A stretch of DNA of 64,000 bases from assembly GCA_041742315.1 (NCBI GenBank), contig JBGSIX010000073.1, positions 12,008 to 76,007 on the forward strand, given 5' to 3'. The translations under genes were made by a program, and so were the position numbers. Position 1 is the stretch's first letter. Each line of letters opens with the position of its first letter. Positions 1-64,000 of this stretch are shown piece after piece. Source of the stretch: Phycisphaerales bacterium (lineage in GTDB: Bacteria > Planctomycetota > Phycisphaerae > Phycisphaerales > UBA1924). Below the pieces are notes generated by a model, which searched no databases, was not told where the DNA came from, and was given only the letters and a program-made list of their open reading frames with translations.

Positions 1-62
1 CCCTCACGGCCCGTGATGCCCTGCACCAAGACGCGCGTCGTTGAGTCGATCAGGATCGCCAT
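1..62 (-). CDS. CoA-ligase alpha-type subunit (SucD/CcsB-like), 5' end only; gene continues past the window edge
   Basis: The minus-strand ATG at 62 translates to MAILIDSTTRVLVQGITGREG. This matches the conserved N-terminus of succinyl-CoA synthetase alpha-type subunits (E. coli SucD: MSILIDKNTKVICQGFTG). The ATG overlaps the upstream stop as ATGA. Confidence 0.6.
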   Translation of the reverse strand, partial: MAILIDSTTRVLVQGITGRE

Positions 63-1588
63 CAGTCGGCCTCCTCGTCGTCGAGGCCCGGGATCGGCAT
101 GTCCACGAACACCACGGGCCTCCCCGCGCGGTGGCACTCGATCTCGCACGCGATCAGCTCCGAGTCCTTCCCGTCCAGCACGTCCATCGGCACCGCGAGC
201 GCCGGTTTACCGCCTTCATCTTTGAAAAGACCGGAGCCGTGCTCCACGACCAGCCGCGTTGCGATTTCGTCGCAAGCACCGACGTCGATCCAAACCCTGC
301 CGCGTGAGAACTCGACGCACAGAGCCCCGGAACTCTCGTCCGCGAACGCCGGCACCCAGCGTGTATAGCCCTCACTCGTCACACCGCTCGCCTCGACGAG
401 CTCTCGGAAGCGAGTGCCACAGAATCTGGGCGTGTCGTCCTTCTTGTAGCCCTCGACCTTTGCGGGCAAGTCCTTGCACGCGTCGGTCAGGATCTCGACG
501 GCCCGGTCTTCCGAGTTCCCGCCCAGACGGATCACCGCGGGGATGTCGAGGTTCACCTCCAGGAACGCCTTGGCGAGCCCGTACGCGGACCAGTACTGCT
601 CCTGGCTCGCAACGCCCGAGCCCGAGCCGAAATAGCCCACGAGCCCGGGCTGGCTCAGGATGACGCGCGCCGCGGCATAGACCTTGGCTGCGCTCGGGTT
701 CCCCGATGTGTCGCAAAAATTGGCGAGCGTAAAGCCCTCGCTCGTGACCGCGTCCATCGACATCATGCTCCCGCCGCCGCCCGCGCCGTGGAAGCCGACC
801 AGCTTCGTGTCGTTCTCCTCATGCGGCAGCCTGGCGAAGTAGAACGTCCCGCGGTGGTCGGCCTGCTCGATGTGGTACGCGATGCGCTCGAGCTGCGTCG
901 GCGGGTGGTCGAGCTCGCGGGCGATCTCGATGCCAAGCTCGGGGTGCCGGAACACCGCGTAGTCGTCGACCGTCATCCGGCAGTCCGCCGCCATCACGCG
1001 ACCGTCCGATGTCGTGACGAGCGGATTGATCTCCAGCGACCGCGCCTCGATGGATCTGGCCGCCTCAAAGGCTTGCCGCACGGCCCGGGCGATATCCGCC
1101 CTTTCTGTGTCTTTCAGGCCCGCTTTCCCAAGAGCCTCGTTGAGCATCGCCTCGTCGGGCCCGGTCGTCACATGCACGGGCAGGCGTGTCACGGCGTCCG
1201 CACGCTCCTCGATCCCTGAGCCGCCATCGAACGAGAGCAGCATCACCGGGGCCCGGGCCGCGTCGTCGATCGAGAGCGAAAGAAAGAACTCCCGCTCGAT
1301 GGGCAGGAGTTCTTCGACGATCAGCTCGGTCACCGGAAAGTTGCCCACGCGGATCGCCAGCATCCGCTCGGCCTCTTTCCGGGCCTCATCGGGCGATTGG
1401 ACGAGCGCCACACCCCCGATGGCTTTGCGGCCCGTGGTCCAGGCCTGAATCTTGACAACCGCACGCCCACCGAGCTTGGCCGCGGCCTCACGGGCCTCGT
1501 CGGGCGTCGACGCGACGAAAAACCGCGGCACCGCGATGCCGTGCGAGGCGAGCACCGATTTGCCCTGGTATTCGTGCAGCCGTGCCAA
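62..1588 (-). CDS. ATP-grasp CoA-ligase beta-type subunit, closer to the ATP-citrate lyase / citryl-CoA synthetase branch than to canonical SucC, with a C-terminal extension of about 95 aa
   Basis: 508-aa ORF. The N-terminus MARLHEYQGKSVLASHGI is SucC-like. The motifs HGAGGGGSMMSMD and ANFCDTSGNPSAAKVY resemble ACL-type sequences rather than SucC NGAGLAM/DVGGGA. The tail after ...AKVEGYKKDD has no match I recognise. Confidence 0.7.
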   Translation of the reverse strand: MARLHEYQGKSVLASHGIAVPRFFVASTPDEAREAAAKLGGRAVVKIQAWTTGRKAIGGVALVQSPDEARKEAERMLAIRVGNFPVTELIVEELLPIEREFFLSLSIDDAARAPVMLLSFDGGSGIEERADAVTRLPVHVTTGPDEAMLNEALGKAGLKDTERADIARAVRQAFEAARSIEARSLEINPLVTTSDGRVMAADCRMTVDDYAVFRHPELGIEIARELDHPPTQLERIAYHIEQADHRGTFYFARLPHEENDTKLVGFHGAGGGGSMMSMDAVTSEGFTLANFCDTSGNPSAAKVYAAARVILSQPGLVGYFGSGSGVASQEQYWSAYGLAKAFLEVNLDIPAVIRLGGNSEDRAVEILTDACKDLPAKVEGYKKDDTPRFCGTRFRELVEASGVTSEGYTRWVPAFADESSGALCVEFSRGRVWIDVGACDEIATRLVVEHGSGLFKDEGGKPALAVPMDVLDGKDSELIACEIECHRAGRPVVFVDMPIPGLDDEEAD

Positions 1589-1682
1589 CGGAAAAGCCTC
1601 TCTTTCGAGACCATGCTATGTGAGTCACGCCAATCTGTATACGCAGGCTATCGCACGGGCTCACCCCCTGCACAGAAACGAA

Positions 1683-1709
1683 AGACCCCTCCCGCGAGGG
1701 GAGGGGTCT
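1683..1709 (-). terminator. Rho-independent terminator downstream of the protease gene
   Basis: Perfect 11-bp stem agacccctccc / gggaggggtct with a 5-nt loop. On the minus strand it is followed by TTTCGTTTCT. It lies 36 bp after the stop at 1745. Confidence 0.7.
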
Positions 1710-1744
1710 GTTGTGATTCTGGACTCGGTTTGGCCGCTGAGTGC

Positions 1745-4700
1745 TTACATGCAGCCCGCATTGTAGTTGGCGATCCAGGCCGTGAAGTCGGCGGGGCTCA
1801 CGCTTCCATCGCCGTTCTGATCGGCGACCGCCGCATTGCCCGCGTTGTAAGCCGCGATCCAGGCCGTAAAGTCGGCCGGGCTCACGCTTCCATCGCCGTT
1901 CGTATCGGCCAGGCAGTACCCGCTTGTCGGCACAACGAGGCCCTTGAGCACCACGTCGTCGATGTTCCAGCCGCAGTACGTCACGGACGTGTCCGTCGTG
2001 CCCATGATCCAGCGGATCTGAAGGTTGGCGTTCCCGTCGGCCTGGGCCGAGATGTCAAAGCTCTGCGCCTGCCAGCCCGCGTCCGTGAACGAGCCGCTGG
2101 TGTGGTCCCAGATCTGCTGCCACGACGATCCGTTGAAGACCTCGATCGAGGCGTGGTCGTAGGTGCTGCTCTCGACACCCAGCCAGCGCTGGAACTCGAG
2201 CGTCACATTATTCGAAGCCGAGGCGTCGATCACGCCTGTGGTGAGCGCGTACTGGGGGATGCTGTTGGCATACTCGCCGCTCAGGTTGTACCCGTAGACA
2301 TTCGAACCCGTGTAGCCCGACGCGGGGTCGCCATCGATCCCCGCCGGCACACCGAAGGCCCACTGGCCCGTCGTCGTCCAACCCGGGTTTGAATCCATGT
2401 TGTACGAAGCGATCGTCGCGCTGCCAACGTTGGCGGTCACCAATGCCGGGCCCGATGAGGCGCCGTCGTTGGTCGAGTACTCGAACAGATCTGTGCCCGC
2501 GTAGAACTCGTCGGGCCGGTAGGTAACCGCGTTGCCCGGGAGCGTCAACGGCGTACTCGTGATCCTGGCGCCGCCCGGGATGTAAAGGTCGCCGCTTGTC
2601 GGGAGCGACTCGATGATGTACGAGAAGGGCCCGTTGACACTCGCGCCATCAAGGGTAATGGTCGAGAACGCGTTGGCCGGGACGTCGACGTTGACGTCGT
2701 TGGCCACCGGGAGGCAGCCCCCCGACTGCGAGGCGATCCGGAGCGCCCACGAGTTGAGCACGCCCACATCGCTGTTCGCGTTGTCGCTGACCGTGAGTGT
2801 CCAGGTGCCCGTGGCGATCTCGGTCTCGAAATCGGCCAGCGCGCCCGGACCATCGGGAGTGGCGCCGCTGTCATCGTCGTAGGTGACCACAAGGTTGTCC
2901 GTCGTCCCGCCCGTGCGGTCATGCAGACGCACCACGGTGCCCGCGGGCGATTCGAGCTCGATAATCAGGTCGCCGATGTAGGTGTGGGTGATGTCAAGCT
3001 CCACGTCGATGTCCGCGATGCAGTAGCCATCGGGCACGTCGATCGTGGTCGAGAACGACGAGTTGTCGTTGATCGCGATGCTCGGGCTGTCCTCGTAAAG
3101 ATAACGCCCGACGTCGAGCGAGACGCCTCGGCTCGTGTCGCCCAGAACGCCCTGAACGTTGTCGAACGCAACATCGCCCGTGTAGAGCCCGTTGGAGAGC
3201 GACGCGGCGTTTCCGCCGATGCCCACGGTCACAGCCGCCATATCGCCGACGCCGCTGAGATTCACACTCGTCGGCCCCGCAGAGCCGTTGAGCGTGATCC
3301 AGGACTGGCTCGGCGTGACATCAACCGTGACCGGCGTGGGACGCGTGCTGGTGATGGTGTAGAGCTGCGTGCCGCTGAACGGCCCGCCGTTGGGGCCGCC
3401 GGTGACCAGGCTGGTCATCGGGCTCACGGTGATGCCCGTCTGCCCGACTTCCAGCGTGCTCAGGAGCGAGACCGTGTGTCCGTTGGTGACATCCTCGAGG
3501 CTGATGGTCGTCTCGTAGATCCCGGCTGCCATGCCCGCAGCGCCCGAGAGCGAGGCCGTCACGGATGCATTCCCGCCACCGGCGACCGTGCCCGTGACCG
3601 GGCCGGCCGAGCCGTTGAGCAGAACCGTGTGCTCGGCGCCGATATCGATGCTCACCGAGTAATCCGCGGGGCTGCTCGTCGGGTTGGAGATGCTGATCTG
3701 GAAGGTCTCATCGTTGAACGGGCCGCCGACGGTGCCGACGTGCGTGATGCTGCCGCTGGGCGCGAATTGCAGCCCGAGCTCGGGGATGAAACTCGCAAAG
3801 CTCGTGGCCTTGGTGATCTCCTCCCAGGAAGGGCATCCGGAATCGGGGCAGACGTTGCTGAGCAGACACCCGCCCGGGCCCGAGACGAAGTCGGTATTGC
3901 CGCGAACGAGGATGCCCTCGATGACGCCCGTGCTCTGATTGATGACCATCGAGCCCGAGTTGCCGCCGTAAGCGTCGACATTGGCCATGAAGAAGAGATT
4001 GGACCCGTTGGCGTCTTTCACCTCGCCGCCGTCGTCGATCTTCTTGGGGAGCACCGCGGGGTGCCCGATCATGACGAGCGGCTCACCAACCGACACCACG
4101 CCCGTGCGCCGCACGGGCAGAGGTGTGCGTCCGACCACGGCCCTATCGACCCGGCAGACCGCGTGGTCCGCGCCGCCGCCGAGCGATTGGTTGATCATCT
4201 GCGTCAGGAAGTACACGTTGTCGGCGGGGACGATGATCTCGGGGTCGGCCCCGGGCCCGGTGCCCGCTGCCTGCTGATCGAACCCGAAGATGAACGCGAT
4301 CGATCCGACATCGCCCGCGTTAGCGCAGTGCCCCGCGGTCACGATGATGTCCGTGCCCACAAGGAAGCCCGAGCAGAAGCCGATGCGCATCTGGTTGAAG
4401 AAGGGCTCGTTCGTGCACGCGGCCGTCCATCGGGCGGTGTCGAGCGAGAAGGTGCCGTCGCCGTTGTCCGTCAGTTCGGACACATCCACCACCGCGACCG
4501 CCGCCTGCGCCAAACCGAGGAGGTACTGGTCGCTGACCTCGTAGACGTCGCGCCGGTCATCGTTGCCATAGACCACGCGGTCCTGGTTACCTGTGAATCG
4601 CATCTCGTGGTAGACCTCGCTCACCTGCTCACGCCGAACGTCGACGGGCATCAGGTTTTTGAAGTCCTCTTCCTTGAGCCCCTGCTGTGCAGCGGCCGAC

Positions 4701-4750
4701 CCGGTCAGCGCCACCAGAATGGCAGCGGACAGTGCTTGCTTCTGATTCAT
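1745..4750 (-). CDS. Secreted multidomain trypsin-like serine protease with a proprotein-convertase P-domain and a C-terminal GC-type dockerin pair
   Basis: ORF 1745..5209 trimmed to the ATG at 4750, which gives the signal peptide MNQKQALSAAILVALTGSAAAQ. S1 motifs TAGHC and GGNSGS are present. There is a P-domain-like segment DITHTYIGDLIIELESPAGTVVRL. The tail has two DxNGDGSVSPADFTAWIxxYN repeats. Confidence 0.85.
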   Translation of the reverse strand: MNQKQALSAAILVALTGSAAAQQGLKEEDFKNLMPVDVRREQVSEVYHEMRFTGNQDRVVYGNDDRRDVYEVSDQYLLGLAQAAVAVVDVSELTDNGDGTFSLDTARWTAACTNEPFFNQMRIGFCSGFLVGTDIIVTAGHCANAGDVGSIAFIFGFDQQAAGTGPGADPEIIVPADNVYFLTQMINQSLGGGADHAVCRVDRAVVGRTPLPVRRTGVVSVGEPLVMIGHPAVLPKKIDDGGEVKDANGSNLFFMANVDAYGGNSGSMVINQSTGVIEGILVRGNTDFVSGPGGCLLSNVCPDSGCPSWEEITKATSFASFIPELGLQFAPSGSITHVGTVGGPFNDETFQISISNPTSSPADYSVSIDIGAEHTVLLNGSAGPVTGTVAGGGNASVTASLSGAAGMAAGIYETTISLEDVTNGHTVSLLSTLEVGQTGITVSPMTSLVTGGPNGGPFSGTQLYTITSTRPTPVTVDVTPSQSWITLNGSAGPTSVNLSGVGDMAAVTVGIGGNAASLSNGLYTGDVAFDNVQGVLGDTSRGVSLDVGRYLYEDSPSIAINDNSSFSTTIDVPDGYCIADIDVELDITHTYIGDLIIELESPAGTVVRLHDRTGGTTDNLVVTYDDDSGATPDGPGALADFETEIATGTWTLTVSDNANSDVGVLNSWALRIASQSGGCLPVANDVNVDVPANAFSTITLDGASVNGPFSYIIESLPTSGDLYIPGGARITSTPLTLPGNAVTYRPDEFYAGTDLFEYSTNDGASSGPALVTANVGSATIASYNMDSNPGWTTTGQWAFGVPAGIDGDPASGYTGSNVYGYNLSGEYANSIPQYALTTGVIDASASNNVTLEFQRWLGVESSTYDHASIEVFNGSSWQQIWDHTSGSFTDAGWQAQSFDISAQADGNANLQIRWIMGTTDTSVTYCGWNIDDVVLKGLVVPTSGYCLADTNGDGSVSPADFTAWIAAYNAGNAAVADQNGDGSVSPADFTAWIANYNAGCM

Positions 4751-4911
4751 GGATAAAAGCCTCTCGATGGATTCGAGGGGTGCGCACGGTGCCCCCCCAC
4801 ACACGAATCCCGAGGCTACCGGATCGCGATAGTCCATACAAGATGACAAGAGCCAACCCGGGCATCCAGACCCGAACGAATGGGGAATCCGTTGCCCCGG
4901 ATCAGGTCCGA

Positions 4912-5823
4912 TCAGTGGTCGGCGTGGTTGTGACCCGAGTGGTCGTGCTCCGCCCCGCTCTGGGCGTTGGCTTTCTCCCCGTGCACGCCGTGGTTGTGCC
5001 CCTCGACGAACCCGAGCAGGATTGCGACCCCAACCCCCACCCCGAGGGCCGTGGTCAAAAGCGCCCGGTGGTGCGAGTGGAATTGCACTTCGGGCATCAG
5101 ATCCGCAAGAGCCACGCACACGAACGCCCCGGCACAGAATGCCATCGCGACGCCCGCGATCTCGGCCCCGTAGTGCCCGGCGCTCATGAACCCAAGGTAC
5201 GCCCCCCACGCTGCGAGCGGCGCGACCAATGCGTAGATCAGATTCACACGTCGGCGCCGGACAGGGTTATTCCCCATCGTCGCCGTGATGGCAAGCGCAT
5301 CGAGCGGCTTGTGGAGCACCACGACCACGAGCACCAGCAGACCGGGCCAGGCCTGCCCGAGGCCGAGCCGGATCGCCGACGCCAGCGCCGCCCCGTCGAC
5401 GATGCTGTGAAGCGAGAGCCCCGAGAGCAGGGTCACCCAGCGCACACGGCCCGAAGCCGACCCATGGTGATGATGGTGGTGGTGATGTCCGTGATCGTGC
5501 GCATGACCGTGGCTGTGCTCTTCCGCGACGGGCAGTTTGATGCCGGGCTCGAGGCTGTGCACGTGGAGAAATCGCATCAAGAGAAACACACCCACAACGC
5601 CCAGGAGCATCAGGGTCGCCGCTCGATCGACCGAACCGAGCATGATGATCGAATGCGGCAGGAGATGCAGGATCGCCACACCCAGCATGAGCCCGCTGAC
5701 AAAGCTGAGCGAGAGCTGCATCCGCAGATGCGTCGCACGGATCGCCCCGGGAATCAGCCCACCGACGAGCGAGGCCCCGATGAGCATCGGCGTTGCGATA
5801 AGGAGCATGAGCCAGCCGGGCAC
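4912..5823 (-). CDS. ZIP-family divalent metal transporter with a His-rich cytoplasmic loop
   Basis: Polytopic membrane ORF with the loop HSHGHAHDHGHHHHHHHHG and the motifs HLLPHS and LHKPLDALAI. The start at 5823 is GTG. An alternative ATG lies at 5808. Confidence 0.65.
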   Translation of the reverse strand: MPGWLMLLIATPMLIGASLVGGLIPGAIRATHLRMQLSLSFVSGLMLGVAILHLLPHSIIMLGSVDRAATLMLLGVVGVFLLMRFLHVHSLEPGIKLPVAEEHSHGHAHDHGHHHHHHHHGSASGRVRWVTLLSGLSLHSIVDGAALASAIRLGLGQAWPGLLVLVVVVLHKPLDALAITATMGNNPVRRRRVNLIYALVAPLAAWGAYLGFMSAGHYGAEIAGVAMAFCAGAFVCVALADLMPEVQFHSHHRALLTTALGVGVGVAILLGFVEGHNHGVHGEKANAQSGAEHDHSGHNHADH

Positions 5824-5877
5824 AGTCCGTTCCTTTCCCTCGGGAGCGGTGAGGCTAGCCCCACGCCAAAGCGGGTG

Positions 5878-7929
5878 TCAATCGGCGTCCGACCGCACAG
5901 CCCAGAAGCGATACCCGGAGCCGGGCGCCAGATCCTCCGGATGGAGCGACTTGGTCATTTCCCGGGCGCCGCCGCCAAGCTCCACATCCCCGGCGACCGA
6001 CGCCGGGATCGCCAGGAGCACCATCCCGCCGGGGGTCAGCAGATCGGCGCATGAACCGAGCACATCCTCGAACGCAGTCGAGACCTGCTCCGCCTGAGCC
6101 TCGGTGAGCACACAGAGCACCAGATCCCAAGGCGTTTCCATGTCGATCGAGTCGATGATCTCCAGCGTCTCGCCCCTGTGGATCGTCACCCGAGAAAGGT
6201 CGACTCTGTTGATGCCGAGGTTTCGGCGGAGCTTGGCCTCGGTGTGCTCGTCGGGCGTGATCGCTGTCAGGCTTCCCGCGACGAGCGCCGCCGATTCGCT
6301 CAAACAACCGGGTCTGGCCGAGACATCCAGCACGCGCCTGCCCTCGGCCCGCTTGCGTACCCACTCTCGAGCTTCACGCAGCGCCAGATCGAGCCCGGTC
6401 TCATTTGGATCGCCCGGCCTGACCTCGAACAGCGCCCCCCGCTCGCGCACCGTGATCGCCTCCATCGCCCGCTGGTGGCTCTGCCCCGCACCGGCATGCA
6501 CTACCACGACCGACCCCTCCGGCCAATCGAGCGCCTCCCGAGCGGCGTCCGCGATTTTCTCGAGCCGATTCATTCGGGCGGCGCTGGCCGCGAAGGGCCC
6601 GCCAAGGTCCGCCACGCGCAACACATCCCCGAGCCGATCGATCTCGAGCTCGATCCCCGAGAACTCGCCCTCGTACACCCGGTACGCCCAGACGTCGCGG
6701 TCACCCTGCCATTTGCGGGTGTGCCTGGCTCGCTTGGCGAGCCCGGACGCGAAAGCGTCGAGGTTGCCCACTTCGCTCCTGGATTCGATCGCCGCGGCGC
6801 CCTCGCCCGCAATGTACTGGTAGAACGTGCATTGGATTTTGGCGTTGTAGAGCTTGCGCCGCCGAGTGGCGACGTGCCCGATGCGGTACTCGAACTCCTC
6901 GCCTTCCATCAGCATCCCAAGCGACCAGCCCGGCATCCGCGAGAGGACCTCGGGCAGATCCCGCTGGATCGAACGTGAGACATCCTCCTCGCCCACGCGC
7001 ACGCCGTAGGGCGGGTTCGTGATAATCCAGCCCCGCTCCTGCGTCGCGCGCAGCTCGCGGTAGTCCTGAAGCTCGAACCGCACGAGGTGATCCACGCCCG
7101 CGTTCCGCGCGCACTGCCTGGCGTGCCCGATCGCCTGGGGGTTGATGTCATACCCCACGATCGGCGCGAGGCCCTCGTCGCTCACGCCCTTGTCCGCCTC
7201 GTTCCGCGCCCGCTGCCAGTGCGCCGCATCGAGCCAGGGCCAGTTCTCCGAGGCGAACGACCGGTGACGCCCGGGCGCTCGGTTGCTGGCGAGCATCGCC
7301 GCCTCGATCGGGATCGTCCCGCTGCCGCAGAACGGGTCGATCAGGGGCGTATTGCGGCGCCATCGGCAGATCATCACGAGAGCCGCAGCCAGAGTTTCCT
7401 TGAGCTGCCCTGCCTGCGCCCGCTCGCGGTAGCCCCGCTTGTGCAGGCCCGGGCCCGTCGTGTCGAGCGAGACCGTGACCGAGGTGCCCAGGATCGAGAC
7501 ATCCACCGCGACCATCTCGCCCGACTCTTCGAGCTGCCCGCCCTTGCCCGCCAGGGCATCGACGATCGCCCGCTTGACGATTGACTGGGCGGCCCGCTCG
7601 CTGTTGATCGGCGAACGCACCACGCTCACCCTGGGCGAGATGCTCGCGCCCTCGGGGATGATCGCTTTCCAGTCGATCGACACGATGCCCTCGTAGAGCG
7701 CATCGAACTCGGCCGCCTCGAACCGACCGGCCACCATGAGCACGCGGTCCGAGGCCCGCAGGTGCAGATTCGTCCGCGCAATCGCTTCGGGACCCGCGCG
7801 GAAGACAAGCCGCCCGGGCTGGTCGCCCTTGGCCTCGTAGCCGAGCCTCGAGAGCTCCCACTTGACGCTCGCCTCGACGCCGAACGCGGCGGTCGCGATC
7901 AATTCGCAGGTTGTGGCTAATCCGTTCAT
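5878..7929 (-). CDS. rlmL: Bifunctional 23S rRNA methyltransferase RlmKL-like (THUMP domain plus two SAM methyltransferase domains)
   Basis: ORF 5878..8382 trimmed to the ATG at 7929 (MNGLATTCELIATAAFGVE...). Motif I is DPFCGSGTIPIEAAM and motif IV is ITNPPYGVRVG. At 683 aa it matches the RlmKL architecture. The ATG overlaps the upstream stop as ATGA. Confidence 0.8.
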   Translation of the reverse strand: MNGLATTCELIATAAFGVEASVKWELSRLGYEAKGDQPGRLVFRAGPEAIARTNLHLRASDRVLMVAGRFEAAEFDALYEGIVSIDWKAIIPEGASISPRVSVVRSPINSERAAQSIVKRAIVDALAGKGGQLEESGEMVAVDVSILGTSVTVSLDTTGPGLHKRGYRERAQAGQLKETLAAALVMICRWRRNTPLIDPFCGSGTIPIEAAMLASNRAPGRHRSFASENWPWLDAAHWQRARNEADKGVSDEGLAPIVGYDINPQAIGHARQCARNAGVDHLVRFELQDYRELRATQERGWIITNPPYGVRVGEEDVSRSIQRDLPEVLSRMPGWSLGMLMEGEEFEYRIGHVATRRRKLYNAKIQCTFYQYIAGEGAAAIESRSEVGNLDAFASGLAKRARHTRKWQGDRDVWAYRVYEGEFSGIELEIDRLGDVLRVADLGGPFAASAARMNRLEKIADAAREALDWPEGSVVVVHAGAGQSHQRAMEAITVRERGALFEVRPGDPNETGLDLALREAREWVRKRAEGRRVLDVSARPGCLSESAALVAGSLTAITPDEHTEAKLRRNLGINRVDLSRVTIHRGETLEIIDSIDMETPWDLVLCVLTEAQAEQVSTAFEDVLGSCADLLTPGGMVLLAIPASVAGDVELGGGAREMTKSLHPEDLAPGSGYRFWAVRSDAD

Positions 7930-8951
7930 CGGTCCCGCGTCAGCACCGCGTCGGCCAGAAGCGTCAGCACCGACTTGGCCGGGCTCTCGTCGAGCACGTC
8001 GAGCGAACGCTTGGCCCGCTCGACGAGCCCCTCGGCGGTCGTGCGTGCGAACTCGAGCGAGCCGGTCCGGCGGAGGGCTTCCAGAACCGGGGCGCCGATG
8101 GCAACGCCCCCGCCGAAACGCTCGGAAGAGGCCTCGAGCATCTCGAGCGAGTTTCCCCGCTCGCTCGGAGTTACGCTTGCGAGGTGATGAATCAGCGGCA
8201 ATGTGAGCTTGCCCTTCTTGAGATCGCGTCCGAGCGTCTTGCCCACGACCTCCTCGGTCCCGAGCAAATCGAGCAGATCGTCCTGCACCTGGAAGGCCGA
8301 GCCGATGCAGCGGCCAAACCGATCGAGCGCGTCCTGAACGCCTTCGCTCGCGCCGCCCGCTCGTGCGCCCAGGCGCGTGCACGCACCGACGAGGGCCGCG
8401 GTCTTGCCCTCGAGGATCTCGAAGTAGGTCGCCTCGTCGATCGAGAGGTTGTCGCGGTTCTGGAGTTGGAGGAGTTCGCCCTCGCAGAGCTCCATGCTGA
8501 CCTTGCCGATGAGCCTGGAAGGCTCCGGGTCCGGGAGGCTCGCGCAGAGCCGGAACGAGGCCGCGATCAGATAGTCACCCAGGAGCACCGCGGATTCGTT
8601 GCCCGCACGGTCGTTGATGGTCTGCGCCCGCCTGCGGATGACCGTCTCGTCCAGGACATCGTCGTGGACGAGGGTCGCCATGTGGACCATCTCGACGACC
8701 GCCGCGAGCCTGAGCAGGTCGCCCGCAGCCGGCGAGTCGGTCGAACTCCCCGTCGCAGCGCCGGCGGTGAGCACGAGAATCGGTCGGAGCATCTTGCCCC
8801 GGAAACGCTCGACATGCTGACAGAGCGCCGCGACGGAAGGGACCTGAGAAGCCAGCGCCCGCTCGATCTCATCGGAAACATCGGACAGGCCCGAGAGGAC
8901 CCAGCCCTGTATCTGGCTCAGCTCGGGCGGGATGTCCAGGACACCCTTCAT
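7926..8951 (-). CDS. Polyprenyl diphosphate synthase (long-chain trans-prenyltransferase, IspB-like)
   Basis: First Asp-rich motif LVHDDVLDE and second Asp-rich motif QVQDDLLDL. 341 aa. Confidence 0.85.
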   Translation of the reverse strand: MKGVLDIPPELSQIQGWVLSGLSDVSDEIERALASQVPSVAALCQHVERFRGKMLRPILVLTAGAATGSSTDSPAAGDLLRLAAVVEMVHMATLVHDDVLDETVIRRRAQTINDRAGNESAVLLGDYLIAASFRLCASLPDPEPSRLIGKVSMELCEGELLQLQNRDNLSIDEATYFEILEGKTAALVGACTRLGARAGGASEGVQDALDRFGRCIGSAFQVQDDLLDLLGTEEVVGKTLGRDLKKGKLTLPLIHHLASVTPSERGNSLEMLEASSERFGGGVAIGAPVLEALRRTGSLEFARTTAEGLVERAKRSLDVLDESPAKSVLTLLADAVLTRDR

Positions 8952-9850
8952 CGCGCCTGCTTCCCGTTCTTGCCGGCGGACGTAGATCGCTTCTTTTTCT
9001 GCGACACGATGTAGCAGATAAAAGCGGGGTCAGCCTCGCCCTGCATCGTGGGCGTGAACTCGCCGTTGCCCTCTTCCTCGTCCTCGGGGTCGGTGCCTTC
9101 CCAGTACACCGTCACGTCCTCGAAACCCGCCTCGCTCAGCAGCTCGCGGATCTCGGGGAGCGTCCAGAGACGCCACTCGTAGATGAAGGCGTCGCGCATC
9201 TCCGTGCCGTCGGGGAACTTGAAGTGGATCCGGCACTCCATGTCGCCCGTGATCGGGTTGTACTTGTTCTGATCCCAGACGTAGGTGAAGTGCTTGTTGA
9301 TTTTGCGGACTTCTTCCTGCTCGAGCATGGTGTCCGAGCCGCCGTAGAAGTCGCAGACGAAGATGCCGTCGTCGTCGAGCGATTCGAGCACCGACTCGAA
9401 GTAGTCGCGCAGCCCCTGCCGGGTCTGGAAGATCCAGTAGCTGAAGTTCATCGCCAGGACGACATCCACGCCCATGCCCTTTGGACCGGTTTTGCGGACG
9501 TCCTTCTGAAGGAGCGTGACACGCTGCTGAGCCTTGGGATCCAGCGGCAAGATGTTCCGCTCCCGCCCCCAATCCAGGGTCGGGCCGTCGAGATCCACAC
9601 CGATGGATCTGTTCGTCTCGCGTCTTTTGACCCATTCGCACGCCGAGGCGGCGGTGCCGCAGAAGTCCTCGCGGAGCGTCTGTGCGGGCTTGCCCCTCAG
9701 AGCGGTGTAGGTGGCGTCGATGAAATCGATCTCGGCCTCGACGTTCTGGACGGAGAGCTGGTAGAGCTCGTGGCGGTCGGCGGTCCGGGCGGTGTATTTC
9801 ACGGACTTCTGACGTTTGGCGGGTTTGCGCGGCTTGGTCGCGGTACTCAT
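8948..9850 (-). CDS. Class I SAM-dependent methyltransferase
   Basis: 300-aa ORF with a motif-I-like EDFCGTAASA and a Rossmann-type layout. Its stop overlaps the downstream ATG as ATGA. Confidence 0.6.
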   Translation of the reverse strand: MSTATKPRKPAKRQKSVKYTARTADRHELYQLSVQNVEAEIDFIDATYTALRGKPAQTLREDFCGTAASACEWVKRRETNRSIGVDLDGPTLDWGRERNILPLDPKAQQRVTLLQKDVRKTGPKGMGVDVVLAMNFSYWIFQTRQGLRDYFESVLESLDDDGIFVCDFYGGSDTMLEQEEVRKINKHFTYVWDQNKYNPITGDMECRIHFKFPDGTEMRDAFIYEWRLWTLPEIRELLSEAGFEDVTVYWEGTDPEDEEEGNGEFTPTMQGEADPAFICYIVSQKKKRSTSAGKNGKQAR

Positions 9851-9993
9851 GGGCTGAGTCTAGGCCCCGCTGCCCCCAAACTCGCGATCCCGATGGAGGG
9901 CCCTTGCATACAGGCCGATCTATACTGCGGGGCTCGGCCGATCGGGCCGGGCACGAATCAGGGTCATCAACCTCCACAGGGAGAACGACAGAG

Positions 9994-11340
9994 ATGAAGC
10001 TCACCATGGTCGGCACGGGGTACGTCGGACTCGTCACGGGTGTCTGCTTTGCCGAGACCGGCAACGACGTCACCTGCCTGGACGTTGACCAGCGCAAGAT
10101 CGACAAACTCAAGCAGAACATCTGCCCCATCTACGAGCCCGGGCTCACCGAGATGATGGAACGCAACTACAAGTCGGGCCGCCTGACCTACACCCTCGAC
10201 AAGAACGCAGCCTACAAGGACGCCGAGATGATCTTCATCTGCGTCGGCACCCCCTCCGACGAGAAGGGCCACACGGACCTCAAGTACATCGACTCCGCCG
10301 CCGACGACATCGCCTCGGTCATCAAGGAACTTGGTCCGAACCAGAAACCCAAGGTCGTGGTTGTCAAATCGACCGTCCCCGTGGGCACGACGTTCTACGT
10401 CCGCGACCGCATCCGCGAGAAGGTCGGCCCGGACATCCCATTCTCGGTCGCCGACAACCCCGAGTTCCTGAAGGAAGGCGATGCGATCATCGACTTCATG
10501 AAGCCCGACCGCGTGGTTGTGGGCGTCGAGGACGAGAAGACGGGCGAGAAATTCAAGGATCTCTACGACCCGTTCGTCCGCAACGGGCACCCCATCTACC
10601 TCATGGACGTGCCCAGCGCCGAGATGGTCAAGTACGCCGCCAACAACTTCCTCGCCACCAAGATCAGCTTCATCAACGAGATGGCCAACCTCTGCGAGGC
10701 CTACGGCGCCGACATCAACCGCGTCCGTGAGGGCATGTGCTCCGACAAACGCGTCGGCCACCACTTCCTCTACCCGGGCCTGGGCTACGGCGGCTCCTGC
10801 TTCCCCAAGGACACGCTCGCCTGCATCATGATGGGCGACAAGGCCGGCGTCACCACACAGCTCTCAAACGCCGTCCACGGCACCAACCAGCGCCAGCGCA
10901 ACCTCTTCTTCAAGAAAATCATCAAGCACTTCGGCGGCGAGATGGGCCTCTCGGGCAAAACCTTCGCCTTCTGGGGCCTGGCCTTCAAGCCCCGCACCGA
11001 CGACATCCGCGAGGCCCCCGCCCTCTCGCTCGTCCGCAAGGCCCTGGGCTACGGCGTGACCTGCAAGGGCTTTGACCCGGTGGCCATGGAGAACGTCGCC
11101 GCCGAAATGGGCAGCACCATCAGCCTGCACGAGGACATCTACGAGACCGCCAAGGGAGCCGACGCCCTGATCATCTCGACCGACTGGGACGAGTTCAAGA
11201 CGCCCGACTTCGAGAAGCTGGCGTCCGTGATGAACGGCAAGGTCATCTTTGACGGCCGGAACCTCTACCGCCGCCAGCAGATGGGCCAGCTCGGGTTCCA
11301 CTACTACTCGGTGGGCCGCCAGCCGGTCGTGCCCAGCTGA
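9994..11340 (+). CDS. ugd: UDP-glucose 6-dehydrogenase
   Basis: ATG at 9994 preceded by GGGAGA. N-terminal NAD fold MKLTMVGTGYVGLVTGVCFAETG. Catalytic Cys motif GGSCFPKD. Confidence 0.9.
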   Translation: MKLTMVGTGYVGLVTGVCFAETGNDVTCLDVDQRKIDKLKQNICPIYEPGLTEMMERNYKSGRLTYTLDKNAAYKDAEMIFICVGTPSDEKGHTDLKYIDSAADDIASVIKELGPNQKPKVVVVKSTVPVGTTFYVRDRIREKVGPDIPFSVADNPEFLKEGDAIIDFMKPDRVVVGVEDEKTGEKFKDLYDPFVRNGHPIYLMDVPSAEMVKYAANNFLATKISFINEMANLCEAYGADINRVREGMCSDKRVGHHFLYPGLGYGGSCFPKDTLACIMMGDKAGVTTQLSNAVHGTNQRQRNLFFKKIIKHFGGEMGLSGKTFAFWGLAFKPRTDDIREAPALSLVRKALGYGVTCKGFDPVAMENVAAEMGSTISLHEDIYETAKGADALIISTDWDEFKTPDFEKLASVMNGKVIFDGRNLYRRQQMGQLGFHYYSVGRQPVVPS

Positions 11341-11364
11341 GAATTGACAGGATCCGAATCTGCG

Positions 11365-11396
11365 AAAGCCCCTCGCCATGCGGGGGGCTTTTCTTT
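11365..11396 (+). terminator. Rho-independent terminator after ugd
   Basis: Stem aaagcccc / ggggcttt with a loop of about 11 nt, followed by a T-rich run (ttctttg). Confidence 0.7.
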
Positions 11397-11436
11397 GCTC
11401 CCTCTCCCCGCTAGGGAGAGGGCCGGGGAGAGGGGC
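11397..11436. repeat. 40-bp REP-like GC-rich palindromic element, copy 1
   Basis: Sequence gctccctctccccgctagggagagggccggggagaggggc. Its reverse complement matches 25727..25766 at 35 of the 39 aligned positions. It can form the internal hairpin ccctctccc / gggagaggg. Confidence 0.75.
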
Positions 11437-11471
11437 TCGTGTGCGTCCACCCGGCGAACTAGAATCCACCC

Positions 11472-12047
11472 ATGGCGCCACGCATCTTCCGTTTCTACCA
11501 ACGCCACCGCATCGTCAATGTCAATCTCAACATCATCGGTGCGGGCCTGCTGGCGGTCGCCATCGCCAAGTACCCCGTCCACTGGCTGAGCCTCACCATT
11601 GGCGAAGAGCAGAAGTTCATCAACTCCATCGTCGCGGCGATCGTCGACGGGATCGTGGACATCGGGCTCTACTTCGTCCTTCACTGGGTCGCCAACCACT
11701 GGGGGCCCATCAAGCACGAACGCAAGGCCAAGGCCAAGCACGACGACAACGGCAATCCAATCGAGAAGTCGGCTTCCTTCTGGCGCGAGGCCAGCCTCGT
11801 CCAGTTCGAGCGCCTCACGCTCACACCCGTCTTCTATGTCTTCGCCATCGGGGGCATGTGGGGGCTCCAGCACTACGGCCTCCGCGCGAGCTGGGCCTTC
11901 GTCCTCTCCTTCTCGGTCGGCCTCATCGTCACGCGCATCATGCACACCTGGTGGTCGCTCCGCACAGGGCGATTCGAGCCCCTGCCCATCTTCAACGGCA
12001 AAGCAAGAGCCGCCGCCAAAGCCAACGACAACTCCGACGCGGCATGA
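11472..12047 (+). CDS. Hypothetical integral membrane protein
   Basis: 191-aa ORF with about four hydrophobic segments (NIIGAGLLAVAIA, IVAAIVDGIVDIGLYFVL, LTPVFYVFAIGGMWGL, WAFVLSFSVGLIV). I recognise no family. Confidence 0.55.
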   Translation: MAPRIFRFYQRHRIVNVNLNIIGAGLLAVAIAKYPVHWLSLTIGEEQKFINSIVAAIVDGIVDIGLYFVLHWVANHWGPIKHERKAKAKHDDNGNPIEKSASFWREASLVQFERLTLTPVFYVFAIGGMWGLQHYGLRASWAFVLSFSVGLIVTRIMHTWWSLRTGRFEPLPIFNGKARAAAKANDNSDAA

Positions 12048-12059
12048 ATCCATATCTGC

Positions 12060-12126
12060 ACGAGCCGCGACCGTGAGGGAGCGGTCTTTCCATTCCCCAA
12101 CCCGCTCCCTCACGGTCGCGGCTCGT
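12060..12126. repeat. Perfect 25-bp-stem palindrome (REP-like element / strong terminator)
   Basis: 12060..12084 (acgagccgcgaccgtgagggagcgg) is exactly complementary to 12102..12126. The loop is 17 nt. It is followed by TTTGTGT. Confidence 0.8.
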
Positions 12127-12144
12127 TTGTGTATCCTCCCCACC

Positions 12145-14154
12145 ATGTGCGGCATCGCAGGCATCATCCGAATCCACGACCCCAAAGATGGTCCCGCGCC
12201 CCCCCACCTCGAATCCATCCCCGAGTCCTGGCTGGACACCCTCGACGAATCTATCAAGCACCGAGGCCCCGACGGCGCGGGCCGATTCCGCGACCGGGCC
12301 ACACGCGACGATGGCATCGTGGTCGATGTCGCCCTCGTCCACCGACGCCTCAGCATCCTCGACCACGCCGGCGGCCACCAGCCCATGGTCCACGACGGCC
12401 ACCGCCTCCGCCCCGACCTCACCTACCAGCCCGGCGAAACCCCCAAACTCGCCCACGAACTCGAACCCCACAAACCCCTCGTCGCCCTCGCCTTCAACGG
12501 CTGCATCTACAACCACCGCGACCTCCGCAAAGAACTCGAAGCCAAAGGCCACGCCTTCGAGACGGACCACTCCGACACGGAGGTGCTGGTGCATGGGTGG
12601 AGGGAGTGGGATCTCAATGTCCTACTCCACTTGGATTCCATGCACGCCTTCATCGCATGGGATCGCGCAACCGGCCGCCTCGCGTCCAGCCGAGACCTCA
12701 CAGGTGAGAAGCCGCTCGTCTACAACCCACTCGGCAGGCACGCGTATGCGCTGACCTCCGCAGCGCGAGCACTCACTACGATCGACCCCGGCTCCATCTG
12801 GACGGATAGGCCCTCAATGATGGGCTTAGCTGTCCCGAGATGGTGCCACTCGGGCGCTGAACTCGCACTTCCACTCCGCTTCTGCCTGCCTCATCTCACT
12901 CGCTTCGCAGATTTCACGCCCGCAGACGATGCTGAGCCAGAAGTTCACCTCGACCTCCCCGATCGCAGCCGAACGGTTCCGCTCAACCTCAGCGAGTGGC
13001 ACCAACTCCTGACCAATGCCGTCACTTCCCGCCTCGAAGCCGACGCCCCCCTCGGCCTCTTCCTCTCCGGCGGCCTCGACTCCGCCCTCATCGCCGCCAT
13101 CGCCAAACAGCACCGCCCAGACATCAAGACCTTCACCGTCCGAATGCCGCCCACCACGAGCGGAGCCCGCCTCGACGAGTCCGAAGCCGCCGCCGAGACC
13201 GCACGCCACCTCGGCACCGACCACCACACCCTCGACTGCAACCCCGATCCCGCCTCCGACCTCGTCCACCTCATCCAACAGCTCGGCCTGCCCCTCGGCG
13301 ACAGCTCTCTGCTCCCGACGTACTGGGTCAGCAAGACCGCGCGCGAGCACGTCAAGGTCGCCCTCGCCGGCGACGGGGGAGACGAGCTCTTCGGCGGCTA
13401 CCGCAGGCACACCATCGCGCCCACACTCAACCGCTACCGCCACCTCCTCCGCCTCATCCCGACGCGCCTCCTGAACCAGCGCGCCCCCGGCTCACGCGGG
13501 ACATACCTCGCAAGGCTCGCAATCGCCGCCCGCGCGGGAGGCTACCCGGAACTGCTCGCCATTTTCCAGACGCCCGATCTCCGCAGACTCATTGCATCAA
13601 CCGACGGCGAACGAGTCGGCAGCGACATCTTCGAGAAGATCGACGACCCGCTCCGCTATGACTTCGACCACTACCTCCCCGATGACCTGCTCCGTAAAAC
13701 CGACACCGCCTCGATGGCCGTTGCCCTCGAGGTCCGGGCGCCGTTCCTCGCGCGTGAACTCGTCGAGACCGCCCTACGCACGCCGCTGGATGTGCTGATG
13801 CCGAGCGGCGAGCGCAAAGGCCTCCTCAAACAAATCGCCCGCAAGTACCTGCCCGATTCGATCGTTGACCGTCCGAAGCAGGGCTTTGCCATCCCGATCG
13901 GCGAGTGGTTCCGCTCGGACTTCGGCTCCATGCGCACGCTGCTCCACGACCACCTCGAATCCACCGACCCCTTCCCGGGGCTCGCCGAGGCGGGTGTCAA
14001 CATCAACATGGATTTCGTGCGCCGGATGCTCCGCGAGCACGACGCGGCGGGCGAACGATCCATCAACCCCTGGCACGGCCGCGACCACTCGCAACGGCTC
14101 TACATGCTCATGGTCCTCTCCATCTGGGCCAAGTGGCTCCAGTCAATCCGCTAA
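12145..14154 (+). CDS. asnB: Asparagine synthase (glutamine-hydrolysing)
   Basis: ORF 11599..14154 trimmed to the ATG at 12145. This gives MCGIAG, the Ntn-amidotransferase catalytic Cys2. The PP-loop is FLSGGLDSA. Confidence 0.85.
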   Translation: MCGIAGIIRIHDPKDGPAPPHLESIPESWLDTLDESIKHRGPDGAGRFRDRATRDDGIVVDVALVHRRLSILDHAGGHQPMVHDGHRLRPDLTYQPGETPKLAHELEPHKPLVALAFNGCIYNHRDLRKELEAKGHAFETDHSDTEVLVHGWREWDLNVLLHLDSMHAFIAWDRATGRLASSRDLTGEKPLVYNPLGRHAYALTSAARALTTIDPGSIWTDRPSMMGLAVPRWCHSGAELALPLRFCLPHLTRFADFTPADDAEPEVHLDLPDRSRTVPLNLSEWHQLLTNAVTSRLEADAPLGLFLSGGLDSALIAAIAKQHRPDIKTFTVRMPPTTSGARLDESEAAAETARHLGTDHHTLDCNPDPASDLVHLIQQLGLPLGDSSLLPTYWVSKTAREHVKVALAGDGGDELFGGYRRHTIAPTLNRYRHLLRLIPTRLLNQRAPGSRGTYLARLAIAARAGGYPELLAIFQTPDLRRLIASTDGERVGSDIFEKIDDPLRYDFDHYLPDDLLRKTDTASMAVALEVRAPFLARELVETALRTPLDVLMPSGERKGLLKQIARKYLPDSIVDRPKQGFAIPIGEWFRSDFGSMRTLLHDHLESTDPFPGLAEAGVNINMDFVRRMLREHDAAGERSINPWHGRDHSQRLYMLMVLSIWAKWLQSIR

Positions 14155-14163
14155 GATGCACCC

Positions 14164-14640
14164 ATGAACGCACTCGAAAAACTCCGCCAGGTCGCCGAGG
14201 ACATCCGCGCCAATAAAGACCCGCTGAAACTCCAGTCCCACTGGGACCTCGCGGTGCGCCTGATCTCACGGTTCCCGGTCGATCAGAACGCCGCGATGGT
14301 GGCGTACAAGGCCAATGACTTTGCGGCCTTCGACACCCTCGTCCAATCACTCGAAGCGCCCAAGCCCAAAGCCGAGCCCAAGGACGAGGGCCCGGTCGAG
14401 GTGACGCACGAGATGCGCGAGGCGCTCAAGGCCTTCCGCAAGCGGCTCAAGCTCACGCGGCTCGACGACGAATCACGCCTGGGCAACCGCCAGATGACGG
14501 GCGGTCTCAAGTCCGAGGTCGACGCGATCATCCCGCCGAGCGAGTACACGCCGGCGGTCTGGAAATCGCTCGTCCGCGCGGGCGTGCTGACGGACATGGG
14601 CCAGGGTTTCTATATGCTCGTGCCGGGCGCGGTGCTCTGA
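14164..14640 (+). CDS. Hypothetical protein
   Basis: 158-aa ORF starting 10 nt after asnB. I recognise no motif. Its 3' end overlaps the convergent SDR gene by 31 nt. Confidence 0.5.
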   Translation: MNALEKLRQVAEDIRANKDPLKLQSHWDLAVRLISRFPVDQNAAMVAYKANDFAAFDTLVQSLEAPKPKAEPKDEGPVEVTHEMREALKAFRKRLKLTRLDDESRLGNRQMTGGLKSEVDAIIPPSEYTPAVWKSLVRAGVLTDMGQGFYMLVPGAVL

Positions 14641-15425
14641 CGCCTGCGGTTCCGGCGAAGCTGGCTCCGATCGATGAGCCAGCCGAAGTAGGTGTGCGCG
14701 AACCGCACGAACCTGGCATGCCCCGTCACGACAACAAGCCGCTTGTCTTTCTCGATCGCCCGCACCGTGCGACGGGCGACGAGTTCGGGCGTCGCGGTCA
14801 GGCTCGGGTGGTACACGCGTTTGCTCGAACTCCGTCCCTCGGCCCGGGCGCTCGTGTACAGATTCGTCCGCACGAGCCCCGGGCAGATGACCGAGACCCC
14901 GATCGCGGGCGAGAGCTCCGCCCGCAGCGCGAGGCTGAACCCGATAAGCCCGTACTTGCTCGTGCAGTACGCCGCCATGTTGCGCTTGGGCGTGAGCCCG
15001 AGCATGCTCGAGATATTGACGATGTGCGCCCCGCTCGACCGGCGCAGAGCGGGCAATAACCCGTACACGAGCCGCGCCGGCGCGTCGAGGTTGATCCGCA
15101 TGAGCCGGTCCCACTCCTCGATCGGCATCTTCTCGAACGGATCGAACCAGAGCCGACCCGCGTTGTTAATGAGCAGATCGATCGGCCCGCCCTCTCTGGC
15201 GAACCGCCCGGCGAGCACGTCCACCTCGTCGAGGTCCGCAAGATCAAGGACATGCACGCCGAGCACGCTCGGTCCTAATTCATCGCACACGCGGTGCAGC
15301 CCGGGCTCATTGATATCAACAAGCTCGAGCTCGCAGCCCCGTCTGGCCAGCTCCCGCGCGATCGCCAGGCCGATCCCCGAGGCGGCCCCGGTCACCAGGG
15401 CGCGTTTGCCCGCCAGAGGCCCCAT
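14610..15425 (-). CDS. SDR-family oxidoreductase
   Basis: Trimmed to the ATG at 15425 (MGPLAGKRALVTGAASGIGLA). Contains the TGxxxGxG motif and the YxxxK motif (AAYCTSKYG). ATGA overlap with the upstream gene. Confidence 0.85.
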   Translation of the reverse strand: MGPLAGKRALVTGAASGIGLAIARELARRGCELELVDINEPGLHRVCDELGPSVLGVHVLDLADLDEVDVLAGRFAREGGPIDLLINNAGRLWFDPFEKMPIEEWDRLMRINLDAPARLVYGLLPALRRSSGAHIVNISSMLGLTPKRNMAAYCTSKYGLIGFSLALRAELSPAIGVSVICPGLVRTNLYTSARAEGRSSSKRVYHPSLTATPELVARRTVRAIEKDKRLVVVTGHARFVRFAHTYFGWLIDRSQLRRNRRRQSTAPGTSI

Positions 15426-16330
15426 CACTTCGGTTCGACCGCCCGGTACGCATCGATCACCGCCTGCTCGCCCGGGGCGTCGGGCTTGCTGTTGCCGTGC
15501 TCCATGCCGTAAATGCCCGTGAACCCCTTGCTCTTGATATGCGCAAAGACCTTGGCGAAGTTCACCTCGCCCGTCGTCGGCTCGTTGCGTCCGGGGTTGT
15601 CGCCGATCTGGAAGTACGCGATCTCGTCCCACGCGCGATCGATGTTGGGGATCAGGTTCCCCTCGGTCACCTGCTGGTGGTACAGATCGCACAGGATCTT
15701 GCAGCTCGGCGAATTCACCGCGCGACAGATCTCGTACCCATGCGACATCTTCGCAAGAAGCATGCTCGGATGGTCCCGCGGGTTGAGCGGTTCGAGCACC
15801 ATGACCAAGCCATGAGGCTCAAGAATCTGGGCGCCCCGGCGGAGCTGCTCCACCGCGTACGCGGTCTGGTATTCGATGTCGATGCGCGGGTGCCTTGTGC
15901 CCGGAACAACCGTCATCCACTTCGCGTTCACGCGCTTGGCAACCTCGACCGCGTTCTCGCACGCCTTGGCGAAGTTGTCCGAGTCTTCCTGCTTGCCCTG
16001 GCTGAACGTAGGCCCCCAGGCCGAGTCCGGGTTGAGCACGAACACGCCCATCGTCATCCCGAGACGCTGCATGGTCTCGGCGATCCGCTGCTGCTCCTCG
16101 GTGCTCCGACCGCCCATGCCGTTATCTTCCCAGGCCGTAAAGCCCTGACTCGCGGCGAACTCGAGCTGCGCCACCGGATCGTCGCCCGCGTGGTGCCTGA
16201 ACATGCCAAAGTGCGGCGCAAAGTGCACCGAGAATTTTTCTTCGTTGTTTGTCATCGCAGCCGAGACCTTGAGCGCCGAAGCCGAGGCTACCGCCCCGCC
16301 CGCAGCCGCCAGAAATGTGCGTCGGTCCAT
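15425..16330 (-). CDS. Tat-signal TIM-barrel sugar-phosphate isomerase/epimerase family protein (hydroxypyruvate-isomerase-like)
   Basis: N-terminus MDRRTFLAAAGGAVASASA looks like a twin-arginine signal. The body is a xylose-isomerase-like TIM barrel. Confidence 0.7.
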   Translation of the reverse strand: MDRRTFLAAAGGAVASASALKVSAAMTNNEEKFSVHFAPHFGMFRHHAGDDPVAQLEFAASQGFTAWEDNGMGGRSTEEQQRIAETMQRLGMTMGVFVLNPDSAWGPTFSQGKQEDSDNFAKACENAVEVAKRVNAKWMTVVPGTRHPRIDIEYQTAYAVEQLRRGAQILEPHGLVMVLEPLNPRDHPSMLLAKMSHGYEICRAVNSPSCKILCDLYHQQVTEGNLIPNIDRAWDEIAYFQIGDNPGRNEPTTGEVNFAKVFAHIKSKGFTGIYGMEHGNSKPDAPGEQAVIDAYRAVEPK

Positions 16331-16345
16331 GGACAGAACTCCTTC

Positions 16346-17629
16346 TCAGATCAGAGGCGTCTCGCCCGGGGTGGGCACGGGCCGGACCGGCAGGTCGCCG
16401 AAAGCGTACGACGCGGGCGACAGATTCAGCTGCGAGTTCATCGCCTGCTCCCATGTGACCTGCTTGCCGGTGTAGGTGCTCATGCGGCCCATGATCGCCG
16501 TCAGCGTGCTCTCGGCGACGCGGCGGGCCTCGTTCAGGTACTTCCCCTCGCCCGTGATCGACGCAACAAGGTCCGTGTGTTCCTGCTCGTACGGGTTGCG
16601 GTTATCCGCATCGAAGCGCCAGTTGCTGGCCCCCTCGATCACCGCATAACCCGGACGCGAGACGCTCGTGCCCTTCGTGCCGCGGAGCACTTCCTCGACC
16701 CGTCCCGCGCAGCCGTCGATCTGCCGGCACATGCTCATGCAGCTCGACCCGTCGGCGTACTCGAACTCGATCGCAAAGTGATCGAAGATGTTGCCGTACT
16801 TCTCCGCCGTCCGCACCTGCCGCCCGCCCATGCCGGTCGCCTTGACGGGCGGGCCGCCCTTGGCCCAGTTGACGACGTCGATGTTGTGGATGTGCTGCTC
16901 GCAGATGTGGTCGCCCGAGAGCCAGCAGAAATACAGCCAGTTCCGGCACTGCCACTCCATGTCCGTGTACTCGGGCTTGCGGTCGTGGACCCAGAGCCCG
17001 CCCTGGTTCCAGTAGCACTGCGCCCCGACGATGTCGCCGAGTTCGCCGTTCTGCACCCGCTCCATGAGCGCCAGGTACGACGCCTCGTGGCGGCGCTGCG
17101 TGCCCGCGACCACGCTGAGCTTCTGCGCCTTGGCCCGCTCCCCCGCCTCGATCACCGTGCGGATGCCCTGCGGGTCCACGGCGACGGGCTTCTCCATGAA
17201 CACGTGCTTGCCCGCGTCGATCGCGGCCTTGAAATGGATCGGCCTGAATCCCGGCGGCGTGGCGAGAATGACGTAATCGATGTCCTTCAGTGCCACGAGC
17301 TTCTGGTACGCATCAAAGCCCGTAAAGCAGTGCGCCTCGTCGATCGCCACGCGCTGGCTGGCATCCTCGCGGCCTTCGAGATAACCGCGCGAGCCGTCCA
17401 AGCGGTCCTCAAACAGATCAGCGAGCGCGACGATCTTCACCGAAGGGTGCGCATCGATCGCGTTCGCCGCGGCTCCCGTGCCGCGCCCGCCGCAGCCGAT
17501 CACGCCCACCCGGATCTCGCCGCTGCCGCGACGCACCGCGCTGGCCGCGAACGCCGGCGAGATGAGTGACCCGACCCCAAGAGCCGCCCCGGCCTTGACC
17601 ACATCTCGCCTGTTCCAGTTCTTCGTCAT
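16346..17629 (-). CDS. Tat-signal Gfo/Idh/MocA-family oxidoreductase
   Basis: Trimmed to the ATG at 17629 (MTKNWNRRDVVKAGAALGV). Rossmann motif VGVIGCGGRGTGAA. Confidence 0.85.
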   Translation of the reverse strand: MTKNWNRRDVVKAGAALGVGSLISPAFAASAVRRGSGEIRVGVIGCGGRGTGAAANAIDAHPSVKIVALADLFEDRLDGSRGYLEGREDASQRVAIDEAHCFTGFDAYQKLVALKDIDYVILATPPGFRPIHFKAAIDAGKHVFMEKPVAVDPQGIRTVIEAGERAKAQKLSVVAGTQRRHEASYLALMERVQNGELGDIVGAQCYWNQGGLWVHDRKPEYTDMEWQCRNWLYFCWLSGDHICEQHIHNIDVVNWAKGGPPVKATGMGGRQVRTAEKYGNIFDHFAIEFEYADGSSCMSMCRQIDGCAGRVEEVLRGTKGTSVSRPGYAVIEGASNWRFDADNRNPYEQEHTDLVASITGEGKYLNEARRVAESTLTAIMGRMSTYTGKQVTWEQAMNSQLNLSPASYAFGDLPVRPVPTPGETPLI

Positions 17630-17630
17630 C

Positions 17631-18557
17631 TCACGCTCCCTCAAAGTTGAGCACCCGATCCATCCGCGATGCGATCTCGGCCAATCGATCCGCCCCGCCG
17701 CCCCCGACCTCCGCCGAGGCCCACCCACGATACCCGATCCGGACCAACGCCTCGCAGACCGCTGGCCAGTCGCAATCGTCCTCGCCGATCTCGACGCCGA
17801 ACCCCTTCCAGAGCCCCTCGTTGTCACGCTTGCTTCGGCTAAACCCCTTCATATCCATCTTGAGCATCCGAGGGCCGAGCACGTCGATCCACTGCTCGGG
17901 CCAGGCATAGTTGATGATGTTGCCCACATCGAAGTACCAGCCCACGTTCGGGCTCTCGAACTCGTCGACGTACCGCGCCGCCTCGAGCGGGCTGAGCAGG
18001 AAGTTGTTCCACACGTTCTCGAACGCGATCGCGACGCCAAGCCCCTCCGCCATCGGCACGAGCCTCCCGATCTCCTTCTGGCTCAACTTGTACGCATCGG
18101 CGTAGCTCATCCCCTTGCGCACGACCGCGGGCACCACGAGCACGGTCGAGCCGCCGACTTTCTTGCAGTCGCGGAGCGCCGTCTCCAAAGCCGCCCGCCC
18201 CTCGGCCCGCACGCTCTCGTCGGGATGATTGAACGGCTTGCCCCAGTGCGCCGAGTCCACCACGCCCGGGATACGAATACCCACCGCGTCGCGGGCCTCG
18301 ATGACCTCATCAAGATCAAGATCGCTCGGGCTGTCGAGCTCGACGCCGTCGAAGCCCGCGGCCTTGGCAAACTCGAACTTCTCGCGCACCGATTCGCCCG
18401 CGCCGATCATTCCGAACTTCAGTGACTTCAAAACTCTCGGACCCGACCCCGCCGAATTGGCCCGCCAATGCTCGGGCTGCGCCAAAGACCGGCCCGCATG
18501 CACGGCAACACCCGCCGCCGCCGCGCTCAGCAAAAACGACCTGCGATCGATCGACAT
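17631..18557 (-). CDS. Tat-signal TIM-barrel sugar-phosphate isomerase/epimerase family protein
   Basis: ATG at 18557 lies 6 nt after AAGGAGG and gives MSIDRRSFLLSAAAAG. The body is xylose-isomerase-like. Confidence 0.75.
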   Translation of the reverse strand: MSIDRRSFLLSAAAAGVAVHAGRSLAQPEHWRANSAGSGPRVLKSLKFGMIGAGESVREKFEFAKAAGFDGVELDSPSDLDLDEVIEARDAVGIRIPGVVDSAHWGKPFNHPDESVRAEGRAALETALRDCKKVGGSTVLVVPAVVRKGMSYADAYKLSQKEIGRLVPMAEGLGVAIAFENVWNNFLLSPLEAARYVDEFESPNVGWYFDVGNIINYAWPEQWIDVLGPRMLKMDMKGFSRSKRDNEGLWKGFGVEIGEDDCDWPAVCEALVRIGYRGWASAEVGGGGADRLAEIASRMDRVLNFEGA

Positions 18558-18568
18558 GATCACCCTCC

Positions 18569-19894
18569 TTACGCGAGCTTCGTCACGCCCGGCACCGCGA
18601 TGCTGGGCCTCGGACGATCACCCAATCCGAACGGCTCGGGGTTCAGGTTCTCGGTGCTCGCCATCGCCTGCTGCCAGGTCACGACCTCGCCCGTGTACGC
18701 CGCCATGCGGGCCATGATCGCCATGAGCGTGGTGTGCGACATCCGCACACCGTCGTTGACAGGCCGACCGGCGCGAATGCCCGCAAAGAGCTCGTCGTGC
18801 TCCTCCTGGTACATGTCGTTGCCCGGCGCCTCGCCCCGCCAAGGGGTCTCGCCCTCGATGAAGTGCTGGCCCGACCAGGGCTGCATCGTGCATCGGCCCT
18901 TGCTCCCAAGGAAGTACCCCGAGTTGTCTGATGGTGTGTTGGGCCAGTGCCTGCACATGTGGTACGCCCGCTGGCCGCCGGCGTACTCGTACGTCACGCT
19001 GAAGTGGTCGAACACGTTGCCCGTCTCGGGCACGTCGGGCCGAACCTGCCGGCCCCCCACCGCCCAGCATTTCACGGGCGGCTCGTCCTTCATCGCCCAC
19101 GCCACCCAGTCGATCGCGTGCACCGCCTGCTCGGCGATGTGATCGCCCGACAAGGGCGTGAAGTACTGCCAGTTGCGCAGCTGGAACTCCGTCTCGCTCC
19201 ACGCGTCCTGCATCGGGTTGGGCCTGACCCACCCCGTCGTGTTGTACGTCGTCTGGATCGTGTGCAGATCACCGATCCCGCCCGCGTGGAGCCTGGCCAT
19301 CGTCTCGCGGCACTGGTTCTGGTACCGCCAGCAGAAACCCGACATGAGCCCGAGCCCCTTCTCCTTGGCGAGCCGAGCCGATTCGAGCACGCTCCGCACG
19401 CCCGGCGCATCAACCGCGACCGGCTTCTCGCAGAACACGTGCCTGCCCGACGCGATCGCAGCCGCCAGGTGCTCTGGCCTGAACGCGGGAGGCGTTGTCA
19501 ACAGCACCACATCGCAGTTCTCGATGACCTTGTGGTACGCGTCGAACCCGCCGAAGCGTCGCTCCTCGGGCACTTGGATCCGATCGGCCCACACGTCTTG
19601 GCCGTCCTGCTCGGCGAGCTCGTCGAGCCCCGCCTGAACATTCTTCAGACTCGGCTCGATCCGCGCCGCAAACGCATCGCCCGCCGCCCACAGCACCGCG
19701 TACGGGTCGGCCTTGATCGCCTGGAGCATCGCCCCCGTCCCGCGCCCGCCGCAGCCGACAACACCGACCTTGATCGTCTCATCCTTGCGTCCAGCCATCG
19801 AAGCCAGCGCCGCGGGCGCAACAAGACCCGCCGCCCCGACCGCAGCGGAGGCCTTGACAAACTCGCGCCGGCTCAGGATTTCACTCGGACTCAT
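18569..19894 (-). CDS. Tat-signal Gfo/Idh/MocA-family oxidoreductase
   Basis: ATG at 19894 lies 6 nt after AAGGAG and gives MSPSEILSRREFVKASAAVG. An alternative ATG lies at 19912. Rossmann motif VGVVGCGGRGTGAM. Confidence 0.85.
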   Translation of the reverse strand: MSPSEILSRREFVKASAAVGAAGLVAPAALASMAGRKDETIKVGVVGCGGRGTGAMLQAIKADPYAVLWAAGDAFAARIEPSLKNVQAGLDELAEQDGQDVWADRIQVPEERRFGGFDAYHKVIENCDVVLLTTPPAFRPEHLAAAIASGRHVFCEKPVAVDAPGVRSVLESARLAKEKGLGLMSGFCWRYQNQCRETMARLHAGGIGDLHTIQTTYNTTGWVRPNPMQDAWSETEFQLRNWQYFTPLSGDHIAEQAVHAIDWVAWAMKDEPPVKCWAVGGRQVRPDVPETGNVFDHFSVTYEYAGGQRAYHMCRHWPNTPSDNSGYFLGSKGRCTMQPWSGQHFIEGETPWRGEAPGNDMYQEEHDELFAGIRAGRPVNDGVRMSHTTLMAIMARMAAYTGEVVTWQQAMASTENLNPEPFGLGDRPRPSIAVPGVTKLA

Positions 19895-20702
19895 CGCCTG
19901 CTCCTTCTTCATCGATCGGCACGACAAACCGAAACCCCACCCAACTGCAATCCGCGAGCCACCAGCGGCTCTTGGGGATCTGCGGGTCGCTCGCGTTCCA
20001 GTTCGAGGCCTGCTGCATCTGCGACGCCGGCGTGCACTCGGCTTCGGGCTGCTTGTAGCTCCCGCCCATCGCGATAGGACGCTTCTCGTCCGTCTCCACC
20101 CACTCGGCGACATTGCCCAGCGTGTCGTAGAGCCCCAACGCGTTCGCATCGAGCGACTTCACCGGGTGCGTCGTGAACTCCGCGTTCTCCTTGTGCCACG
20201 ACGCGCCGCCCGGCGCCGATGCGAGGTGCACCCACTCCGCCCTGGTCGGGAGTCGGCTCTCGATCCCCGTGTGCTCGCCGAGCCAGTCGCAGAACGACCG
20301 CGCCGCGTGGATGGTCATCCCCATCGCCGGGTACCCGTCGTGCCCGAGCCCGCGGTCGGGCGGCACATAAGGCTTGCTGGGCCTGGTCACCGCGTCGGCG
20401 CCCTTGCCGATCGACTCACGCTCCGCCTCGGGCCGCTCGAGCTGGTACAGATAGATGTCGTACAGATCCCACATCACCTCCGTCGGCAGGACCCACATCG
20501 CGGGCACCTCGTGTGCTTCGCCGTCGATCTCGACCGTTCCCGCGGGCACCCGAACCAGATCGAAGCCGACGGAAGTCCCCGGGATGGAAACCGTTCTCGT
20601 CTCATGCTCGGTCTCGACCGCCTGACCCAAAGCCGGCAGAGCCAGAGCCCCTAGGCTGAACCCGATGAGACCGATCACGCAACTGGCTCTGTGTCTATTC
20701 AC
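19881..20702 (-). CDS. Formylglycine-generating-enzyme (SUMF1/EgtB/PvdO) family protein, secreted
   Basis: Motifs RLPTRAEWVHLA and LGLYDTLGNVAEWVET. I chose the GTG at 20702 because it yields the signal-like VNRHRASCVIGLIGFSLGALALPALGQA. The ORF-track ATG at 20822 would overlap apbE much further. The start is uncertain. Confidence 0.7.
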   Translation of the reverse strand: MNRHRASCVIGLIGFSLGALALPALGQAVETEHETRTVSIPGTSVGFDLVRVPAGTVEIDGEAHEVPAMWVLPTEVMWDLYDIYLYQLERPEAERESIGKGADAVTRPSKPYVPPDRGLGHDGYPAMGMTIHAARSFCDWLGEHTGIESRLPTRAEWVHLASAPGGASWHKENAEFTTHPVKSLDANALGLYDTLGNVAEWVETDEKRPIAMGGSYKQPEAECTPASQMQQASNWNASDPQIPKSRWWLADCSWVGFRFVVPIDEEGAGDESE

Positions 20703-21708
20703 GCTCAATGTGCTCCTGGTCGGCTGCCAGACCGATCCGAACGGGCCCCTGCCCCCCAGAGCCGACCACGCTGAGCCTACCGCGATCCGCTTCGAAGACG
20801 CAAGGCACAGCATGGGCGGCATGGCCAGAATCGTGGTCTACGCACCGGACCAAAGTCATGCCTCGCTCGCGACACTCGCCGCCTCCAAGGAGATCGCTCG
20901 GCAGGAACAGATCCTCAGCGACTACAAGAGCGACAGTGAGTCCCGCCTCCTCGTCGAGCAAACACCCAACGAATGGCACGACGCGAGCCCCGATCTCGTC
21001 GAGATCCTCGCTCGCTCACGCGAAGTCTGGCGCGCCTCAGGCGGCGCGTTCGACCCCACCGTCGGCCCGATCACGGCGCTCTGGCGCCCGGCGTTCAAAC
21101 AAGCGGAACGCCCAGATGCGGATGCCCTCGGCCACGCGCTCGAACGCGTCGGTATGAACTTGCTCGAAATTGACACCGAAGACAACCGCATCCGATTCGC
21201 GAAAGATGGCATGCGCCTCGACTTCGGGGGCATCGGCAAGGGCTACGCCGCCCAGAAGGCGCTCGACGTCCTGCGCGAGCACGGCTGCCCGAGCGCCCTC
21301 GTCGATCTCGGGGGCGATCTCGCACTCGGCGACCCACCCCCGGGCGCCGAGGGCTGGCGCATCGCCATCGACAACGGGCTCGATCTGCCCCACGAGGTCA
21401 CGCTCGCCAACGTCGGTGTCGCCACATCGGGCGACCTCTATCGGCACGTCGAGATCGACGGCGTCCGCTACTCCCACATCGTCGACCCAATGACTGGCCT
21501 CGGGCTCACCCGACGCGTCGCGGTCACCGTCATCGCCCCAGACCCCTGGCTCGCAGACGCACTCGCCAGCGCGGTCAGTCTGCTCGGCGAGCAGAACTCC
21601 AAAGCACTTCTGGAGGCGTACCCGAGCGTCACAGTCTTCGTCAGCGAGGCCGAGGAAACACCTCTGGAAACTCCAGATGCCAGTGAAAGAACCGGTACCG
21701 AGCCCTGA
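20665..21708 (+). CDS. apbE: FAD:protein FMN transferase ApbE, lipoprotein
   Basis: Lipobox in MRPITQLALCLFTLNVLLVGC. ApbE core motif FGGIGKGYAAQKALDVL. The acidic tail EAEETPLETPDASERTGTEP looks non-native. Confidence 0.85.
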   Translation: MRPITQLALCLFTLNVLLVGCQTDPNGPLPPRADHAEPTAIRFEDARHSMGGMARIVVYAPDQSHASLATLAASKEIARQEQILSDYKSDSESRLLVEQTPNEWHDASPDLVEILARSREVWRASGGAFDPTVGPITALWRPAFKQAERPDADALGHALERVGMNLLEIDTEDNRIRFAKDGMRLDFGGIGKGYAAQKALDVLREHGCPSALVDLGGDLALGDPPPGAEGWRIAIDNGLDLPHEVTLANVGVATSGDLYRHVEIDGVRYSHIVDPMTGLGLTRRVAVTVIAPDPWLADALASAVSLLGEQNSKALLEAYPSVTVFVSEAEETPLETPDASERTGTEP

Positions 21709-22681
21709 GCCGCTCGATCTCGTCTCGCATCCAGACAGGCAGTTTGTCGGGCTCCGTGCGCACAAGATCGAACCACCGCTGCGTGATCGCGTCCCACTCA
21801 CCCGGGCATCCCTCGACGGCTCCGGGCTCACTTGTGTCGTGACGACGCCAGACGAATGCCGCGCACCACGCGTCCGCCGAGAGCTGCGGATCGGGATCGT
21901 CGAACGCCGACCGATCAATCGTTGATCGCCGACGCTCTTTCGTGTTCCGCCGCTTGTACCAGCTCATCGCAGCGGGCAGATCACCTTCGCGCACCACAAA
22001 CGCCCGGCCCGGGATGCCCGCCTCGATCATCTCGGGCCTCGCGCCGACGATCGCGTTGCCCACCCTGATGCGTTTCGCCAGATGCTCGAACATCGCGCGG
22101 GGCTCGCTCGTCAGGCACGCCAGAACCGCTCGGCAGAGCAGTGCCGCCGTCGGATCGATGTCCACGCCATACAGACAATCTCGCACGATCGAGTCCACCG
22201 TTCCCGCGGGATCACCCGAGAGCTCCGCGAGCTGGCGCGCCGAGCCGACCAGGAATGCCCCCACCCCGACCGCCGAGTCGCACACCCGGCGCTCATGCAC
22301 GGGCTTCGCCGCCTCGCCCGAAGGCGCGCCGAGCACTTTCTCCACGAGATGATCCACGAGCGACCGGGGCGTGTAGAAGGACCCGAGCCGGCGCCGATCC
22401 TCAGCGGGCTCGAAGTGGACCTCGCCATCGACAAGCACGGGCCGCTCCGCCAGGAGCCGCTGGTACGTCTGGGCGTACCACCGCATGCTCTCGGCCCGCT
22501 CGCCGAGGAATTCAAAGCCCCGCTCGGCTCCATCCAGATGAGCCTCGATCACCCACTCGTACGCCCGGGCGTACACCTCGTCTCGCCCGAGGAGGCCCAG
22601 TGTCTCGAGGACCACGCCACGCACGATCTCCCGCACTATCTGCGTGCATCCGTCGAGCGGGTTCGCGGGGGATCGGGCCAT
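21641..22681 (-). pseudogene. N-terminal remnant of an N6-adenine DNA methyltransferase of the Eco57I / type IIG / BREX-PglX kind; catalytic NPPY half missing
   Basis: Trimmed to the ATG at 22681. Contains GSFYTPRSLVDHLV, a degenerate motif I (CDSAVGVGAFLV), LYGVDIDPTAALL and the diagnostic FFHWHLEFPEVF. It stops 5 codons later, before any (N/D)PP(Y/W) motif. The 3' end overlaps apbE by 68 nt. Confidence 0.6.
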
Positions 22682-22724
22682 CGTCAGGTGTAGTATTGCC
22701 GAGAGTAAGGAGGCTCCACCGGAA

Positions 22725-24617
22725 ATGACCACCCAGGCCCAAATGCCCCCCAAGACGCTCGATGCCGTCGTGATCCGGTTCTGCGGCGACTCTGGCGACG
22801 GCATGCAGCTCGCCGGCGGCGAATTCACCACCACCTCCGCCATCTTCGGCAACGATATCGCCACCTTCCCCGACTTCCCTGCCGAGATCCGCGCCCCCAG
22901 GGGCACGACCTTCGGCGTCTCGGGCTTCCAGCTCCAGTTCGCCTCGCACGAGGTCTTCACACCGGGCGACCGCGTCAACGCCCTTTTCGCGATGAACCCC
23001 GCCGGATTTAAGACCAACATCGAAGACGTCGAGGTCGGCGGGCTCGTCATCGTCAACGAGGACGAGTTCAACGAGGTCAACCTCCGCAAGTGCGGCTACC
23101 CCGAGGGCTACAACCCACTCAATGACGATCAGATCACGAGCGCCCGCCACATCGTCCGCGTCCCGATGAGCCGGATGACCCGCGAGGCACTCGCGGACAC
23201 CGGGCTTGGGGCCAAGGACGCCGACCGCTGCCGCAACATGTTCGCGTTGGGCGTCGCGTACTGGGTCTACCAGCGCCCGCTTGATGCGACGCTGCGCCAC
23301 ATCGAGACCGAGTACGGCATCAAGAAGGGACGCCCCGAGATCGCCGAGGCGAACTCCATCGTCCTCAAAGCCGGCTACCACTTCGGTGAGACGGCCGAGC
23401 TGCTCGCGGTCAAGTACGTCGTCCCACCCGCGAAACTCAAGCCCGGCAAGTACCGGCGCATCGACGGGAACAGCGCGACGGCTCTGGGCTTCGCAGCTGC
23501 GGCTCAGAAGGCGGGCAAGCAGCTCGTCTACGCGAGCTACCCCATCACCCCCGCCTCGGACGTACTCCACGCGCTGGCCCGGCTCAAGCACCTGGGCATC
23601 AAGACGTTCCAGGCCGAGGACGAAATCGCTGCGGTCTGTGCCGCCATCGGCGCCAGCTTCGCGGGCGACATCGGGATCACCGGCACCTCTGGCCCGGGGC
23701 TCTGTCTCAAGGCCGAGGCGCTCGGGCTCGCGGTCATGTACGAGCTCCCGCTGGTCGTGCTCGACGTCCAGCGCGCCGGCCCTTCGACGGGCATGCCCAC
23801 CAAAACCGAGCAGGCCGACCTCTTCCTGGCGATGTTCGGGCGCGCGGGCGAGAGCCCCTGCATCGTGATCGCACCGAACAGCCCGGCCAACTGCTTCGAC
23901 ACCGCCGTGGAAGCCGTGCGGCTCGCCACGCGGCACATGTGCCCGGTCATCATCCTCTCCGACGCCTCGATCGCCAACGGCGCCGAGCCCTGGCTCCTGC
24001 CCGACTACGACGCGATCGAGCCCATCGAATCGAACCACCCGACCGAGCCCAAAGACCCCGCCATCGGCTACATGCCCTACCAGCGCGACCCCGAGACCCT
24101 CGCCCGCCCGTGGGCCCTGCCCGGCACGCCCGGCATGGAGCACCGCATCGGGAGCCTCGAAAAATCCGAGCCCGCCGGCGCGGTGTCCTACGACCCCGCC
24201 AACCACGAGAAAATGGTCCGCACGCGTGCCGAGAAAGTGCAGCGAGCCGCCAAATGGCTCCCGCCCCTGAAGGTCGAGGGCGATCAGTCGGGCGAGGTAC
24301 TCCTGCTCGGCTGGGGCAGCACGCACGGGGCGATCCTGACCGCCGGGGCTCGCCTCCGCGCGTCGGGCCTGACCGTCGGGTGCGCGAACCTGCGCTATCT
24401 GAACCCGATGCCGACGAATCTGAAGGACGTGCTCGGACGCTTTACGCACGTCATCGTCCCCGAGAACAACACGGGCCAATTGGCGATGCTGATCCGCTCG
24501 CGGTTCCTGATCGACGCGGTGCCGCTCGGCAAGATCCAGGGACGCTCGTTCGGCGTCGACGAACTCGTCGCCGGCGTGCGCGCGATCCTGCACGATCGCA
24601 AGGAGGCGACCAAGTGA
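22725..24617 (+). CDS. korA: 2-oxoglutarate (2-oxoacid):ferredoxin oxidoreductase, alpha subunit
   Basis: ATG at 22725 follows AAGGAGG. The sequence FCGDSGDGMQLAGGEF...FPDFPAEIRAP is typical of the fused alpha/gamma KorA. Confidence 0.85.
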   Translation: MTTQAQMPPKTLDAVVIRFCGDSGDGMQLAGGEFTTTSAIFGNDIATFPDFPAEIRAPRGTTFGVSGFQLQFASHEVFTPGDRVNALFAMNPAGFKTNIEDVEVGGLVIVNEDEFNEVNLRKCGYPEGYNPLNDDQITSARHIVRVPMSRMTREALADTGLGAKDADRCRNMFALGVAYWVYQRPLDATLRHIETEYGIKKGRPEIAEANSIVLKAGYHFGETAELLAVKYVVPPAKLKPGKYRRIDGNSATALGFAAAAQKAGKQLVYASYPITPASDVLHALARLKHLGIKTFQAEDEIAAVCAAIGASFAGDIGITGTSGPGLCLKAEALGLAVMYELPLVVLDVQRAGPSTGMPTKTEQADLFLAMFGRAGESPCIVIAPNSPANCFDTAVEAVRLATRHMCPVIILSDASIANGAEPWLLPDYDAIEPIESNHPTEPKDPAIGYMPYQRDPETLARPWALPGTPGMEHRIGSLEKSEPAGAVSYDPANHEKMVRTRAEKVQRAAKWLPPLKVEGDQSGEVLLLGWGSTHGAILTAGARLRASGLTVGCANLRYLNPMPTNLKDVLGRFTHVIVPENNTGQLAMLIRSRFLIDAVPLGKIQGRSFGVDELVAGVRAILHDRKEATK

Positions 24618-25660
24618 CCACCGCCCCCACCACTAACGGCACGACCGGCGTCGAACTCCCCCAATACTCGCCCAAGGACTTCACGAGCAACCAGGACGTC
24701 CGCTGGTGCCCGGGCTGCGGCGACTACGCCGTCCTGACCGGCGTGCGCAAAGCCCTGCCCAAGCTCGCCATCCGCAAGGAAGACTACGTTTTCATCTCCG
24801 GCATCGGGTGCGCCGCCCGGTTCCCCTACTACATGGACACCTTCGGGATGCACACCATCCACGGGCGGAGCCTGTGCGTCGCGACGGGCGTCAAACTCGC
24901 CAATCCCGGGCTCAAGGTCTGCGTCGTCTCAGGCGACGGCGACCTCCTCTCCATCGGGGGCAACCACACGATCCACGCCATGCGCCGGAACGTGGACATC
25001 ACGATCGTGCTCCTCAACAACCGGATCTACGGCCTCACCAAGGGCCAGTACTCCCCCACCAGCGAGCTGGGCAAGATCACCAAGTCCACGCCCATGGGCT
25101 CGCCCGACGATCCCGTCTGCCCGCTCTCACTGGCGGTCGCCTCGGGCTGCACGTTCATCGCGCGGGCGCTCGACATCGACGTCAAGCTCTTCGAGAGCGT
25201 GTATCTCCGCGCGATGACGCACAAGGGCTGCTCCTTCGTCGAGGTCTACCAGGACTGCAACATCTTCAATCACCAGGCCTTCTTCTACGCCACGCAGAAG
25301 GACACCAAGCCCGAGAACACGATCCTGCTCGAGCACGGGAGGCCCCTGATCTACGGTACAAACAGCGACAAGGGCATCGTTCTCGAAGGAACCATGCTCA
25401 AATCCGTCCCGCTCGGCGGGGAGTACACCGAGAGCGACCTCGTCGTGCACGACGAGACGGACCGCCAACTCGCTTTCCTGCTCTCACAGATGCGCCACCC
25501 GCAGATGCCCGAGCCGATCGGCGTCCTGTACTGCGACCCAAACCACCCGACCTACGACGACGCGGTGCAGGAACAGATGGACAAAGCCAAGGCCTCGGCC
25601 AATTCGACCGACATCCGCCAGCTCATCAACAGCGGCGAGACGTGGGAAGTCACTGAGTAA
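24614..25660 (+). CDS. korB: 2-oxoglutarate (2-oxoacid):ferredoxin oxidoreductase, beta (TPP-binding) subunit
   Basis: GTG at 24614 overlaps the korA stop as GTGA and lies 8 nt after AAGGAGG. Motifs WCPGCGDYAVL and GDGDLLSIGGNH. Confidence 0.85.
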   Translation: MTTAPTTNGTTGVELPQYSPKDFTSNQDVRWCPGCGDYAVLTGVRKALPKLAIRKEDYVFISGIGCAARFPYYMDTFGMHTIHGRSLCVATGVKLANPGLKVCVVSGDGDLLSIGGNHTIHAMRRNVDITIVLLNNRIYGLTKGQYSPTSELGKITKSTPMGSPDDPVCPLSLAVASGCTFIARALDIDVKLFESVYLRAMTHKGCSFVEVYQDCNIFNHQAFFYATQKDTKPENTILLEHGRPLIYGTNSDKGIVLEGTMLKSVPLGGEYTESDLVVHDETDRQLAFLLSQMRHPQMPEPIGVLYCDPNHPTYDDAVQEQMDKAKASANSTDIRQLINSGETWEVTE

Positions 25661-25726
25661 CTCCAACTCTCCGGTGGGGGCGGCGTCCCGCCGCCCATCT
25701 CTATGTGCATCGACGTACTTAAGAGA

Positions 25727-25766
25727 ACCCCTCTCTCCGGCCCTCTCCCCGGCGGGGAGATGGAGC
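25727..25766. repeat. 40-bp REP-like GC-rich palindromic element, copy 2 (inverted relative to copy 1)
   Basis: Sequence acccctctctccggccctctccccggcggggagatggagc. It lies in the convergent gap between korB and the DUF1552 gene. Confidence 0.75.
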
Positions 25767-25775
25767 AAGAGTTGT

Positions 25776-27143
25776 TCACACCGAGAGTTGTCCCAGCTTC
25801 CCCGTCGCATCGCCAAAGCTCTCGACCTCGCATCCCATGCGCTCGAGCATGGTCATGTAGAGATTGCACAGCGGCGTTTCTTTCTTGAATGCGATATGCC
25901 TGCCCGGCTCGAATGTGCCGGCCCCGCGACCGGCCATGATGATGGGCAGGTCCTCGTGGTTGTGGCGGTTGCCGTCGGAGATGCCCGAGCCGTGCATGAT
26001 CATGCAGTGGTCCAGGAGCGAGCCCTCGCCCTCGGTGATCTTGGAGGCTTTGTCGACGAACCGTGCGAATCGCTCGATGTAGAAGCGGTCGATCTTCTTG
26101 ATCTTGTCGACCATCGTCTGGTCCTCGCGGTGGTGCGAGAGGTTGTGGTGCCCATCCGTGACGCCGATCTCGTGGAAGGTGCGGTTGCTGCCACCCAGTC
26201 CCGTCATAAAGGTGGCGATGCGCGTCTGGTCCGTCTGGAAGGCGAGCAGGAGCATGTCGTACATAAGGTCGATGTGCTCGCCCACGAGGCGCGGGATGCC
26301 CGCGGGCACGGGCGTGCCGGTCGGCGGTTCGTTCGCGTCGGTCTCGGCGCGTGCGTGCTCGATGCGGCGTTCGATCTCGCGAACCGCGCTCTGGAACTCG
26401 TCGAGCTTGTTGCGGTCGTTGACGCCCAGCTTGGTCTCAAGCCTCCGCGACTCACCCGCGACGAAGTCGAGGATGCTCCGCCGACGGCTGATGCGCTCGA
26501 GCGCCGCCTGTCTGTCCTGCGAGCCGAAGAGCGTCTCGAAGACCGACGAGGGGTCGATCATCTTGGGCATGGGCGTGTCCTCGTCCTTCCAGGAGAGGTG
26601 CGAGGAGTACGCGCAGCTGTAGCCCGAGTCGCAATTGCCCGCGCGCTTGCCCGTTTCGCAGCCGATCTCGATCGAGGGCAGGCGTGTGCGCGAGCCGATC
26701 TGGCCCGCCGCGAACTGATCGACACTCGCACCGATCTGGATGTCGTTGCCGGCGGTCTTGCGAGCCTGCCGCCCGGTCAGGAATGTGGCGGATGAGCGTG
26801 CGTGGTCGCCCGGGCCGTCGCCGTTGGCGCGGGCCTTGTCGAGCGTGAGGCCCGTCAGGATGTTCACGTGCTGGCGCACGCTCTCCATCGGCGCAAGCGT
26901 CTCGGTGAGGGCGTAGTCCGCGCCGGCGGTCGTCGGCGCCCAGCTCGGGTAGTGCACGCCGTTGGGCGTGAAAACGAACGCCATACGAAGCGGCGCAGCA
27001 GCATTCGACCCACTCGCAGCGCCTGCGGCTTTGGCAATGACTTTGGACTGCCCCATCGCTTCCATCATGGGCAGCGCCATCGCCACGCCCATGCCGCGGA
27101 GCACGGTGCGCCTTGAGAGCGCGTTTCGGTTCGCGTGTGTCAC
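25776..27143 (-). CDS. DUF1552 domain-containing protein (Tat signal)
   Basis: The GTG at 27143 overlaps the upstream stop as GTGA and follows AGGAAGGGA, giving VTHANRNALSRRTVLRGMGVAMALP. An alternative GTG lies at 27164. It is paired with a DUF1592-family gene, as is usual in Planctomycetota. Confidence 0.8.
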   Translation of the reverse strand: MTHANRNALSRRTVLRGMGVAMALPMMEAMGQSKVIAKAAGAASGSNAAAPLRMAFVFTPNGVHYPSWAPTTAGADYALTETLAPMESVRQHVNILTGLTLDKARANGDGPGDHARSSATFLTGRQARKTAGNDIQIGASVDQFAAGQIGSRTRLPSIEIGCETGKRAGNCDSGYSCAYSSHLSWKDEDTPMPKMIDPSSVFETLFGSQDRQAALERISRRRSILDFVAGESRRLETKLGVNDRNKLDEFQSAVREIERRIEHARAETDANEPPTGTPVPAGIPRLVGEHIDLMYDMLLLAFQTDQTRIATFMTGLGGSNRTFHEIGVTDGHHNLSHHREDQTMVDKIKKIDRFYIERFARFVDKASKITEGEGSLLDHCMIMHGSGISDGNRHNHEDLPIIMAGRGAGTFEPGRHIAFKKETPLCNLYMTMLERMGCEVESFGDATGKLGQLSV

Positions 27144-29488
27144 TTGGCTTCCCTTCCTCTGCACGTGCGGAATGTGCCACTGAGCACGATCGATTCGATC
27201 ATGGCTGCCAGCTTATCGCCACTTTGGCGCGTTTCGCCCGCAATCTCGCGGATGGCGGGACGATCGAAGGGCTCGGCCCCGCGCCCGATGGCGTACGTGA
27301 GCATCTCGGACGCCAGGTGCTCGCGGAAGGCTTCGAGGCGATCCATCAGAATCGACTTGAGGCCCGTCGGCCCGTCGAACTCGACGCCGCCCGGGAGCAC
27401 GCCAAAGGTGTCGATCGGGACGCCCTCGTACGTGTCGCGCCACGCGCCGATGGCGTCGAAGTTCTCCATCGCCAGCCCGATCGGATCCATGCGCTGGTGG
27501 CAGGTCACGCACGAGGCATCGGTCAGATGGGCCGCCAGCTGCTCGCGGAGTGTTGCATCTTCGCCAAGCCCCTCTGCGGAAGTCTCGAGCCTCGGGATAT
27601 CGGGCGGGGGTGGTGGCGGCGGCGTCCCGAGGATGTGCTCCAGCACGTACAGCCCGCGCTTGACCGGGCTTGTGCGCGTCGGGTTGCTCGTGACGAGGAG
27701 TGTCGCGCCGAGCGTAAGGATCCCGCCGCGGACCGAGGTGTCGTCGAGCGTGACGCGCCGGAAGTCGTCGCCGGTGACACCTTGAAGCCCGTAGAGCGTT
27801 GCAAGGCGCTCGTTGACGAAGACGTCCTGCGCGTCGATGAGGTGCTGGATGGGCCTGCCCGAGCGGAGGACATCGCCGAAGAAGAGCCGGGCTTCGGTTT
27901 CCATGTCCGTGCGCAGGTTCTCAGAGAACTCCGGGTAAAGCGAGCGGTCGATGTCGATCATCGGCAGGTTGCGGAGCAGCAGCCACTGCCCCGCGAAGTT
28001 GCGCACGAGGGCGTCCGACTTCGGGTCGGCGAGCATACGAGCGACCTGGGCGCGGAGAACCTCGTCATCGCGGAGTTTGCCCTCGGCCGCGAGCGTTCGC
28101 AGCTCGTCGTCGGGCATCGAGCTCCAGAGAAAGTACGAGAGCCGGCTCGCAAGCTCGTGGTCGCTCAACTCGTACACAAGCTGCGGGTTCGTCGGCTCGG
28201 GGTGCTGGGCTCGCCTGTAAAGAAAGCTCGGCGACATCAGCACGCCCGTCAGCATCTGGCGGAGCGCAAACTCGTGGCTCTCGCCCTCGGCGATGATCGA
28301 GTCGTACAAACCAAGCAATGATTCACGCTCAACAGGCTCGGGTGGTCTGCGATAGGCGCGGGGCAGGAGCCAATCGGCGAGTTCCTCGGCGTGCGGGCGT
28401 CCGGGCTCGCGGCCCGCGATGTGCCTCTGGTAAAGCGCCGGTCGCGTGACGCTCTCTTCCGTGAGCGGGCCGGCGATCGAGAACGCATCGATCGCGAGGT
28501 TTCGGTCCGCAACGTTGGGCACCCAATAATCATTGGTGAAGTGGGCGGAGACCTCCACGGCGCCCGGTTCAAGTTTGAGCTTCACCGCGACAAGTTCGGC
28601 GTCTGCTTCGTTCTCGGCCTCGATGCCCTTGGAGAGCACCTCCTTGCCGTCGACGCGGATGCTGAGGTTGGGCAGGTCGTCGCCGCCGCGGGTGCCCCAG
28701 GTGAGCGCGCTGATCTCGTACTCGCCCGCGATGTGAATCTGCACCACACTACTGAGCGAGCCATTGGTCGAGAAAAACTGCCCGCCTTGCCTGAGGGGCT
28801 GGCCGTTGCCTTGGCGCCGGATGCGCGGCATGGGCCTTGGTGTGCTGCCGATCTCGACCATCGGGCCAAGAGCAATCTCCACGGCTTTCTCCGCGGCGTC
28901 GAGGTACGCCTCCATGTGCGTGGGCGACATGGTCAGGACGTCGGCGATGTTGTCGTAGCCGTAGCCCACGTCGTCGAGGGGCAGACTGCTGACGAGATCG
29001 TGCGCCGAGATGGCGATCTCCAAGAGATCGCGCAGCGTGTTCCGGTACTCGTCGCGGTTGAGCCGGTGGATCGTCATCCAGCCCGGGTCGATCTTGCCGT
29101 CGGGCGGCGTGTAGGCGAGCGCGTCGTCGAGCCACTGGACGATCGTGAGCCGTTCGTGATCGGTCGGGAGGAAAATCTCGTCCTCGGGGGGCATCTGCCC
29201 GGTGGAAACCATCTCACGCGCGTAGCGCAGGTCCTCGGATTGCGCAACGATCGAATCGACCGAGTCGAGCGTGTCCAGTCGAACGCCACCCTTGGCGCGA
29301 TCGCCCCGGTGGCACTGCATGCAGTGCGTCTCAAGGAGCGGGCGGATGTCAAGATCGAGTCGGCTCGTCAGTTCGGTGGCGATCGGGTCGGCGGGCTCGC
29401 CCGATTCGGGCTGGGAGACACCCAGCGCGAGCGCCGCGGGGACGCCGAGCGTGAGCAGAACGGTGGATATCCAGCCTCGTGCGCGCAA
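27140..29488 (-). CDS. DUF1592/DUF1588/DUF1585-family protein with a c-type haem motif (planctomycete cytochrome-c-domain protein)
   Basis: 782-aa ORF starting with TTG. CXXCH site CMQCHRGDRAKGG near the N-terminus and CVTCHQRMDPIG near the C-terminus. Confidence 0.8.
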   Translation of the reverse strand: MRARGWISTVLLTLGVPAALALGVSQPESGEPADPIATELTSRLDLDIRPLLETHCMQCHRGDRAKGGVRLDTLDSVDSIVAQSEDLRYAREMVSTGQMPPEDEIFLPTDHERLTIVQWLDDALAYTPPDGKIDPGWMTIHRLNRDEYRNTLRDLLEIAISAHDLVSSLPLDDVGYGYDNIADVLTMSPTHMEAYLDAAEKAVEIALGPMVEIGSTPRPMPRIRRQGNGQPLRQGGQFFSTNGSLSSVVQIHIAGEYEISALTWGTRGGDDLPNLSIRVDGKEVLSKGIEAENEADAELVAVKLKLEPGAVEVSAHFTNDYWVPNVADRNLAIDAFSIAGPLTEESVTRPALYQRHIAGREPGRPHAEELADWLLPRAYRRPPEPVERESLLGLYDSIIAEGESHEFALRQMLTGVLMSPSFLYRRAQHPEPTNPQLVYELSDHELASRLSYFLWSSMPDDELRTLAAEGKLRDDEVLRAQVARMLADPKSDALVRNFAGQWLLLRNLPMIDIDRSLYPEFSENLRTDMETEARLFFGDVLRSGRPIQHLIDAQDVFVNERLATLYGLQGVTGDDFRRVTLDDTSVRGGILTLGATLLVTSNPTRTSPVKRGLYVLEHILGTPPPPPPPDIPRLETSAEGLGEDATLREQLAAHLTDASCVTCHQRMDPIGLAMENFDAIGAWRDTYEGVPIDTFGVLPGGVEFDGPTGLKSILMDRLEAFREHLASEMLTYAIGRGAEPFDRPAIREIAGETRQSGDKLAAMIESIVLSGTFRTCRGREAK

Positions 29489-29575
29489 GGTGACCCCCTT
29501 GCCTCACAGACTACCACAATTCGCGCACGGGATCGGCTCTGTTCCTCGTGGAACATGTCCGGTTTTTGGCGTTCG

Positions 29576-30145
29576 TTACTTGCGGAGCTGCCCGAATCGG
29601 CCCCAGGGTGAACGCTCGGCCTTCGTGCCGATGAACATCGCAAAGCCCGAGACCCGCTCGGTGCGTTCGACGGAGATAAACGCGTGCGGCGCGATCGCGG
29701 CGACGTCCTGGAGCAGGTCGGGCAAAGCCCGGCGCTTGATGGCGAGGAAGACGATCTCGACCGGGCCCTCCTTGCCGTGGCCTTCGAGACGCGTGGCGGC
29801 GTAGCCCTTCTCGCGGATCATGGTGGAGACGTCGAGCTCGGGCTTGGTGTTGACGACGCGGACCATGCGGTAGCCGATGGCGAAGAAGTTCTCGAGCGTC
29901 ATGCCGAGCAGCGTGCCAGAGGCGTACCCGGCCGCGAAGGCGAGGACGGCGATGGGGTTGTCGAGGTGCTTGACCGCGCCGCCGACCGCGAGCACCCAGA
30001 TGAGCACCTCGACGAAGCCGAGCCCCGCCGAGACGAACCGATGGCCCGAGATCACCATGAGCATGCGGAAGGTGCCGATCGAGACGTCGCAGATGCGCGC
30101 CACGAAAATCAGGAGCGGGATCAACCATTCGTAGTGTTCGGGCAT
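29576..30145 (-). CDS. UPF0316 / DUF2179 family membrane protein
   Basis: Trimmed to the ATG at 30145. The sequence ICDVSIGTFRMLMVISGHRFVSAGLGFVEVLIWVLAV plus a C-terminal soluble domain match the YebE-type UPF0316 layout. Confidence 0.7.
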   Translation of the reverse strand: MPEHYEWLIPLLIFVARICDVSIGTFRMLMVISGHRFVSAGLGFVEVLIWVLAVGGAVKHLDNPIAVLAFAAGYASGTLLGMTLENFFAIGYRMVRVVNTKPELDVSTMIREKGYAATRLEGHGKEGPVEIVFLAIKRRALPDLLQDVAAIAPHAFISVERTERVSGFAMFIGTKAERSPWGRFGQLRK

Positions 30146-30165
30146 GTCGAAACTCGGGCTTTCGG

Positions 30166-31308
30166 TCAGTGGTACCAGGGTGTGAAAGGCAGGACGATGG
30201 ATACGGCGATCAGGGCGATGATGACCCACTCCAGCAGTTCGAGCCGTCGCGTGGAGGTGGTATCGGACATTTTCGCGTAGAGGCTCTCGGTTGCGTCGAG
30301 CTTTCGCTTGACGCTCGCCTGCCAGGCGGGCAGGTCGAGGCGGCCCGCGGCGAGGCGGTAGAAACGGGCCAGGTACTGGTTTCCCAGGAGTTTGATGGCG
30401 TTATTAACGCCCTCGAACATGACCGCAGCGTCGGTCTGGACGGCGGCGAACCGCCCCAGGAGCTTGCCAGAGGAGAACCCGGGCCAGAGGCGGGCGTTGA
30501 TGATCTCGCCCAGGGTCTCGTCGGCGTTGTCGAGGATCGAGTCGAGTTCCTCATCGAGCACGCGGAGTTCCAGGAGCTCGATGTTGGCGTGCTGGAGCAC
30601 CGCGATCACGTCGCCCGGCTGGCGATCGAAGAGGATCGCGGCGTTCCAGTCCACGATCGCCAGGTCCGCAGTGGAATAGCTCATCGTCGCTTCGGTTGAA
30701 CGCTTGATCTGCTCTTGGGAGAGATCGCCCGGCTCGGCTTCGATGATGCGGGCCAGTTCCACGCGGTGCTGATTCAAGATCTCGGAGGTCTGCAGCGACT
30801 CATCCCAGCCCGTGACCGCGAAGATCGAGTAGTCCTCGAAGGCTTCCGAGATCCGGGGACGTTCGATGGCGGGGCGGATCGCCTCGACGACCTGGGCGAT
30901 GCGTCGGCGGGCGTCGGCTTCGAGGCTCTCGTCCTGGTAGAGCGCGACACTGAGCCCCGCGACCTTGTCGAGCGAGGCCGGCAGTGGGAAGCGGTACGCG
31001 ATCAGGACGGCTCCGAAGTCGTAGAGAAGCAGTTCCGCTTCCTGTTCACACTCGTAAGAGCCGATCGAGACGGAGCTTCCCCCGACTGCGAGGCGGAGCG
31101 GTGCGGGGCTGTAATCGAACCAGCTCGGGGCGGGGCGTCTGGCCCTGACGGCATGGAGACGAGTGGGTTCGTGGACGAATTTCTGGGCAGCGTCCAGATC
31201 GATCTGGAAGCCGACGTCCAGGGCGAAGATCGCCAGGGTGTAGCCCGAGATGCTTGGGGTTTGAGTGGGCACGCGAAAGGCTAGGCGGGTTGCGGGGGCA
31301 TTGGGCAT
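30166..31308 (-). CDS. Hypothetical protein with a single C-terminal TM helix, possibly RMD1/DUF155-like
   Basis: 380-aa ORF ending LELLEWVIIALIAVSIVLPFTPWYH. The family assignment comes from overall layout only. The start ATG sits inside a heptamer repeat. Confidence 0.55.
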   Translation of the reverse strand: MPNAPATRLAFRVPTQTPSISGYTLAIFALDVGFQIDLDAAQKFVHEPTRLHAVRARRPAPSWFDYSPAPLRLAVGGSSVSIGSYECEQEAELLLYDFGAVLIAYRFPLPASLDKVAGLSVALYQDESLEADARRRIAQVVEAIRPAIERPRISEAFEDYSIFAVTGWDESLQTSEILNQHRVELARIIEAEPGDLSQEQIKRSTEATMSYSTADLAIVDWNAAILFDRQPGDVIAVLQHANIELLELRVLDEELDSILDNADETLGEIINARLWPGFSSGKLLGRFAAVQTDAAVMFEGVNNAIKLLGNQYLARFYRLAAGRLDLPAWQASVKRKLDATESLYAKMSDTTSTRRLELLEWVIIALIAVSIVLPFTPWYH

Positions 31309-31378
31309 TGGGCATTAGGGATGAGGTGGTGTCCCGAATCCATCTTCCTCGTGCCTAATGCCTAGTGCCTAGTGCCTC
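31296..31378. repeat. Inverted arrays of heptamer repeats in a divergent promoter region
   Basis: Three perfect tandem GGGCATT units lie at 31296..31316. Four tandem units (GTGCCTA ATGCCTA GTGCCTA GTGCCTC) lie at 31351..31378. The two arrays are mutually inverted around the core GGCAT/ATGCC, with a 34-bp spacer. Confidence 0.85.
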
Positions 31379-31449
31379 ACTCCGCTGCGTATGATCGCTT
31401 CCCGTGAGCGAGAGCCGCTCTGGGCATCCCGAAGGAGTCACAGACCGCC

Positions 31450-32421
31450 ATGAAGATCCGCGCCTTTATCGACGAGCACTACCGCCACTTCAATGCCGCG
31501 AGCGTCAAGGACGCCGCCGAGGCGTACAGCAAGTGTCTGGCCGACGGCGGGCAGATGCTGGTGACGCTCGCCGGGGCGATGAGCACGGGCGAACTCGGGC
31601 GTTCGCTGGCGGAGATGATCCGGCAGGAGAAGGTGCACGCGATCTGCTGCACGGGCGCGAACCTGGAAGAGGACCTCTTCAACCTCGTCGCGCACGATCT
31701 CTACGAGCGGCTCCCCAACTACCGGGACCTGACCCCTTCGGACGAGCAGAAGCTCCTCGACCGGGGCCTGGCCCGGGTGACGGACACCTGCATCCCGGAA
31801 GAGGCGGCGATCCGCAAGCTCGAGAAGTACCTGGTGCCGATCTGGAAGGACGCCAACGACACGGGCAAGCGGAAGCTCCCCCACGAGTACCTCTACGACC
31901 TGATCCGCACGGGGAACCTCAAGAGCGACTATCAGGGCGACCCGAAGAACGCGTGGCTGCTTGAGGCGTGCGCGAGGGACCTGCCGATCTTTGTGCCGGG
32001 CTGGGAAGACTCGACGCTGGGCAACATCTTCACCTCGCACGTGCTCGACGGGACGTTCAAGTCGACCGACCCGGTCAAGCCGGGGCTCGACTACATGATC
32101 TCGATCGCGCATTGGTACCGGGCCCGCTGCAAGGAGGACAAGATGTCCCCGGGGTTCTTCCAGATCGGCGGCGGCATCGCGGGCGACTTCCCGATCTGCG
32201 TCGTGCCCATGCTCCGCTACGACCTGAAGGAAGAAACGCCCTGCTGGAGCTACTTCTGCCAGATCAGCGACAGCACCACGAGCTACGGCTCGTACTCGGG
32301 CGCGGTGCCCAACGAGAAGATCACCTGGGGCAAGGTCGACGCCGACACGCCCAGGTTCGTGATCGAGTCGGACGCGACGATCGTGGCGCCGCTCATCTTC
32401 GGGCACGTTCTCGACTGGTGA
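31450..32421 (+). CDS. Deoxyhypusine synthase family protein (homospermidine-synthase-like)
   Basis: 323-aa ORF containing LAGAMSTGELGRSLAEMIRQEKVHAICCTGANLEEDLFNL, characteristic of the DHS family. Confidence 0.85.
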   Translation: MKIRAFIDEHYRHFNAASVKDAAEAYSKCLADGGQMLVTLAGAMSTGELGRSLAEMIRQEKVHAICCTGANLEEDLFNLVAHDLYERLPNYRDLTPSDEQKLLDRGLARVTDTCIPEEAAIRKLEKYLVPIWKDANDTGKRKLPHEYLYDLIRTGNLKSDYQGDPKNAWLLEACARDLPIFVPGWEDSTLGNIFTSHVLDGTFKSTDPVKPGLDYMISIAHWYRARCKEDKMSPGFFQIGGGIAGDFPICVVPMLRYDLKEETPCWSYFCQISDSTTSYGSYSGAVPNEKITWGKVDADTPRFVIESDATIVAPLIFGHVLDW

Positions 32422-32444
32422 TCGGGCACCCGAGGCCGGGCGAG

Positions 32445-32606
32445 TCAGGACTTGCCTTTCTCCGTTCGCCCTTCCTTGGCACGCTGTTTGTTGACCGTGC
32501 TGGCCGCGATCTCCTTGGCACGCTCATCGGATCGCCCCTGCTTCTTTTCGCTTTCCTTGATGTGCTCGTACTGTCGTTCGTCCTTGTCTGACCATGATTT
32601 CGGCAT
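32445..32606 (-). CDS. Small basic hypothetical protein (53 aa)
   Basis: ATG at 32606 follows AAGGAG. Sequence MPKSWSDKDERQYEHIKESEKKQGRSDERAKEIAASTVNKQRAKEGRTEKGKS. It resembles a widespread small conserved protein, but I cannot name the family. Confidence 0.55.
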   Translation of the reverse strand: MPKSWSDKDERQYEHIKESEKKQGRSDERAKEIAASTVNKQRAKEGRTEKGKS

Positions 32607-32695
32607 GACATACTCCTTTGTGGGTAGCATGCAGGCCGAACGTTGAACAGGCATGAAGTGAGCATGAAGCTGCGACAGATTGCGGAAGCCACGCC

Positions 32696-33607
32696 TTGAC
32701 CGATCAGCATGACAGTTCACGGCGAGCGCCAGAGCGGCTTGCGCTGCTCGGGATCGTTGTGAACGCGCTGCTCGCGGTGGGAAAGCTCGCTGCGGGGGTG
32801 CTCGGTCACTCGTTTGCGCTCGTCGCGGACGCGGTGGAATCGCTCGTTGATGTCGCGGCCTCGATCGTGGTCTGGTCGGCGATGCGGTACGGGTCCAAGC
32901 CCGCTGATGAGGAGCACCCGTTCGGTCACGGCAAGATCGAGCCGATGGCGGCAATGGCGGTGGCGGTGGTCATCGTGATCGTGGGCATCGGCGTGGCGGC
33001 CGAGGCGGTCCGGCAGATCATCACGCCCCATTCGACGCCAAAGCCCTGGACGCTTCTGGTGCTTGTGCTCGTGATTGTGGTGAAGGAATCGCTGGCGCGC
33101 GTGGCGGACAGGGCCGCCAAGAGAGCCAGGAGTTCTGCGGGAGCGGCTGACGCCTGGCACCACCGGTCGGACGCGATCACATCGGCCTTCGCGTTCGTGG
33201 GGATCGCGGTGGCGGTGATCGGGGGCCCGGACCTGGCGAGGGCGGACGATGTGGCGGCCCTTCTGGCCTCAGGGGTGATCGTGCTCAATGGGTTTCTGCT
33301 GGCCCGGGAGCCCTACCACGAGCTTCTGGATCGGCACAGCCCGGAGGTCGCCCAGGCCGCCTGCGAACTGGCGATGGGCGTGCCCGGGGTGCTCGGTGTG
33401 GAACAGTGCGACGCGAGGCAGAGCGGCCGGGGGTACAGGGTGGTCATGCACGTGGAGGTATCCCCGGAGATGACGGTCGCCGACGCCCACGGGATCACGG
33501 GCCGGATCAAGGCGGAGATTCGGAGCCGGCGGGGGGATATTGATAGTGTGCTGATCCACATCGAGCCGCACGCGGGGGTTGATGCCGGGGCGTCGGATCG
33601 GTGCTAA
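32696..33607 (+). CDS. Cation diffusion facilitator (CDF) family transporter
   Basis: Motifs HSFALVADAVESLVDV and EEHPFGHGKIEP, with a C-terminal cytoplasmic domain. The ORF begins with TTG, so the start is uncertain. Confidence 0.8.
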   Translation: MTDQHDSSRRAPERLALLGIVVNALLAVGKLAAGVLGHSFALVADAVESLVDVAASIVVWSAMRYGSKPADEEHPFGHGKIEPMAAMAVAVVIVIVGIGVAAEAVRQIITPHSTPKPWTLLVLVLVIVVKESLARVADRAAKRARSSAGAADAWHHRSDAITSAFAFVGIAVAVIGGPDLARADDVAALLASGVIVLNGFLLAREPYHELLDRHSPEVAQAACELAMGVPGVLGVEQCDARQSGRGYRVVMHVEVSPEMTVADAHGITGRIKAEIRSRRGDIDSVLIHIEPHAGVDAGASDRC

Positions 33608-33620
33608 ACTTGGGAGACAG

Positions 33621-33692
33621 GCGGGTGTAGTTCAGTGGTAGAACGTCAGCTTCCCAAGCTGAATGTCGTCGGTTCGAGTCCGATCACCCGCT
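33621..33692 (+). tRNA. tRNA-Gly (anticodon CCC)
   Basis: Manual cloverleaf. Acceptor GCGGGTG/CACCCGC. D arm GTTC-AGTGGTA-GAAC. Anticodon arm TCAGC-TTCCCAA-GCTGA. T arm GTCGG-TTCGAGT-CCGAT. Confidence 0.9.
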
Positions 33693-33940
33693 TTCTTTCT
33701 TGCCCCCCAGTTCGGGTTCTTTCTCTGCGACTCGGCGCCACATCGATGAACCGGGTTGCCTCTGCCTGACGTGACGGGTTCGCACCGAGATGCAACCTTC
33801 GGGCGAGTTTCGCGATACAGGTCAGCGTCTGCCCGAGCGATGCCTCATGGCGCCATCAAAGGTATTCGAGCGAGGGGGGCGAGAAGTTTCAATTGATGCC
33901 GAATCCCAGGAGCATGGCCGAATTGGGATCGCAAGATAGA

Positions 33941-33988
33941 AAGCGGGCGAACGGACTCGAACCGTCAACATTCAGCTTGGAAGGCTGA
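33941..33988. repeat. Distal att direct repeat: displaced 3' portion of tRNA-Gly(UCC)
   Basis: The 48 bp aagcgggcgaacggactcgaaccgtcaacattcagcttggaaggctga are identical to 59651..59698. Confidence 0.9.
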
Positions 33989-34301
33989 AAGCCTCTATCG
34001 CAAGGTGCTGGTCCAATCAGCACTTACGAGCATACCCCATTCGATCGCAGCGATTGTGCCAGCGATTGTTCGACTAAGCCTGCCTCCCTCGTGACAGACG
34101 TGTATGAGAATCAGCCTGAACTTCAGCGGCTCATCACTGCGTGGGACAGGCTCCCGGAGGCGACCCGACGGGGCATCATGGTGATCATCGACGGCTGTGA
34201 GATCGGGTAGATCCGTTTGATGGTGCCCCCTTGGACCCCCAGAAGAGCGATTCCAAGCCCGGGTATTCATTCTCGCCGGGGAGTTGCTAAACTCTGAACC
34301 G

Positions 34302-34763
34302 ATGCCCAAAGGTGCCCTTGCCATTTTTGCATTGCTATTGGCGGTCCTATCGGCGGCTCCACTGCCTCTTCGTACCAATGTATTATCGTCTTTAGCTGCT
34401 TCTCACACGCATTTCCACGTCCGTAGTCACGGTGGTTTACCTCACGTCCACCATCACTCGCACGACAGGCCTCATCCCTCTGGTGCCTTGCCGGAAAAGG
34501 CAGGTTGCTCGGTTTCTGTTGAGATTTCTCGATACGAGAACAACTGTTGCTGCCACGGTCACGGGCACGAGGTCTCCAAGAGCGAGTTCGCGATCCGGAA
34601 CGGGTCCCGGGATTCGGTTCAAAATCTGGTCGCCTATGCGAAATCGCCCGTCATCATTCCACTTGTGGTGATACCCGATGAGCACCGCCACCGCTGGCCA
34701 CTTGCTCGCGGGCGACCACCGGACCAGTTGGTCCATATTCGAACTGTTGTGCTGCTGACCTGA
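34302..34763 (+). CDS. Small secreted His/Cys-rich protein, first gene of RND operon 1 (position-equivalent to czcI)
   Basis: Signal-like N-terminus MPKGALAIFALLLAVLSAAPLPL. His run HTHFHVRSHGGLPHVHHHSHDRPH. Cys motif GCSVSVEISRYENNCCCHGHGHE. It shares the pattern [GS]C[SG][VL]...N[ND]CC with the ORFs at 43873..44244 and 54831..55238. Coding status is unproven. Confidence 0.45.
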   Translation: MPKGALAIFALLLAVLSAAPLPLRTNVLSSLAASHTHFHVRSHGGLPHVHHHSHDRPHPSGALPEKAGCSVSVEISRYENNCCCHGHGHEVSKSEFAIRNGSRDSVQNLVAYAKSPVIIPLVVIPDEHRHRWPLARGRPPDQLVHIRTVVLLT

Positions 34764-34808
34764 ATCGGACTGGTTTCTTCCAGCCTTGCTGTCGCGTGCG
34801 GTCGCCGA

Positions 34809-36335
34809 ATGGTGACCGTGACGCGGAGCCTGATCGGTCCTTGCACGCTGTTCGGAGCACACACTTTGCAGAAGTATCCATCCCGGCCCGCCGGTGCCGG
34901 TTCCGCCCTCATCGCATTGAGCGGCGCCTCGGTGATCCTCGCGGGCTGTCAGAGTTATCAATCCAGGCCGCTCGATCTCGCGGCGCACCGTAACGCCTGG
35001 GAAGCGCGTTCGCCGGGCGACGAACCTGTGCGAGCGTTCGCCGACTCGCTCGACCAATCGGGCGAGACGGGCGTTTATGACCAGTCCGACGGGCTGAGTC
35101 TTGCCGAGGGCGAGGTCGTGGCCCTCGTGTACAACCCCGAGCTTCGGCTCGCAAGATTGCAGGCCGGGGTCGCGTTGGCGTCCGCGGAGCACGCGGGACT
35201 CTGGCAGGACCCGCAACTGGGCATCGATTTCCTGACACTGATCGAAAGCGGGTCGAACCCGTATGTCACAACGCCTGGGTTGGCGTTCACGATCCCGATC
35301 TCGGGCAGGCTCGAAGCCGAGAAGGCCCGCGCGGATGCCTCGGCCCGAGCCGAACTGACGCGGGTTGCTGAGCAGGAGTGGCAGACCCGGCTCGACATTC
35401 GGCGAGCTTGGCTCCGCTGGTCCGCTGCCAAACTCAAGGCGGAGCAGACCGAGAAGCTGCTCACGTCGATCGAGTCGCTCGTTTCGTCCACGGCAAAGCT
35501 CGCCGACACTGGAGAGATCCTGCGCACAGAGGCAGCGCTCTTTGCGATTGAGCTTGCGGCTCAGCGCCGGGCGCTTCTGCTGTACCGGGGCGACGAGGCG
35601 GAGGCGGAGCAGGAACTGCGAGCACTGCTCGGGCTCTCACCGGGCGCACCGCTCGAGCTTGTGCCCTCGGTCGTGTTCGATGCGGACCCAGGCGATTTCA
35701 CCTCCCAGCACGCGGCATCGCAGAGCCTGACGCTCGCGGTTCTGCGTGACGAGTACGAGGTCGCAGAACACACACTCCGACGTGAGGTGCGCAAGCAGTA
35801 CCCCGATCTGACCATCGGGCCGCTGGCGGAGTTTGATCGGGGCGACACGCTACTCGGGTTCTCGCTGGCGCTACCCATCCCGATCCTCAACGCGAACAGG
35901 CAGGGCATCGCCGAGGCGCACGCGGAGCGCGAGCTTGCCAGAGCCGCGTTCGAGACCGCGTACGAGCGGCTTGTGGGCTCGCTCGCAGCCACGCACGCAC
36001 GCCTCACTACGCAGCGCCAACAGCGTGAGTTCATCGAGGCAGACATCGTGCCGCTCGTGGATCGGCAGCTCGCCGATGCACAGAACCTGCTCCAGCTGGG
36101 CGAGGGCGGCAGCCTCGTGCTGCTCGAAAGCCTGACGCGTGTTGCTGACACGCAGATGGCCCTCATCGATGTGAGGCTCGGCGAATCCATCGCCTGCGCT
36201 GAGCTTGCCCTGCTCGCTGGTCCGCCGGCGAACACATCCGTTGACCATTCAAACACAAAAACACACACTCCGGGCGAAGCCGAAGCGGCCCCTGTGACAG
36301 CCGAGGGCAACAACGCCCGCGAGGTGAATCCATGA
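34809..36335 (+). CDS. TolC-family outer-membrane efflux lipoprotein
   Basis: Lipobox ILAGCQS. Two-repeat OEP architecture. Upstream of the adaptor and RND genes, with an ATGA overlap. Confidence 0.8.
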   Translation: MVTVTRSLIGPCTLFGAHTLQKYPSRPAGAGSALIALSGASVILAGCQSYQSRPLDLAAHRNAWEARSPGDEPVRAFADSLDQSGETGVYDQSDGLSLAEGEVVALVYNPELRLARLQAGVALASAEHAGLWQDPQLGIDFLTLIESGSNPYVTTPGLAFTIPISGRLEAEKARADASARAELTRVAEQEWQTRLDIRRAWLRWSAAKLKAEQTEKLLTSIESLVSSTAKLADTGEILRTEAALFAIELAAQRRALLLYRGDEAEAEQELRALLGLSPGAPLELVPSVVFDADPGDFTSQHAASQSLTLAVLRDEYEVAEHTLRREVRKQYPDLTIGPLAEFDRGDTLLGFSLALPIPILNANRQGIAEAHAERELARAAFETAYERLVGSLAATHARLTTQRQQREFIEADIVPLVDRQLADAQNLLQLGEGGSLVLLESLTRVADTQMALIDVRLGESIACAELALLAGPPANTSVDHSNTKTHTPGEAEAAPVTAEGNNAREVNP

Positions 36336-37708
36336 CACGCACACGAAACCGATTTGTATCGATGTTCGCGCTCCTGATTTTCTCGGGCGCGATCATACTG
36401 ACAGGCTGCACGAAAGAAAGAGACCAGGCGCCCGCCCCGCAGCAGGAAGAGGCGGGAGCAGCGCCAACGAACCGGATCGACATCCCGGGCACGGTGCGCA
36501 GCAACCTCGGCATCACGTTCGCCAAGGTTGAACGCCGACGCGTTGACAGCACAATCCGCGTACCCGGCTCGTTCGAACTCCAGCCCCTGGCCCGCCACGA
36601 GTACAGACTCACGCTCGCCGGATCGGTGAAATTCGAGGTTGATCAGTTCCAGCGCGTCGAGCCGGGCGATCTGCTCTACCGTTTCCGCTCGCCCGAGTGG
36701 CCCGAGCTTCAGCACGAAATCATCGAGGGCGAACAGGACATCGAGTCGGCCCATGCCGAGATCGAGATCGCCCGGGCTCGAATCGACGAGGCCGAACGCC
36801 GCGTCGCGATTATGCGGGATCGTATCGCGTCGCTGAACGACGCCGAGATCCGCAACGCCGACTTGGAAGCACAGGCCGCGGAACTCGAAGCGAGCCTGCC
36901 CCGCCTGCGTGCGGAACTCAAGCAGACAGAAACGAAGCTCGCCAATGCCGAGCGCACGCGCGAGCACGCTATGCACAGGGCTTCGGCTGCGACCGGGATC
37001 CAGGAAGAGCGGCTGGCCGCCGATGCCGAGCACCAGAGAGAGGCCGTCCCCGCCTACCGTACGATCAATTGGATCGACGTGCGGGCCACTGAGCCAGGCG
37101 TCGTGGAGATGCTCGCCCTCACTGACGGCTCCTTCGCGGAAGCGCCGTCGCTTGTGCTTTCCACGATCGATCCGAGCAAGGTGCGGTTCCGCGCGATGGC
37201 GCTCCAGTCCGACCTGGTGCGGCTCGGCGAATCACCCGAGGCAAAGATCGTCCCCCCGACAACCCCGGGCATCGCGCTCAGCGATGGGGTAAACGCGTCG
37301 GTCACGATCGGGCTCGAAGCGCATCCCGAGCAGCGAACGGTCACACTTCTCGCAACCCCCGAGGAGAGCCGGGCCTGGATCCGTTCGGGCGTTTCGGCGT
37401 TCCTCGAAGTTGTCGCAGAGTCCTCCGGAGACCTGGCGCTGGCCATCCCGCGAGCGGCGATCGCCAAGGACGGCATCACGCACGTCTTCTTTAGGCGCGA
37501 TCCGCAGGACCCGAACAAGGCGATCCGTGTCGAGGCCGACATGGGTGTCGATGACGGGCGGTGGGTCGCAATCAACAGCGGTCTCTCACTCAATGACGAG
37601 GTTGTCCTCGACGGCGCGTACGAACTCAAGCTCGCAAGCGAGCAGAGCGGCGCGACACAGAAGGGCGGCCACTTTCACGCCGACGGAACATTCCACGGCG
37701 ATAACTAA
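36332..37708 (+). CDS. Efflux RND periplasmic adaptor subunit (lipoprotein)
   Basis: Lipobox ILTGCTKE. Coiled-coil hairpin segment and beta-barrel segment. Position is between the OMP and RND pump genes. Confidence 0.8.
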   Translation: MTRTRNRFVSMFALLIFSGAIILTGCTKERDQAPAPQQEEAGAAPTNRIDIPGTVRSNLGITFAKVERRRVDSTIRVPGSFELQPLARHEYRLTLAGSVKFEVDQFQRVEPGDLLYRFRSPEWPELQHEIIEGEQDIESAHAEIEIARARIDEAERRVAIMRDRIASLNDAEIRNADLEAQAAELEASLPRLRAELKQTETKLANAERTREHAMHRASAATGIQEERLAADAEHQREAVPAYRTINWIDVRATEPGVVEMLALTDGSFAEAPSLVLSTIDPSKVRFRAMALQSDLVRLGESPEAKIVPPTTPGIALSDGVNASVTIGLEAHPEQRTVTLLATPEESRAWIRSGVSAFLEVVAESSGDLALAIPRAAIAKDGITHVFFRRDPQDPNKAIRVEADMGVDDGRWVAINSGLSLNDEVVLDGAYELKLASEQSGATQKGGHFHADGTFHGDN

Positions 37709-37723
37709 AGAAAGCGAGATACC

Positions 37724-40700
37724 ATGCTGAAGAAACTCATCCAATTCTCGCTCGATCACGCTGCGCTCGTGCTCGTGCTGGCGGGCGTCGTGCTCGCCTT
37801 TGCGGTTTTCCGTCTACCCAAGACGCCCGTGGACGTGTTCCCGGAACTGAACGCGCCGACCGTGGTCATTATGACCGAATCGACGGGCCTCGCGGCGGAC
37901 GAGGTCGAACAGTACGTCACCTTCCCGATCGAGACCTCGGTCAACGGCATCCCGGGCGTGCGCCGCGTGCGCACGAGCAGTGCGATCGGACTGTCCATTG
38001 CCTACGTCGAGTTCGACTGGGGCACGGACATCTACCGCGCCCGCCAACTCGTCTCGGAGAGGCTCGACACAATCCGCGAGGACCTGCCACCCGATGCGCA
38101 CGCGGAGATGACGCCCATCACGAGCATCACGGGCGAGATCATGCTTCTGGCAGTCTCGTCGCCTGAAAGCACAGTCCCGCCTCTCGAACTTCGGGCGTAC
38201 GCGGAGTACGACCTCCGCAACAAGCTGCTTGCGATCCCGGGCGTGGCGCAAGTGTCGGTCATCGGCGGTGAGCTGCCCGAGTACCAGGTGCTCGTGCAGC
38301 AGGAGAAACTCAGGCTCTACGACCTCACTGTCGACGATGTGATCGAGGCGGCCAACGAGTCCCACAGTACGTTGAGCGCCGGCTACCTGCCAAATGTGGA
38401 CAGCCTCGAGCTGCCAATTCGCCAGAGTGGCAGAGTGCGTTCGATCGAAGACATCTCGGGCACAGTGATCAAGTACCACGATGGGGCACCGGTCAGCATC
38501 GGAGAAGTCGCAGATGTGAGGCTTGGGCCTGCCCCCAAGCGGGGCACCGGGGCCGACGCTGGAACCGCGGCTGTGGTCATGACCATTCTCAAAGCCCCCG
38601 GAACGAACACGCTTGTCATCACCGATCAGATCGACACCATGCTCGATGCACTGGAACCCTCGCTTCCGGGCGGGGTGCAGATCAACAGGCAGATCTTCCG
38701 GCAATCTGATTTCATCAATTTCTCTGTGAACAACGTCGTCCACGCCCTCCGTGATGCGGCGATCATTGTTTCGGTCATCCTCATTCTCTTCCTGCTCAAC
38801 GTCCGCACGACAGTCATCACATTGACAGCTCTGCCGCTCTCGCTGGCGGTCGCTCTGCTCGCCCTTGACTGGATGGGCGAGACGATCAACGTCATGACGC
38901 TCGGCGGGCTTGCGATCGCGGTCGGGAGCCTCGTCGACGATGCAATTATTGACGTGGAGAACGTCTTCCGTCGTCTCAAGCAGAACTCGGGTTGGCCTGA
39001 ATCCGAGAGACAGCCCAAGCTCCGGGTCATCTTCGACGCGAGCAACGAAATCCGCCCGGCGATGGTCTTTGCGACCATCATCATCGCGCTCGTGTTCCTG
39101 CCCCTGATGTTCCTGGAGGGCATCGAGGGTCGGTTCTTCCGCCCGCTGGGCATCGCGTTCGTGATCTCGATCATGGCGTCGCTGGTTGTCGCGCTCACCG
39201 TGACGCCCGCGATGTGCCGGTACATGCTCAAGGCCAAGCCAGGCTCCAATCACGACGCGGACGGCTTCCTCGTCCGTTTCCTCAAGATGCTCTACGAGCC
39301 GACCGTTCGGCTCGCGGTGCGTCTGAGGCTCGTCGTGCTCTCACTCGCGGGTCTTGCGACTGTGCTGACGCTCTGGCTCGCCTCCACTTTCGGCGCCTCG
39401 TTCCTCCCCGAATTCCAAGAGGGAACCTTCACTGTGGGTTTGTTCGCCCCACCGGGCACTTCGCTCGCGGCGAGCGATCGCTTGGCCTCTGCGATAGAGA
39501 AACAGCTCCTGATAGTCGATGGCGTTCTCAGTGTAACCCGCCGGACAGGACGTGCCGAGCGTGATGAGCACGCCGAGCCTGTGAGCAACTCCGAGATCGA
39601 GATCACGGTCAAACCCGGCTACAACAACATCGAGGTGCGCGAGCAGATCTCACAGATACTCGAACGCGTGCCGGGTATCACGACCAACATCGGTCAGCCC
39701 ATCGAGCACAGGCTCAGCCACATCCTCTCGGGCACACCAGCCGCGATCGCGATCAGCATTTACGGCGAAAACCTCGATGTTCTCCGCACGATCGCCAAAG
39801 AGATCGAGACGGTGCTCAAACCCCTGCCGGGTGCGCGTGATGTCGCGGCCAACCGCGAGGTCATGATCCTGTCGCTCCCGGTCGAGTACCAGCCCGCGGA
39901 GCTTGCCGCGTACGGACTCACGCCCCTCTCGGCAGCAAGGCAGGTCCGTAACGCCATCTTCGGTGTCGAGGTCGCGGAAGTGAACGAGGGCGTACGGCGT
40001 TACTCGCTCGTCGTGCGTCTCGAGGACGAAGAGCGAGACACTGTGCGTGACCTTCGCAACCTCGTCCTGCGTGGCAAGGGCGGCGCCCTGGTCAGGCTCG
40101 ACGAGGTTGCGGTCATCGGACCTGAGATGGCGTCAAACCTCATCGCACGCGAGAACGCGCAGCGCAAGGCGGTCGTCTCGCTCAACGTAGCCAAGGGCTC
40201 GAATCTCGGGCACCTGGTCGGGCAGGTCCGCGAGCGGGTCGATCCGATCGTCCAGCAGTACGGGTACACCGTGAAGTACGGCGGTCAGTTCGAGGCGCAG
40301 CAATCGGCGAGCCGGACCATTACGCTTTTCAGTGGACTGGTCGTTCTCATCATGGTCCTCCTGCTCAATCTGGCGATCGGTTCGGTGCGGGTGTCGCTGC
40401 TCGTGCTGGTGAATCTGCCGCTCGCGCTTATCGGGGGCATCCTGGCGATCTTCCTGACCGAGTCGCCCAACCCGTTCACCAACGCACTAGCGCTCTTCGG
40501 CTCGGGGGTCTACACCGCGCCTGTCATCTCTATCGCGAGCATGGTCGGGTTCATCACGCTGTTTGGAATCGCGGTCCGCAACGGCATCCTGCTCGTCAAC
40601 CACTACAAGCACCTCATGAACGAGGAGGGCGTGCCCATGCACGAGGCGATCGTGCAGGGATCGATGGAACGGCTCGTGCCGATCCTGATGACCGCGCTCA

Positions 40701-40885
40701 CAGCGGCGCTCGCGCTCATCCCGATCATCCTGAAGGGTGACAAACCGGGCAACGAGATCCTCGCGCCGCTCTCAGTCGTGATCCTCGGAGGACTCCTAAC
40801 CTCAACATTCCTGAATCTCGTGGTCGTACCCGCCGGGTACGCCGCGATCCACCGCCTGAAATCCCCAGCAAATTCCGGGAAATGA
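37724..40885 (+). CDS. CusA/CzcA-family heavy-metal efflux RND transporter
   Basis: 1053 aa with a 12-TM RND layout. The TM4 region is LGGLAIAVGSLVDDAIIDVENV. Confidence 0.9.
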   Translation: MLKKLIQFSLDHAALVLVLAGVVLAFAVFRLPKTPVDVFPELNAPTVVIMTESTGLAADEVEQYVTFPIETSVNGIPGVRRVRTSSAIGLSIAYVEFDWGTDIYRARQLVSERLDTIREDLPPDAHAEMTPITSITGEIMLLAVSSPESTVPPLELRAYAEYDLRNKLLAIPGVAQVSVIGGELPEYQVLVQQEKLRLYDLTVDDVIEAANESHSTLSAGYLPNVDSLELPIRQSGRVRSIEDISGTVIKYHDGAPVSIGEVADVRLGPAPKRGTGADAGTAAVVMTILKAPGTNTLVITDQIDTMLDALEPSLPGGVQINRQIFRQSDFINFSVNNVVHALRDAAIIVSVILILFLLNVRTTVITLTALPLSLAVALLALDWMGETINVMTLGGLAIAVGSLVDDAIIDVENVFRRLKQNSGWPESERQPKLRVIFDASNEIRPAMVFATIIIALVFLPLMFLEGIEGRFFRPLGIAFVISIMASLVVALTVTPAMCRYMLKAKPGSNHDADGFLVRFLKMLYEPTVRLAVRLRLVVLSLAGLATVLTLWLASTFGASFLPEFQEGTFTVGLFAPPGTSLAASDRLASAIEKQLLIVDGVLSVTRRTGRAERDEHAEPVSNSEIEITVKPGYNNIEVREQISQILERVPGITTNIGQPIEHRLSHILSGTPAAIAISIYGENLDVLRTIAKEIETVLKPLPGARDVAANREVMILSLPVEYQPAELAAYGLTPLSAARQVRNAIFGVEVAEVNEGVRRYSLVVRLEDEERDTVRDLRNLVLRGKGGALVRLDEVAVIGPEMASNLIARENAQRKAVVSLNVAKGSNLGHLVGQVRERVDPIVQQYGYTVKYGGQFEAQQSASRTITLFSGLVVLIMVLLLNLAIGSVRVSLLVLVNLPLALIGGILAIFLTESPNPFTNALALFGSGVYTAPVISIASMVGFITLFGIAVRNGILLVNHYKHLMNEEGVPMHEAIVQGSMERLVPILMTALTAALALIPIILKGDKPGNEILAPLSVVILGGLLTSTFLNLVVVPAGYAAIHRLKSPANSGK

Positions 40886-40932
40886 CCCATCCGCAGAACC
40901 TCGATACAATCCGAAACAAGGAGATGCACACC

Positions 40933-41469
40933 ATGAAATCGACGCACACCACCACCTCTGGCCTTGCCATCCTCGCCGCCTTGAGTCTGACGCTGACCGG
41001 CTGCGGCGAATCCAACTCGACTGGCAACCAGAAGACCCCTTCGGGTTCGCACATGCACGCCGATAGCTCGACCCATGACGACCACACCAGCGACACCAAG
41101 GCCGACGACGGGCACATGGGCGAAGAGGACCACGCCCACGATGAAACCGCACTAGACCCGGCAACTGTCGGTGACATGACACTCGAACTCGCGCAGGGAC
41201 ACGGCGCCGTCCGCGCAGGACAGGAAGGTCACCTCGTCGTCAAGCTGCCCTACAACGACAACGGCGAAACCATCGTCCGCGCCTGGATCGGCACCGAGGA
41301 CCGCACGCTCTCAACGGTCGGCAAGGGCGAGTACGCCCCCTCACACGAAGACTACGACATCCACGCCGTCGCACCGGATCCATTGCCCGAGAACACGATG
41401 TGGTGGGTCGAGATCGAGAAGCCCGACGGCACCAAAGTCGTCGGCTCGGCCAAGCCCATTATGGAGTAA
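40933..41469 (+). CDS. His/Asp-rich periplasmic lipoprotein, putative metal-binding accessory protein
   Basis: ATG at 40933 lies 9 nt after GGAG. Lipobox LTLTGC. The next 70 residues are rich in H, D and E (HMHADSSTHDDHTSDTKADDGHMGEEDHAHDE). A beta-rich C-terminal domain follows. Confidence 0.6.
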   Translation: MKSTHTTTSGLAILAALSLTLTGCGESNSTGNQKTPSGSHMHADSSTHDDHTSDTKADDGHMGEEDHAHDETALDPATVGDMTLELAQGHGAVRAGQEGHLVVKLPYNDNGETIVRAWIGTEDRTLSTVGKGEYAPSHEDYDIHAVAPDPLPENTMWWVEIEKPDGTKVVGSAKPIME

Positions 41470-41626
41470 AGTGACAAGGCCGGTCACAGCACAACCTCAT
41501 AACTTCACGAAAGTTCCCCTTCACGTGGTTCTTTCTATATCGGTGCTTTACTCTCATAGCTTTTATGTGTCTGATCAAAAGTGTTTGTCCCATGACGATA
41601 TATGGTGATGTAAATCGAACAATTGC

Positions 41627-42097
41627 TCAGTCCGGCATGCGAAAGATACCAGACGCCCGGATCGTCAGTACCTGCTCACTCGGGCGAGGTCCGACGACGC
41701 CCTCAACTACGATCACATCAAGCTCCGAGAGTCCTGCAGCTTTCGGATCGATCCCGGCAGAGGACCCGTCGGCCCCGGTGATCTGAACCGTCGCAGAGTG
41801 TGTGGCGATCTGCTCCTTCGGCACGCAGCAGTAATCCCAGGGCGTTGCGCACTTGTCATCGGGGTTGTCAGCGCAGTGCGGGATACTCGTGTCCATCATC
41901 GTTAGTACCGGGCTCTCGGCCGACATCGGCTCCTTGCGTCCCCCGATGCGACCTCGCAAGACGATCCGGTCACCTTCCTTCGCCGTGGCCTTCGCTTCGT
42001 CGACAGACAGCACAGATGCCGGCTCGCTCACGAGTAGCCAGGCAGGATGAGAATCGCCCGGCACGCCGGCTTGGCTGGTAGGGGCTACACCCCGCAT
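41627..42097 (-). CDS. Hypothetical Cys-motif protein, last gene of the decayed ABC efflux operon
   Basis: 3' part of ORF 41627..42574 taken from the ATG at 42097. Motif IPHCADNPDDKCATPWDYCC. The start is uncertain and no signal peptide is seen. Confidence 0.4.
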   Translation of the reverse strand: MRGVAPTSQAGVPGDSHPAWLLVSEPASVLSVDEAKATAKEGDRIVLRGRIGGRKEPMSAESPVLTMMDTSIPHCADNPDDKCATPWDYCCVPKEQIATHSATVQITGADGSSAGIDPKAAGLSELDVIVVEGVVGPRPSEQVLTIRASGIFRMPD

Positions 42098-42294
42098 GAC
42101 GGCTCCCAAGTCTTTAGTTGTCTCCGCGGATTCTCTCACCGGGAGGGCCGCGTGGATCTCAGGCGAGGCGTAGATGATGCCTGCACTCTGTTTCAAACCA
42201 GGGATGCTCGCCGCGGCAATGCCCTTGGTGGACGCATCGATCTGCGATCGCTCGACGCCCTCCTCGCTTCCGGTCCTGACGCAAGGCACACTCC

Positions 42295-42953
42295 TCAAAC
42301 CGAACGGAAACACTCGGTGATCTCTCGGCGCGAGGCCTGAATCGCTGGGACCAGTCCTGCTTGTCGTGACCAGCGAGTTGGACAAACTCGAGCGCCGTAT
42401 ACGCCACGTTCTGATCCTGCGGGTTGTCCGACCGAATGATGCCCACGACATAAGCCGTGATCCCGGCGGCATCGAACCGCATGCCGGGCCGCAGTCCTCG
42501 CCGCGAAGCGAGCGTTTCACCAAGCAGAGCCGTATCGGTCCGGGAAGGCCAATCGTCATATGCCCCATCGACAAGATCGATGATGCTCTTTGAGTTCTTC
42601 AGGAACTCCTCCTTTGGCACGCCACGGAAGGTTACCACATCCATGCTCGTCCGGCAGTTGGAGACAACAATCATCATCGGCGTGGCGCTGATGACCCCTT
42701 CGATTCCCTCGATCCTTCGCTGATAATCCTGCGGCAGTTGGCTCGTGGCCGGGCCGTAACGGTCCTTGCGGTACACGACAAGCGTGGTATCGGGTGCCGA
42801 AGCCGATGTGGCGAGCGTCACACTGCGGTTCATTGTCTGCACCGATGCAAACAAGAACATCGCGATGGTAACGCCCGCGATCGTCAGCACCGACCGCACC
42901 CGGTGCCGCACGATCTGTTTCAGGATGTATGGAAGACAGCGAATCGATCTCAT
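42295..42953 (-). pseudogene. MacB/FtsX-type ABC permease with an internal deletion
   Basis: The N-terminal TM1 plus periplasmic domain (MRSIRCLPYILKQIVRHRVRSVLTIAGVTIAMFLF...ALEFVQLAG) is joined out of frame at about 42360. The joined piece is only the canonical permease C-terminus AGLVPAIQASRREITECFRSV, with its stop at 42295. TM2-TM4 are absent. Confidence 0.7.
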
Positions 42954-43465
42954 GTAGTACCCCCTGCGTACGCAAAATCCGCGTTCACTTGCTTCATCAA
43001 ACGTCCTTTGTCCATGTGCAGCGTCCGCCGGGCGTATTGCGTCGTGTTCGGGCCGTGCGTTACCATGATGATGGTCTTGCCCATATCGCGGTTGAATTCC
43101 TGTAGAAGCAACATGACCGCGTGAGCAGAGAGCTTGTCAAGGTCACCTGTCGGTTCGTCGGCGACGATGATGGCAGGATCCGTCACGATCGCCCTGGCAA
43201 TAGCGACGCGTTGCTCCTGTCCGCCCGAGAGTTGCCTCGGAATGTGATCTAATCTCACCGTAATGCCCACTCGGTCGAGCGCATTGGAGACTCGACGGTG
43301 TCGCTCCTTGCGCGTCAATGGGTGCAGCAGGAGCGGCAATTCGACGTTCTCGTACGCTGTCAATACCGGCACGAGGTTGTAGAGATGGAAAATGTATCCG
43401 ACGTGCTTCGAACGCCACTCGGCGAGTGCGTTTCGACTGAGCGTCGCAAGATCGATCCCGTCCAC
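42950..43465 (-). pseudogene. ABC transporter ATP-binding subunit lacking the Walker A region
   Basis: It begins mid-domain (VDGIDLATLSRNALAEWRSKHVGYIF). The signature [14 protein letters not shown] and Walker [13 protein letters not shown] are present, but there is no GxxGxGKS. The Q-loop Gln is replaced (IFHLYN). Confidence 0.75.
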
Positions 43466-43862
43466 AACGAGTGATCCACGCGTCGGCGAATGACTCGCAC
43501 CTGAACTTCGAGTGTGTTCTTCTGCACGTCGGCTTCGTGCAGCACACGCAGAACCTCGCCAAGAAGTTGCGTCCCGTGGATTGCTTCAACCACGATCCTG
43601 CATGACTGCCCACAAACACACCGGAGACATCCGCCAGCGGCACGTCCACTCGCACCTGCAATCTCGATGGGTCGTAAAGATGCACGAGATGAGCCGAGTG
43701 TGGATCATCCATCCCTAACATCACTTTGTCTCCCGGTGCCCTGAGCCGACGCGTCACGACGCCAGTGACCGGCGAGCGGATCGTCATGCGATCAACTCCG
43801 CTTCGAGGAGCGTAATCAGACATATAAGTTTCTCCAATATCGAACACAAATGCGCGCAGCAA
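43466..43862 (-). pseudogene. Efflux periplasmic adaptor remnant (beta-barrel part only, frameshifted)
   Basis: TIRSPVTGVVTRRLRAPGDKV...LQVRVDVPLADVSGVFVG continues in another frame as GQSCRIVVEAIHGTQLLGEVLRVLHEADVQKNTLEVQVRVI. The frameshift is near 43603. The N-terminal half and the C-terminus are missing. Confidence 0.65.
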
Positions 43863-43872
43863 GCGCGCACCA

Positions 43873-44244
43873 TTAGCACAAAGCCAATGTCGTGGACCTT
43901 GAAGGACGCTTCAACCCGTCGATATGGGGAAGGAGCGAGTAGTTCTCAACCGAGATCTCATGACGCGACACGGTGGGAACCGCGACCGCCAAGGTTCCAT
44001 CGAGGAACTGGAAGAGGAATACCATATTGACACCGGTGCAGCATCGCTGCGGACAATTACAGCCGTCGCATCCTGAGGCTGGGGCTGGGGCTTCGCTGCA
44101 TTCATCCTCACCGCACACATCGGTCTCAACCCCACAGCAGTCATTGCTGCGATCGGCCTGCCGGTCGAGCATCGTGGGCGAGACATCGCCGCCCAAACCG
44201 CAACCACCCGAAGGCAACACCGCCGCGGTATGCAGCGGGTGCAT
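43873..44244 (-). CDS. Small Cys-rich protein, first gene of the decayed ABC efflux operon
   Basis: 123-aa ORF with GGCGLGG...SNDCCGVETDVCGEDEC...GCDGCNCPQRCC. It ends PHIDGLKRPSRSTTLALC. It shares a Cys pattern with the ORFs at 34302 and 55238. There is no clear signal peptide. Confidence 0.35.
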   Translation of the reverse strand: MHPLHTAAVLPSGGCGLGGDVSPTMLDRQADRSNDCCGVETDVCGEDECSEAPAPASGCDGCNCPQRCCTGVNMVFLFQFLDGTLAVAVPTVSRHEISVENYSLLPHIDGLKRPSRSTTLALC

Positions 44245-44370
44245 CAGGATCGATGCAATGACCTAGATATGGACAAGTAGCCTCACGGCACAATTATACC
44301 GAATTGTAACGGATCGGATCCGGAACCAACAACGAATTGAGGACCAGATAATGGACTGAAAGCGAATAAT

Positions 44371-44432
44371 GCAAGCGAACGGATTGGAACCGTTCACATT
44401 CAGATTGGGAAAATGCAAGCCTGTCTCGCAAG
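44371..44432. repeat. Degenerate tRNA-3'-half-like fragment plus conserved junction (internal att-like site)
   Basis: gcgaacggattggaaccgttcacattcagattgggaaaatgc aligns with the tRNA-Gly(UCC) 3' portion. Counting from gcgaacgga, about 36 of the next 49 positions match. The junction aagcctgtctcgcaag corresponds to aagcctctatcgcaag at 33989..34004. Confidence 0.7.
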
Positions 44433-44628
44433 TTGCCATATTTGCAAGCACTTATGAGGCGTCCAGCCCGAGCAGTTGCGATAGTGTCAGAGATTCCTTC
44501 ACGTTTGTCCACTAACCCGTCTCTTGTAGTGTGAAAGTTGATCCGCAGCTTCAATTACAGATACAAGATTGGGGCTCACTACCGGCTTCTGTACGAGCGG
44601 GCATCATGGCGATCGTGGAGGCGGTCTG

Positions 44629-46998
44629 TTAACTAGACTTCCGGGTTTGGAGTTTCAGGCGCAGCGCGTTCCCAATTACTGACACCGAGCTGAAGCTCAT
44701 CGCCGCGGCGGCGATCATGGGGCTGAGCAGAACGCCAAAGAACGGGTAAAGCACGCCGGCAGCAATCGGAACGCCTGCAGCATTGTAAACGAAGGCGAAG
44801 AAGAGATTCTGGCGGATGTTCCGCATCGTGGCTTTGCTCAGCTCTCGAGCCCGAACCAGCCCGTTGAGGTCACCACCGACGAGCGTGATAGCGGCGCTCT
44901 CGATCGCGACGCCAGCCCCAGTGCCCATAGCAACACCGATGTCGGCCTGGGCGAGCGCCGGGGCGTCGTTGACCCCGTCACCTGCCATAGCGACCTTGTG
45001 ACCCTCGTCCTGGAGCTTGCGGATGACCTCGGCCTTCTGGTCTGGTAAGACTTCGGCCTCAATACGGTCGATCCCGAGTTGTCCCGCGATTGCCTCGGCG
45101 GTCGTGCGATTGTCGCCTGTCAGCATGACGACAATCAACCCGCTGTCGTGGAGCGCGTCGATCGCGTCCTTTGTGGTCTCCTTGATGGGATCTGCAACGG
45201 CAAGCAAGGCCGCGAGTTGACCATCAATCGCGGCGAACATCGCTGTCCCACCCTTCTGACGCTGCTCATCGGCGCGCACTTTTAATGCTTCCACATCGAC
45301 GCCCTCATCCTGCATCAGTGCCGGCGAGCCAATGGCGACACGAGCACCGTCAACCGTCGCGGCTATGCCCTTGCCTGTGATACTTTCAAAGTCCGATGCC
45401 TCGAAGCGCTCATCGGTTCGGCTTTCGAGATCCGAAACGATCGCCTCCGCGAGCGGATGCTCTGACCCGCGTTCTGCGGCAGCGAGCAGCGCGAGCACGC
45501 GGGTTTCGTCATTTCCTTCAATGACTTCTGACAAGACAAGCTGGGGCTTGCCTTCGGTCAGGGTGCCGGTCTTGTCGACAACGATAATGTCGATCTTCTC
45601 GAAAATCTCGAGGGCCGAGGCGTTTTTTACGAGCACGCCCTGCTTGGCACCCTGGCCCGCGGCGACCATGATCGACATCGGAGTCGCAAGCCCGAGCGCA
45701 CACGGGCAGGCGATGATCAAGACCGAGACCGCCGCGACAAGTGCGTAGCTGAACGCGGGTGAGGGGCCAACGAGGAGCCACACCACAAAGGCGATGATCG
45801 CGACAGCAACAACGGCTGGAACGAACCATGCCGCGACCGCGTCGGCAACACGCTGGATCGGGGCGCGGGAACGCTGCGCCTCGGCGACCATCTGCACGAT
45901 CTGAGCGAGTGTTGTCTCCGACCCAGTTCGACGGACCCGCATGATGAACGAGCCGGACTTGTTGACCGTGCCCCCGGTCACCTCATCGTCCTCACGCTTC
46001 TCGGCCGGCACCGGTTCACCAGTGAGCATCGATTCATCGATGGTGCTTCGGCCCTCGACGACGATGCCGTCGATCGGGATTTTGTTGCCCGGACGGACGC
46101 GGACGCGGTCATCGGGCTGGAGATCTTCAACCGGGACATCCTTCTCGCTCCCATCCTCGGCGATCTTGCGGGCAACAGGCGGAGCCAGTTCGAGTAGTTC
46201 TCGGATAGCCCCCCCGGTCTGTCTGCGAGCCCTCAGTTCCATGACCTGCCCGAGGAGAACAAGCGTGACGATGACAGCCGCGGCTTCGAAGTACACACCA
46301 ACGCGACCCGAGTGCGTCCGTAGCGCCTCCGGGAAAAGTCCCGGCCAAACCGTCGCGACCACACTGAACGTATACGCGATCAAGACACCGATGGAAATCA
46401 GCGTCCACATGTTCGGTTGCACGGCCCGGATCGATCGTACGCCTCGTACGAAAAATGGCCAGGCGCACCACAGCACAACCGGCGTGGCCAGAGCCAACTC
46501 GATCCACTGGCTCACGGCGGGGGTTATCACAGATTCGAACGGGTGCCCGAAAATCATGCTCCCCATGACGTAGACCAAAAGGGGTGCTGAGAATACTAAA
46601 GCAATCCAGAATCTCCGCGTCATTTCGCGGAGTTCGGAGTCGTCCTGTTCTGCAGTTGCGTCGAGAGGTTCGAGCGCCATGCCGCACTTGGGACAGTCGC
46701 CCGGACCAACCTGCCGGACCTCCGGGTGCATGGGGCATGTATAGATCGCGTCCTTCGGGCCCGTTTGCTGGTTACTTCGTTTATTGTGGTCGCGATGGTC
46801 GCAGCAGGAGTGTTCGGCATTGCTGGTAGACTCCTCATGCGATACAACATACTGAGATGGATTCGCACGGAACTTCTGGGAGCAGCCCTTGGAACAGAAC
46901 AAGTATTCGTTGCCCTTGTAAACGGCTCGATCGGCTTCCTGACCTACCTTCACCGACATGCCGCAGACCGGATCGATATGAGTTCCGATTTCGCTCAT
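44629..46998 (-). CDS. copA: Copper-translocating P1B-type ATPase with N-terminal TRASH/YHS-like and Zn-ribbon-like metal-binding domains
   Basis: Motifs [19 protein letters not shown] and [16 protein letters not shown]. The N-terminus has DPVCGMSV...FCSKGC and [24 protein letters not shown]. Confidence 0.9.
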
Positions 46999-47025
46999 GG
47001 ATGTGCTCTCTTTGTGTCTTTCAGG

Positions 47026-47571
47026 TTACTCGGGGGTTGGCTCGAAGCTAGGGACGGCTCTGGACTCGGCTTCCTCTTGAGAGCGGGCGACGCCGTTCTG
47101 CCGGATGTCTCGGATAAGCCACTCCATCTCTTTGATTTCTCTGCGTTGGGCCTGAATGATTCCGTCCGCCAGTTCGCGAACGCGTGGATCCTCAATCTGA
47201 GCACGCTCGCTTGTGAGGATGGCGATGGAGTGGTGCGGGATCATGCCTTCCATATAGTCCGTGTCGCTCACGGTGATCTGGCTGCGGACGAGAGCGACAC
47301 CTCCCCCGATGAGCACAACACCGATTGCGAGAACGACTACATTCATCGTCTTGTATTTGTACATGCCGAGCATGAAGAGCAGCATGACGATGGCCATCCC
47401 GCCGCCCATGATCAGTGTCATGAACAGGCGGGTCTCACTGAACCATGCGTGCTCGATCAGCTTGTATGAATGAAGGTACATCAGTATGAACATGACAATC
47501 ATCGATGTGACAATCATCGCTGCAAACCGTACATATGAACCGCTATGCATTACTTCGAGTTGCTTGTCCAC
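47026..47571 (-). CDS. Membrane-anchored DUF305 domain protein
   Basis: GTG at 47571 lies 5 nt after AAAGGAG. An alternative ATG lies at 47550. Three TM segments are followed by GMIPHHSIAILTSERA and LADGIIQAQRREIKEMEWL. Confidence 0.7.
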   Translation of the reverse strand: MDKQLEVMHSGSYVRFAAMIVTSMIVMFILMYLHSYKLIEHAWFSETRLFMTLIMGGGMAIVMLLFMLGMYKYKTMNVVVLAIGVVLIGGGVALVRSQITVSDTDYMEGMIPHHSIAILTSERAQIEDPRVRELADGIIQAQRREIKEMEWLIRDIRQNGVARSQEEAESRAVPSFEPTPE

Positions 47572-47590
47572 GAGATCTCCTTTCTGAATC

Positions 47591-50500
47591 TCAATTCTCA
47601 GCGTGTAATTGCTCGCTAAGACGGAACTTCCACTCAGCACCCCAGCAGTAGAGGATGGGGACAACGAACCATGTGAACGAGGCGACCACCATTCCACCGA
47701 ACGTCGGGATGGCCATGGGAACCATGATGTCCGATCCTCGTCCGTTGCTTGTGAGCACGGGCAGGAGCGCGAGAATGGTTGTGGCACTGGTCATCACTGC
47801 GGCGCGAATCCGAAGTTGACCCCCCTCAACCACAGCCCTGCGGATTCCTTCGATCGAGTCTGGTCTGTCTTCCTTCATCGACTGCTCGATTCGAGTCGCC
47901 ATGATGACGCCGTCGTCGGTAGCGATGCCAAATAGAGCCAGGAAGCCAACCCAGACCGCGACACTGAGGTTGTACTGCTGTACATGAAAGAGCTCTCGGA
48001 GATTTGTCCCGAGCAGGTTTGAATCGAGGAACCAAGGCTGGGCGTAGAGCCAGAGCATTAGGAACCCGCCACCCCACGCAACGAAGACTCCCGTGAAAAC
48101 CATCATGGTTATGCTAACCTTGCGGAACTGAAAGTAGATCAGCAGAAAGATGATTGCCAGTGAAAGTGGAAGAACGACAATCAGTCGCTTCGCAGCTCTG
48201 ACCTGGTTCTTATACGATCCCGCGAACTCGAAACTGACACTCGCGGGTATCGTCAGCTCACCGGCATTGATCTTGTTCTGGATGAACTCACGAGCATCGT
48301 TTACGACGGTCACTTCCGCGAACCCGGGCTTCTTGTCGAACAGCACATAGGTGACGAGGAATGTGTCCTCGCTCTTGATCATCTGCGGCCCCCGTCGGTA
48401 TTCGACCGAGGCCAGCTCACCCAGTGGCACTTGGGCACCGCTCGGAGTTGGCACGAGAATGTCACCGAGCGTTTCGGGTTCGTCGCGCAGCTCACGTAGA
48501 TAACGGACACGCACGGGGAAGCGTTCGCGTCCCTCCACGGTCATGGTCAGCGGCTTGCCGCCAATGGCAACTTCAATGACCTCCTGCACATCCGCGATCT
48601 GGAGCCCGTAGCGAGCGATCTTCTCACGGTTGATCTCGATCTCCAGGTAAGGCTTACCCACGACCCGGTCCGCAAAGACCGCTGCCGGCTGGACACTGGG
48701 GACCTGCTTCAGCAGGCCCTCAAGAGCGAGTCCGAACGACTCGATAGATTCAAGATCGGCTCCGTACACCTTGATGCCCATCGGAGCCCGGAACCCCGAC
48801 TGCAACATGACAACGCGCGTCTCGATTGGCTGCAATTTCGGGGCGCTGGTGACACCCGGCATATCAGCCGCAGCAACGATCGCGTCCCAGATGTCCTGAG
48901 TCGATTCGATTTCATCGCGCCACTGGCGATACGGGCGTCCGCTTGAGTCAGGGATCAGTTCACCCTGCTCATTGCGCACGAACTGGTCGGTGTCCCTGTC
49001 GTAACGGAAGTTGAGCCGTCTCCCGCTCTCGTCGGTGCGGTACTCGTGCTTGTATTCGATGATTGTTTCGACCATCGAGATCGGAGCAGGGTCGAGCGGG
49101 CTCTCGACTCGTCCAATCTTCCCGACGGCCTGCTCGACCTCTGGCACACTCATGATGCGGCGATCGAGCTCTTTGAGAATCTCGGTCGCTTCACCGATCG
49201 ATGCGTGAGGCATCGCGGTGGGCATGTAGAGAAACGAGCCCTCGTCGAGCGAGGGCATGAACTCGCTGCCTAGGCCCGGAAAGGCATGAGCGACCTGTGT
49301 GACCGTCCCGTTCCGGCGCAACGAGTCGGGGAGCCAACCGAAGATTCTGTCAAAGCCGAGCCAGGATGTAGCGCCGATGAGGACAACGATGACCGCGGGC
49401 GAGAGGGCGACGAGTTTGTGTCGCAGCGCCCACGCGAGCACGGTCGGGAACGCCAGGCGGATCAGCCAGAAAGCGAACAGGATCCCACCAACGAACAGTG
49501 CGATGAAGAGTGCGTTGCCGAGTGTTCCCGGAATCGGGCCGAGGGGCATCCAAGCGTCCGCGAGCACGGTAAGCACGACGAGCACCACCACGAGATTGAC
49601 AATCCAGGTCGCCGAGCGAACAAACCGGCTGCGGGACCACTGAAGCAGCCAGGCGAACCGGCCTCGGTTTGGCAGACGCCAGCCCAGCAACACATGCGCC
49701 ACCGCGGGCAAGATCGTCACTGCGATGACAATCGACGAAATGAGCGCGAATGTCTTGGTGTAAGCCAGCGGCTTGAAGAGCTTCCCCTCGGCAGCTTCCA
49801 TCGTAAAGACAGGTAGGAATCCTACGATAGTGGTCGCGACCGCGGTCAGGACTGCTCCACCGACCTCGGCACTGGCTCTATAGACGACCTCCAATCGTCT
49901 CTCGCTCTCGTTCGCCTCTCCAAGACGGCGCAGGATGTTCTCCGTGAGCACGATACCCATGTCGACAATGGTTCCGATGGCAATGGCGATGCCCGAGAGC
50001 GCGACGATGTTGGCGTCAACGCGAAAGAGTTTCATGCCGATGAAAGTCATGAGCACAGTCAGTGGCAGCATCGCGCTGATCAGGAGACTGGTCCGCAGGT
50101 GCATGACCATTAGCACGACAACAACGACTGTGACGAGCACCTGCTGCACGATGGCAGAGTTGAGCGTTTGGAGCGTTTCCTTGATCAGACCCGTCCGGTC
50201 ATAAAACGGCACGAGCGTGACACGGCTCTCAGTGCCGTCGGCGAGGACCTTTCTTGGCAGCCCGGGTGCGATGTCGTTGATCTTGTCCTTGATGCGCTGA
50301 ATGGTGGCCATCGGATTCTCGCCGTAACGCACGACGACGACACCTCCGACGGCTTCCTCCCCGGCCTTGGTCAGCACGCCTCGCCGGAGCGCCGGGCCGA
50401 GTGAGACTTTGGCGATGCCGCTCAGGAGAATCGGCTGCCCGTCACGCGCGGCGATGGCGGTCTGCTCAATATCGACGACACTCCGGATGAATCCGAGTCC

Positions 50501-51286
50501 CCGGACGATGTACTCCGCTCGGTTCACCTCGAGCGTTCGGGCGCCAACATCCAGGTTGCTCTTGCGGACGGCGGCGATGATCTGCTCAAGCGACACGTTC
50601 GTCGCCCGCATCGCGTCTGGGTCGACATCGATCTGGTACTCCTGCACGAATCCACCGATGGACGCGACTTCCGCGACACCCTCAACGCCGGCGAGCTTGT
50701 ACTTGACGATAAAATCCTGGATGGACCGGAGTTCCTCGAGTCCCCAGCCGCCGGTGGGGTTGCCATTTGGGTCACGTCCTTCGAGCGTGTACCAGAACAC
50801 CTGTCCGAGCGCCGTCGCGTCAGGACCGAGCGCGGGTGAGACACCGGGCGGGAGCGTCCCAGCGGAAAGAGAATTGAGCTTCTCCAGCACGCGCGATCTG
50901 GACCAGTAGAACTCAACGCCTTCATCGAAAACGACGTAGATCGTGGAGAAGCCGAAGACCGAGTAGCTGCGGATGTCCTTGACCCCGGGGATGCCGAGCA
51001 ACGCCACGGTCAGGGGGTAGCTGATCTGGTCGTCAATGTCCTGCGGGCTGCGTCCGGCCCATTCGGTGAAGACGATCTGCTGGTTTTCGCCGATGTCTGG
51101 GATTGCGTCCACGGGGACCGGGCTGCGAGGAAGCCCCGCGATCTGCCAATCGAACGGCGCGACAAGCACGCCCCAGAAGACCGTGACCGCAAGGCCGATC
51201 GCAACGACCAGTTTCTGCTCCAGACAGAAACGGATGAGCGAATTGAGCGGGCTTCTGCTATTCTGGTGCGGTAGAGGATCACTCAT
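47591..51286 (-). CDS. CusA/CzcA-family heavy-metal efflux RND transporter, long form
   Basis: About 1230 aa. The TM4 region is LSGIAIAIGTIVDMGIVLTEN. There are extra hydrophobic segments and a soluble insert relative to pumps of about 1050 aa. ATG at 51286 lies 7 nt after GAGGGG. Alternative ATGs lie at 51292 and 51301. Confidence 0.9.
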   Translation of the reverse strand: MSDPLPHQNSRSPLNSLIRFCLEQKLVVAIGLAVTVFWGVLVAPFDWQIAGLPRSPVPVDAIPDIGENQQIVFTEWAGRSPQDIDDQISYPLTVALLGIPGVKDIRSYSVFGFSTIYVVFDEGVEFYWSRSRVLEKLNSLSAGTLPPGVSPALGPDATALGQVFWYTLEGRDPNGNPTGGWGLEELRSIQDFIVKYKLAGVEGVAEVASIGGFVQEYQIDVDPDAMRATNVSLEQIIAAVRKSNLDVGARTLEVNRAEYIVRGLGFIRSVVDIEQTAIAARDGQPILLSGIAKVSLGPALRRGVLTKAGEEAVGGVVVVRYGENPMATIQRIKDKINDIAPGLPRKVLADGTESRVTLVPFYDRTGLIKETLQTLNSAIVQQVLVTVVVVVLMVMHLRTSLLISAMLPLTVLMTFIGMKLFRVDANIVALSGIAIAIGTIVDMGIVLTENILRRLGEANESERRLEVVYRASAEVGGAVLTAVATTIVGFLPVFTMEAAEGKLFKPLAYTKTFALISSIVIAVTILPAVAHVLLGWRLPNRGRFAWLLQWSRSRFVRSATWIVNLVVVLVVLTVLADAWMPLGPIPGTLGNALFIALFVGGILFAFWLIRLAFPTVLAWALRHKLVALSPAVIVVLIGATSWLGFDRIFGWLPDSLRRNGTVTQVAHAFPGLGSEFMPSLDEGSFLYMPTAMPHASIGEATEILKELDRRIMSVPEVEQAVGKIGRVESPLDPAPISMVETIIEYKHEYRTDESGRRLNFRYDRDTDQFVRNEQGELIPDSSGRPYRQWRDEIESTQDIWDAIVAAADMPGVTSAPKLQPIETRVVMLQSGFRAPMGIKVYGADLESIESFGLALEGLLKQVPSVQPAAVFADRVVGKPYLEIEINREKIARYGLQIADVQEVIEVAIGGKPLTMTVEGRERFPVRVRYLRELRDEPETLGDILVPTPSGAQVPLGELASVEYRRGPQMIKSEDTFLVTYVLFDKKPGFAEVTVVNDAREFIQNKINAGELTIPASVSFEFAGSYKNQVRAAKRLIVVLPLSLAIIFLLIYFQFRKVSITMMVFTGVFVAWGGGFLMLWLYAQPWFLDSNLLGTNLRELFHVQQYNLSVAVWVGFLALFGIATDDGVIMATRIEQSMKEDRPDSIEGIRRAVVEGGQLRIRAAVMTSATTILALLPVLTSNGRGSDIMVPMAIPTFGGMVVASFTWFVVPILYCWGAEWKFRLSEQLHAEN

Positions 51287-53318
51287 GGTCATGCCCCTCA
51301 TGACCGCCTGAATGATCGTTGTTCAGAGGTGCAAACGATTGCCGGATCTCTCCGCAACGGAACATGCGTGAGCCAAGGTATGGATTTCGGATCTGCTCAC
51401 CTCGCTGGATCCAGTCGGCTCCCTTGTTCCCAAACGCCATCGGACAGTGAACGACATACCAGGTCTCGTTGCGTTCGTGTCCGAACTGTTCCTGCAGCGA
51501 GAGCACCGCTCTGCTCATGTCCTCGAACCGCATACGAGCCGATTCGAGGTCTTGGGGGGAGCCGTCGTGGCGGAGGTTCGCAGCTGCGAGTCTCCATGCG
51601 TTGAGCCGGAGCCTATCAAGACCGGCATCCTCAACAAATCCAATCGCGGTGCTTAGATCGCCAGCAGCGCGGTTGAAGCCATTCATGTCATCCGATGCCA
51701 GAGCTTCTTGTGCGTCGAGGTAACCCGCGTACACAGGTTCAAGCGCATGCACGAATGAAACGGGCACTCTGCCACTTTCGGTTATAGCTTTGTCAGCGCC
51801 GATCAACTTGTCGTGACCCGAATGGACGGAAGCAGTCTTCCCACCATCGGGCTTCATCATGCTGGGCTTGGCAGCGATCTGCATCGCACTGTCAATCCGG
51901 AAGGCGCCGCTCACGACGACCTGCTCGCCCTCTTCCAGCCCTTCACGAACGATGTAGAAATCACCCGCACGCGGGCCGAGCACGACTTCGCGGCCTTCGT
52001 AGGTCGGCGTTTCCGTATCCTCGACCGCGACGTACACCACCGATCGCTTGCCCGTAAAGAGCACCGCAGTCCGGGGCACTACGAGCGGCTCAACTGCTTG
52101 TGCAGGCTCGCCGACAATGCCCAGTGATTCCGCAGGGACGAGATCCATGCCGCAGATGTCACACTGGCCGGGTTCGTCCTTGACGATAGAGGGGTGCATG
52201 GGGCTCAGCCATCTCCCCGCGAGTTCATCGCCAACCACGGCACCAGTTTCAGAGATTCGGGGTCGTAATACGGCAGAGGCGAACATCCCCGGCTTGAGAC
52301 GGCGATCTTTGTTGTCGACCGCGACACGCACCGTAGCGGTGCGTGTCCGGTCGTCCACCAGCGTCTCGATGAAGGAGATCTGGCCCTCGAACGACTCACC
52401 GGGATGAGCCTCAACCGTGAAGGTGAGTTTCTGACCCCAGCGGAGCATCGGCAATTGCGATTCGTATGCCTCCAAATTGAGCCAGAGGCGAGAAAGATCC
52501 GCAACTGTTGCGATCGAAGAACCGGTGCTCACATAATCACCCTCGCGGACCGCAAGGTGCGTCACAACTCCGCCAATCGGAGCGAAGATTGTCAGCCGAT
52601 CTGATTGATACTCACCGCTCTCGATTTCGGCGATCTGTTCATCGGTGAGCCCGTACAGCCGTAGTTTGTCGCGGGAGGCAACAAGGGTGTCCCGCGTCGC
52701 GGATCGTACAATCTCGCTCATACTTTCTGAGCCGTTGCTCGCCGCGGTGATTTGTCTGAGTTCCTCAAATGCTGCGAGTAAATCTGGGCTATAGACCTCT
52801 GCGATGTGGTCGCTCTTTGAAACGATTACGCCCACGTAGTTCACGAATAACCGATCGATTCTGCCGGGGAAGTATGCGGTCAACCGTGCAACTGAAGTCT
52901 CGTCATAAGTTACCTTGCCATAGAGACGGGTCTCAGCGGTCGGGAAGAACCGTGCAACGGGCGTGGTCTCGATCTGGCTCATCGCTGCAGCCGATTCGCT
53001 AAGCGATAGTCGGAGCGGGTTGGATGCTCCCGCATGGTCCGTAACGGCGATCAGATCCATATAGCAGATCGGGCATTTGGCATCCGGGTCCGGGAGCCTG
53101 ACAGATGGGTGCATCGAGCAGGTGTACATCTGCGGCTCGGCACCGCCAGAGTTATGAGTATGTGCATCGATCGTTGGCGATGGCGTCGGATCCTTTGGGC
53201 TTCCAATGCGGTAGCCGATTACAAGCGCGAGCATGATCAACAGCAATGCGATCGCGGCAGACGTGTGCTTCCAGAGCCAGGCGGAGACCGTGCGGATTCG
53301 GTGAGATACTGTGCTCAT
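51279..53318 (-). CDS. Efflux RND periplasmic adaptor with two Zn-ribbon-like heavy-metal-binding domains and a C-terminal DUF3347 domain
   Basis: 679 aa. Contains YTCSMHPSVRLPDPDAKCPICYMDL and LSPMHPSIVKDEPGQCDICGMDLV. The C-terminus YVVHCPMAFGNKGADWIQRGEQIRNPYLGSRMFRCGE is DUF3347-like. Confidence 0.85.
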   Translation of the reverse strand: MSTVSHRIRTVSAWLWKHTSAAIALLLIMLALVIGYRIGSPKDPTPSPTIDAHTHNSGGAEPQMYTCSMHPSVRLPDPDAKCPICYMDLIAVTDHAGASNPLRLSLSESAAAMSQIETTPVARFFPTAETRLYGKVTYDETSVARLTAYFPGRIDRLFVNYVGVIVSKSDHIAEVYSPDLLAAFEELRQITAASNGSESMSEIVRSATRDTLVASRDKLRLYGLTDEQIAEIESGEYQSDRLTIFAPIGGVVTHLAVREGDYVSTGSSIATVADLSRLWLNLEAYESQLPMLRWGQKLTFTVEAHPGESFEGQISFIETLVDDRTRTATVRVAVDNKDRRLKPGMFASAVLRPRISETGAVVGDELAGRWLSPMHPSIVKDEPGQCDICGMDLVPAESLGIVGEPAQAVEPLVVPRTAVLFTGKRSVVYVAVEDTETPTYEGREVVLGPRAGDFYIVREGLEEGEQVVVSGAFRIDSAMQIAAKPSMMKPDGGKTASVHSGHDKLIGADKAITESGRVPVSFVHALEPVYAGYLDAQEALASDDMNGFNRAAGDLSTAIGFVEDAGLDRLRLNAWRLAAANLRHDGSPQDLESARMRFEDMSRAVLSLQEQFGHERNETWYVVHCPMAFGNKGADWIQRGEQIRNPYLGSRMFRCGEIRQSFAPLNNDHSGGHEGHDHE

Positions 53319-54743
53319 GGTGTGTCCCCTTCCGGGAGTAGGTCCGAGTCATCGGTTGCCAAGGTTTGACCCACAAGGCGATTGAGTCTTGCCAGGGCCT
53401 GCCCTCGGTCAGCGCGGGCGCGTTCGGTGGCGATGGCATACTCAAGCAGCGTGCGTTCGGTGTCGAGGAGATCGAGGAAGTTCTTTTCGCCCGCTCGGAA
53501 ACCGGCGAGCGAGGCACGCAGCGATTCCTCGGCCTTGGGGATGAGCGTGCCCTCGTAGAGCCGAACCCTGCGATTGGCGTCCGTGTGCTCGAACCAAACA
53601 CGCTGGATCGCCGAAGTGATCTTGTTCGACTCGTCTGCACGCGTGTGCGAGACTTCCAGGCGACGTGCGATCGATTCACGCACGCCCGCGTTGTACTTCT
53701 CGCGTGAAATCGGCAACGTCATCCCGAAGCTGAGCATGATCGGGTCGTCGCCGCTCTCAGGGATAGAGCTATTCATGGCCTCGCCCGTCACGATGTAATC
53801 GAGTCCGACACTCAGGTCTGGCATCCCGTTCAAGCGGGCGGCCTCGGTGCGGACGCGTTGCTCAGCGATCTGCTCGTCAAGTGCGAGCAATGTCGGGTTC
53901 ATCGTGCTCGCCAGCTCTGCGAGTTCTGGCCCATCCATAGACACTACACGCCCGGGCAGCTGGGCCATGGTTGGTACCGCGGTCCCGGTCGGTCGATTGA
54001 GGGAGGCGTTGAGCTCAGCGACGTAGGCGGGGCGCATCGAGCGGAGCTGAGTCAGCCGGTCCTCAAGCTGACCAAGCTCGACCTGGACGCGTGTGAGTTC
54101 GGGATGCGAACCGAGCCCGACGCTGTAGCGGATCCGCACGACCTCCTCGAACGATTGCAACAACTCGAGGTTCTCCTGCGTGATCCGCACGACCGCGTCG
54201 AGATAGACGAGTTCGTGCAGGGTTCGCACGACCCGCTCGGTGACCGCAAAGCGTTCGGCTTCGATGTTGAGCCAAGCGGCGCGCCGCCAAGGCTGCCGCG
54301 TCCTTTCGCTCACCGAGCAGCCCTGGCCAGGGGAACGCCTGGCTCACGCCGATCCGGGCGTGCTGGGGGCCGGTCCGGGTCTCCACCTCGTCGAGAAAGA
54401 ACCCGACATTCAATCGAGGATCAGGCAGCGCCCCGATCTGGGGCAGCCGCTCGGTGGAGGCGACCCATCGCTGATAAGCCGCCTCGACTGAAGGACTGTG
54501 ATAGAGCGCATATCGAACGTAATCGTCCGGCGACGCATCATCGGTCAGCCCTGGAGCAACGATCGATTCGCCGTCACGCTCCTCGGCTCGGTAGACGGAT
54601 GCGATGGCCTGTGAATTGTTCTGCTTTGCGGACTGGACGCGCAGTGAACCGCGTTCCCGTGGGGCATCGAAAGGCGATGAGCACCCCGTGAGAAGGCAAC
54701 TGACCACGGTCAACGCCGCCAATTGGGCGGGTCGGACGGCCAT
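53315..54743 (-). pseudogene. TolC-family outer-membrane efflux lipoprotein, interrupted by a frameshift
   Basis: ATG at 54743 follows AGGAG, with the lipobox LLTGCSS. The reading frame switches within the GC run near 54285 (...FPWPGLLGERKDAAALAARR | AAWLNIEAERFAV...). It is split between ORFs 54063..54764 and 53315..54313. Confidence 0.7.
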
Positions 54744-54830
54744 ATCAGGCTCCTGGATTGACAATCAGAAAACGTGACAACATGCTTCATGCGTTCAGTG
54801 CGGGCGCACTGTGACTATGGAAGCTCTGAG

Positions 54831-55238
54831 CTACGTTCGCCAGATGCCCAGGATGGCCCTGATTTCGTTGTGTGTCTTGTTCGCGTATCGGCTGTCGAAA
54901 TGGGTAGCAGAGATGATGGATTCGGAGTCGGGCTCGATCTGCTCGCGCCCAGGTGGGTCACAGATCTGGATGGCAACGAGGGAATCGCGGTCAGACCTTG
55001 GTAGCGGCGCTTCGGGTGCCCGCTTAGGTTGATCGGTCGGGTGGATCTCACAGCCACAACCAGTAATTGCTGTGTGACAGTTTGGAGCCTTCGGAGCGGG
55101 CTCACAGCAGTTGCTCTGGAGGGCTGGGACCGAGCACGATGAACCACTTGCCGGCTCGCTCGTGCCCATCCGTGGACCGGCTGCCACCATGAGCAGTGGG
55201 TGCCAGACCATCACCAAAATGACAAAAACACGCATCAT
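54831..55238 (-). CDS. Small secreted Cys-rich protein, first gene of RND operon 2
   Basis: Trimmed to the ATG at 55238, giving the signal-like MMRVFVILVMVWHPLLMVAAG. Contains SSCSVPALQSNCCEPAPKAPNCHTAITGCGCEIH. Confidence 0.4.
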   Translation of the reverse strand: MMRVFVILVMVWHPLLMVAAGPRMGTSEPASGSSCSVPALQSNCCEPAPKAPNCHTAITGCGCEIHPTDQPKRAPEAPLPRSDRDSLVAIQICDPPGREQIEPDSESIISATHFDSRYANKTHNEIRAILGIWRT

Positions 55239-55549
55239 GTCACCGGAGTATACCGGCCAGCCTCTGGTGCTATTCCAAGGTATGAATGCCCCAGCCACCA
55301 CACCGATGAGATCGCCTGTTCTGGCGTTAATCTGACCCGGTCAAACCCAAAGACGCCCACCGAACAAGCGAGTAACCTACCCGCCCTGACCGACTCCCAG
55401 TACATTCCCGATCGCCTGTCCCGGGCTTTCGGTCAGCCAAGCTTTTTCGAAATGGGGCCGCCAACTCTTAAGGTGAGATTCGTTGATACCAAACTGAAAC
55501 ATATTATCAGGCTACACCACCATTCTGGACCTTATAGGTGGATAGAGAC

Positions 55550-56089
55550 ATGAGTATCGAGATTGATTTTAGCAAGATCCGACCCGACTCAAAGGGGACG
55601 CGGCAAGGTGGCTTCGAAGAGATGGTCGTCCAGCTCTTCGCTCGTCAGCCGCATGAGGCTCATCCGGACGCCAGAGTTAACCGTGTTGAGGGCGCCGGTG
55701 GAGACGGCGGCGTCGAGGCGTACGCAGATGTCCCGGGCACAGGTAAGGTGGCAGTTCAGGCCAAGTGGTTTACTGACAAGCTCGACGATAGTAAATTCAG
55801 ACAAATAGACAAGTCGGTACGTGCTGCCCTAGTCAACCACCCTGATCTCAAAGAGTACCAGGTCTATGTACCACTTGACCTAACAGGCAAGAAAGATGCA
55901 AAGTCGCAACAAGCAATTGCGAAAGGAAAGACCTCCAAATCACAGCGAGAGAAGTGGAACGAGCACGTGACCTGCCCCCCAGAATCAGTTCCCGTCCGGG
56001 ATGGACAGCCTGCTCCGAACAGCAGCGACCTCCGATCGTCCAACGAAGCGGATATATCGTTTCAAATTCTGTGGCACTTGGTACTATGA
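55550..56089 (+). CDS. PD-(D/E)xK-like nuclease-domain protein, probably a truncated remnant of a larger gene
   Basis: MSIEIDFSKIRPDSKGTRQGGFEEMVVQLFAR...EGAGGDGGVEAY...VAVQAKWF has D...E...QAK spacing typical of restriction-endonuclease-fold N-terminal domains. The last 45 residues or so look like run-on sequence. Confidence 0.4.
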   Translation: MSIEIDFSKIRPDSKGTRQGGFEEMVVQLFARQPHEAHPDARVNRVEGAGGDGGVEAYADVPGTGKVAVQAKWFTDKLDDSKFRQIDKSVRAALVNHPDLKEYQVYVPLDLTGKKDAKSQQAIAKGKTSKSQREKWNEHVTCPPESVPVRDGQPAPNSSDLRSSNEADISFQILWHLVL

Positions 56090-56240
56090 CATCGAGCAAG
56101 CTCGCCGTTTGTGGCCCAACCACTTCATAGATTGATGTACTGGCGTCAAAGTGCGCCAATATACGTCATATCGGCGTCTAAGTACGTCATTTTGGACGTT
56201 CCGAACGTTTCAAGTCAATTTTGGCCGTCATGCTTTGTGC

Positions 56241-56429
56241 ATGAAGAGATTGAACACAACCAAAGAACTTGCCGAGCGGACCGGCCTTCCGATTGCTTGG
56301 CTCAAACGTGAAGCGGACCAAGGGCGGCTGCCATGTATCCGTGTAGGACGCCGACGGTACTTTGATGCTGAGGCAGTGGAGCAGGCCTTGTCTAAGCGAC
56401 AAAACCGGGAGGTGTCCGATGAAGCGTGA
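56241..56429 (+). CDS. Excisionase/AlpA-type helix-turn-helix DNA-binding protein
   Basis: MKRLNTTKELAERTGLPIAWLKREADQGRLPCIRVGRRRYFDAEAVEQAL fits the HTH_17/excisionase pattern. Confidence 0.7.
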   Translation: MKRLNTTKELAERTGLPIAWLKREADQGRLPCIRVGRRRYFDAEAVEQALSKRQNREVSDEA

Positions 56430-56682
56430 CACCATGCAACCTCACTCACAAGCTCAGCAAAGCCCCCCAGAACCACTGATGATCGATGCGAAGGCTGCTC
56501 GTGCGATGCTGGGGATTGGCGCCCGCAGGCTCTGGAGCCTTACCAATTGCCAGGCGATCCCATCGCAGAAGATCGGCAGATCAGTCAGGTATGTACCCGG
56601 CGAGCTGCGAGCCTGGATCGAAGGCGGTTGCCCGACCGAACCGGGCTCTGCTGACGACATCCGAGAGGCAGTGAGCGAATGA
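56419..56682 (+). CDS. Second excisionase-family helix-turn-helix DNA-binding protein
   Basis: ATG at 56419 follows GGGAGG. Contains MIDAKAARAMLGIGARRLWSLTNCQAIPSQKIGRSVRYVPGELRAWIEGG. Confidence 0.65.
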   Translation: MKRDTMQPHSQAQQSPPEPLMIDAKAARAMLGIGARRLWSLTNCQAIPSQKIGRSVRYVPGELRAWIEGGCPTEPGSADDIREAVSE

Positions 56683-56888
56683 GAACGCCACCCATTGAAC
56701 GACGCAGCCCCGCTGGCAGGCGGGGCGGGCGTCAAGAGTCAGGCTTCGCACTTCCAGTTTACAACCATTTTCTTCCTACGGCAATCATTTCCGCGGATGA
56801 CTTACGTGCACCCGATTGCAATGGAAATGGCCAAAGATTCAACAGTGTAATCAACGGCGCGTGCCCGCTTAATTGGGTGATCGCATGA
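56679..56888 (+). CDS. Hypothetical 69-aa protein
   Basis: No motif. Its start overlaps the upstream stop and its stop overlaps the downstream start, both as ATGA. This argues for translational coupling. Confidence 0.3.
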   Translation: MRTPPIERRSPAGRRGGRQESGFALPVYNHFLPTAIISADDLRAPDCNGNGQRFNSVINGACPLNWVIA

Positions 56889-57127
56889 GCCGCACGGAAC
56901 CGATCAGAGTCGTTATCGATGCACTTAAGTCGCACGGGGTCGCAGTCAAGAAATCAAAGAAGGGCTATTCGTGCTGCTGCCCATCGCACGAGGACAAAAA
57001 CCCGAGTCTGAGCGTGAACGTGGGCGACGACGGGCGGGCACTGATCCACTGCTTCGCGGGGTGCGGCGCACTTTGCCGATTGGCGCCCTTTGGCTCAGAT
57101 ACACGTCGTTGTGCTCCCCGACCATGA
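56885..57127 (+). pseudogene. Zinc-ribbon N-terminal fragment of a primase-type replication protein
   Basis: CCCPSHEDKNPSLSVNVGDDGRALIHCFAGC is the CHC2-like Zn-binding module. The frame then runs into nonsense and overlaps the next ORF. Confidence 0.55.
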
Positions 57128-58403
57128 CGAGGCGGGGGAGCAGTACGCCAGGGAGATCGTTCGACAGGCCCAGGAGGTTGGGGCGAGATCCGTACGCATT
57201 GTCCGTCTCACTCAGCTGATGCCAGAGTTGCCCCCATCGGGCGATCTCGCGGATGTGGTAGAGCACGCCCACACCCAGAGCGAGAGCCTCGAAGAGCTGC
57301 GCACGAGGCTCCAGTCGCTCGTGCAGTTGGCAGATCACGAGGAGGAAGAACATATCGACGGGATGCCCGTGATCGTCTGGCTCGACGAGGTGCAACCGGA
57401 ACGCGTCAATTGGCTCTGGCCCGGGAAGATCGCCCGCGGAAAGCTCACGGTTCTGGCGGGCGACCCCGGGCTTGGCAAGTCGTTCGTCACGCTCGACATC
57501 GCGGCACGTCTGACGAGTGGGCTCGCCTGGCCAGATGCGCCGGGCACACCGATCGAGCCAGGAGGCGTGGTGCTGCTAGGCGCCGAGGACGGGATCGCCG
57601 ACACGATCCGCCCGAGACTCGACGCCGCGGGTGCGGATGTCAGTCGCATTGTGGCGATCGAAGCGGTTCACTCGGTGAACGCGAATGGCAACAAAGCCGG
57701 TCGGGCATTCGATCTCACGAGCGACATCCGTGCACTCGAGACCGCGATCCGAGCGATCGACAATTGCAAACTGGTCATCATCGACCCGATCTCGGCATAT
57801 CTAGGAGAAACAGACTCTCACAAGAACGGCGAGATCCGCGGACTTCTGGCCCCGCTGGCGACCCTGGCCGATAAGCACGGCGTCGCCATCCTGGCAGTCA
57901 CGCACCTCAATAAAAACACTGGAGGCGCTGCGATCTACAGAACAATGGGCAGCCTCGCGTTCACCGCAGCAGCACGCGCGGCATGGATCGTGACGAAGGA
58001 CAACGACGACCCAGACAGGCGGTTGCTACTGCCCATTAAGAACAACATTTCAGCGGATACGGGTGGACTGGCGTACCGGTTAGAGCCCGGAGAGGGCGGT
58101 CTTCCCATAATCGCCTGGGAACCTGATACGGTCAATCTGAGTGCCGACAGCGTGCTCGGACAACACACATCAAATTCTATAAACGGCGCACTCGAAGAGG
58201 CCAAGCAATGGCTTCTGGATGTACTCAGTGACGGACCGGTCCCGGCTCGGGACGTGAAAGAGTCAGCCCAGCGAGACGGCGTCGCGTCGCGCACACTGAG
58301 TCGAGCCAAACAAGTGCTCGGTGTCAGTTCGACTCGCGAGGGATATTCATCTAGTGGTCGGTGGCTTTGGGCGATGCTCCATAGTGTGCCACCTCCGTCA
58401 TAG
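57090..58403 (+). CDS. Toprim plus RepA/AAA_25-type ATPase (primase-helicase C-terminal part)
   Basis: Toprim-like VVVLPDHDEAGEQYA. Walker A AGDPGLGKS. Walker B LVIIDPISAY. RecA-like core. The ORF opens with TTG directly at the Toprim motif, so its linker to the Zn-ribbon appears to be lost. Confidence 0.7.
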   Translation: MAQIHVVVLPDHDEAGEQYAREIVRQAQEVGARSVRIVRLTQLMPELPPSGDLADVVEHAHTQSESLEELRTRLQSLVQLADHEEEEHIDGMPVIVWLDEVQPERVNWLWPGKIARGKLTVLAGDPGLGKSFVTLDIAARLTSGLAWPDAPGTPIEPGGVVLLGAEDGIADTIRPRLDAAGADVSRIVAIEAVHSVNANGNKAGRAFDLTSDIRALETAIRAIDNCKLVIIDPISAYLGETDSHKNGEIRGLLAPLATLADKHGVAILAVTHLNKNTGGAAIYRTMGSLAFTAAARAAWIVTKDNDDPDRRLLLPIKNNISADTGGLAYRLEPGEGGLPIIAWEPDTVNLSADSVLGQHTSNSINGALEEAKQWLLDVLSDGPVPARDVKESAQRDGVASRTLSRAKQVLGVSSTREGYSSSGRWLWAMLHSVPPPS

Positions 58404-58695
58404 ATCGCCAAGCCAAAGGGTGGCACACAATGGCATCTATGGCGTTGTTTGGAAGACAGCCAGACTGAATTGATCAGGCAGCAAACTTACAGGTGCAGTG
58501 ACTATGAGGGTTCAGCAATGCAGAGTCGAATCAGGCTTGAGGCACTGGAATCGTCTTTTCTGAATGGGGAGCATATCCAACAAAGCACGGTGTAATCACG
58601 GTGATTTTGTCAAGGAATTACTACACGACTTTGTAGCAACTCCTGGCGCTTGCTCGCACCACATGGCATAATGAAGCAAGGAAGGACATCACACG

Positions 58696-59698
58696 ATGGC
58701 AACCAAACGCACGAGATCGAAAGGCACCGGATCGCTCTTCAAAAGAGACGGGAATGGGCCTTGGATTACGAGCTACTACGACCACTCTGGTAAGCGGCGT
58801 CAGCACTCGACCAAGACGACCGACAAGGCGGCCGCCATGCGGATTCTGGATAAGCTGGTCGCCGATTCGGCTCTTCGACGGGATGGGGTTATCGACCCAC
58901 GCGACGATCGCTACTCCATCGAGGGTCGAAAGCCACTGAGTGAGCACGTGGCGTCCTACATCGCCCACTGCCGGCACGCCGGGCAGGCTCCTCACCATGT
59001 CAACCAGAAAGCCTCGCAACTTGAGGCCCTCATCGTCGGGACCAAAGGTCACCAGGCCCCAGGAACTGACCGCTGACGCCCTTGTCGAGCACCTGTCAGC
59101 TCTCAAGGACCGCGGCCTCTCGGCCAGGTCGGTCAACTTCGCCCGCCAGATTGCAGTCGCGTTCTATCAGTGGTGCGTAAAGACGGGCCGAGCGAGGTCC
59201 AACCCCCTCAAGGTCGTCCCGAAGCAGAACGAGGACCGGGACCGCCGACGCGTCCGGCGCCCGCTTACGGACGAGGAACTGGCCCGTCTGATCGCCGTCG
59301 CTCGAGAGCACGGCCGGGAGGCCTGGTACCTCGCCGCTGCTCTTGTAGGCCTGAGGAAGGGCGACATGATGCGTCTGACGTGGTACACGGTCCTCGGGCT
59401 CTCGGACACCGCTGCAGCGATTGGCAAGCTGCCCGGTGTTGGACCCGCAACTCCCGAACCCGAGCGAGCCACCGGCACAGCCGATGCGACCGGTTTAGAC
59501 CGACAGCGATACTGCAAGCAGTTGGGGCGCGAAACCCGCCCAAACAGTGCGTCATGGCGCGATCAACACCGTCTCAATCGAGCAACCGCAGATGACCAAA
59601 AAGGCGCAGAAACCCAGAGGAAAAGTGCGTTTGGAGACTCGCAAAGAAGAAAGCGGGCGAACGGACTCGAACCGTCAACATTCAGCTTGGAAGGCTGA
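58696..59698 (+). pseudogene. Tyrosine integrase, frameshifted and internally deleted
   Basis: Arm/core-binding N-terminus MATKRTRSKGTGSLFKRDGNGPWITSYYDHSGKRRQHSTKT. The frame shifts near 59040. The core-binding and box-I region (LTDEELARLIAVA...LVGLRKGDMMRLTW) is followed by non-homologous sequence. A box-II-like trace (HRHSRCDRF...GARNPPKQCVMARSTPS) lies in a third frame. No catalytic Tyr is found. Confidence 0.75.
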
Positions 59699-59723
59699 CG
59701 CTCTACCATTGAGCTACGCCCGC
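59652..59723 (-). tRNA. tRNA-Gly (anticodon UCC)
   Basis: Manual cloverleaf on the minus strand. Acceptor GCGGGCG/CGCCCGC. D arm GCTC-AATGGTA-GAGC. Anticodon arm TCAGC-CTTCCAA-GCTGA. T arm GACGG-TTCGAGT-CCGTT. Confidence 0.9.
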
Positions 59724-59751
59724 GAACTTCGGATTCTACGCACCCCATCTC

Positions 59752-61161
59752 TCACGGGCACGAGGCCGCCGACTGGTAATTGGCGAGCCAGGCCGTGAAA
59801 TCCGCGGGGGTATGGAGCCCGTCCCCGTTCTGGTCGGTTTCGCAGACTCCGGTGTTGTACGCGTTGATCCAGGCGGTAAAGTCGGCGGGGGTCAAGAATC
59901 CGTCGTGGTTCACGTCCGCGCAGGCCGCCCAAGCGAGCCACCCGTTGCCGCACCCTCCCCCGCCCGTATTCAGCTCTTTGAAGGGCAGGATCTCCAGGGC
60001 GTCGATGTTGGCGTGCTCCGTCTCGCCTGCAAGTCCGAGCGAAATTCCCAGGTGCGGCGCGAGGCAATAGATCGCAAATTTGCCCGTAAAGTCCGTGAAG
60101 AATACCGTGGCCCCGTCCACCGGGACGCCGCAGAGCGTGCGGAGATCCGTGAGTGTTTTGGATCCGGGCGAGAGCGAGAAAAGAGCATAGTCATAGCCCG
60201 GTTCTGCAAAGAGATCGACGAAGTCGATGACCCCCATCGGAACGTGCGACCAGACTACCAGTGCATCAATATCGTCGCCCTCATTATTCGGTGTGTAAGC
60301 CTGAAGGCCGCACTGGGCAGCGCTGGCAAAGACCAGATTCCCGCCAGCAAAGCCGTCGGCGAGGATGTCCGCTGGATTCACTCCCGCAGTGAGCGCATAG
60401 GCGGGTGGGACACTGTAATACGCAAACTGATCGGGCACACCATTGCCGTCGGCATCAAGCCGGCGTGGGTACATACTTAGCGCATCGACGTTATCGTGCG
60501 TTCCTGTTCCGATCACCGGACACAGGAACGACCCCGGCCTGCGGTTGCCCACACCCGTCCCGGCGACGAGCCGAAAGACCGATTCATCGATCTCACCGCC
60601 GTTCGAGGCGTTCGAGGGCGATTGCACGCTCCCCGCGAAAGTCGGCATGCTCGAACAAGGTGTCAGGGTCAGGCTCCCGCGGAACGAGATCGGGGGTGAG
60701 AACGGCTGAGTGCTTCGGAACACATCGCCTGGCTGCTGGTTCAGAAAGTCCTGCGCGTCCAGATTGCTCCCCGTAACGCCTCCGGTCAGACGATCCACGC
60801 TGAACCGCAGGTAGATCTCGCCGGTGCTGTACATCACGCGGTCCCGGTCCGTGCTCAGAGCATCGATGGCATCGGCCCAGATGACTTGGCAATCGAGGAT
60901 GGGCGAACCCGAGATCCAGTCGATCGTCAGCAGATCGCTATCTAGAAAGACCGCACCGCTCGCCGCCAGAAGTGTCGGGCTCGGCCCGATCTCCACGAAC
61001 GGACCGACTGTCCCAAACGGGTCCTCGGCGCTGTAGAAGAACGGATTGACAGGCGCGGTGAGCGGGCTGTTGGGGTTGTCGTCGAGGCTAAAGACCTGAG
61101 CTTGCAACTGTGCACAACCGAGCATAAACAGACCGAATGTGACAACCGTTTGACGATGCAT
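59752..61161 (-). CDS. Secreted protein with a C-terminal GC-type dockerin pair
   Basis: Trimmed to the ATG at 61161 after GAGGAG, giving the signal MHRQTVVTFGLFMLGCAQLQAQ. The tail is CADVNHDGFLTPADFTAWINAYNTGVCETDQNGDGLHTPADFTAWLANYQ. Confidence 0.75.
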   Translation of the reverse strand: MHRQTVVTFGLFMLGCAQLQAQVFSLDDNPNSPLTAPVNPFFYSAEDPFGTVGPFVEIGPSPTLLAASGAVFLDSDLLTIDWISGSPILDCQVIWADAIDALSTDRDRVMYSTGEIYLRFSVDRLTGGVTGSNLDAQDFLNQQPGDVFRSTQPFSPPISFRGSLTLTPCSSMPTFAGSVQSPSNASNGGEIDESVFRLVAGTGVGNRRPGSFLCPVIGTGTHDNVDALSMYPRRLDADGNGVPDQFAYYSVPPAYALTAGVNPADILADGFAGGNLVFASAAQCGLQAYTPNNEGDDIDALVVWSHVPMGVIDFVDLFAEPGYDYALFSLSPGSKTLTDLRTLCGVPVDGATVFFTDFTGKFAIYCLAPHLGISLGLAGETEHANIDALEILPFKELNTGGGGCGNGWLAWAACADVNHDGFLTPADFTAWINAYNTGVCETDQNGDGLHTPADFTAWLANYQSAASCP

Positions 61162-61341
61162 GGCTTTCTCCTCACGCTCTATGTGCGGACAACGATCCCG
61201 GAAACAGGACCAGGGCCCTTCAGATTGTGTGCCTGGAGAACGGTTCTTGCACAGCGCGACCCGAAAGAGCCAGACGCGAGGCCGAACACACTCGGAAGAA
61301 ACCAGTGTACCAGATTCGGACCCCGGCATTGATTATCTTTT

Positions 61342-63750
61342 TTACTTCACCCTCCGAAGGCGAGTTTCAAACAGCCTCAGGATGCGCCTGTACTCGTCCA
61401 GCCAGGCCGAGGGCTCGATGAACCCGTGGGCTTCCAGTGGGTAGAGGGCGACCTCCCAGTCCTGCTTGCCCAACTCGATGAGACGCTGCTGGAGGCGGAT
61501 GGAATCCTGGACGAGGACGTTGTCGTCGAGCACGCCGTGGCAGATGAGCAGGCCCCCTCGGAACCCCTCAGCGAACTCGATCGGGCTCGATTGCTCGTAC
61601 GCCTCCGGGTCGACGTCGGGCGTGTTCAGGATCGCCGACGTGTAGCCCTGGTTGTAGTGCGCCCAGTCGGTGACGGGCCGGAGCGCCGCACCGGCGGCGA
61701 ACGTATCCGGTTCCTTGAACACCGCCATGATGGCGAGGAAGCCGCCGTAGGAGCCGCCGTAGGTCCCGACGCGCGAGACGCCCACGCCCCGCTCGCTCGT
61801 CATCCATTTGGCCGCGTCGGCCATGTCCTCGATCTCGGGCTGGCCCATGTGCCTGTAGATCGCGGTGCGAAAGTCTCGCCCGTAGCCAGCCGAGGCGCGG
61901 TAGTCGAGATCAACCACGACATAGCCCTTGTACGCCAGGAGCGAGTGGAACATCATCTCGCGGAAGTAGTAAGGCCAGCTCCGGTCGACGTTCTGCGTGT
62001 ACCCCGCGCCGTGCACGAAGATCACGCCGGGCCTCTCGCCAGCCTCCCCACCGCCGGCAAAGTCGTACACCCGCGCCCGCACGCTCCGGCCGTCCCGGCA
62101 GGGGATGTCCACAAACTCGGGCTCGATCCAGGGTAGTTCGCTGAACGCCTCCGACACCGAATGCGTCAGACGCGTGGGCTCTTGCTTTCCATCCAGCGGC
62201 ATCGTGTAGAGCTCCGCCGGATGATCGAGCGTCGAAACCTCCATGAGCACGCGCGAGCCGTCATCGCTCATCTGGAACCGCTCGACGTCCGCGCCAAAAT
62301 CGGTGATGACCTCGAAGCCGTTGTCTTCGAGCTTGATCCGAGCGAGCTCGTAGATCGACGGGTCGGGCCTGTTCGTGCGCGCGTAGAGCACGCCCGGCTG
62401 GGCGGCATCTTCTGAGACATCCCACACCTCGAAGGAGCCCGAGGTGACCTGACGGACCGATGTGCCGTCCCACGCGAACACGTGCGCAAAGCCAGGCGTC
62501 TCCGCGAGGAACCAGAACTCGCTCCCGTCGCTCGTCCAGCCCGACTCGCCCACGCGCCAGTTGATCCAGGCCTCGGTCGATTCGCGGAAAATCGAGCGGG
62601 GCTCGGGCTTCTCACCCGGCTCCACGGCAACCACCCAGCGGTCCTTGTGGTCGTGGCTCCACGCCTGCACGAAGAGCGCCCCGCCGCCGGGCTGCCATGC
62701 CAGACCACGCAGATCGACCCCGCGCGGCTCGGGCTTGGCGTCCTTCACGTCCTCCTTATGATCCGCTTCCGGCTCCGACTCGTCGTCCGCTTTCTTCAGG
62801 AACGCGAGCGGGTCGTCCGTGATCCCGGGCAAGCCCGAGAGATCTATCTCGGCGAATGTCTCGCCCATGAGATCGAGCAAAAAGAGCCGCTCGTTCGAAT
62901 CGCTCCGCACCCCCACCTTCGTGCGCACGCGGCTCGTCTCGACGTACCCGTCCTCCGTGACGTACGAGGGCATGACATCCTGCTTCGCCTCGGGCGCGGG
63001 CTTGCTCGCGATGACCGCCAGGTACCTGCCATCGTCCGAAAGCGCCCAGCCCCGACGTTCGAGCCCCTTGCCCAGATAAAAAGGCCCGGGCACGGCGGTC
63101 GCGTCCGCCTTCTCGACCGCCTCGCGCTGGGCCTTACGCTCCTTGTCCCGGTCATGGCGCTCGACGATGGTCGTAAAGAGCTTCTCCTGCTGCTGGTCGA
63201 GGTAGTCCTTGTCGTCCTCCTCGTCCTTGGGCTCGTCCTCGAAGCGCACATCCGCGACCTGGAACACCCCCGCGTCTCCCAGGTCCATGACGTACCACTG
63301 CCCGCCCGACTCGTACCGGATGCGCCTTGGGTCAATCATGAACGCGGGTGAGCCCTCGTGCGCGCTGGTCCGTGTGAGCTGGCGTATTTCCCCGGTCGCG
63401 ACATCGCCGAGCCAGAGGTCCCCTCCGCGTGAGCAGACGCGCCGGCTTCGCTCCCGGTCGTACACCCAGTTTGCCCGGCCCATCGCCGACCGCTCGGCGT
63501 CGCTCAGGACGCGTTCTTCGAGCGTCTCGGGATCGATCTCAACCAGGTCATCGAGCGAGCTGTCCGCCCGCTTTCGGCTGAAGATCAGGCGCTGGCCGTC
63601 GTCCGACCAGAACGCGTTCTGCGGGAAGAGCCCGACCCAGTCTGGATCGCTCATGATGCGTTCGAGTGTGATGCCGTGGGTGTCGTCGCCCGGCTGGGCG
63701 GCAAGGCTAGCGGGCAGAGCGAGAATCAGAACAACAAGAAGTGTGCGCAT
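61342..63750 (-). CDS. S9-family serine peptidase (prolyl oligopeptidase / DPP-IV-like)
   Basis: Signal MRTLLVVLILALPASLAAQ from the ATG at 63750. Beta-propeller N-terminal part. Nucleophile elbow GGSYGGF. C-terminal alpha/beta hydrolase. Confidence 0.85.
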   Translation of the reverse strand: MRTLLVVLILALPASLAAQPGDDTHGITLERIMSDPDWVGLFPQNAFWSDDGQRLIFSRKRADSSLDDLVEIDPETLEERVLSDAERSAMGRANWVYDRERSRRVCSRGGDLWLGDVATGEIRQLTRTSAHEGSPAFMIDPRRIRYESGGQWYVMDLGDAGVFQVADVRFEDEPKDEEDDKDYLDQQQEKLFTTIVERHDRDKERKAQREAVEKADATAVPGPFYLGKGLERRGWALSDDGRYLAVIASKPAPEAKQDVMPSYVTEDGYVETSRVRTKVGVRSDSNERLFLLDLMGETFAEIDLSGLPGITDDPLAFLKKADDESEPEADHKEDVKDAKPEPRGVDLRGLAWQPGGGALFVQAWSHDHKDRWVVAVEPGEKPEPRSIFRESTEAWINWRVGESGWTSDGSEFWFLAETPGFAHVFAWDGTSVRQVTSGSFEVWDVSEDAAQPGVLYARTNRPDPSIYELARIKLEDNGFEVITDFGADVERFQMSDDGSRVLMEVSTLDHPAELYTMPLDGKQEPTRLTHSVSEAFSELPWIEPEFVDIPCRDGRSVRARVYDFAGGGEAGERPGVIFVHGAGYTQNVDRSWPYYFREMMFHSLLAYKGYVVVDLDYRASAGYGRDFRTAIYRHMGQPEIEDMADAAKWMTSERGVGVSRVGTYGGSYGGFLAIMAVFKEPDTFAAGAALRPVTDWAHYNQGYTSAILNTPDVDPEAYEQSSPIEFAEGFRGGLLICHGVLDDNVLVQDSIRLQQRLIELGKQDWEVALYPLEAHGFIEPSAWLDEYRRILRLFETRLRRVK

Positions 63751-63819
63751 AAACAAGCGTACCGGCCGGGGCCGGTACGCTGCAAGGTGACGAGGAATTG
63801 GGTCGAGGCAGAAATGGGC

Positions 63820-64000
63820 TTAGCCGTTCTTCTGCGCAAAGTCCTTGAGGAACTGCGCCAGGGCGTGGGCGCCCTCGATGGGGAAGGCGTTGTACATGCT
63901 GGCCCGCATGCCGCCGATCGAGCGGTGGCCGGCGAGATTCGCCATGCCCGCCTGCTCGGCCTCGGCGAGGAACTTCTGGTCGAGCGCGTCGCTTGGCGTC
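63820..64000 (-). CDS. serC: Phosphoserine aminotransferase, 3' end only
   Basis: The minus-strand translation ends ...[37 protein letters not shown]. This is the conserved SerC C-terminus. Confidence 0.75.

Follow-up and report, generated by a model that had tools for sequence, protein, structure and literature searches.

Judged from their sequences, the small ORFs heading the three efflux operons of a mobile island in the window (the whole analysed stretch of 64,000 nucleotides) are unrelated and are not paralogues. Two of them, ORF1 and ORF3, have in our estimate an even chance of being cis-acting metal-sensing leader ORFs of the CutF/CruR (DUF2946)/CzcI kind, which is known from work of 2022-2025; within this kind, ORF3 would represent a new variant with no proline in its tail. 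The design common to ORF1 and ORF3 has several characteristic elements: (i) an export signal, (ii) a non-globular stretch rich in Cys and/or His, (iii) a spacer, and (iv) a conserved tail that ends just before a predicted RNA structure, within which the outer-membrane factor gene would have its ribosome-binding site masked. From their sequences, export, metal binding and ribosome stalling may be inferred for both products.

The 25.7-kb island is bounded on the left by a repeat that copies the 3' half of tRNA-Gly(TCC) (33943-34015, minus strand) and on the right by the complete tRNA-Gly(TCC) (59652-59723, minus strand); about 50 identical bases are common to both copies. The three ORFs are present with the peptides originally quoted, and each is indeed the first ORF of its own efflux gene string. 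Operon A (34809-41469, plus strand) follows ORF1 and, according to Pfam, encodes an outer-membrane factor (OEP, 34809-36335), an adaptor (MFP, 36332-37708) and a heavy-metal-type RND pump (37724-40885); a lipoprotein-like ORF (40882-41469) completes it. The best relatives of this pump among solved structures are CusA (423 bits) and ZneA (378 bits). Operon B (44629-54743, minus strand) follows ORF3, and the Pfam matches in it are a frameshifted OEP gene (53315-54743), an MFP with HMBD and DUF3347 domains (51279-53318), a CusA-like RND pump (47591-51301; 613 bits against CusA), a DUF305 protein matched in the ORF at 47026-47787, and a P-type ATPase (44629-46998). Both RND pumps carry AIA[VI]G..VD..I...EN at the transmembrane-helix-4 motif. 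This form is CusA-like, whereas CzcA has DFG...DGA...EN; thus, assignment of operon A to the Czc type was rejected, and we do not call it czc. The genes behind ORF2 (41627-43862, minus strand) are fragmented HlyD/MacA, ABC and MacB-like genes, the ABC_tran and MacB_PCD matches being fragments. As originally noted, a scan of island ORFs revealed no regulator of the MerR, ArsR, CsoR or two-component type; the only HTH matches were HTH_17 excisionase-like ORFs at 56151-56682. An Rfam search at E <= 1 over 33-57 kb returned tRNAs only.

The original prediction united the three ORFs as paralogues in one Cys/His-rich family with a common pattern, shared by RND and ABC exporters. All comparisons of the ORFs gave chance-level results. 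BLASTP E-values ranged from 0.58 to 4, Smith-Waterman scores against 1000 shuffles gave p = 0.18, 0.41 and 0.18 for the three pairs, and tblastn within the window produced no cross-matches at E <= 10. The hhalign probabilities were 0.5-2.5%, with 0.5% for ORF2 against the ORF3 family and about 2.4% for ORF1 against the ORF3 family, and the match between the ORF1 and ORF3 families was confined to the signal region. The pattern [GS]C[SG][VL]-x(8,20)-N[ND]CC fits ORF1 and ORF2, and none of 20000 shuffles of either sequence contains it; however, it was derived from these same sequences. It does not fit ORF3 as written, and it is missing from both ORF1 homologues (P0001 and P0002, in which CGC replaces NNCCC) and from all 157 ORF3-family proteins. 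The pattern was therefore fitted to the three window sequences and is not a family signature. We regard the paralogue reading as refuted at the sequence level and give it hardly any weight. Since the three ORFs do not form one family and ORF2 is an orphan, the proposed sharing between RND and ABC exporters comes down to an orphan ORF in front of pseudogenes.

ORF2 (43873-44244, minus strand) encodes 123 amino acids, of which 11 are Cys. A search of 5.8 billion proteins yielded only 100%-identical copies, and plasmids and viral contigs contained no matches. The hydropathy maximum within the first 30 residues is 0.95 (Kyte-Doolittle), which speaks for the absence of an export signal; the tail has no PP or RAPP motif, and no obvious ribosome-binding site precedes the gene. 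These features, together with the position ahead of pseudogenes and the abundance of long spurious ORFs in the window (G+C 59-66%), are what one would expect if some or all of the ORFs were chance open frames in G+C-rich leader DNA in which only the RNA matters. For ORF1 and ORF3 this explanation conflicts with their conservation as proteins with synonymous variation. It is live for ORF2, although the G+C content of ORF2 by codon position (0.59/0.52/0.68) is coding-like, with GC3 > GC1 > GC2 as in ORF3, and a terminator-like hairpin, GUGCGCGC-UUGCU-GCGCGCA followed by UUUGUGUU (43842-43870, minus strand), starts 2 nt past its stop codon, a placement that makes sense only if the frame is translated. 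Overall, we consider chance frames improbable. A GGAGA ribosome-binding site (43831-43835) and an ATG (43821-43823) lie downstream on the same minus strand. If ORF2 is functional at all, it would act on the terminator-like hairpin.

ORF1 (34302-34763, plus strand) encodes a His-rich protein of 153 residues (16 His, 4 Cys). Its two homologues have 61-62% identity and align over all 153 residues with zero indels. Nucleotide differences by codon position among the three sequences are 41/32/55, 33/33/62 and 29/20/48, with an excess at third positions; from these comparisons, ORF1 is a real gene conserved at the protein level. A protein-pattern scan of metagenome contigs revealed no further relatives of ORF1, and four matches to a degenerate DNA pattern for WPLARGRPPD were all due to chance. 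The ORF1 family consists of three sequences, and all comparative evidence on ORF1 comes from them.

Three regions of the ORF1 protein are conserved. Residues 1-22 (MPKGALAIFALLLAVLSAAPLP; 34302-34367, plus strand) resemble an export signal: the 15-residue Kyte-Doolittle maximum is 2.7 at residue 5, AlphaFold2 places a helix at residues 3-17, and the segment is kept in both homologues. A His/Cys-rich segment with invariant columns, SHTHFxVHSHGGLPHVHHH ... C69 ... C82xC84HxHGH, follows at 34401-34571 (plus strand); its Cys cluster has the form CxCHxHGH and not CXXC or CxxxC. The near-invariant tail RWPLARGRPPDQLVHIRTVVLLT (34692-34760, plus strand), defined by alignment with the homologues, contains a conserved RGRPP, in which PP stands 13-14 residues before the C-terminus, i.e. 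within the last 15. CzcI does end in a Pro/Arg motif (ARAPDRPQWQRLA), as the original prediction had it for CzcI-like proteins, but the motif had been assigned to the wrong ORF: RGRPP belongs to ORF1, and the tail of ORF2 has no conservation support because ORF2 has no homologues. The AlphaFold2 model of ORF1, weak with three sequences, has pLDDT < 50 for residues 22-153 and pTM 0.17; it contains two short low-confidence strands, and no fold is predicted.

On the RNA side, a hairpin GG(A)CUGG / CCAGCC (34767-34785, plus strand) starts 4 nt past the ORF1 stop codon and recurs, with different loops, at the loci of both homologues (L001 and L002). The outer-membrane factor gene lies on the same strand, 45 nt downstream of ORF1, and in minimum-free-energy folds a stem-loop (34788-34829, plus strand) covers its ribosome-binding region and encloses the start codons ATG 34809 and GTG 34818. 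A stem-loop over the start region is found in minimum-free-energy folds of all three ORF1-type sequences (window, L001 and L002). With its PP motif, signal-like N-terminus and same-strand outer-membrane factor gene, ORF1 agrees at the sequence level with most of the published rule-based criteria for CutF-like genes. The PP is 13 codons before the stop, and at this distance a stalled ribosome would not extend as far as the start-site hairpin.

ORF3 (54831-55238, minus strand) encodes 135 residues and belongs to a large unannotated family of 161 representative proteins or clusters at 50% identity (E <= 0.001), with identities down to about 20%. The genomic relatives found for it are Phycisphaerae MAGs, and the family is apparently restricted to Phycisphaerae-like planctomycetes. 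No Pfam or NCBIfam model matches ORF3. Conservation as a protein with synonymous variation identifies ORF3 as a real gene. Residues 1-22 (55173-55238, minus strand) form an export-signal-like helix, for which AlphaFold2 gives residues 2-20 with pLDDT 88-95, the 15-residue Kyte-Doolittle maximum is 2.5 at residues 4-5, and R3 is nearly invariant across the family. Signal-like N-termini in two of the three ORFs, as originally described, are therefore seen in ORF1 and ORF3. A six-Cys cluster, C35-x9-C44C45-x8-C54-x6-C61-x-C63, occupies 55050-55136 (minus strand); in the family C61 is invariant, and C35, C44, C45, C54 and C63 are each at least 90% conserved. The protein ends with the conserved tail THNEIRAILGIWRT and a TAG stop (54831-54875, minus strand; family consensus [TS]HNExQALLG[IV]WRT). 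Conservation in the family is limited to the Cys residues, the tail and one short motif of Pro and Arg, and the remainder drifts freely. The spacer has a fixed length and a barely conserved sequence, the distance from CxC to the C-terminus being 70.7 +/- 2.8 residues (n = 117). None of 157 family members has PP or RAPP in the tail. The family defined by ORF3 is thus large and undescribed, and its tail is unusual in being free of proline.

The genomic context of the ORF3 family is uniform. In 15 of 15 distinct loci the next gene, directly adjacent, encodes an outer-membrane factor, in agreement with the expectation that homologues precede efflux genes, and wherever more DNA is available the genes after it encode a CusB-like adaptor and a CusA-like pump. 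The leader diverges much faster than the pump (30-77% versus 77-92% identity). In two loci, L025 and L026, a gene for an ECF sigma factor and a candidate anti-sigma gene lie directly upstream, which raises the idea that the family is a membrane-anchored partner, such as an anti-sigma-like sensor, of an ECF sigma factor controlling the operon. Neither the window nor any of the remaining loci examined has an adjacent sigma gene, however, and with the N-terminus inside the cell the protein would have almost no cytoplasmic part for sigma binding; we find such a role very hard to credit.

The last codons of the ORF3 family are conserved in two ways. Most tail codons vary synonymously, and the tail is therefore under selection as a peptide. 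The last codons are, in addition, fixed at the nucleotide level in the loci compared: the tail Arg is encoded by CGA in 12/13 loci against a background of 13% (p = 3e-10), and the stop codon is TAG in 12/15 loci against 6/80 (7.5%) in the background (p = 1e-11), both p-values being calculated with no regard to the shared ancestry of the loci. In predicted folds the 3' coding segment (codons A-I-L-G-I-W; 54840-54859, minus strand) forms a helix with the ribosome-binding site of the cusC-like gene that comes next, whose CCAGGAG (54750-54756) and ATG (54741-54743) span 54741-54756 on the minus strand. An intergenic hairpin, CAGUGCG-CC-CGCACUG, is located at 54796-54811 (minus strand), and its 5' arm is a family-conserved motif, [GC]UGCGC(G/C)C, about 21 nt past the ORF3-family stop.

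The pairing was found in the minimum-free-energy structure of 9/9 loci folded, a subset of the 13 ORF3-family loci with spacers of 87-100 nt. Across all 13 loci the duplex has an energy of -17 to -31 kcal/mol, and pairing probabilities show the ribosome-binding site to be 79-100% paired; in 10/13 loci at least 90% of this pairing is with the last 12 leader codons. The tail/ribosome-binding-site helix, of 10 pairs, is the sole helix of the RNAalifold consensus, kept via G-U changes, with two pairs changed on both sides; for the most part, covariation in it is one-sided (G-U). The helix is missing from L022 and L023, the two most distant loci, whose spacers measure 162-196 nt. The duplex of the window (-22 kcal/mol) is unexceptional for G+C-rich DNA, being equalled by 12.7% of random 28-mers, and the RNA argument therefore rests on the multi-locus comparison. 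Synonymous recoding of the tail weakens the duplex modestly (p = 0.02-0.37 per locus), so much of the complementarity follows from the Leu-Leu-Gly codons. When a ribosome with its P site on codon -7 was masked, the predicted accessibility of the ribosome-binding site rose in 13/13 loci, to 0.17-0.62; a ribosome masked at the stop codon gave 0.06-0.42, with L009 unchanged, and by an estimate from textbook footprint sizes it would cover just part of the pairing segment.

The folds contain no consistent pairing partner for CGAACGUAG. The post-stop motif reads as a conserved in-frame peptide, 21 nt off in most loci; an extension of ORF3 by readthrough or frameshifting was nevertheless rejected, as the distance from the stop varies (20, 21, 22 or 24 nt), each of the three stop codons is used, and each motif position is conserved, the would-be third positions included.

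We propose the following scheme for ORF3. The nascent chain would be exported co-translationally, and by the time the tail is being translated, the six-Cys cluster, located some 71 residues before it, would be just out on the periplasmic side. Binding of Cu(I)/Ag(I), rather than a disulphide or free pulling, could then lengthen the stay of the ribosome on the last codons (those for W, the CGA-encoded R and T, and the UAG stop). A ribosome held there might keep open the helix between codons -10 to -4 and CCAGGAG, so that a second ribosome starts cusC. ORF1 may work in the same way; there, RGRPP would be the motif of stalling type, and a local stem-loop would cover the start site. Such a cis-acting switch needs no host transcription factor and would suit a mobile island in which no metal regulator was found. 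More tentatively, we suggest that the ORF3-family tail is a new proline-free arrest peptide acting at or just before RF1-dependent termination, in which the six-Cys cluster reads periplasmic Cu/Ag before the chain has left the ribosome and prolongs the stay of the ribosome on codons that mask the cusC-like ribosome-binding site; this would amount to a transcription-factor-free switch carried by Phycisphaerae mobile islands.

Many of the same data would also fit trans-acting accessory proteins. ORF1 and ORF3 would then be periplasmic or membrane-anchored metal-binding chaperones, buffers or regulators working with the pump (cf. CusF and the older view of CzcI), the RNA pairing would be ordinary translational coupling, and the tail would be a docking peptide for a pump component. 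The export signal and conserved Cys/His cluster of both proteins, their strict co-occurrence with efflux genes, and the origin of much of the RNA complementarity in the Leu-Leu-Gly codons are all compatible with this explanation, and the short tail helix predicted for ORF3 (pLDDT around 84) could dock on a partner. However, this helix and the N-terminal one are all that AlphaFold2 predicts for ORF3 from a 133-sequence alignment (pTM 0.22), with no globular fold, and outside the Cys residues, the Pro/Arg motif and the tail only the length is maintained. A docking peptide leaves unexplained the rare CGA codon and the TAG preference, as well as the fixed distance of about 21 nt to the conserved hairpin. 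In the experimentally studied analogues, moreover, the leader protein undergoes degradation and its action is restricted to cis (PMC9973294). We therefore regard trans-acting accessory proteins as possible but rather unlikely. Of the functions originally listed for the ORFs (periplasmic metal sensor, chaperone or gatekeeper), a periplasm-exposed metal sensor heading the operon agrees with the cis-acting leader reading, whereas the absence of a predicted fold and the constraint on codon choice at the end of the gene make a chaperone or gatekeeper less likely.

Two-component systems or MerR-type regulators are the usual explanation for the metal control of efflux pumps, and the work on CutF and CruR showed that a nascent exported peptide can replace such regulators. 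On the island described here, at least two of three efflux operons appear to be headed by leader genes of this type, with no recognisable metal regulator. The published screen for CutF-like genes would miss the ORF3 family because it demanded a PP motif. If the ORF3 tail is an arrest peptide, a new arrest motif joins the known set, the sensing design arose more than once, and the "hypothetical protein" that recurs before cusCBA-type operons acquires a label.

Comparison of ORF1 and ORF3 with known systems revealed partial likenesses to several of them. CusF, the copper/silver chaperone of cus operons, is likewise a small periplasmic metal-binding protein. It is a folded beta-barrel with Met, His and Trp ligands. 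CusF is encoded between cusC and cusB, and ORF3 differs from it also in having no predicted fold or Pfam match. A second group of likenesses is provided by arrest peptides. Proline-free and stop-codon-dependent arrest peptides exist, and one arrest peptide, uA_LPPP, has been described in Phycisphaerales (PMC10987492). In uDF_DGMK-stop, uA/uDF_N[SA]P-stop, uC_KYxIW, SecM and TnaC, conservation is confined to the extreme C-terminus by the stop, with a key Trp, an N-terminal localisation signal and a regulated downstream gene (PMC10987492). The GIWRT-TAG tail and the stop-codon bias of the ORF3 family resemble the proline-free and stop-dependent members. However, it is the Sec/YidC machinery that these peptides monitor, and the genes they precede are secA, secDF or yidC; none of them has the ORF3 motif or a link with metal efflux.

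CzcI of Cupriavidus metallidurans pMOL30 (NCBIfam NF045614) has been grouped with the CutF-like/DUF2946 leader proteins (PMC9973294). The czcI-like position first noticed for these ORFs is real for ORF1 and ORF3, both small genes directly before an outer-membrane factor gene; CzcI, too, is the first small gene before czcCBA; its product carries a signal peptide together with His/Cys residues, and the CzcI tail loosely resembles ARGRPPDQL of ORF1. CzcI differs in having no PP and is regarded as a regulator. Membership of the ORFs in a CzcI-like family, also considered originally, found no support: at E <= 10 none of the three ORFs is matched by the NCBIfam models NF045614 and NF045615, for which a true CzcI reaches 172 bits, and hhalign aligned only the signal peptide with CzcI. 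Pfam DUF2946 (PF11162), to which CzcI itself matches only at E = 0.026, likewise had no match among the three ORFs at E <= 10 or 133 ORF3-family members at E <= 0.1. The lack of matches of either family to the DUF2946/CzcI models, the ORF3-family tail with neither PP nor RAPP, and the CC and CxC motifs of ORF3 in place of CXXC/CxxxC, are points against the leader reading.

CruR (Bp2923) of Bordetella pertussis, the first upstream ORF of the DUF2946 kind to be characterised, also heads a copper-regulated operon, has an export signal and a Cys motif at a conserved distance from a C-terminal arrest-type motif, and acts post-transcriptionally on downstream genes (PMC9426467). In DUF2946 the CXXC-RAPP spacing is conserved, and five extra residues impaired copper control (PMC9426467). 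Several DUF2946-kind traits recur in the ORF3 family, namely the fixed distance from the Cys cluster to the tail, although its value differs from the 45 residues of DUF2946, the position at the head of a metal operon and the predicted masking of the ribosome-binding site; the export signal, judged from hydropathy and a predicted helix, is shared by ORF1 and ORF3 and absent from ORF2. The RGRPP of ORF1 resembles the RAPP/RGPP of the CruR kind, but it lies 13 residues from the end, compared with 3 residues for R-A-P-P in CruR. CruR further differs in that it governs Rho-dependent termination, copper relieves its arrest, its signal peptide is dispensable and its spacer measures 162 nt.

CutF of Rhodobacter capsulatus (cutFOG, DUF2946) has no detectable sequence similarity to the window ORFs, none of which matches its Pfam family. 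It stalls on PPP, unlike the proline-free tail of the ORF3 family; its metal site is CxxxC instead of CC...C...CxC; its Cys-to-tail spacing is 45 residues instead of about 71; and a local intergenic stem-loop takes the place of the ORF3 arrangement, where the ribosome-binding site pairs with the last codons of the leader itself. In overall design, however, CutF is like ORF1 and ORF3: the protein is small and exported, and it has a metal site of Cys residues and a C-terminal motif that is conserved; its gene is the first of a copper-detoxification operon, and a spacer of less than 100 nt contains an RNA structure that masks the ribosome-binding site of the gene behind it. In a survey of CutF-like genes, the neighbour seen most often on the downstream side was the gene for the outer-membrane factor of a metal RND pump (PMC9973294). 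CutF has been proposed to sense periplasmic metal as a nascent chain (PMC9973294; bioRxiv 10.1101/2025.02.05.636593), and a cis metal-sensing mechanism is experimentally supported for both CutF and CruR (PMC9973294; PMC9426467; bioRxiv 10.1101/2025.02.05.636593).

The 25.7-kb efflux region that carries all three operons is a genomic island inserted at a tRNA-Gly(TCC) gene. Its boundaries are the complete tRNA-Gly(TCC) gene (59652-59723, minus strand) and a copy of the 3' half of this gene (33943-34015, minus strand), which have ~50 identical bases in common; a tRNA-Gly(CCC) gene (33620-33693, plus strand) adjoins the island. The G+C content is 0.59-0.63 within the island versus 0.65-0.68 outside. 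The island gene content includes HTH_17, AAA_25, and Mrr-like genes, and no integrase domain was detected among the scanned ORFs. As already noted from the sequence, no classical metal regulator was found on the island. Two overlapping small ORFs (56151-56429 and 56362-56682, plus strand) match HTH_17, and one of them also weakly matches MerR_1; they resemble an excisionase-like gene located beside an integrase in loci L004-L007, and a mobile-element role is more likely for them than metal regulation. Cis-acting switches that need no host factor would suit such a mobile element.

The three small Cys/His-rich ORFs, ORF1 (34302-34763, plus strand, 153 aa), ORF2 (43873-44244, minus strand, 123 aa), and ORF3 (54831-55238, minus strand, 135 aa), are all present as described, and each occupies the first position in a string of efflux genes. 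ORF1 is followed by genes for OEP, MFP, a heavy-metal-type RND pump, which among solved structures scores best against CusA (423 bits) and ZneA (378 bits), and a lipoprotein-like ORF. ORF2 precedes HlyD, ABC, and MacB genes, all fragmented. Behind ORF3 are encoded OEP, MFP with HMBD and DUF3347, a CusA-like pump (613 bits to CusA), a DUF305 protein, and a P-type ATPase. In the latter operon, a frameshift at ~54290-54300 splits the cusC-like outer-membrane factor gene (within 53315-54764, minus strand) into ORFs 54063-54764 and 53315-54313; this gene is unbroken in two related loci, L003 and L009, and the split copy in the window reflects either pseudogenization or a misassembly. Signal-like N-termini had been noted in two of the three proteins, and hydrophobic, signal-like N-termini were indeed found in ORF1 and ORF3 but not in ORF2.

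The proposed paralogy of the three ORFs did not hold. BLASTP among them yielded E values of 0.58-4, and the Smith-Waterman scores fell within the range produced by 1000 shuffles (p = 0.18-0.41), an outcome named along with this proposal as one that would refute it. When the profiles of the ORF1 and ORF3 families were compared, the probability was 2.4-2.5%, with the signal region alone aligned; for ORF2 against the ORF3 family it was 0.5%. The Cys pattern thought to be common to them also dissolved: ORF3 does not fit the pattern as written, both ORF1 homologs have [DS]CGC in place of NNCCC, and the pattern is found in 0 of 157 ORF3-family proteins. As judged from these sequence comparisons, the three ORFs are not paralogs.

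The databases searched contained only identical copies of ORF2, which encodes 11 Cys residues, lacks an export signal, and has a coding-like GC3 profile. Two nucleotides past its stop codon is located the element GUGCGCGC-UUGCU-GCGCGCA followed by UUUGUGUU, which fits the terminator consensus; 3' of this hairpin are a GGAGA site and then the ATG codon of a MacA-like remnant at 43823. The MacA/ABC/MacB-like fragments (41627-43862, minus strand) comprise pieces of HlyD (239 aa), ABC_tran (171 aa, partial), and MacB_PCD (264 aa), and a 315-aa ORF without a domain. The same fragmentation is observed in two identical contigs (L014 and L015). Since the downstream genes are fragments, the ORF2 unit may be decaying.

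ORF1 is a real gene of a tiny family. Two metagenomic homologs share 61-62% identity with it over all 153 residues with no indels, and further searches revealed no more members. Substitutions at the three codon positions (41/32/55, 33/33/62, and 29/20/48) are enriched at the third. The conserved features of the family are (i) the signal-like segment, (ii) the His run SHTHF.VHSHGGLPHVH.H.H, (iii) C69 together with C82xC84HxHGH, and (iv) the near-invariant tail RWPLARGRPPDQLVHIRTVVLLT. All three family sequences have a hairpin, GGCUGG/CCAGCC, that starts 4 nt past the stop codon, and a second 3' hairpin that spans the translation start region of the outer-membrane factor gene, its ribosome-binding region and start codons included.

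ORF3 is a member of a large family that lacks annotation. A word-based search with ORF3 returned 8 matches, and an exhaustive profile search brought the family to 161 cluster representatives (clustered at 50% identity) with E <= 0.001, 83 of them with E <= 1e-10. Nearly all members are 130-140 aa long, none of the Pfam and NCBIfam models matches the family, and its genomic matches are Phycisphaerae MAGs. An outer-membrane factor gene is located directly 3' of the leader gene in 15 of 15 distinct loci, followed by the genes for a CusB-like adaptor (with HMBD) and a CusA-like pump wherever the contig extends. Leader identity is 30-77% versus 77-92% for the pump, and thus the leader diverges far faster. 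Conserved in the family are R3 with the hydrophobic N-terminus, six Cys residues (C-x9-CC-x8-C-x6-C-x-C), and the tail [TS]-H-N-E-x-Q-A-L-L-G-[IV]-W-R-T; the Pro/Arg motif APLPRxDRD is found in closer relatives, and the spacer is weakly conserved. The CxC motif is separated from the C-terminus by 70.7 +/- 2.8 residues (n = 117 members). AlphaFold2 modeling of ORF3 from a 133-sequence alignment predicted only two helices, one at the N-terminus (2-20) and a short one in the tail (123-130); the pTM was 0.22. In one branch, an ECF sigma factor gene is located immediately upstream of the leader gene, either as a long form of 518 aa (L025, 1276-2832) or as a 180-aa gene with a 347-aa ORF behind it (L026, 746-2301).

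Most tail codons of the ORF3 family vary synonymously, which shows that the tail is selected as a peptide. The last three codons (54831-54839 in the window, and 14 other loci) are also nearly fixed as nucleotides, and the RNA folds gave them no consistent partner to pair with. CGA encodes the tail Arg in 12 of 13 loci, compared with a 13% share among the Arg codons of island genes (binomial p = 3e-10, ignoring shared ancestry), and the two Gln variants at this position use the rare CAA codon. The stop codon is TAG in 12 of 15 loci versus 6 of 80 long ORFs (7.5%) in the same sequences (p = 1e-11, with shared ancestry likewise ignored). The tails of ORF1 and ORF3 have in common an [I/W]-R-T motif with the rare CGA codon (ATT CGA ACT at 34719-34727, plus strand; TGG CGA ACG at 54834-54842, minus strand); the CGA codon is retained in all three ORF1-family sequences, and the likeness of the two tails may be a coincidence.

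The motif YCAYAGGGAYR-[GC]TGCGCGC-YGA starts ~12 nt past the ORF3-family stop codon (54796-54830, minus strand; likewise in loci L003-L029), and its TGCGC core lies at +20 to +24, in most cases at +21. The motif is kept even in the most distant loci and forms the 5' arm of a hairpin that has a locus-specific 3' arm. The 8-mer GTGCGCGC, the core of the conserved 5' arm, is also the 5' arm of the terminator-like hairpin of ORF2 (43852-43870, minus strand); it has just 7 copies in the window, both strands counted.

In its CCCAGGAG ribosome-binding region, often adjoined by CCAGA, the outer-membrane factor gene is complementary to the A-L-L-G-I-W codons of the leader tail (GCC CUC CUG GGN AUC UGG); this pairing holds for the 13 loci with an 87-100-nt spacer. 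Minimum-free-energy folds, computed for 9 of the 13 loci, pair the tail codons with the ribosome-binding site in every case. In the RNAalifold consensus this helix is the sole one, with 10 pairs kept via G-U changes and two pairs changed on both sides; locus L024 has a matched change from AUCUGG/CCAGA to GUUUGG/CCAAAC. With 120 nt of upstream context, the AGGAG core is 79-100% paired, and in 10 of 13 loci the last 12 codons account for at least 90% of this pairing. Masking a ribosome footprint with the P site on codon -7 raised the predicted accessibility of the ribosome-binding site to 0.17-0.62, and masking with the stop codon in the A site raised it to 0.06-0.42, L009 being unchanged. The window duplex of -22 kcal/mol is equalled by 12.7% of random 28-mers and is weakened just modestly by synonymous recoding, and the helix is missing in the distant loci L022 and L023.

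For a cis-acting metal-sensor leader, to which we give roughly even chances, the established features are real genes, strict synteny, export-signal-like N-termini, conserved Cys/His residues, a length ruler, a conserved tail, biased last codons, and the predicted masking of the ribosome-binding site. According to this model, the leader peptide would be exported during translation, the nascent chain would bind metal, the ribosome would occupy the last codons for longer, and the ribosome-binding site of the next gene would open. The main alternative, a periplasmic accessory protein that acts in trans while translation is coupled in the ordinary way, seems less likely; the codon-level constraints and the lack of a predicted fold stand against it, and thus tip the balance toward the cis-acting sensor.

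A precedent for such a sensor is provided by CruR of Bordetella and CutF of Rhodobacter, small exported leader proteins of DUF2946 in which a Cys motif and a C-terminal RAPP or PPP are set at conserved spacing; their genes come first in copper-homeostasis operons, and they regulate the gene behind them post-transcriptionally via ribosome stalling and RNA structure (PMC9426467; PMC9973294). In a survey of CutF-like proteins, the commonest downstream neighbor was an RND-pump outer-membrane factor, and CzcI was grouped with them despite having no Pro motif (PMC9973294). CzcI of pMOL30 has the C-terminal end ARAPDRPQWQRLA and scores 172 bits to the NCBIfam CzcI model, which matches none of the three window ORFs. 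Arrest peptides without proline and stop-codon-dependent ones are known, as is one from Phycisphaerales (PMC10987492). ORF1 agrees with most of the published rules for CutF-like proteins: PP lies no more than 15 residues from its end, its N-terminus is signal-like, and a neighbor on the same strand is 45 nt away. Its 153 aa slightly exceed the 150-aa cut-off. The ORF3 family breaks the PP rule entirely (0 of 157 members), and therefore the published screen for CutF-like proteins would have missed it. By analogy, we file ORF1 and ORF3 as putative leaders that would work like CutF and CruR while belonging to neither DUF2946 nor CzcI.
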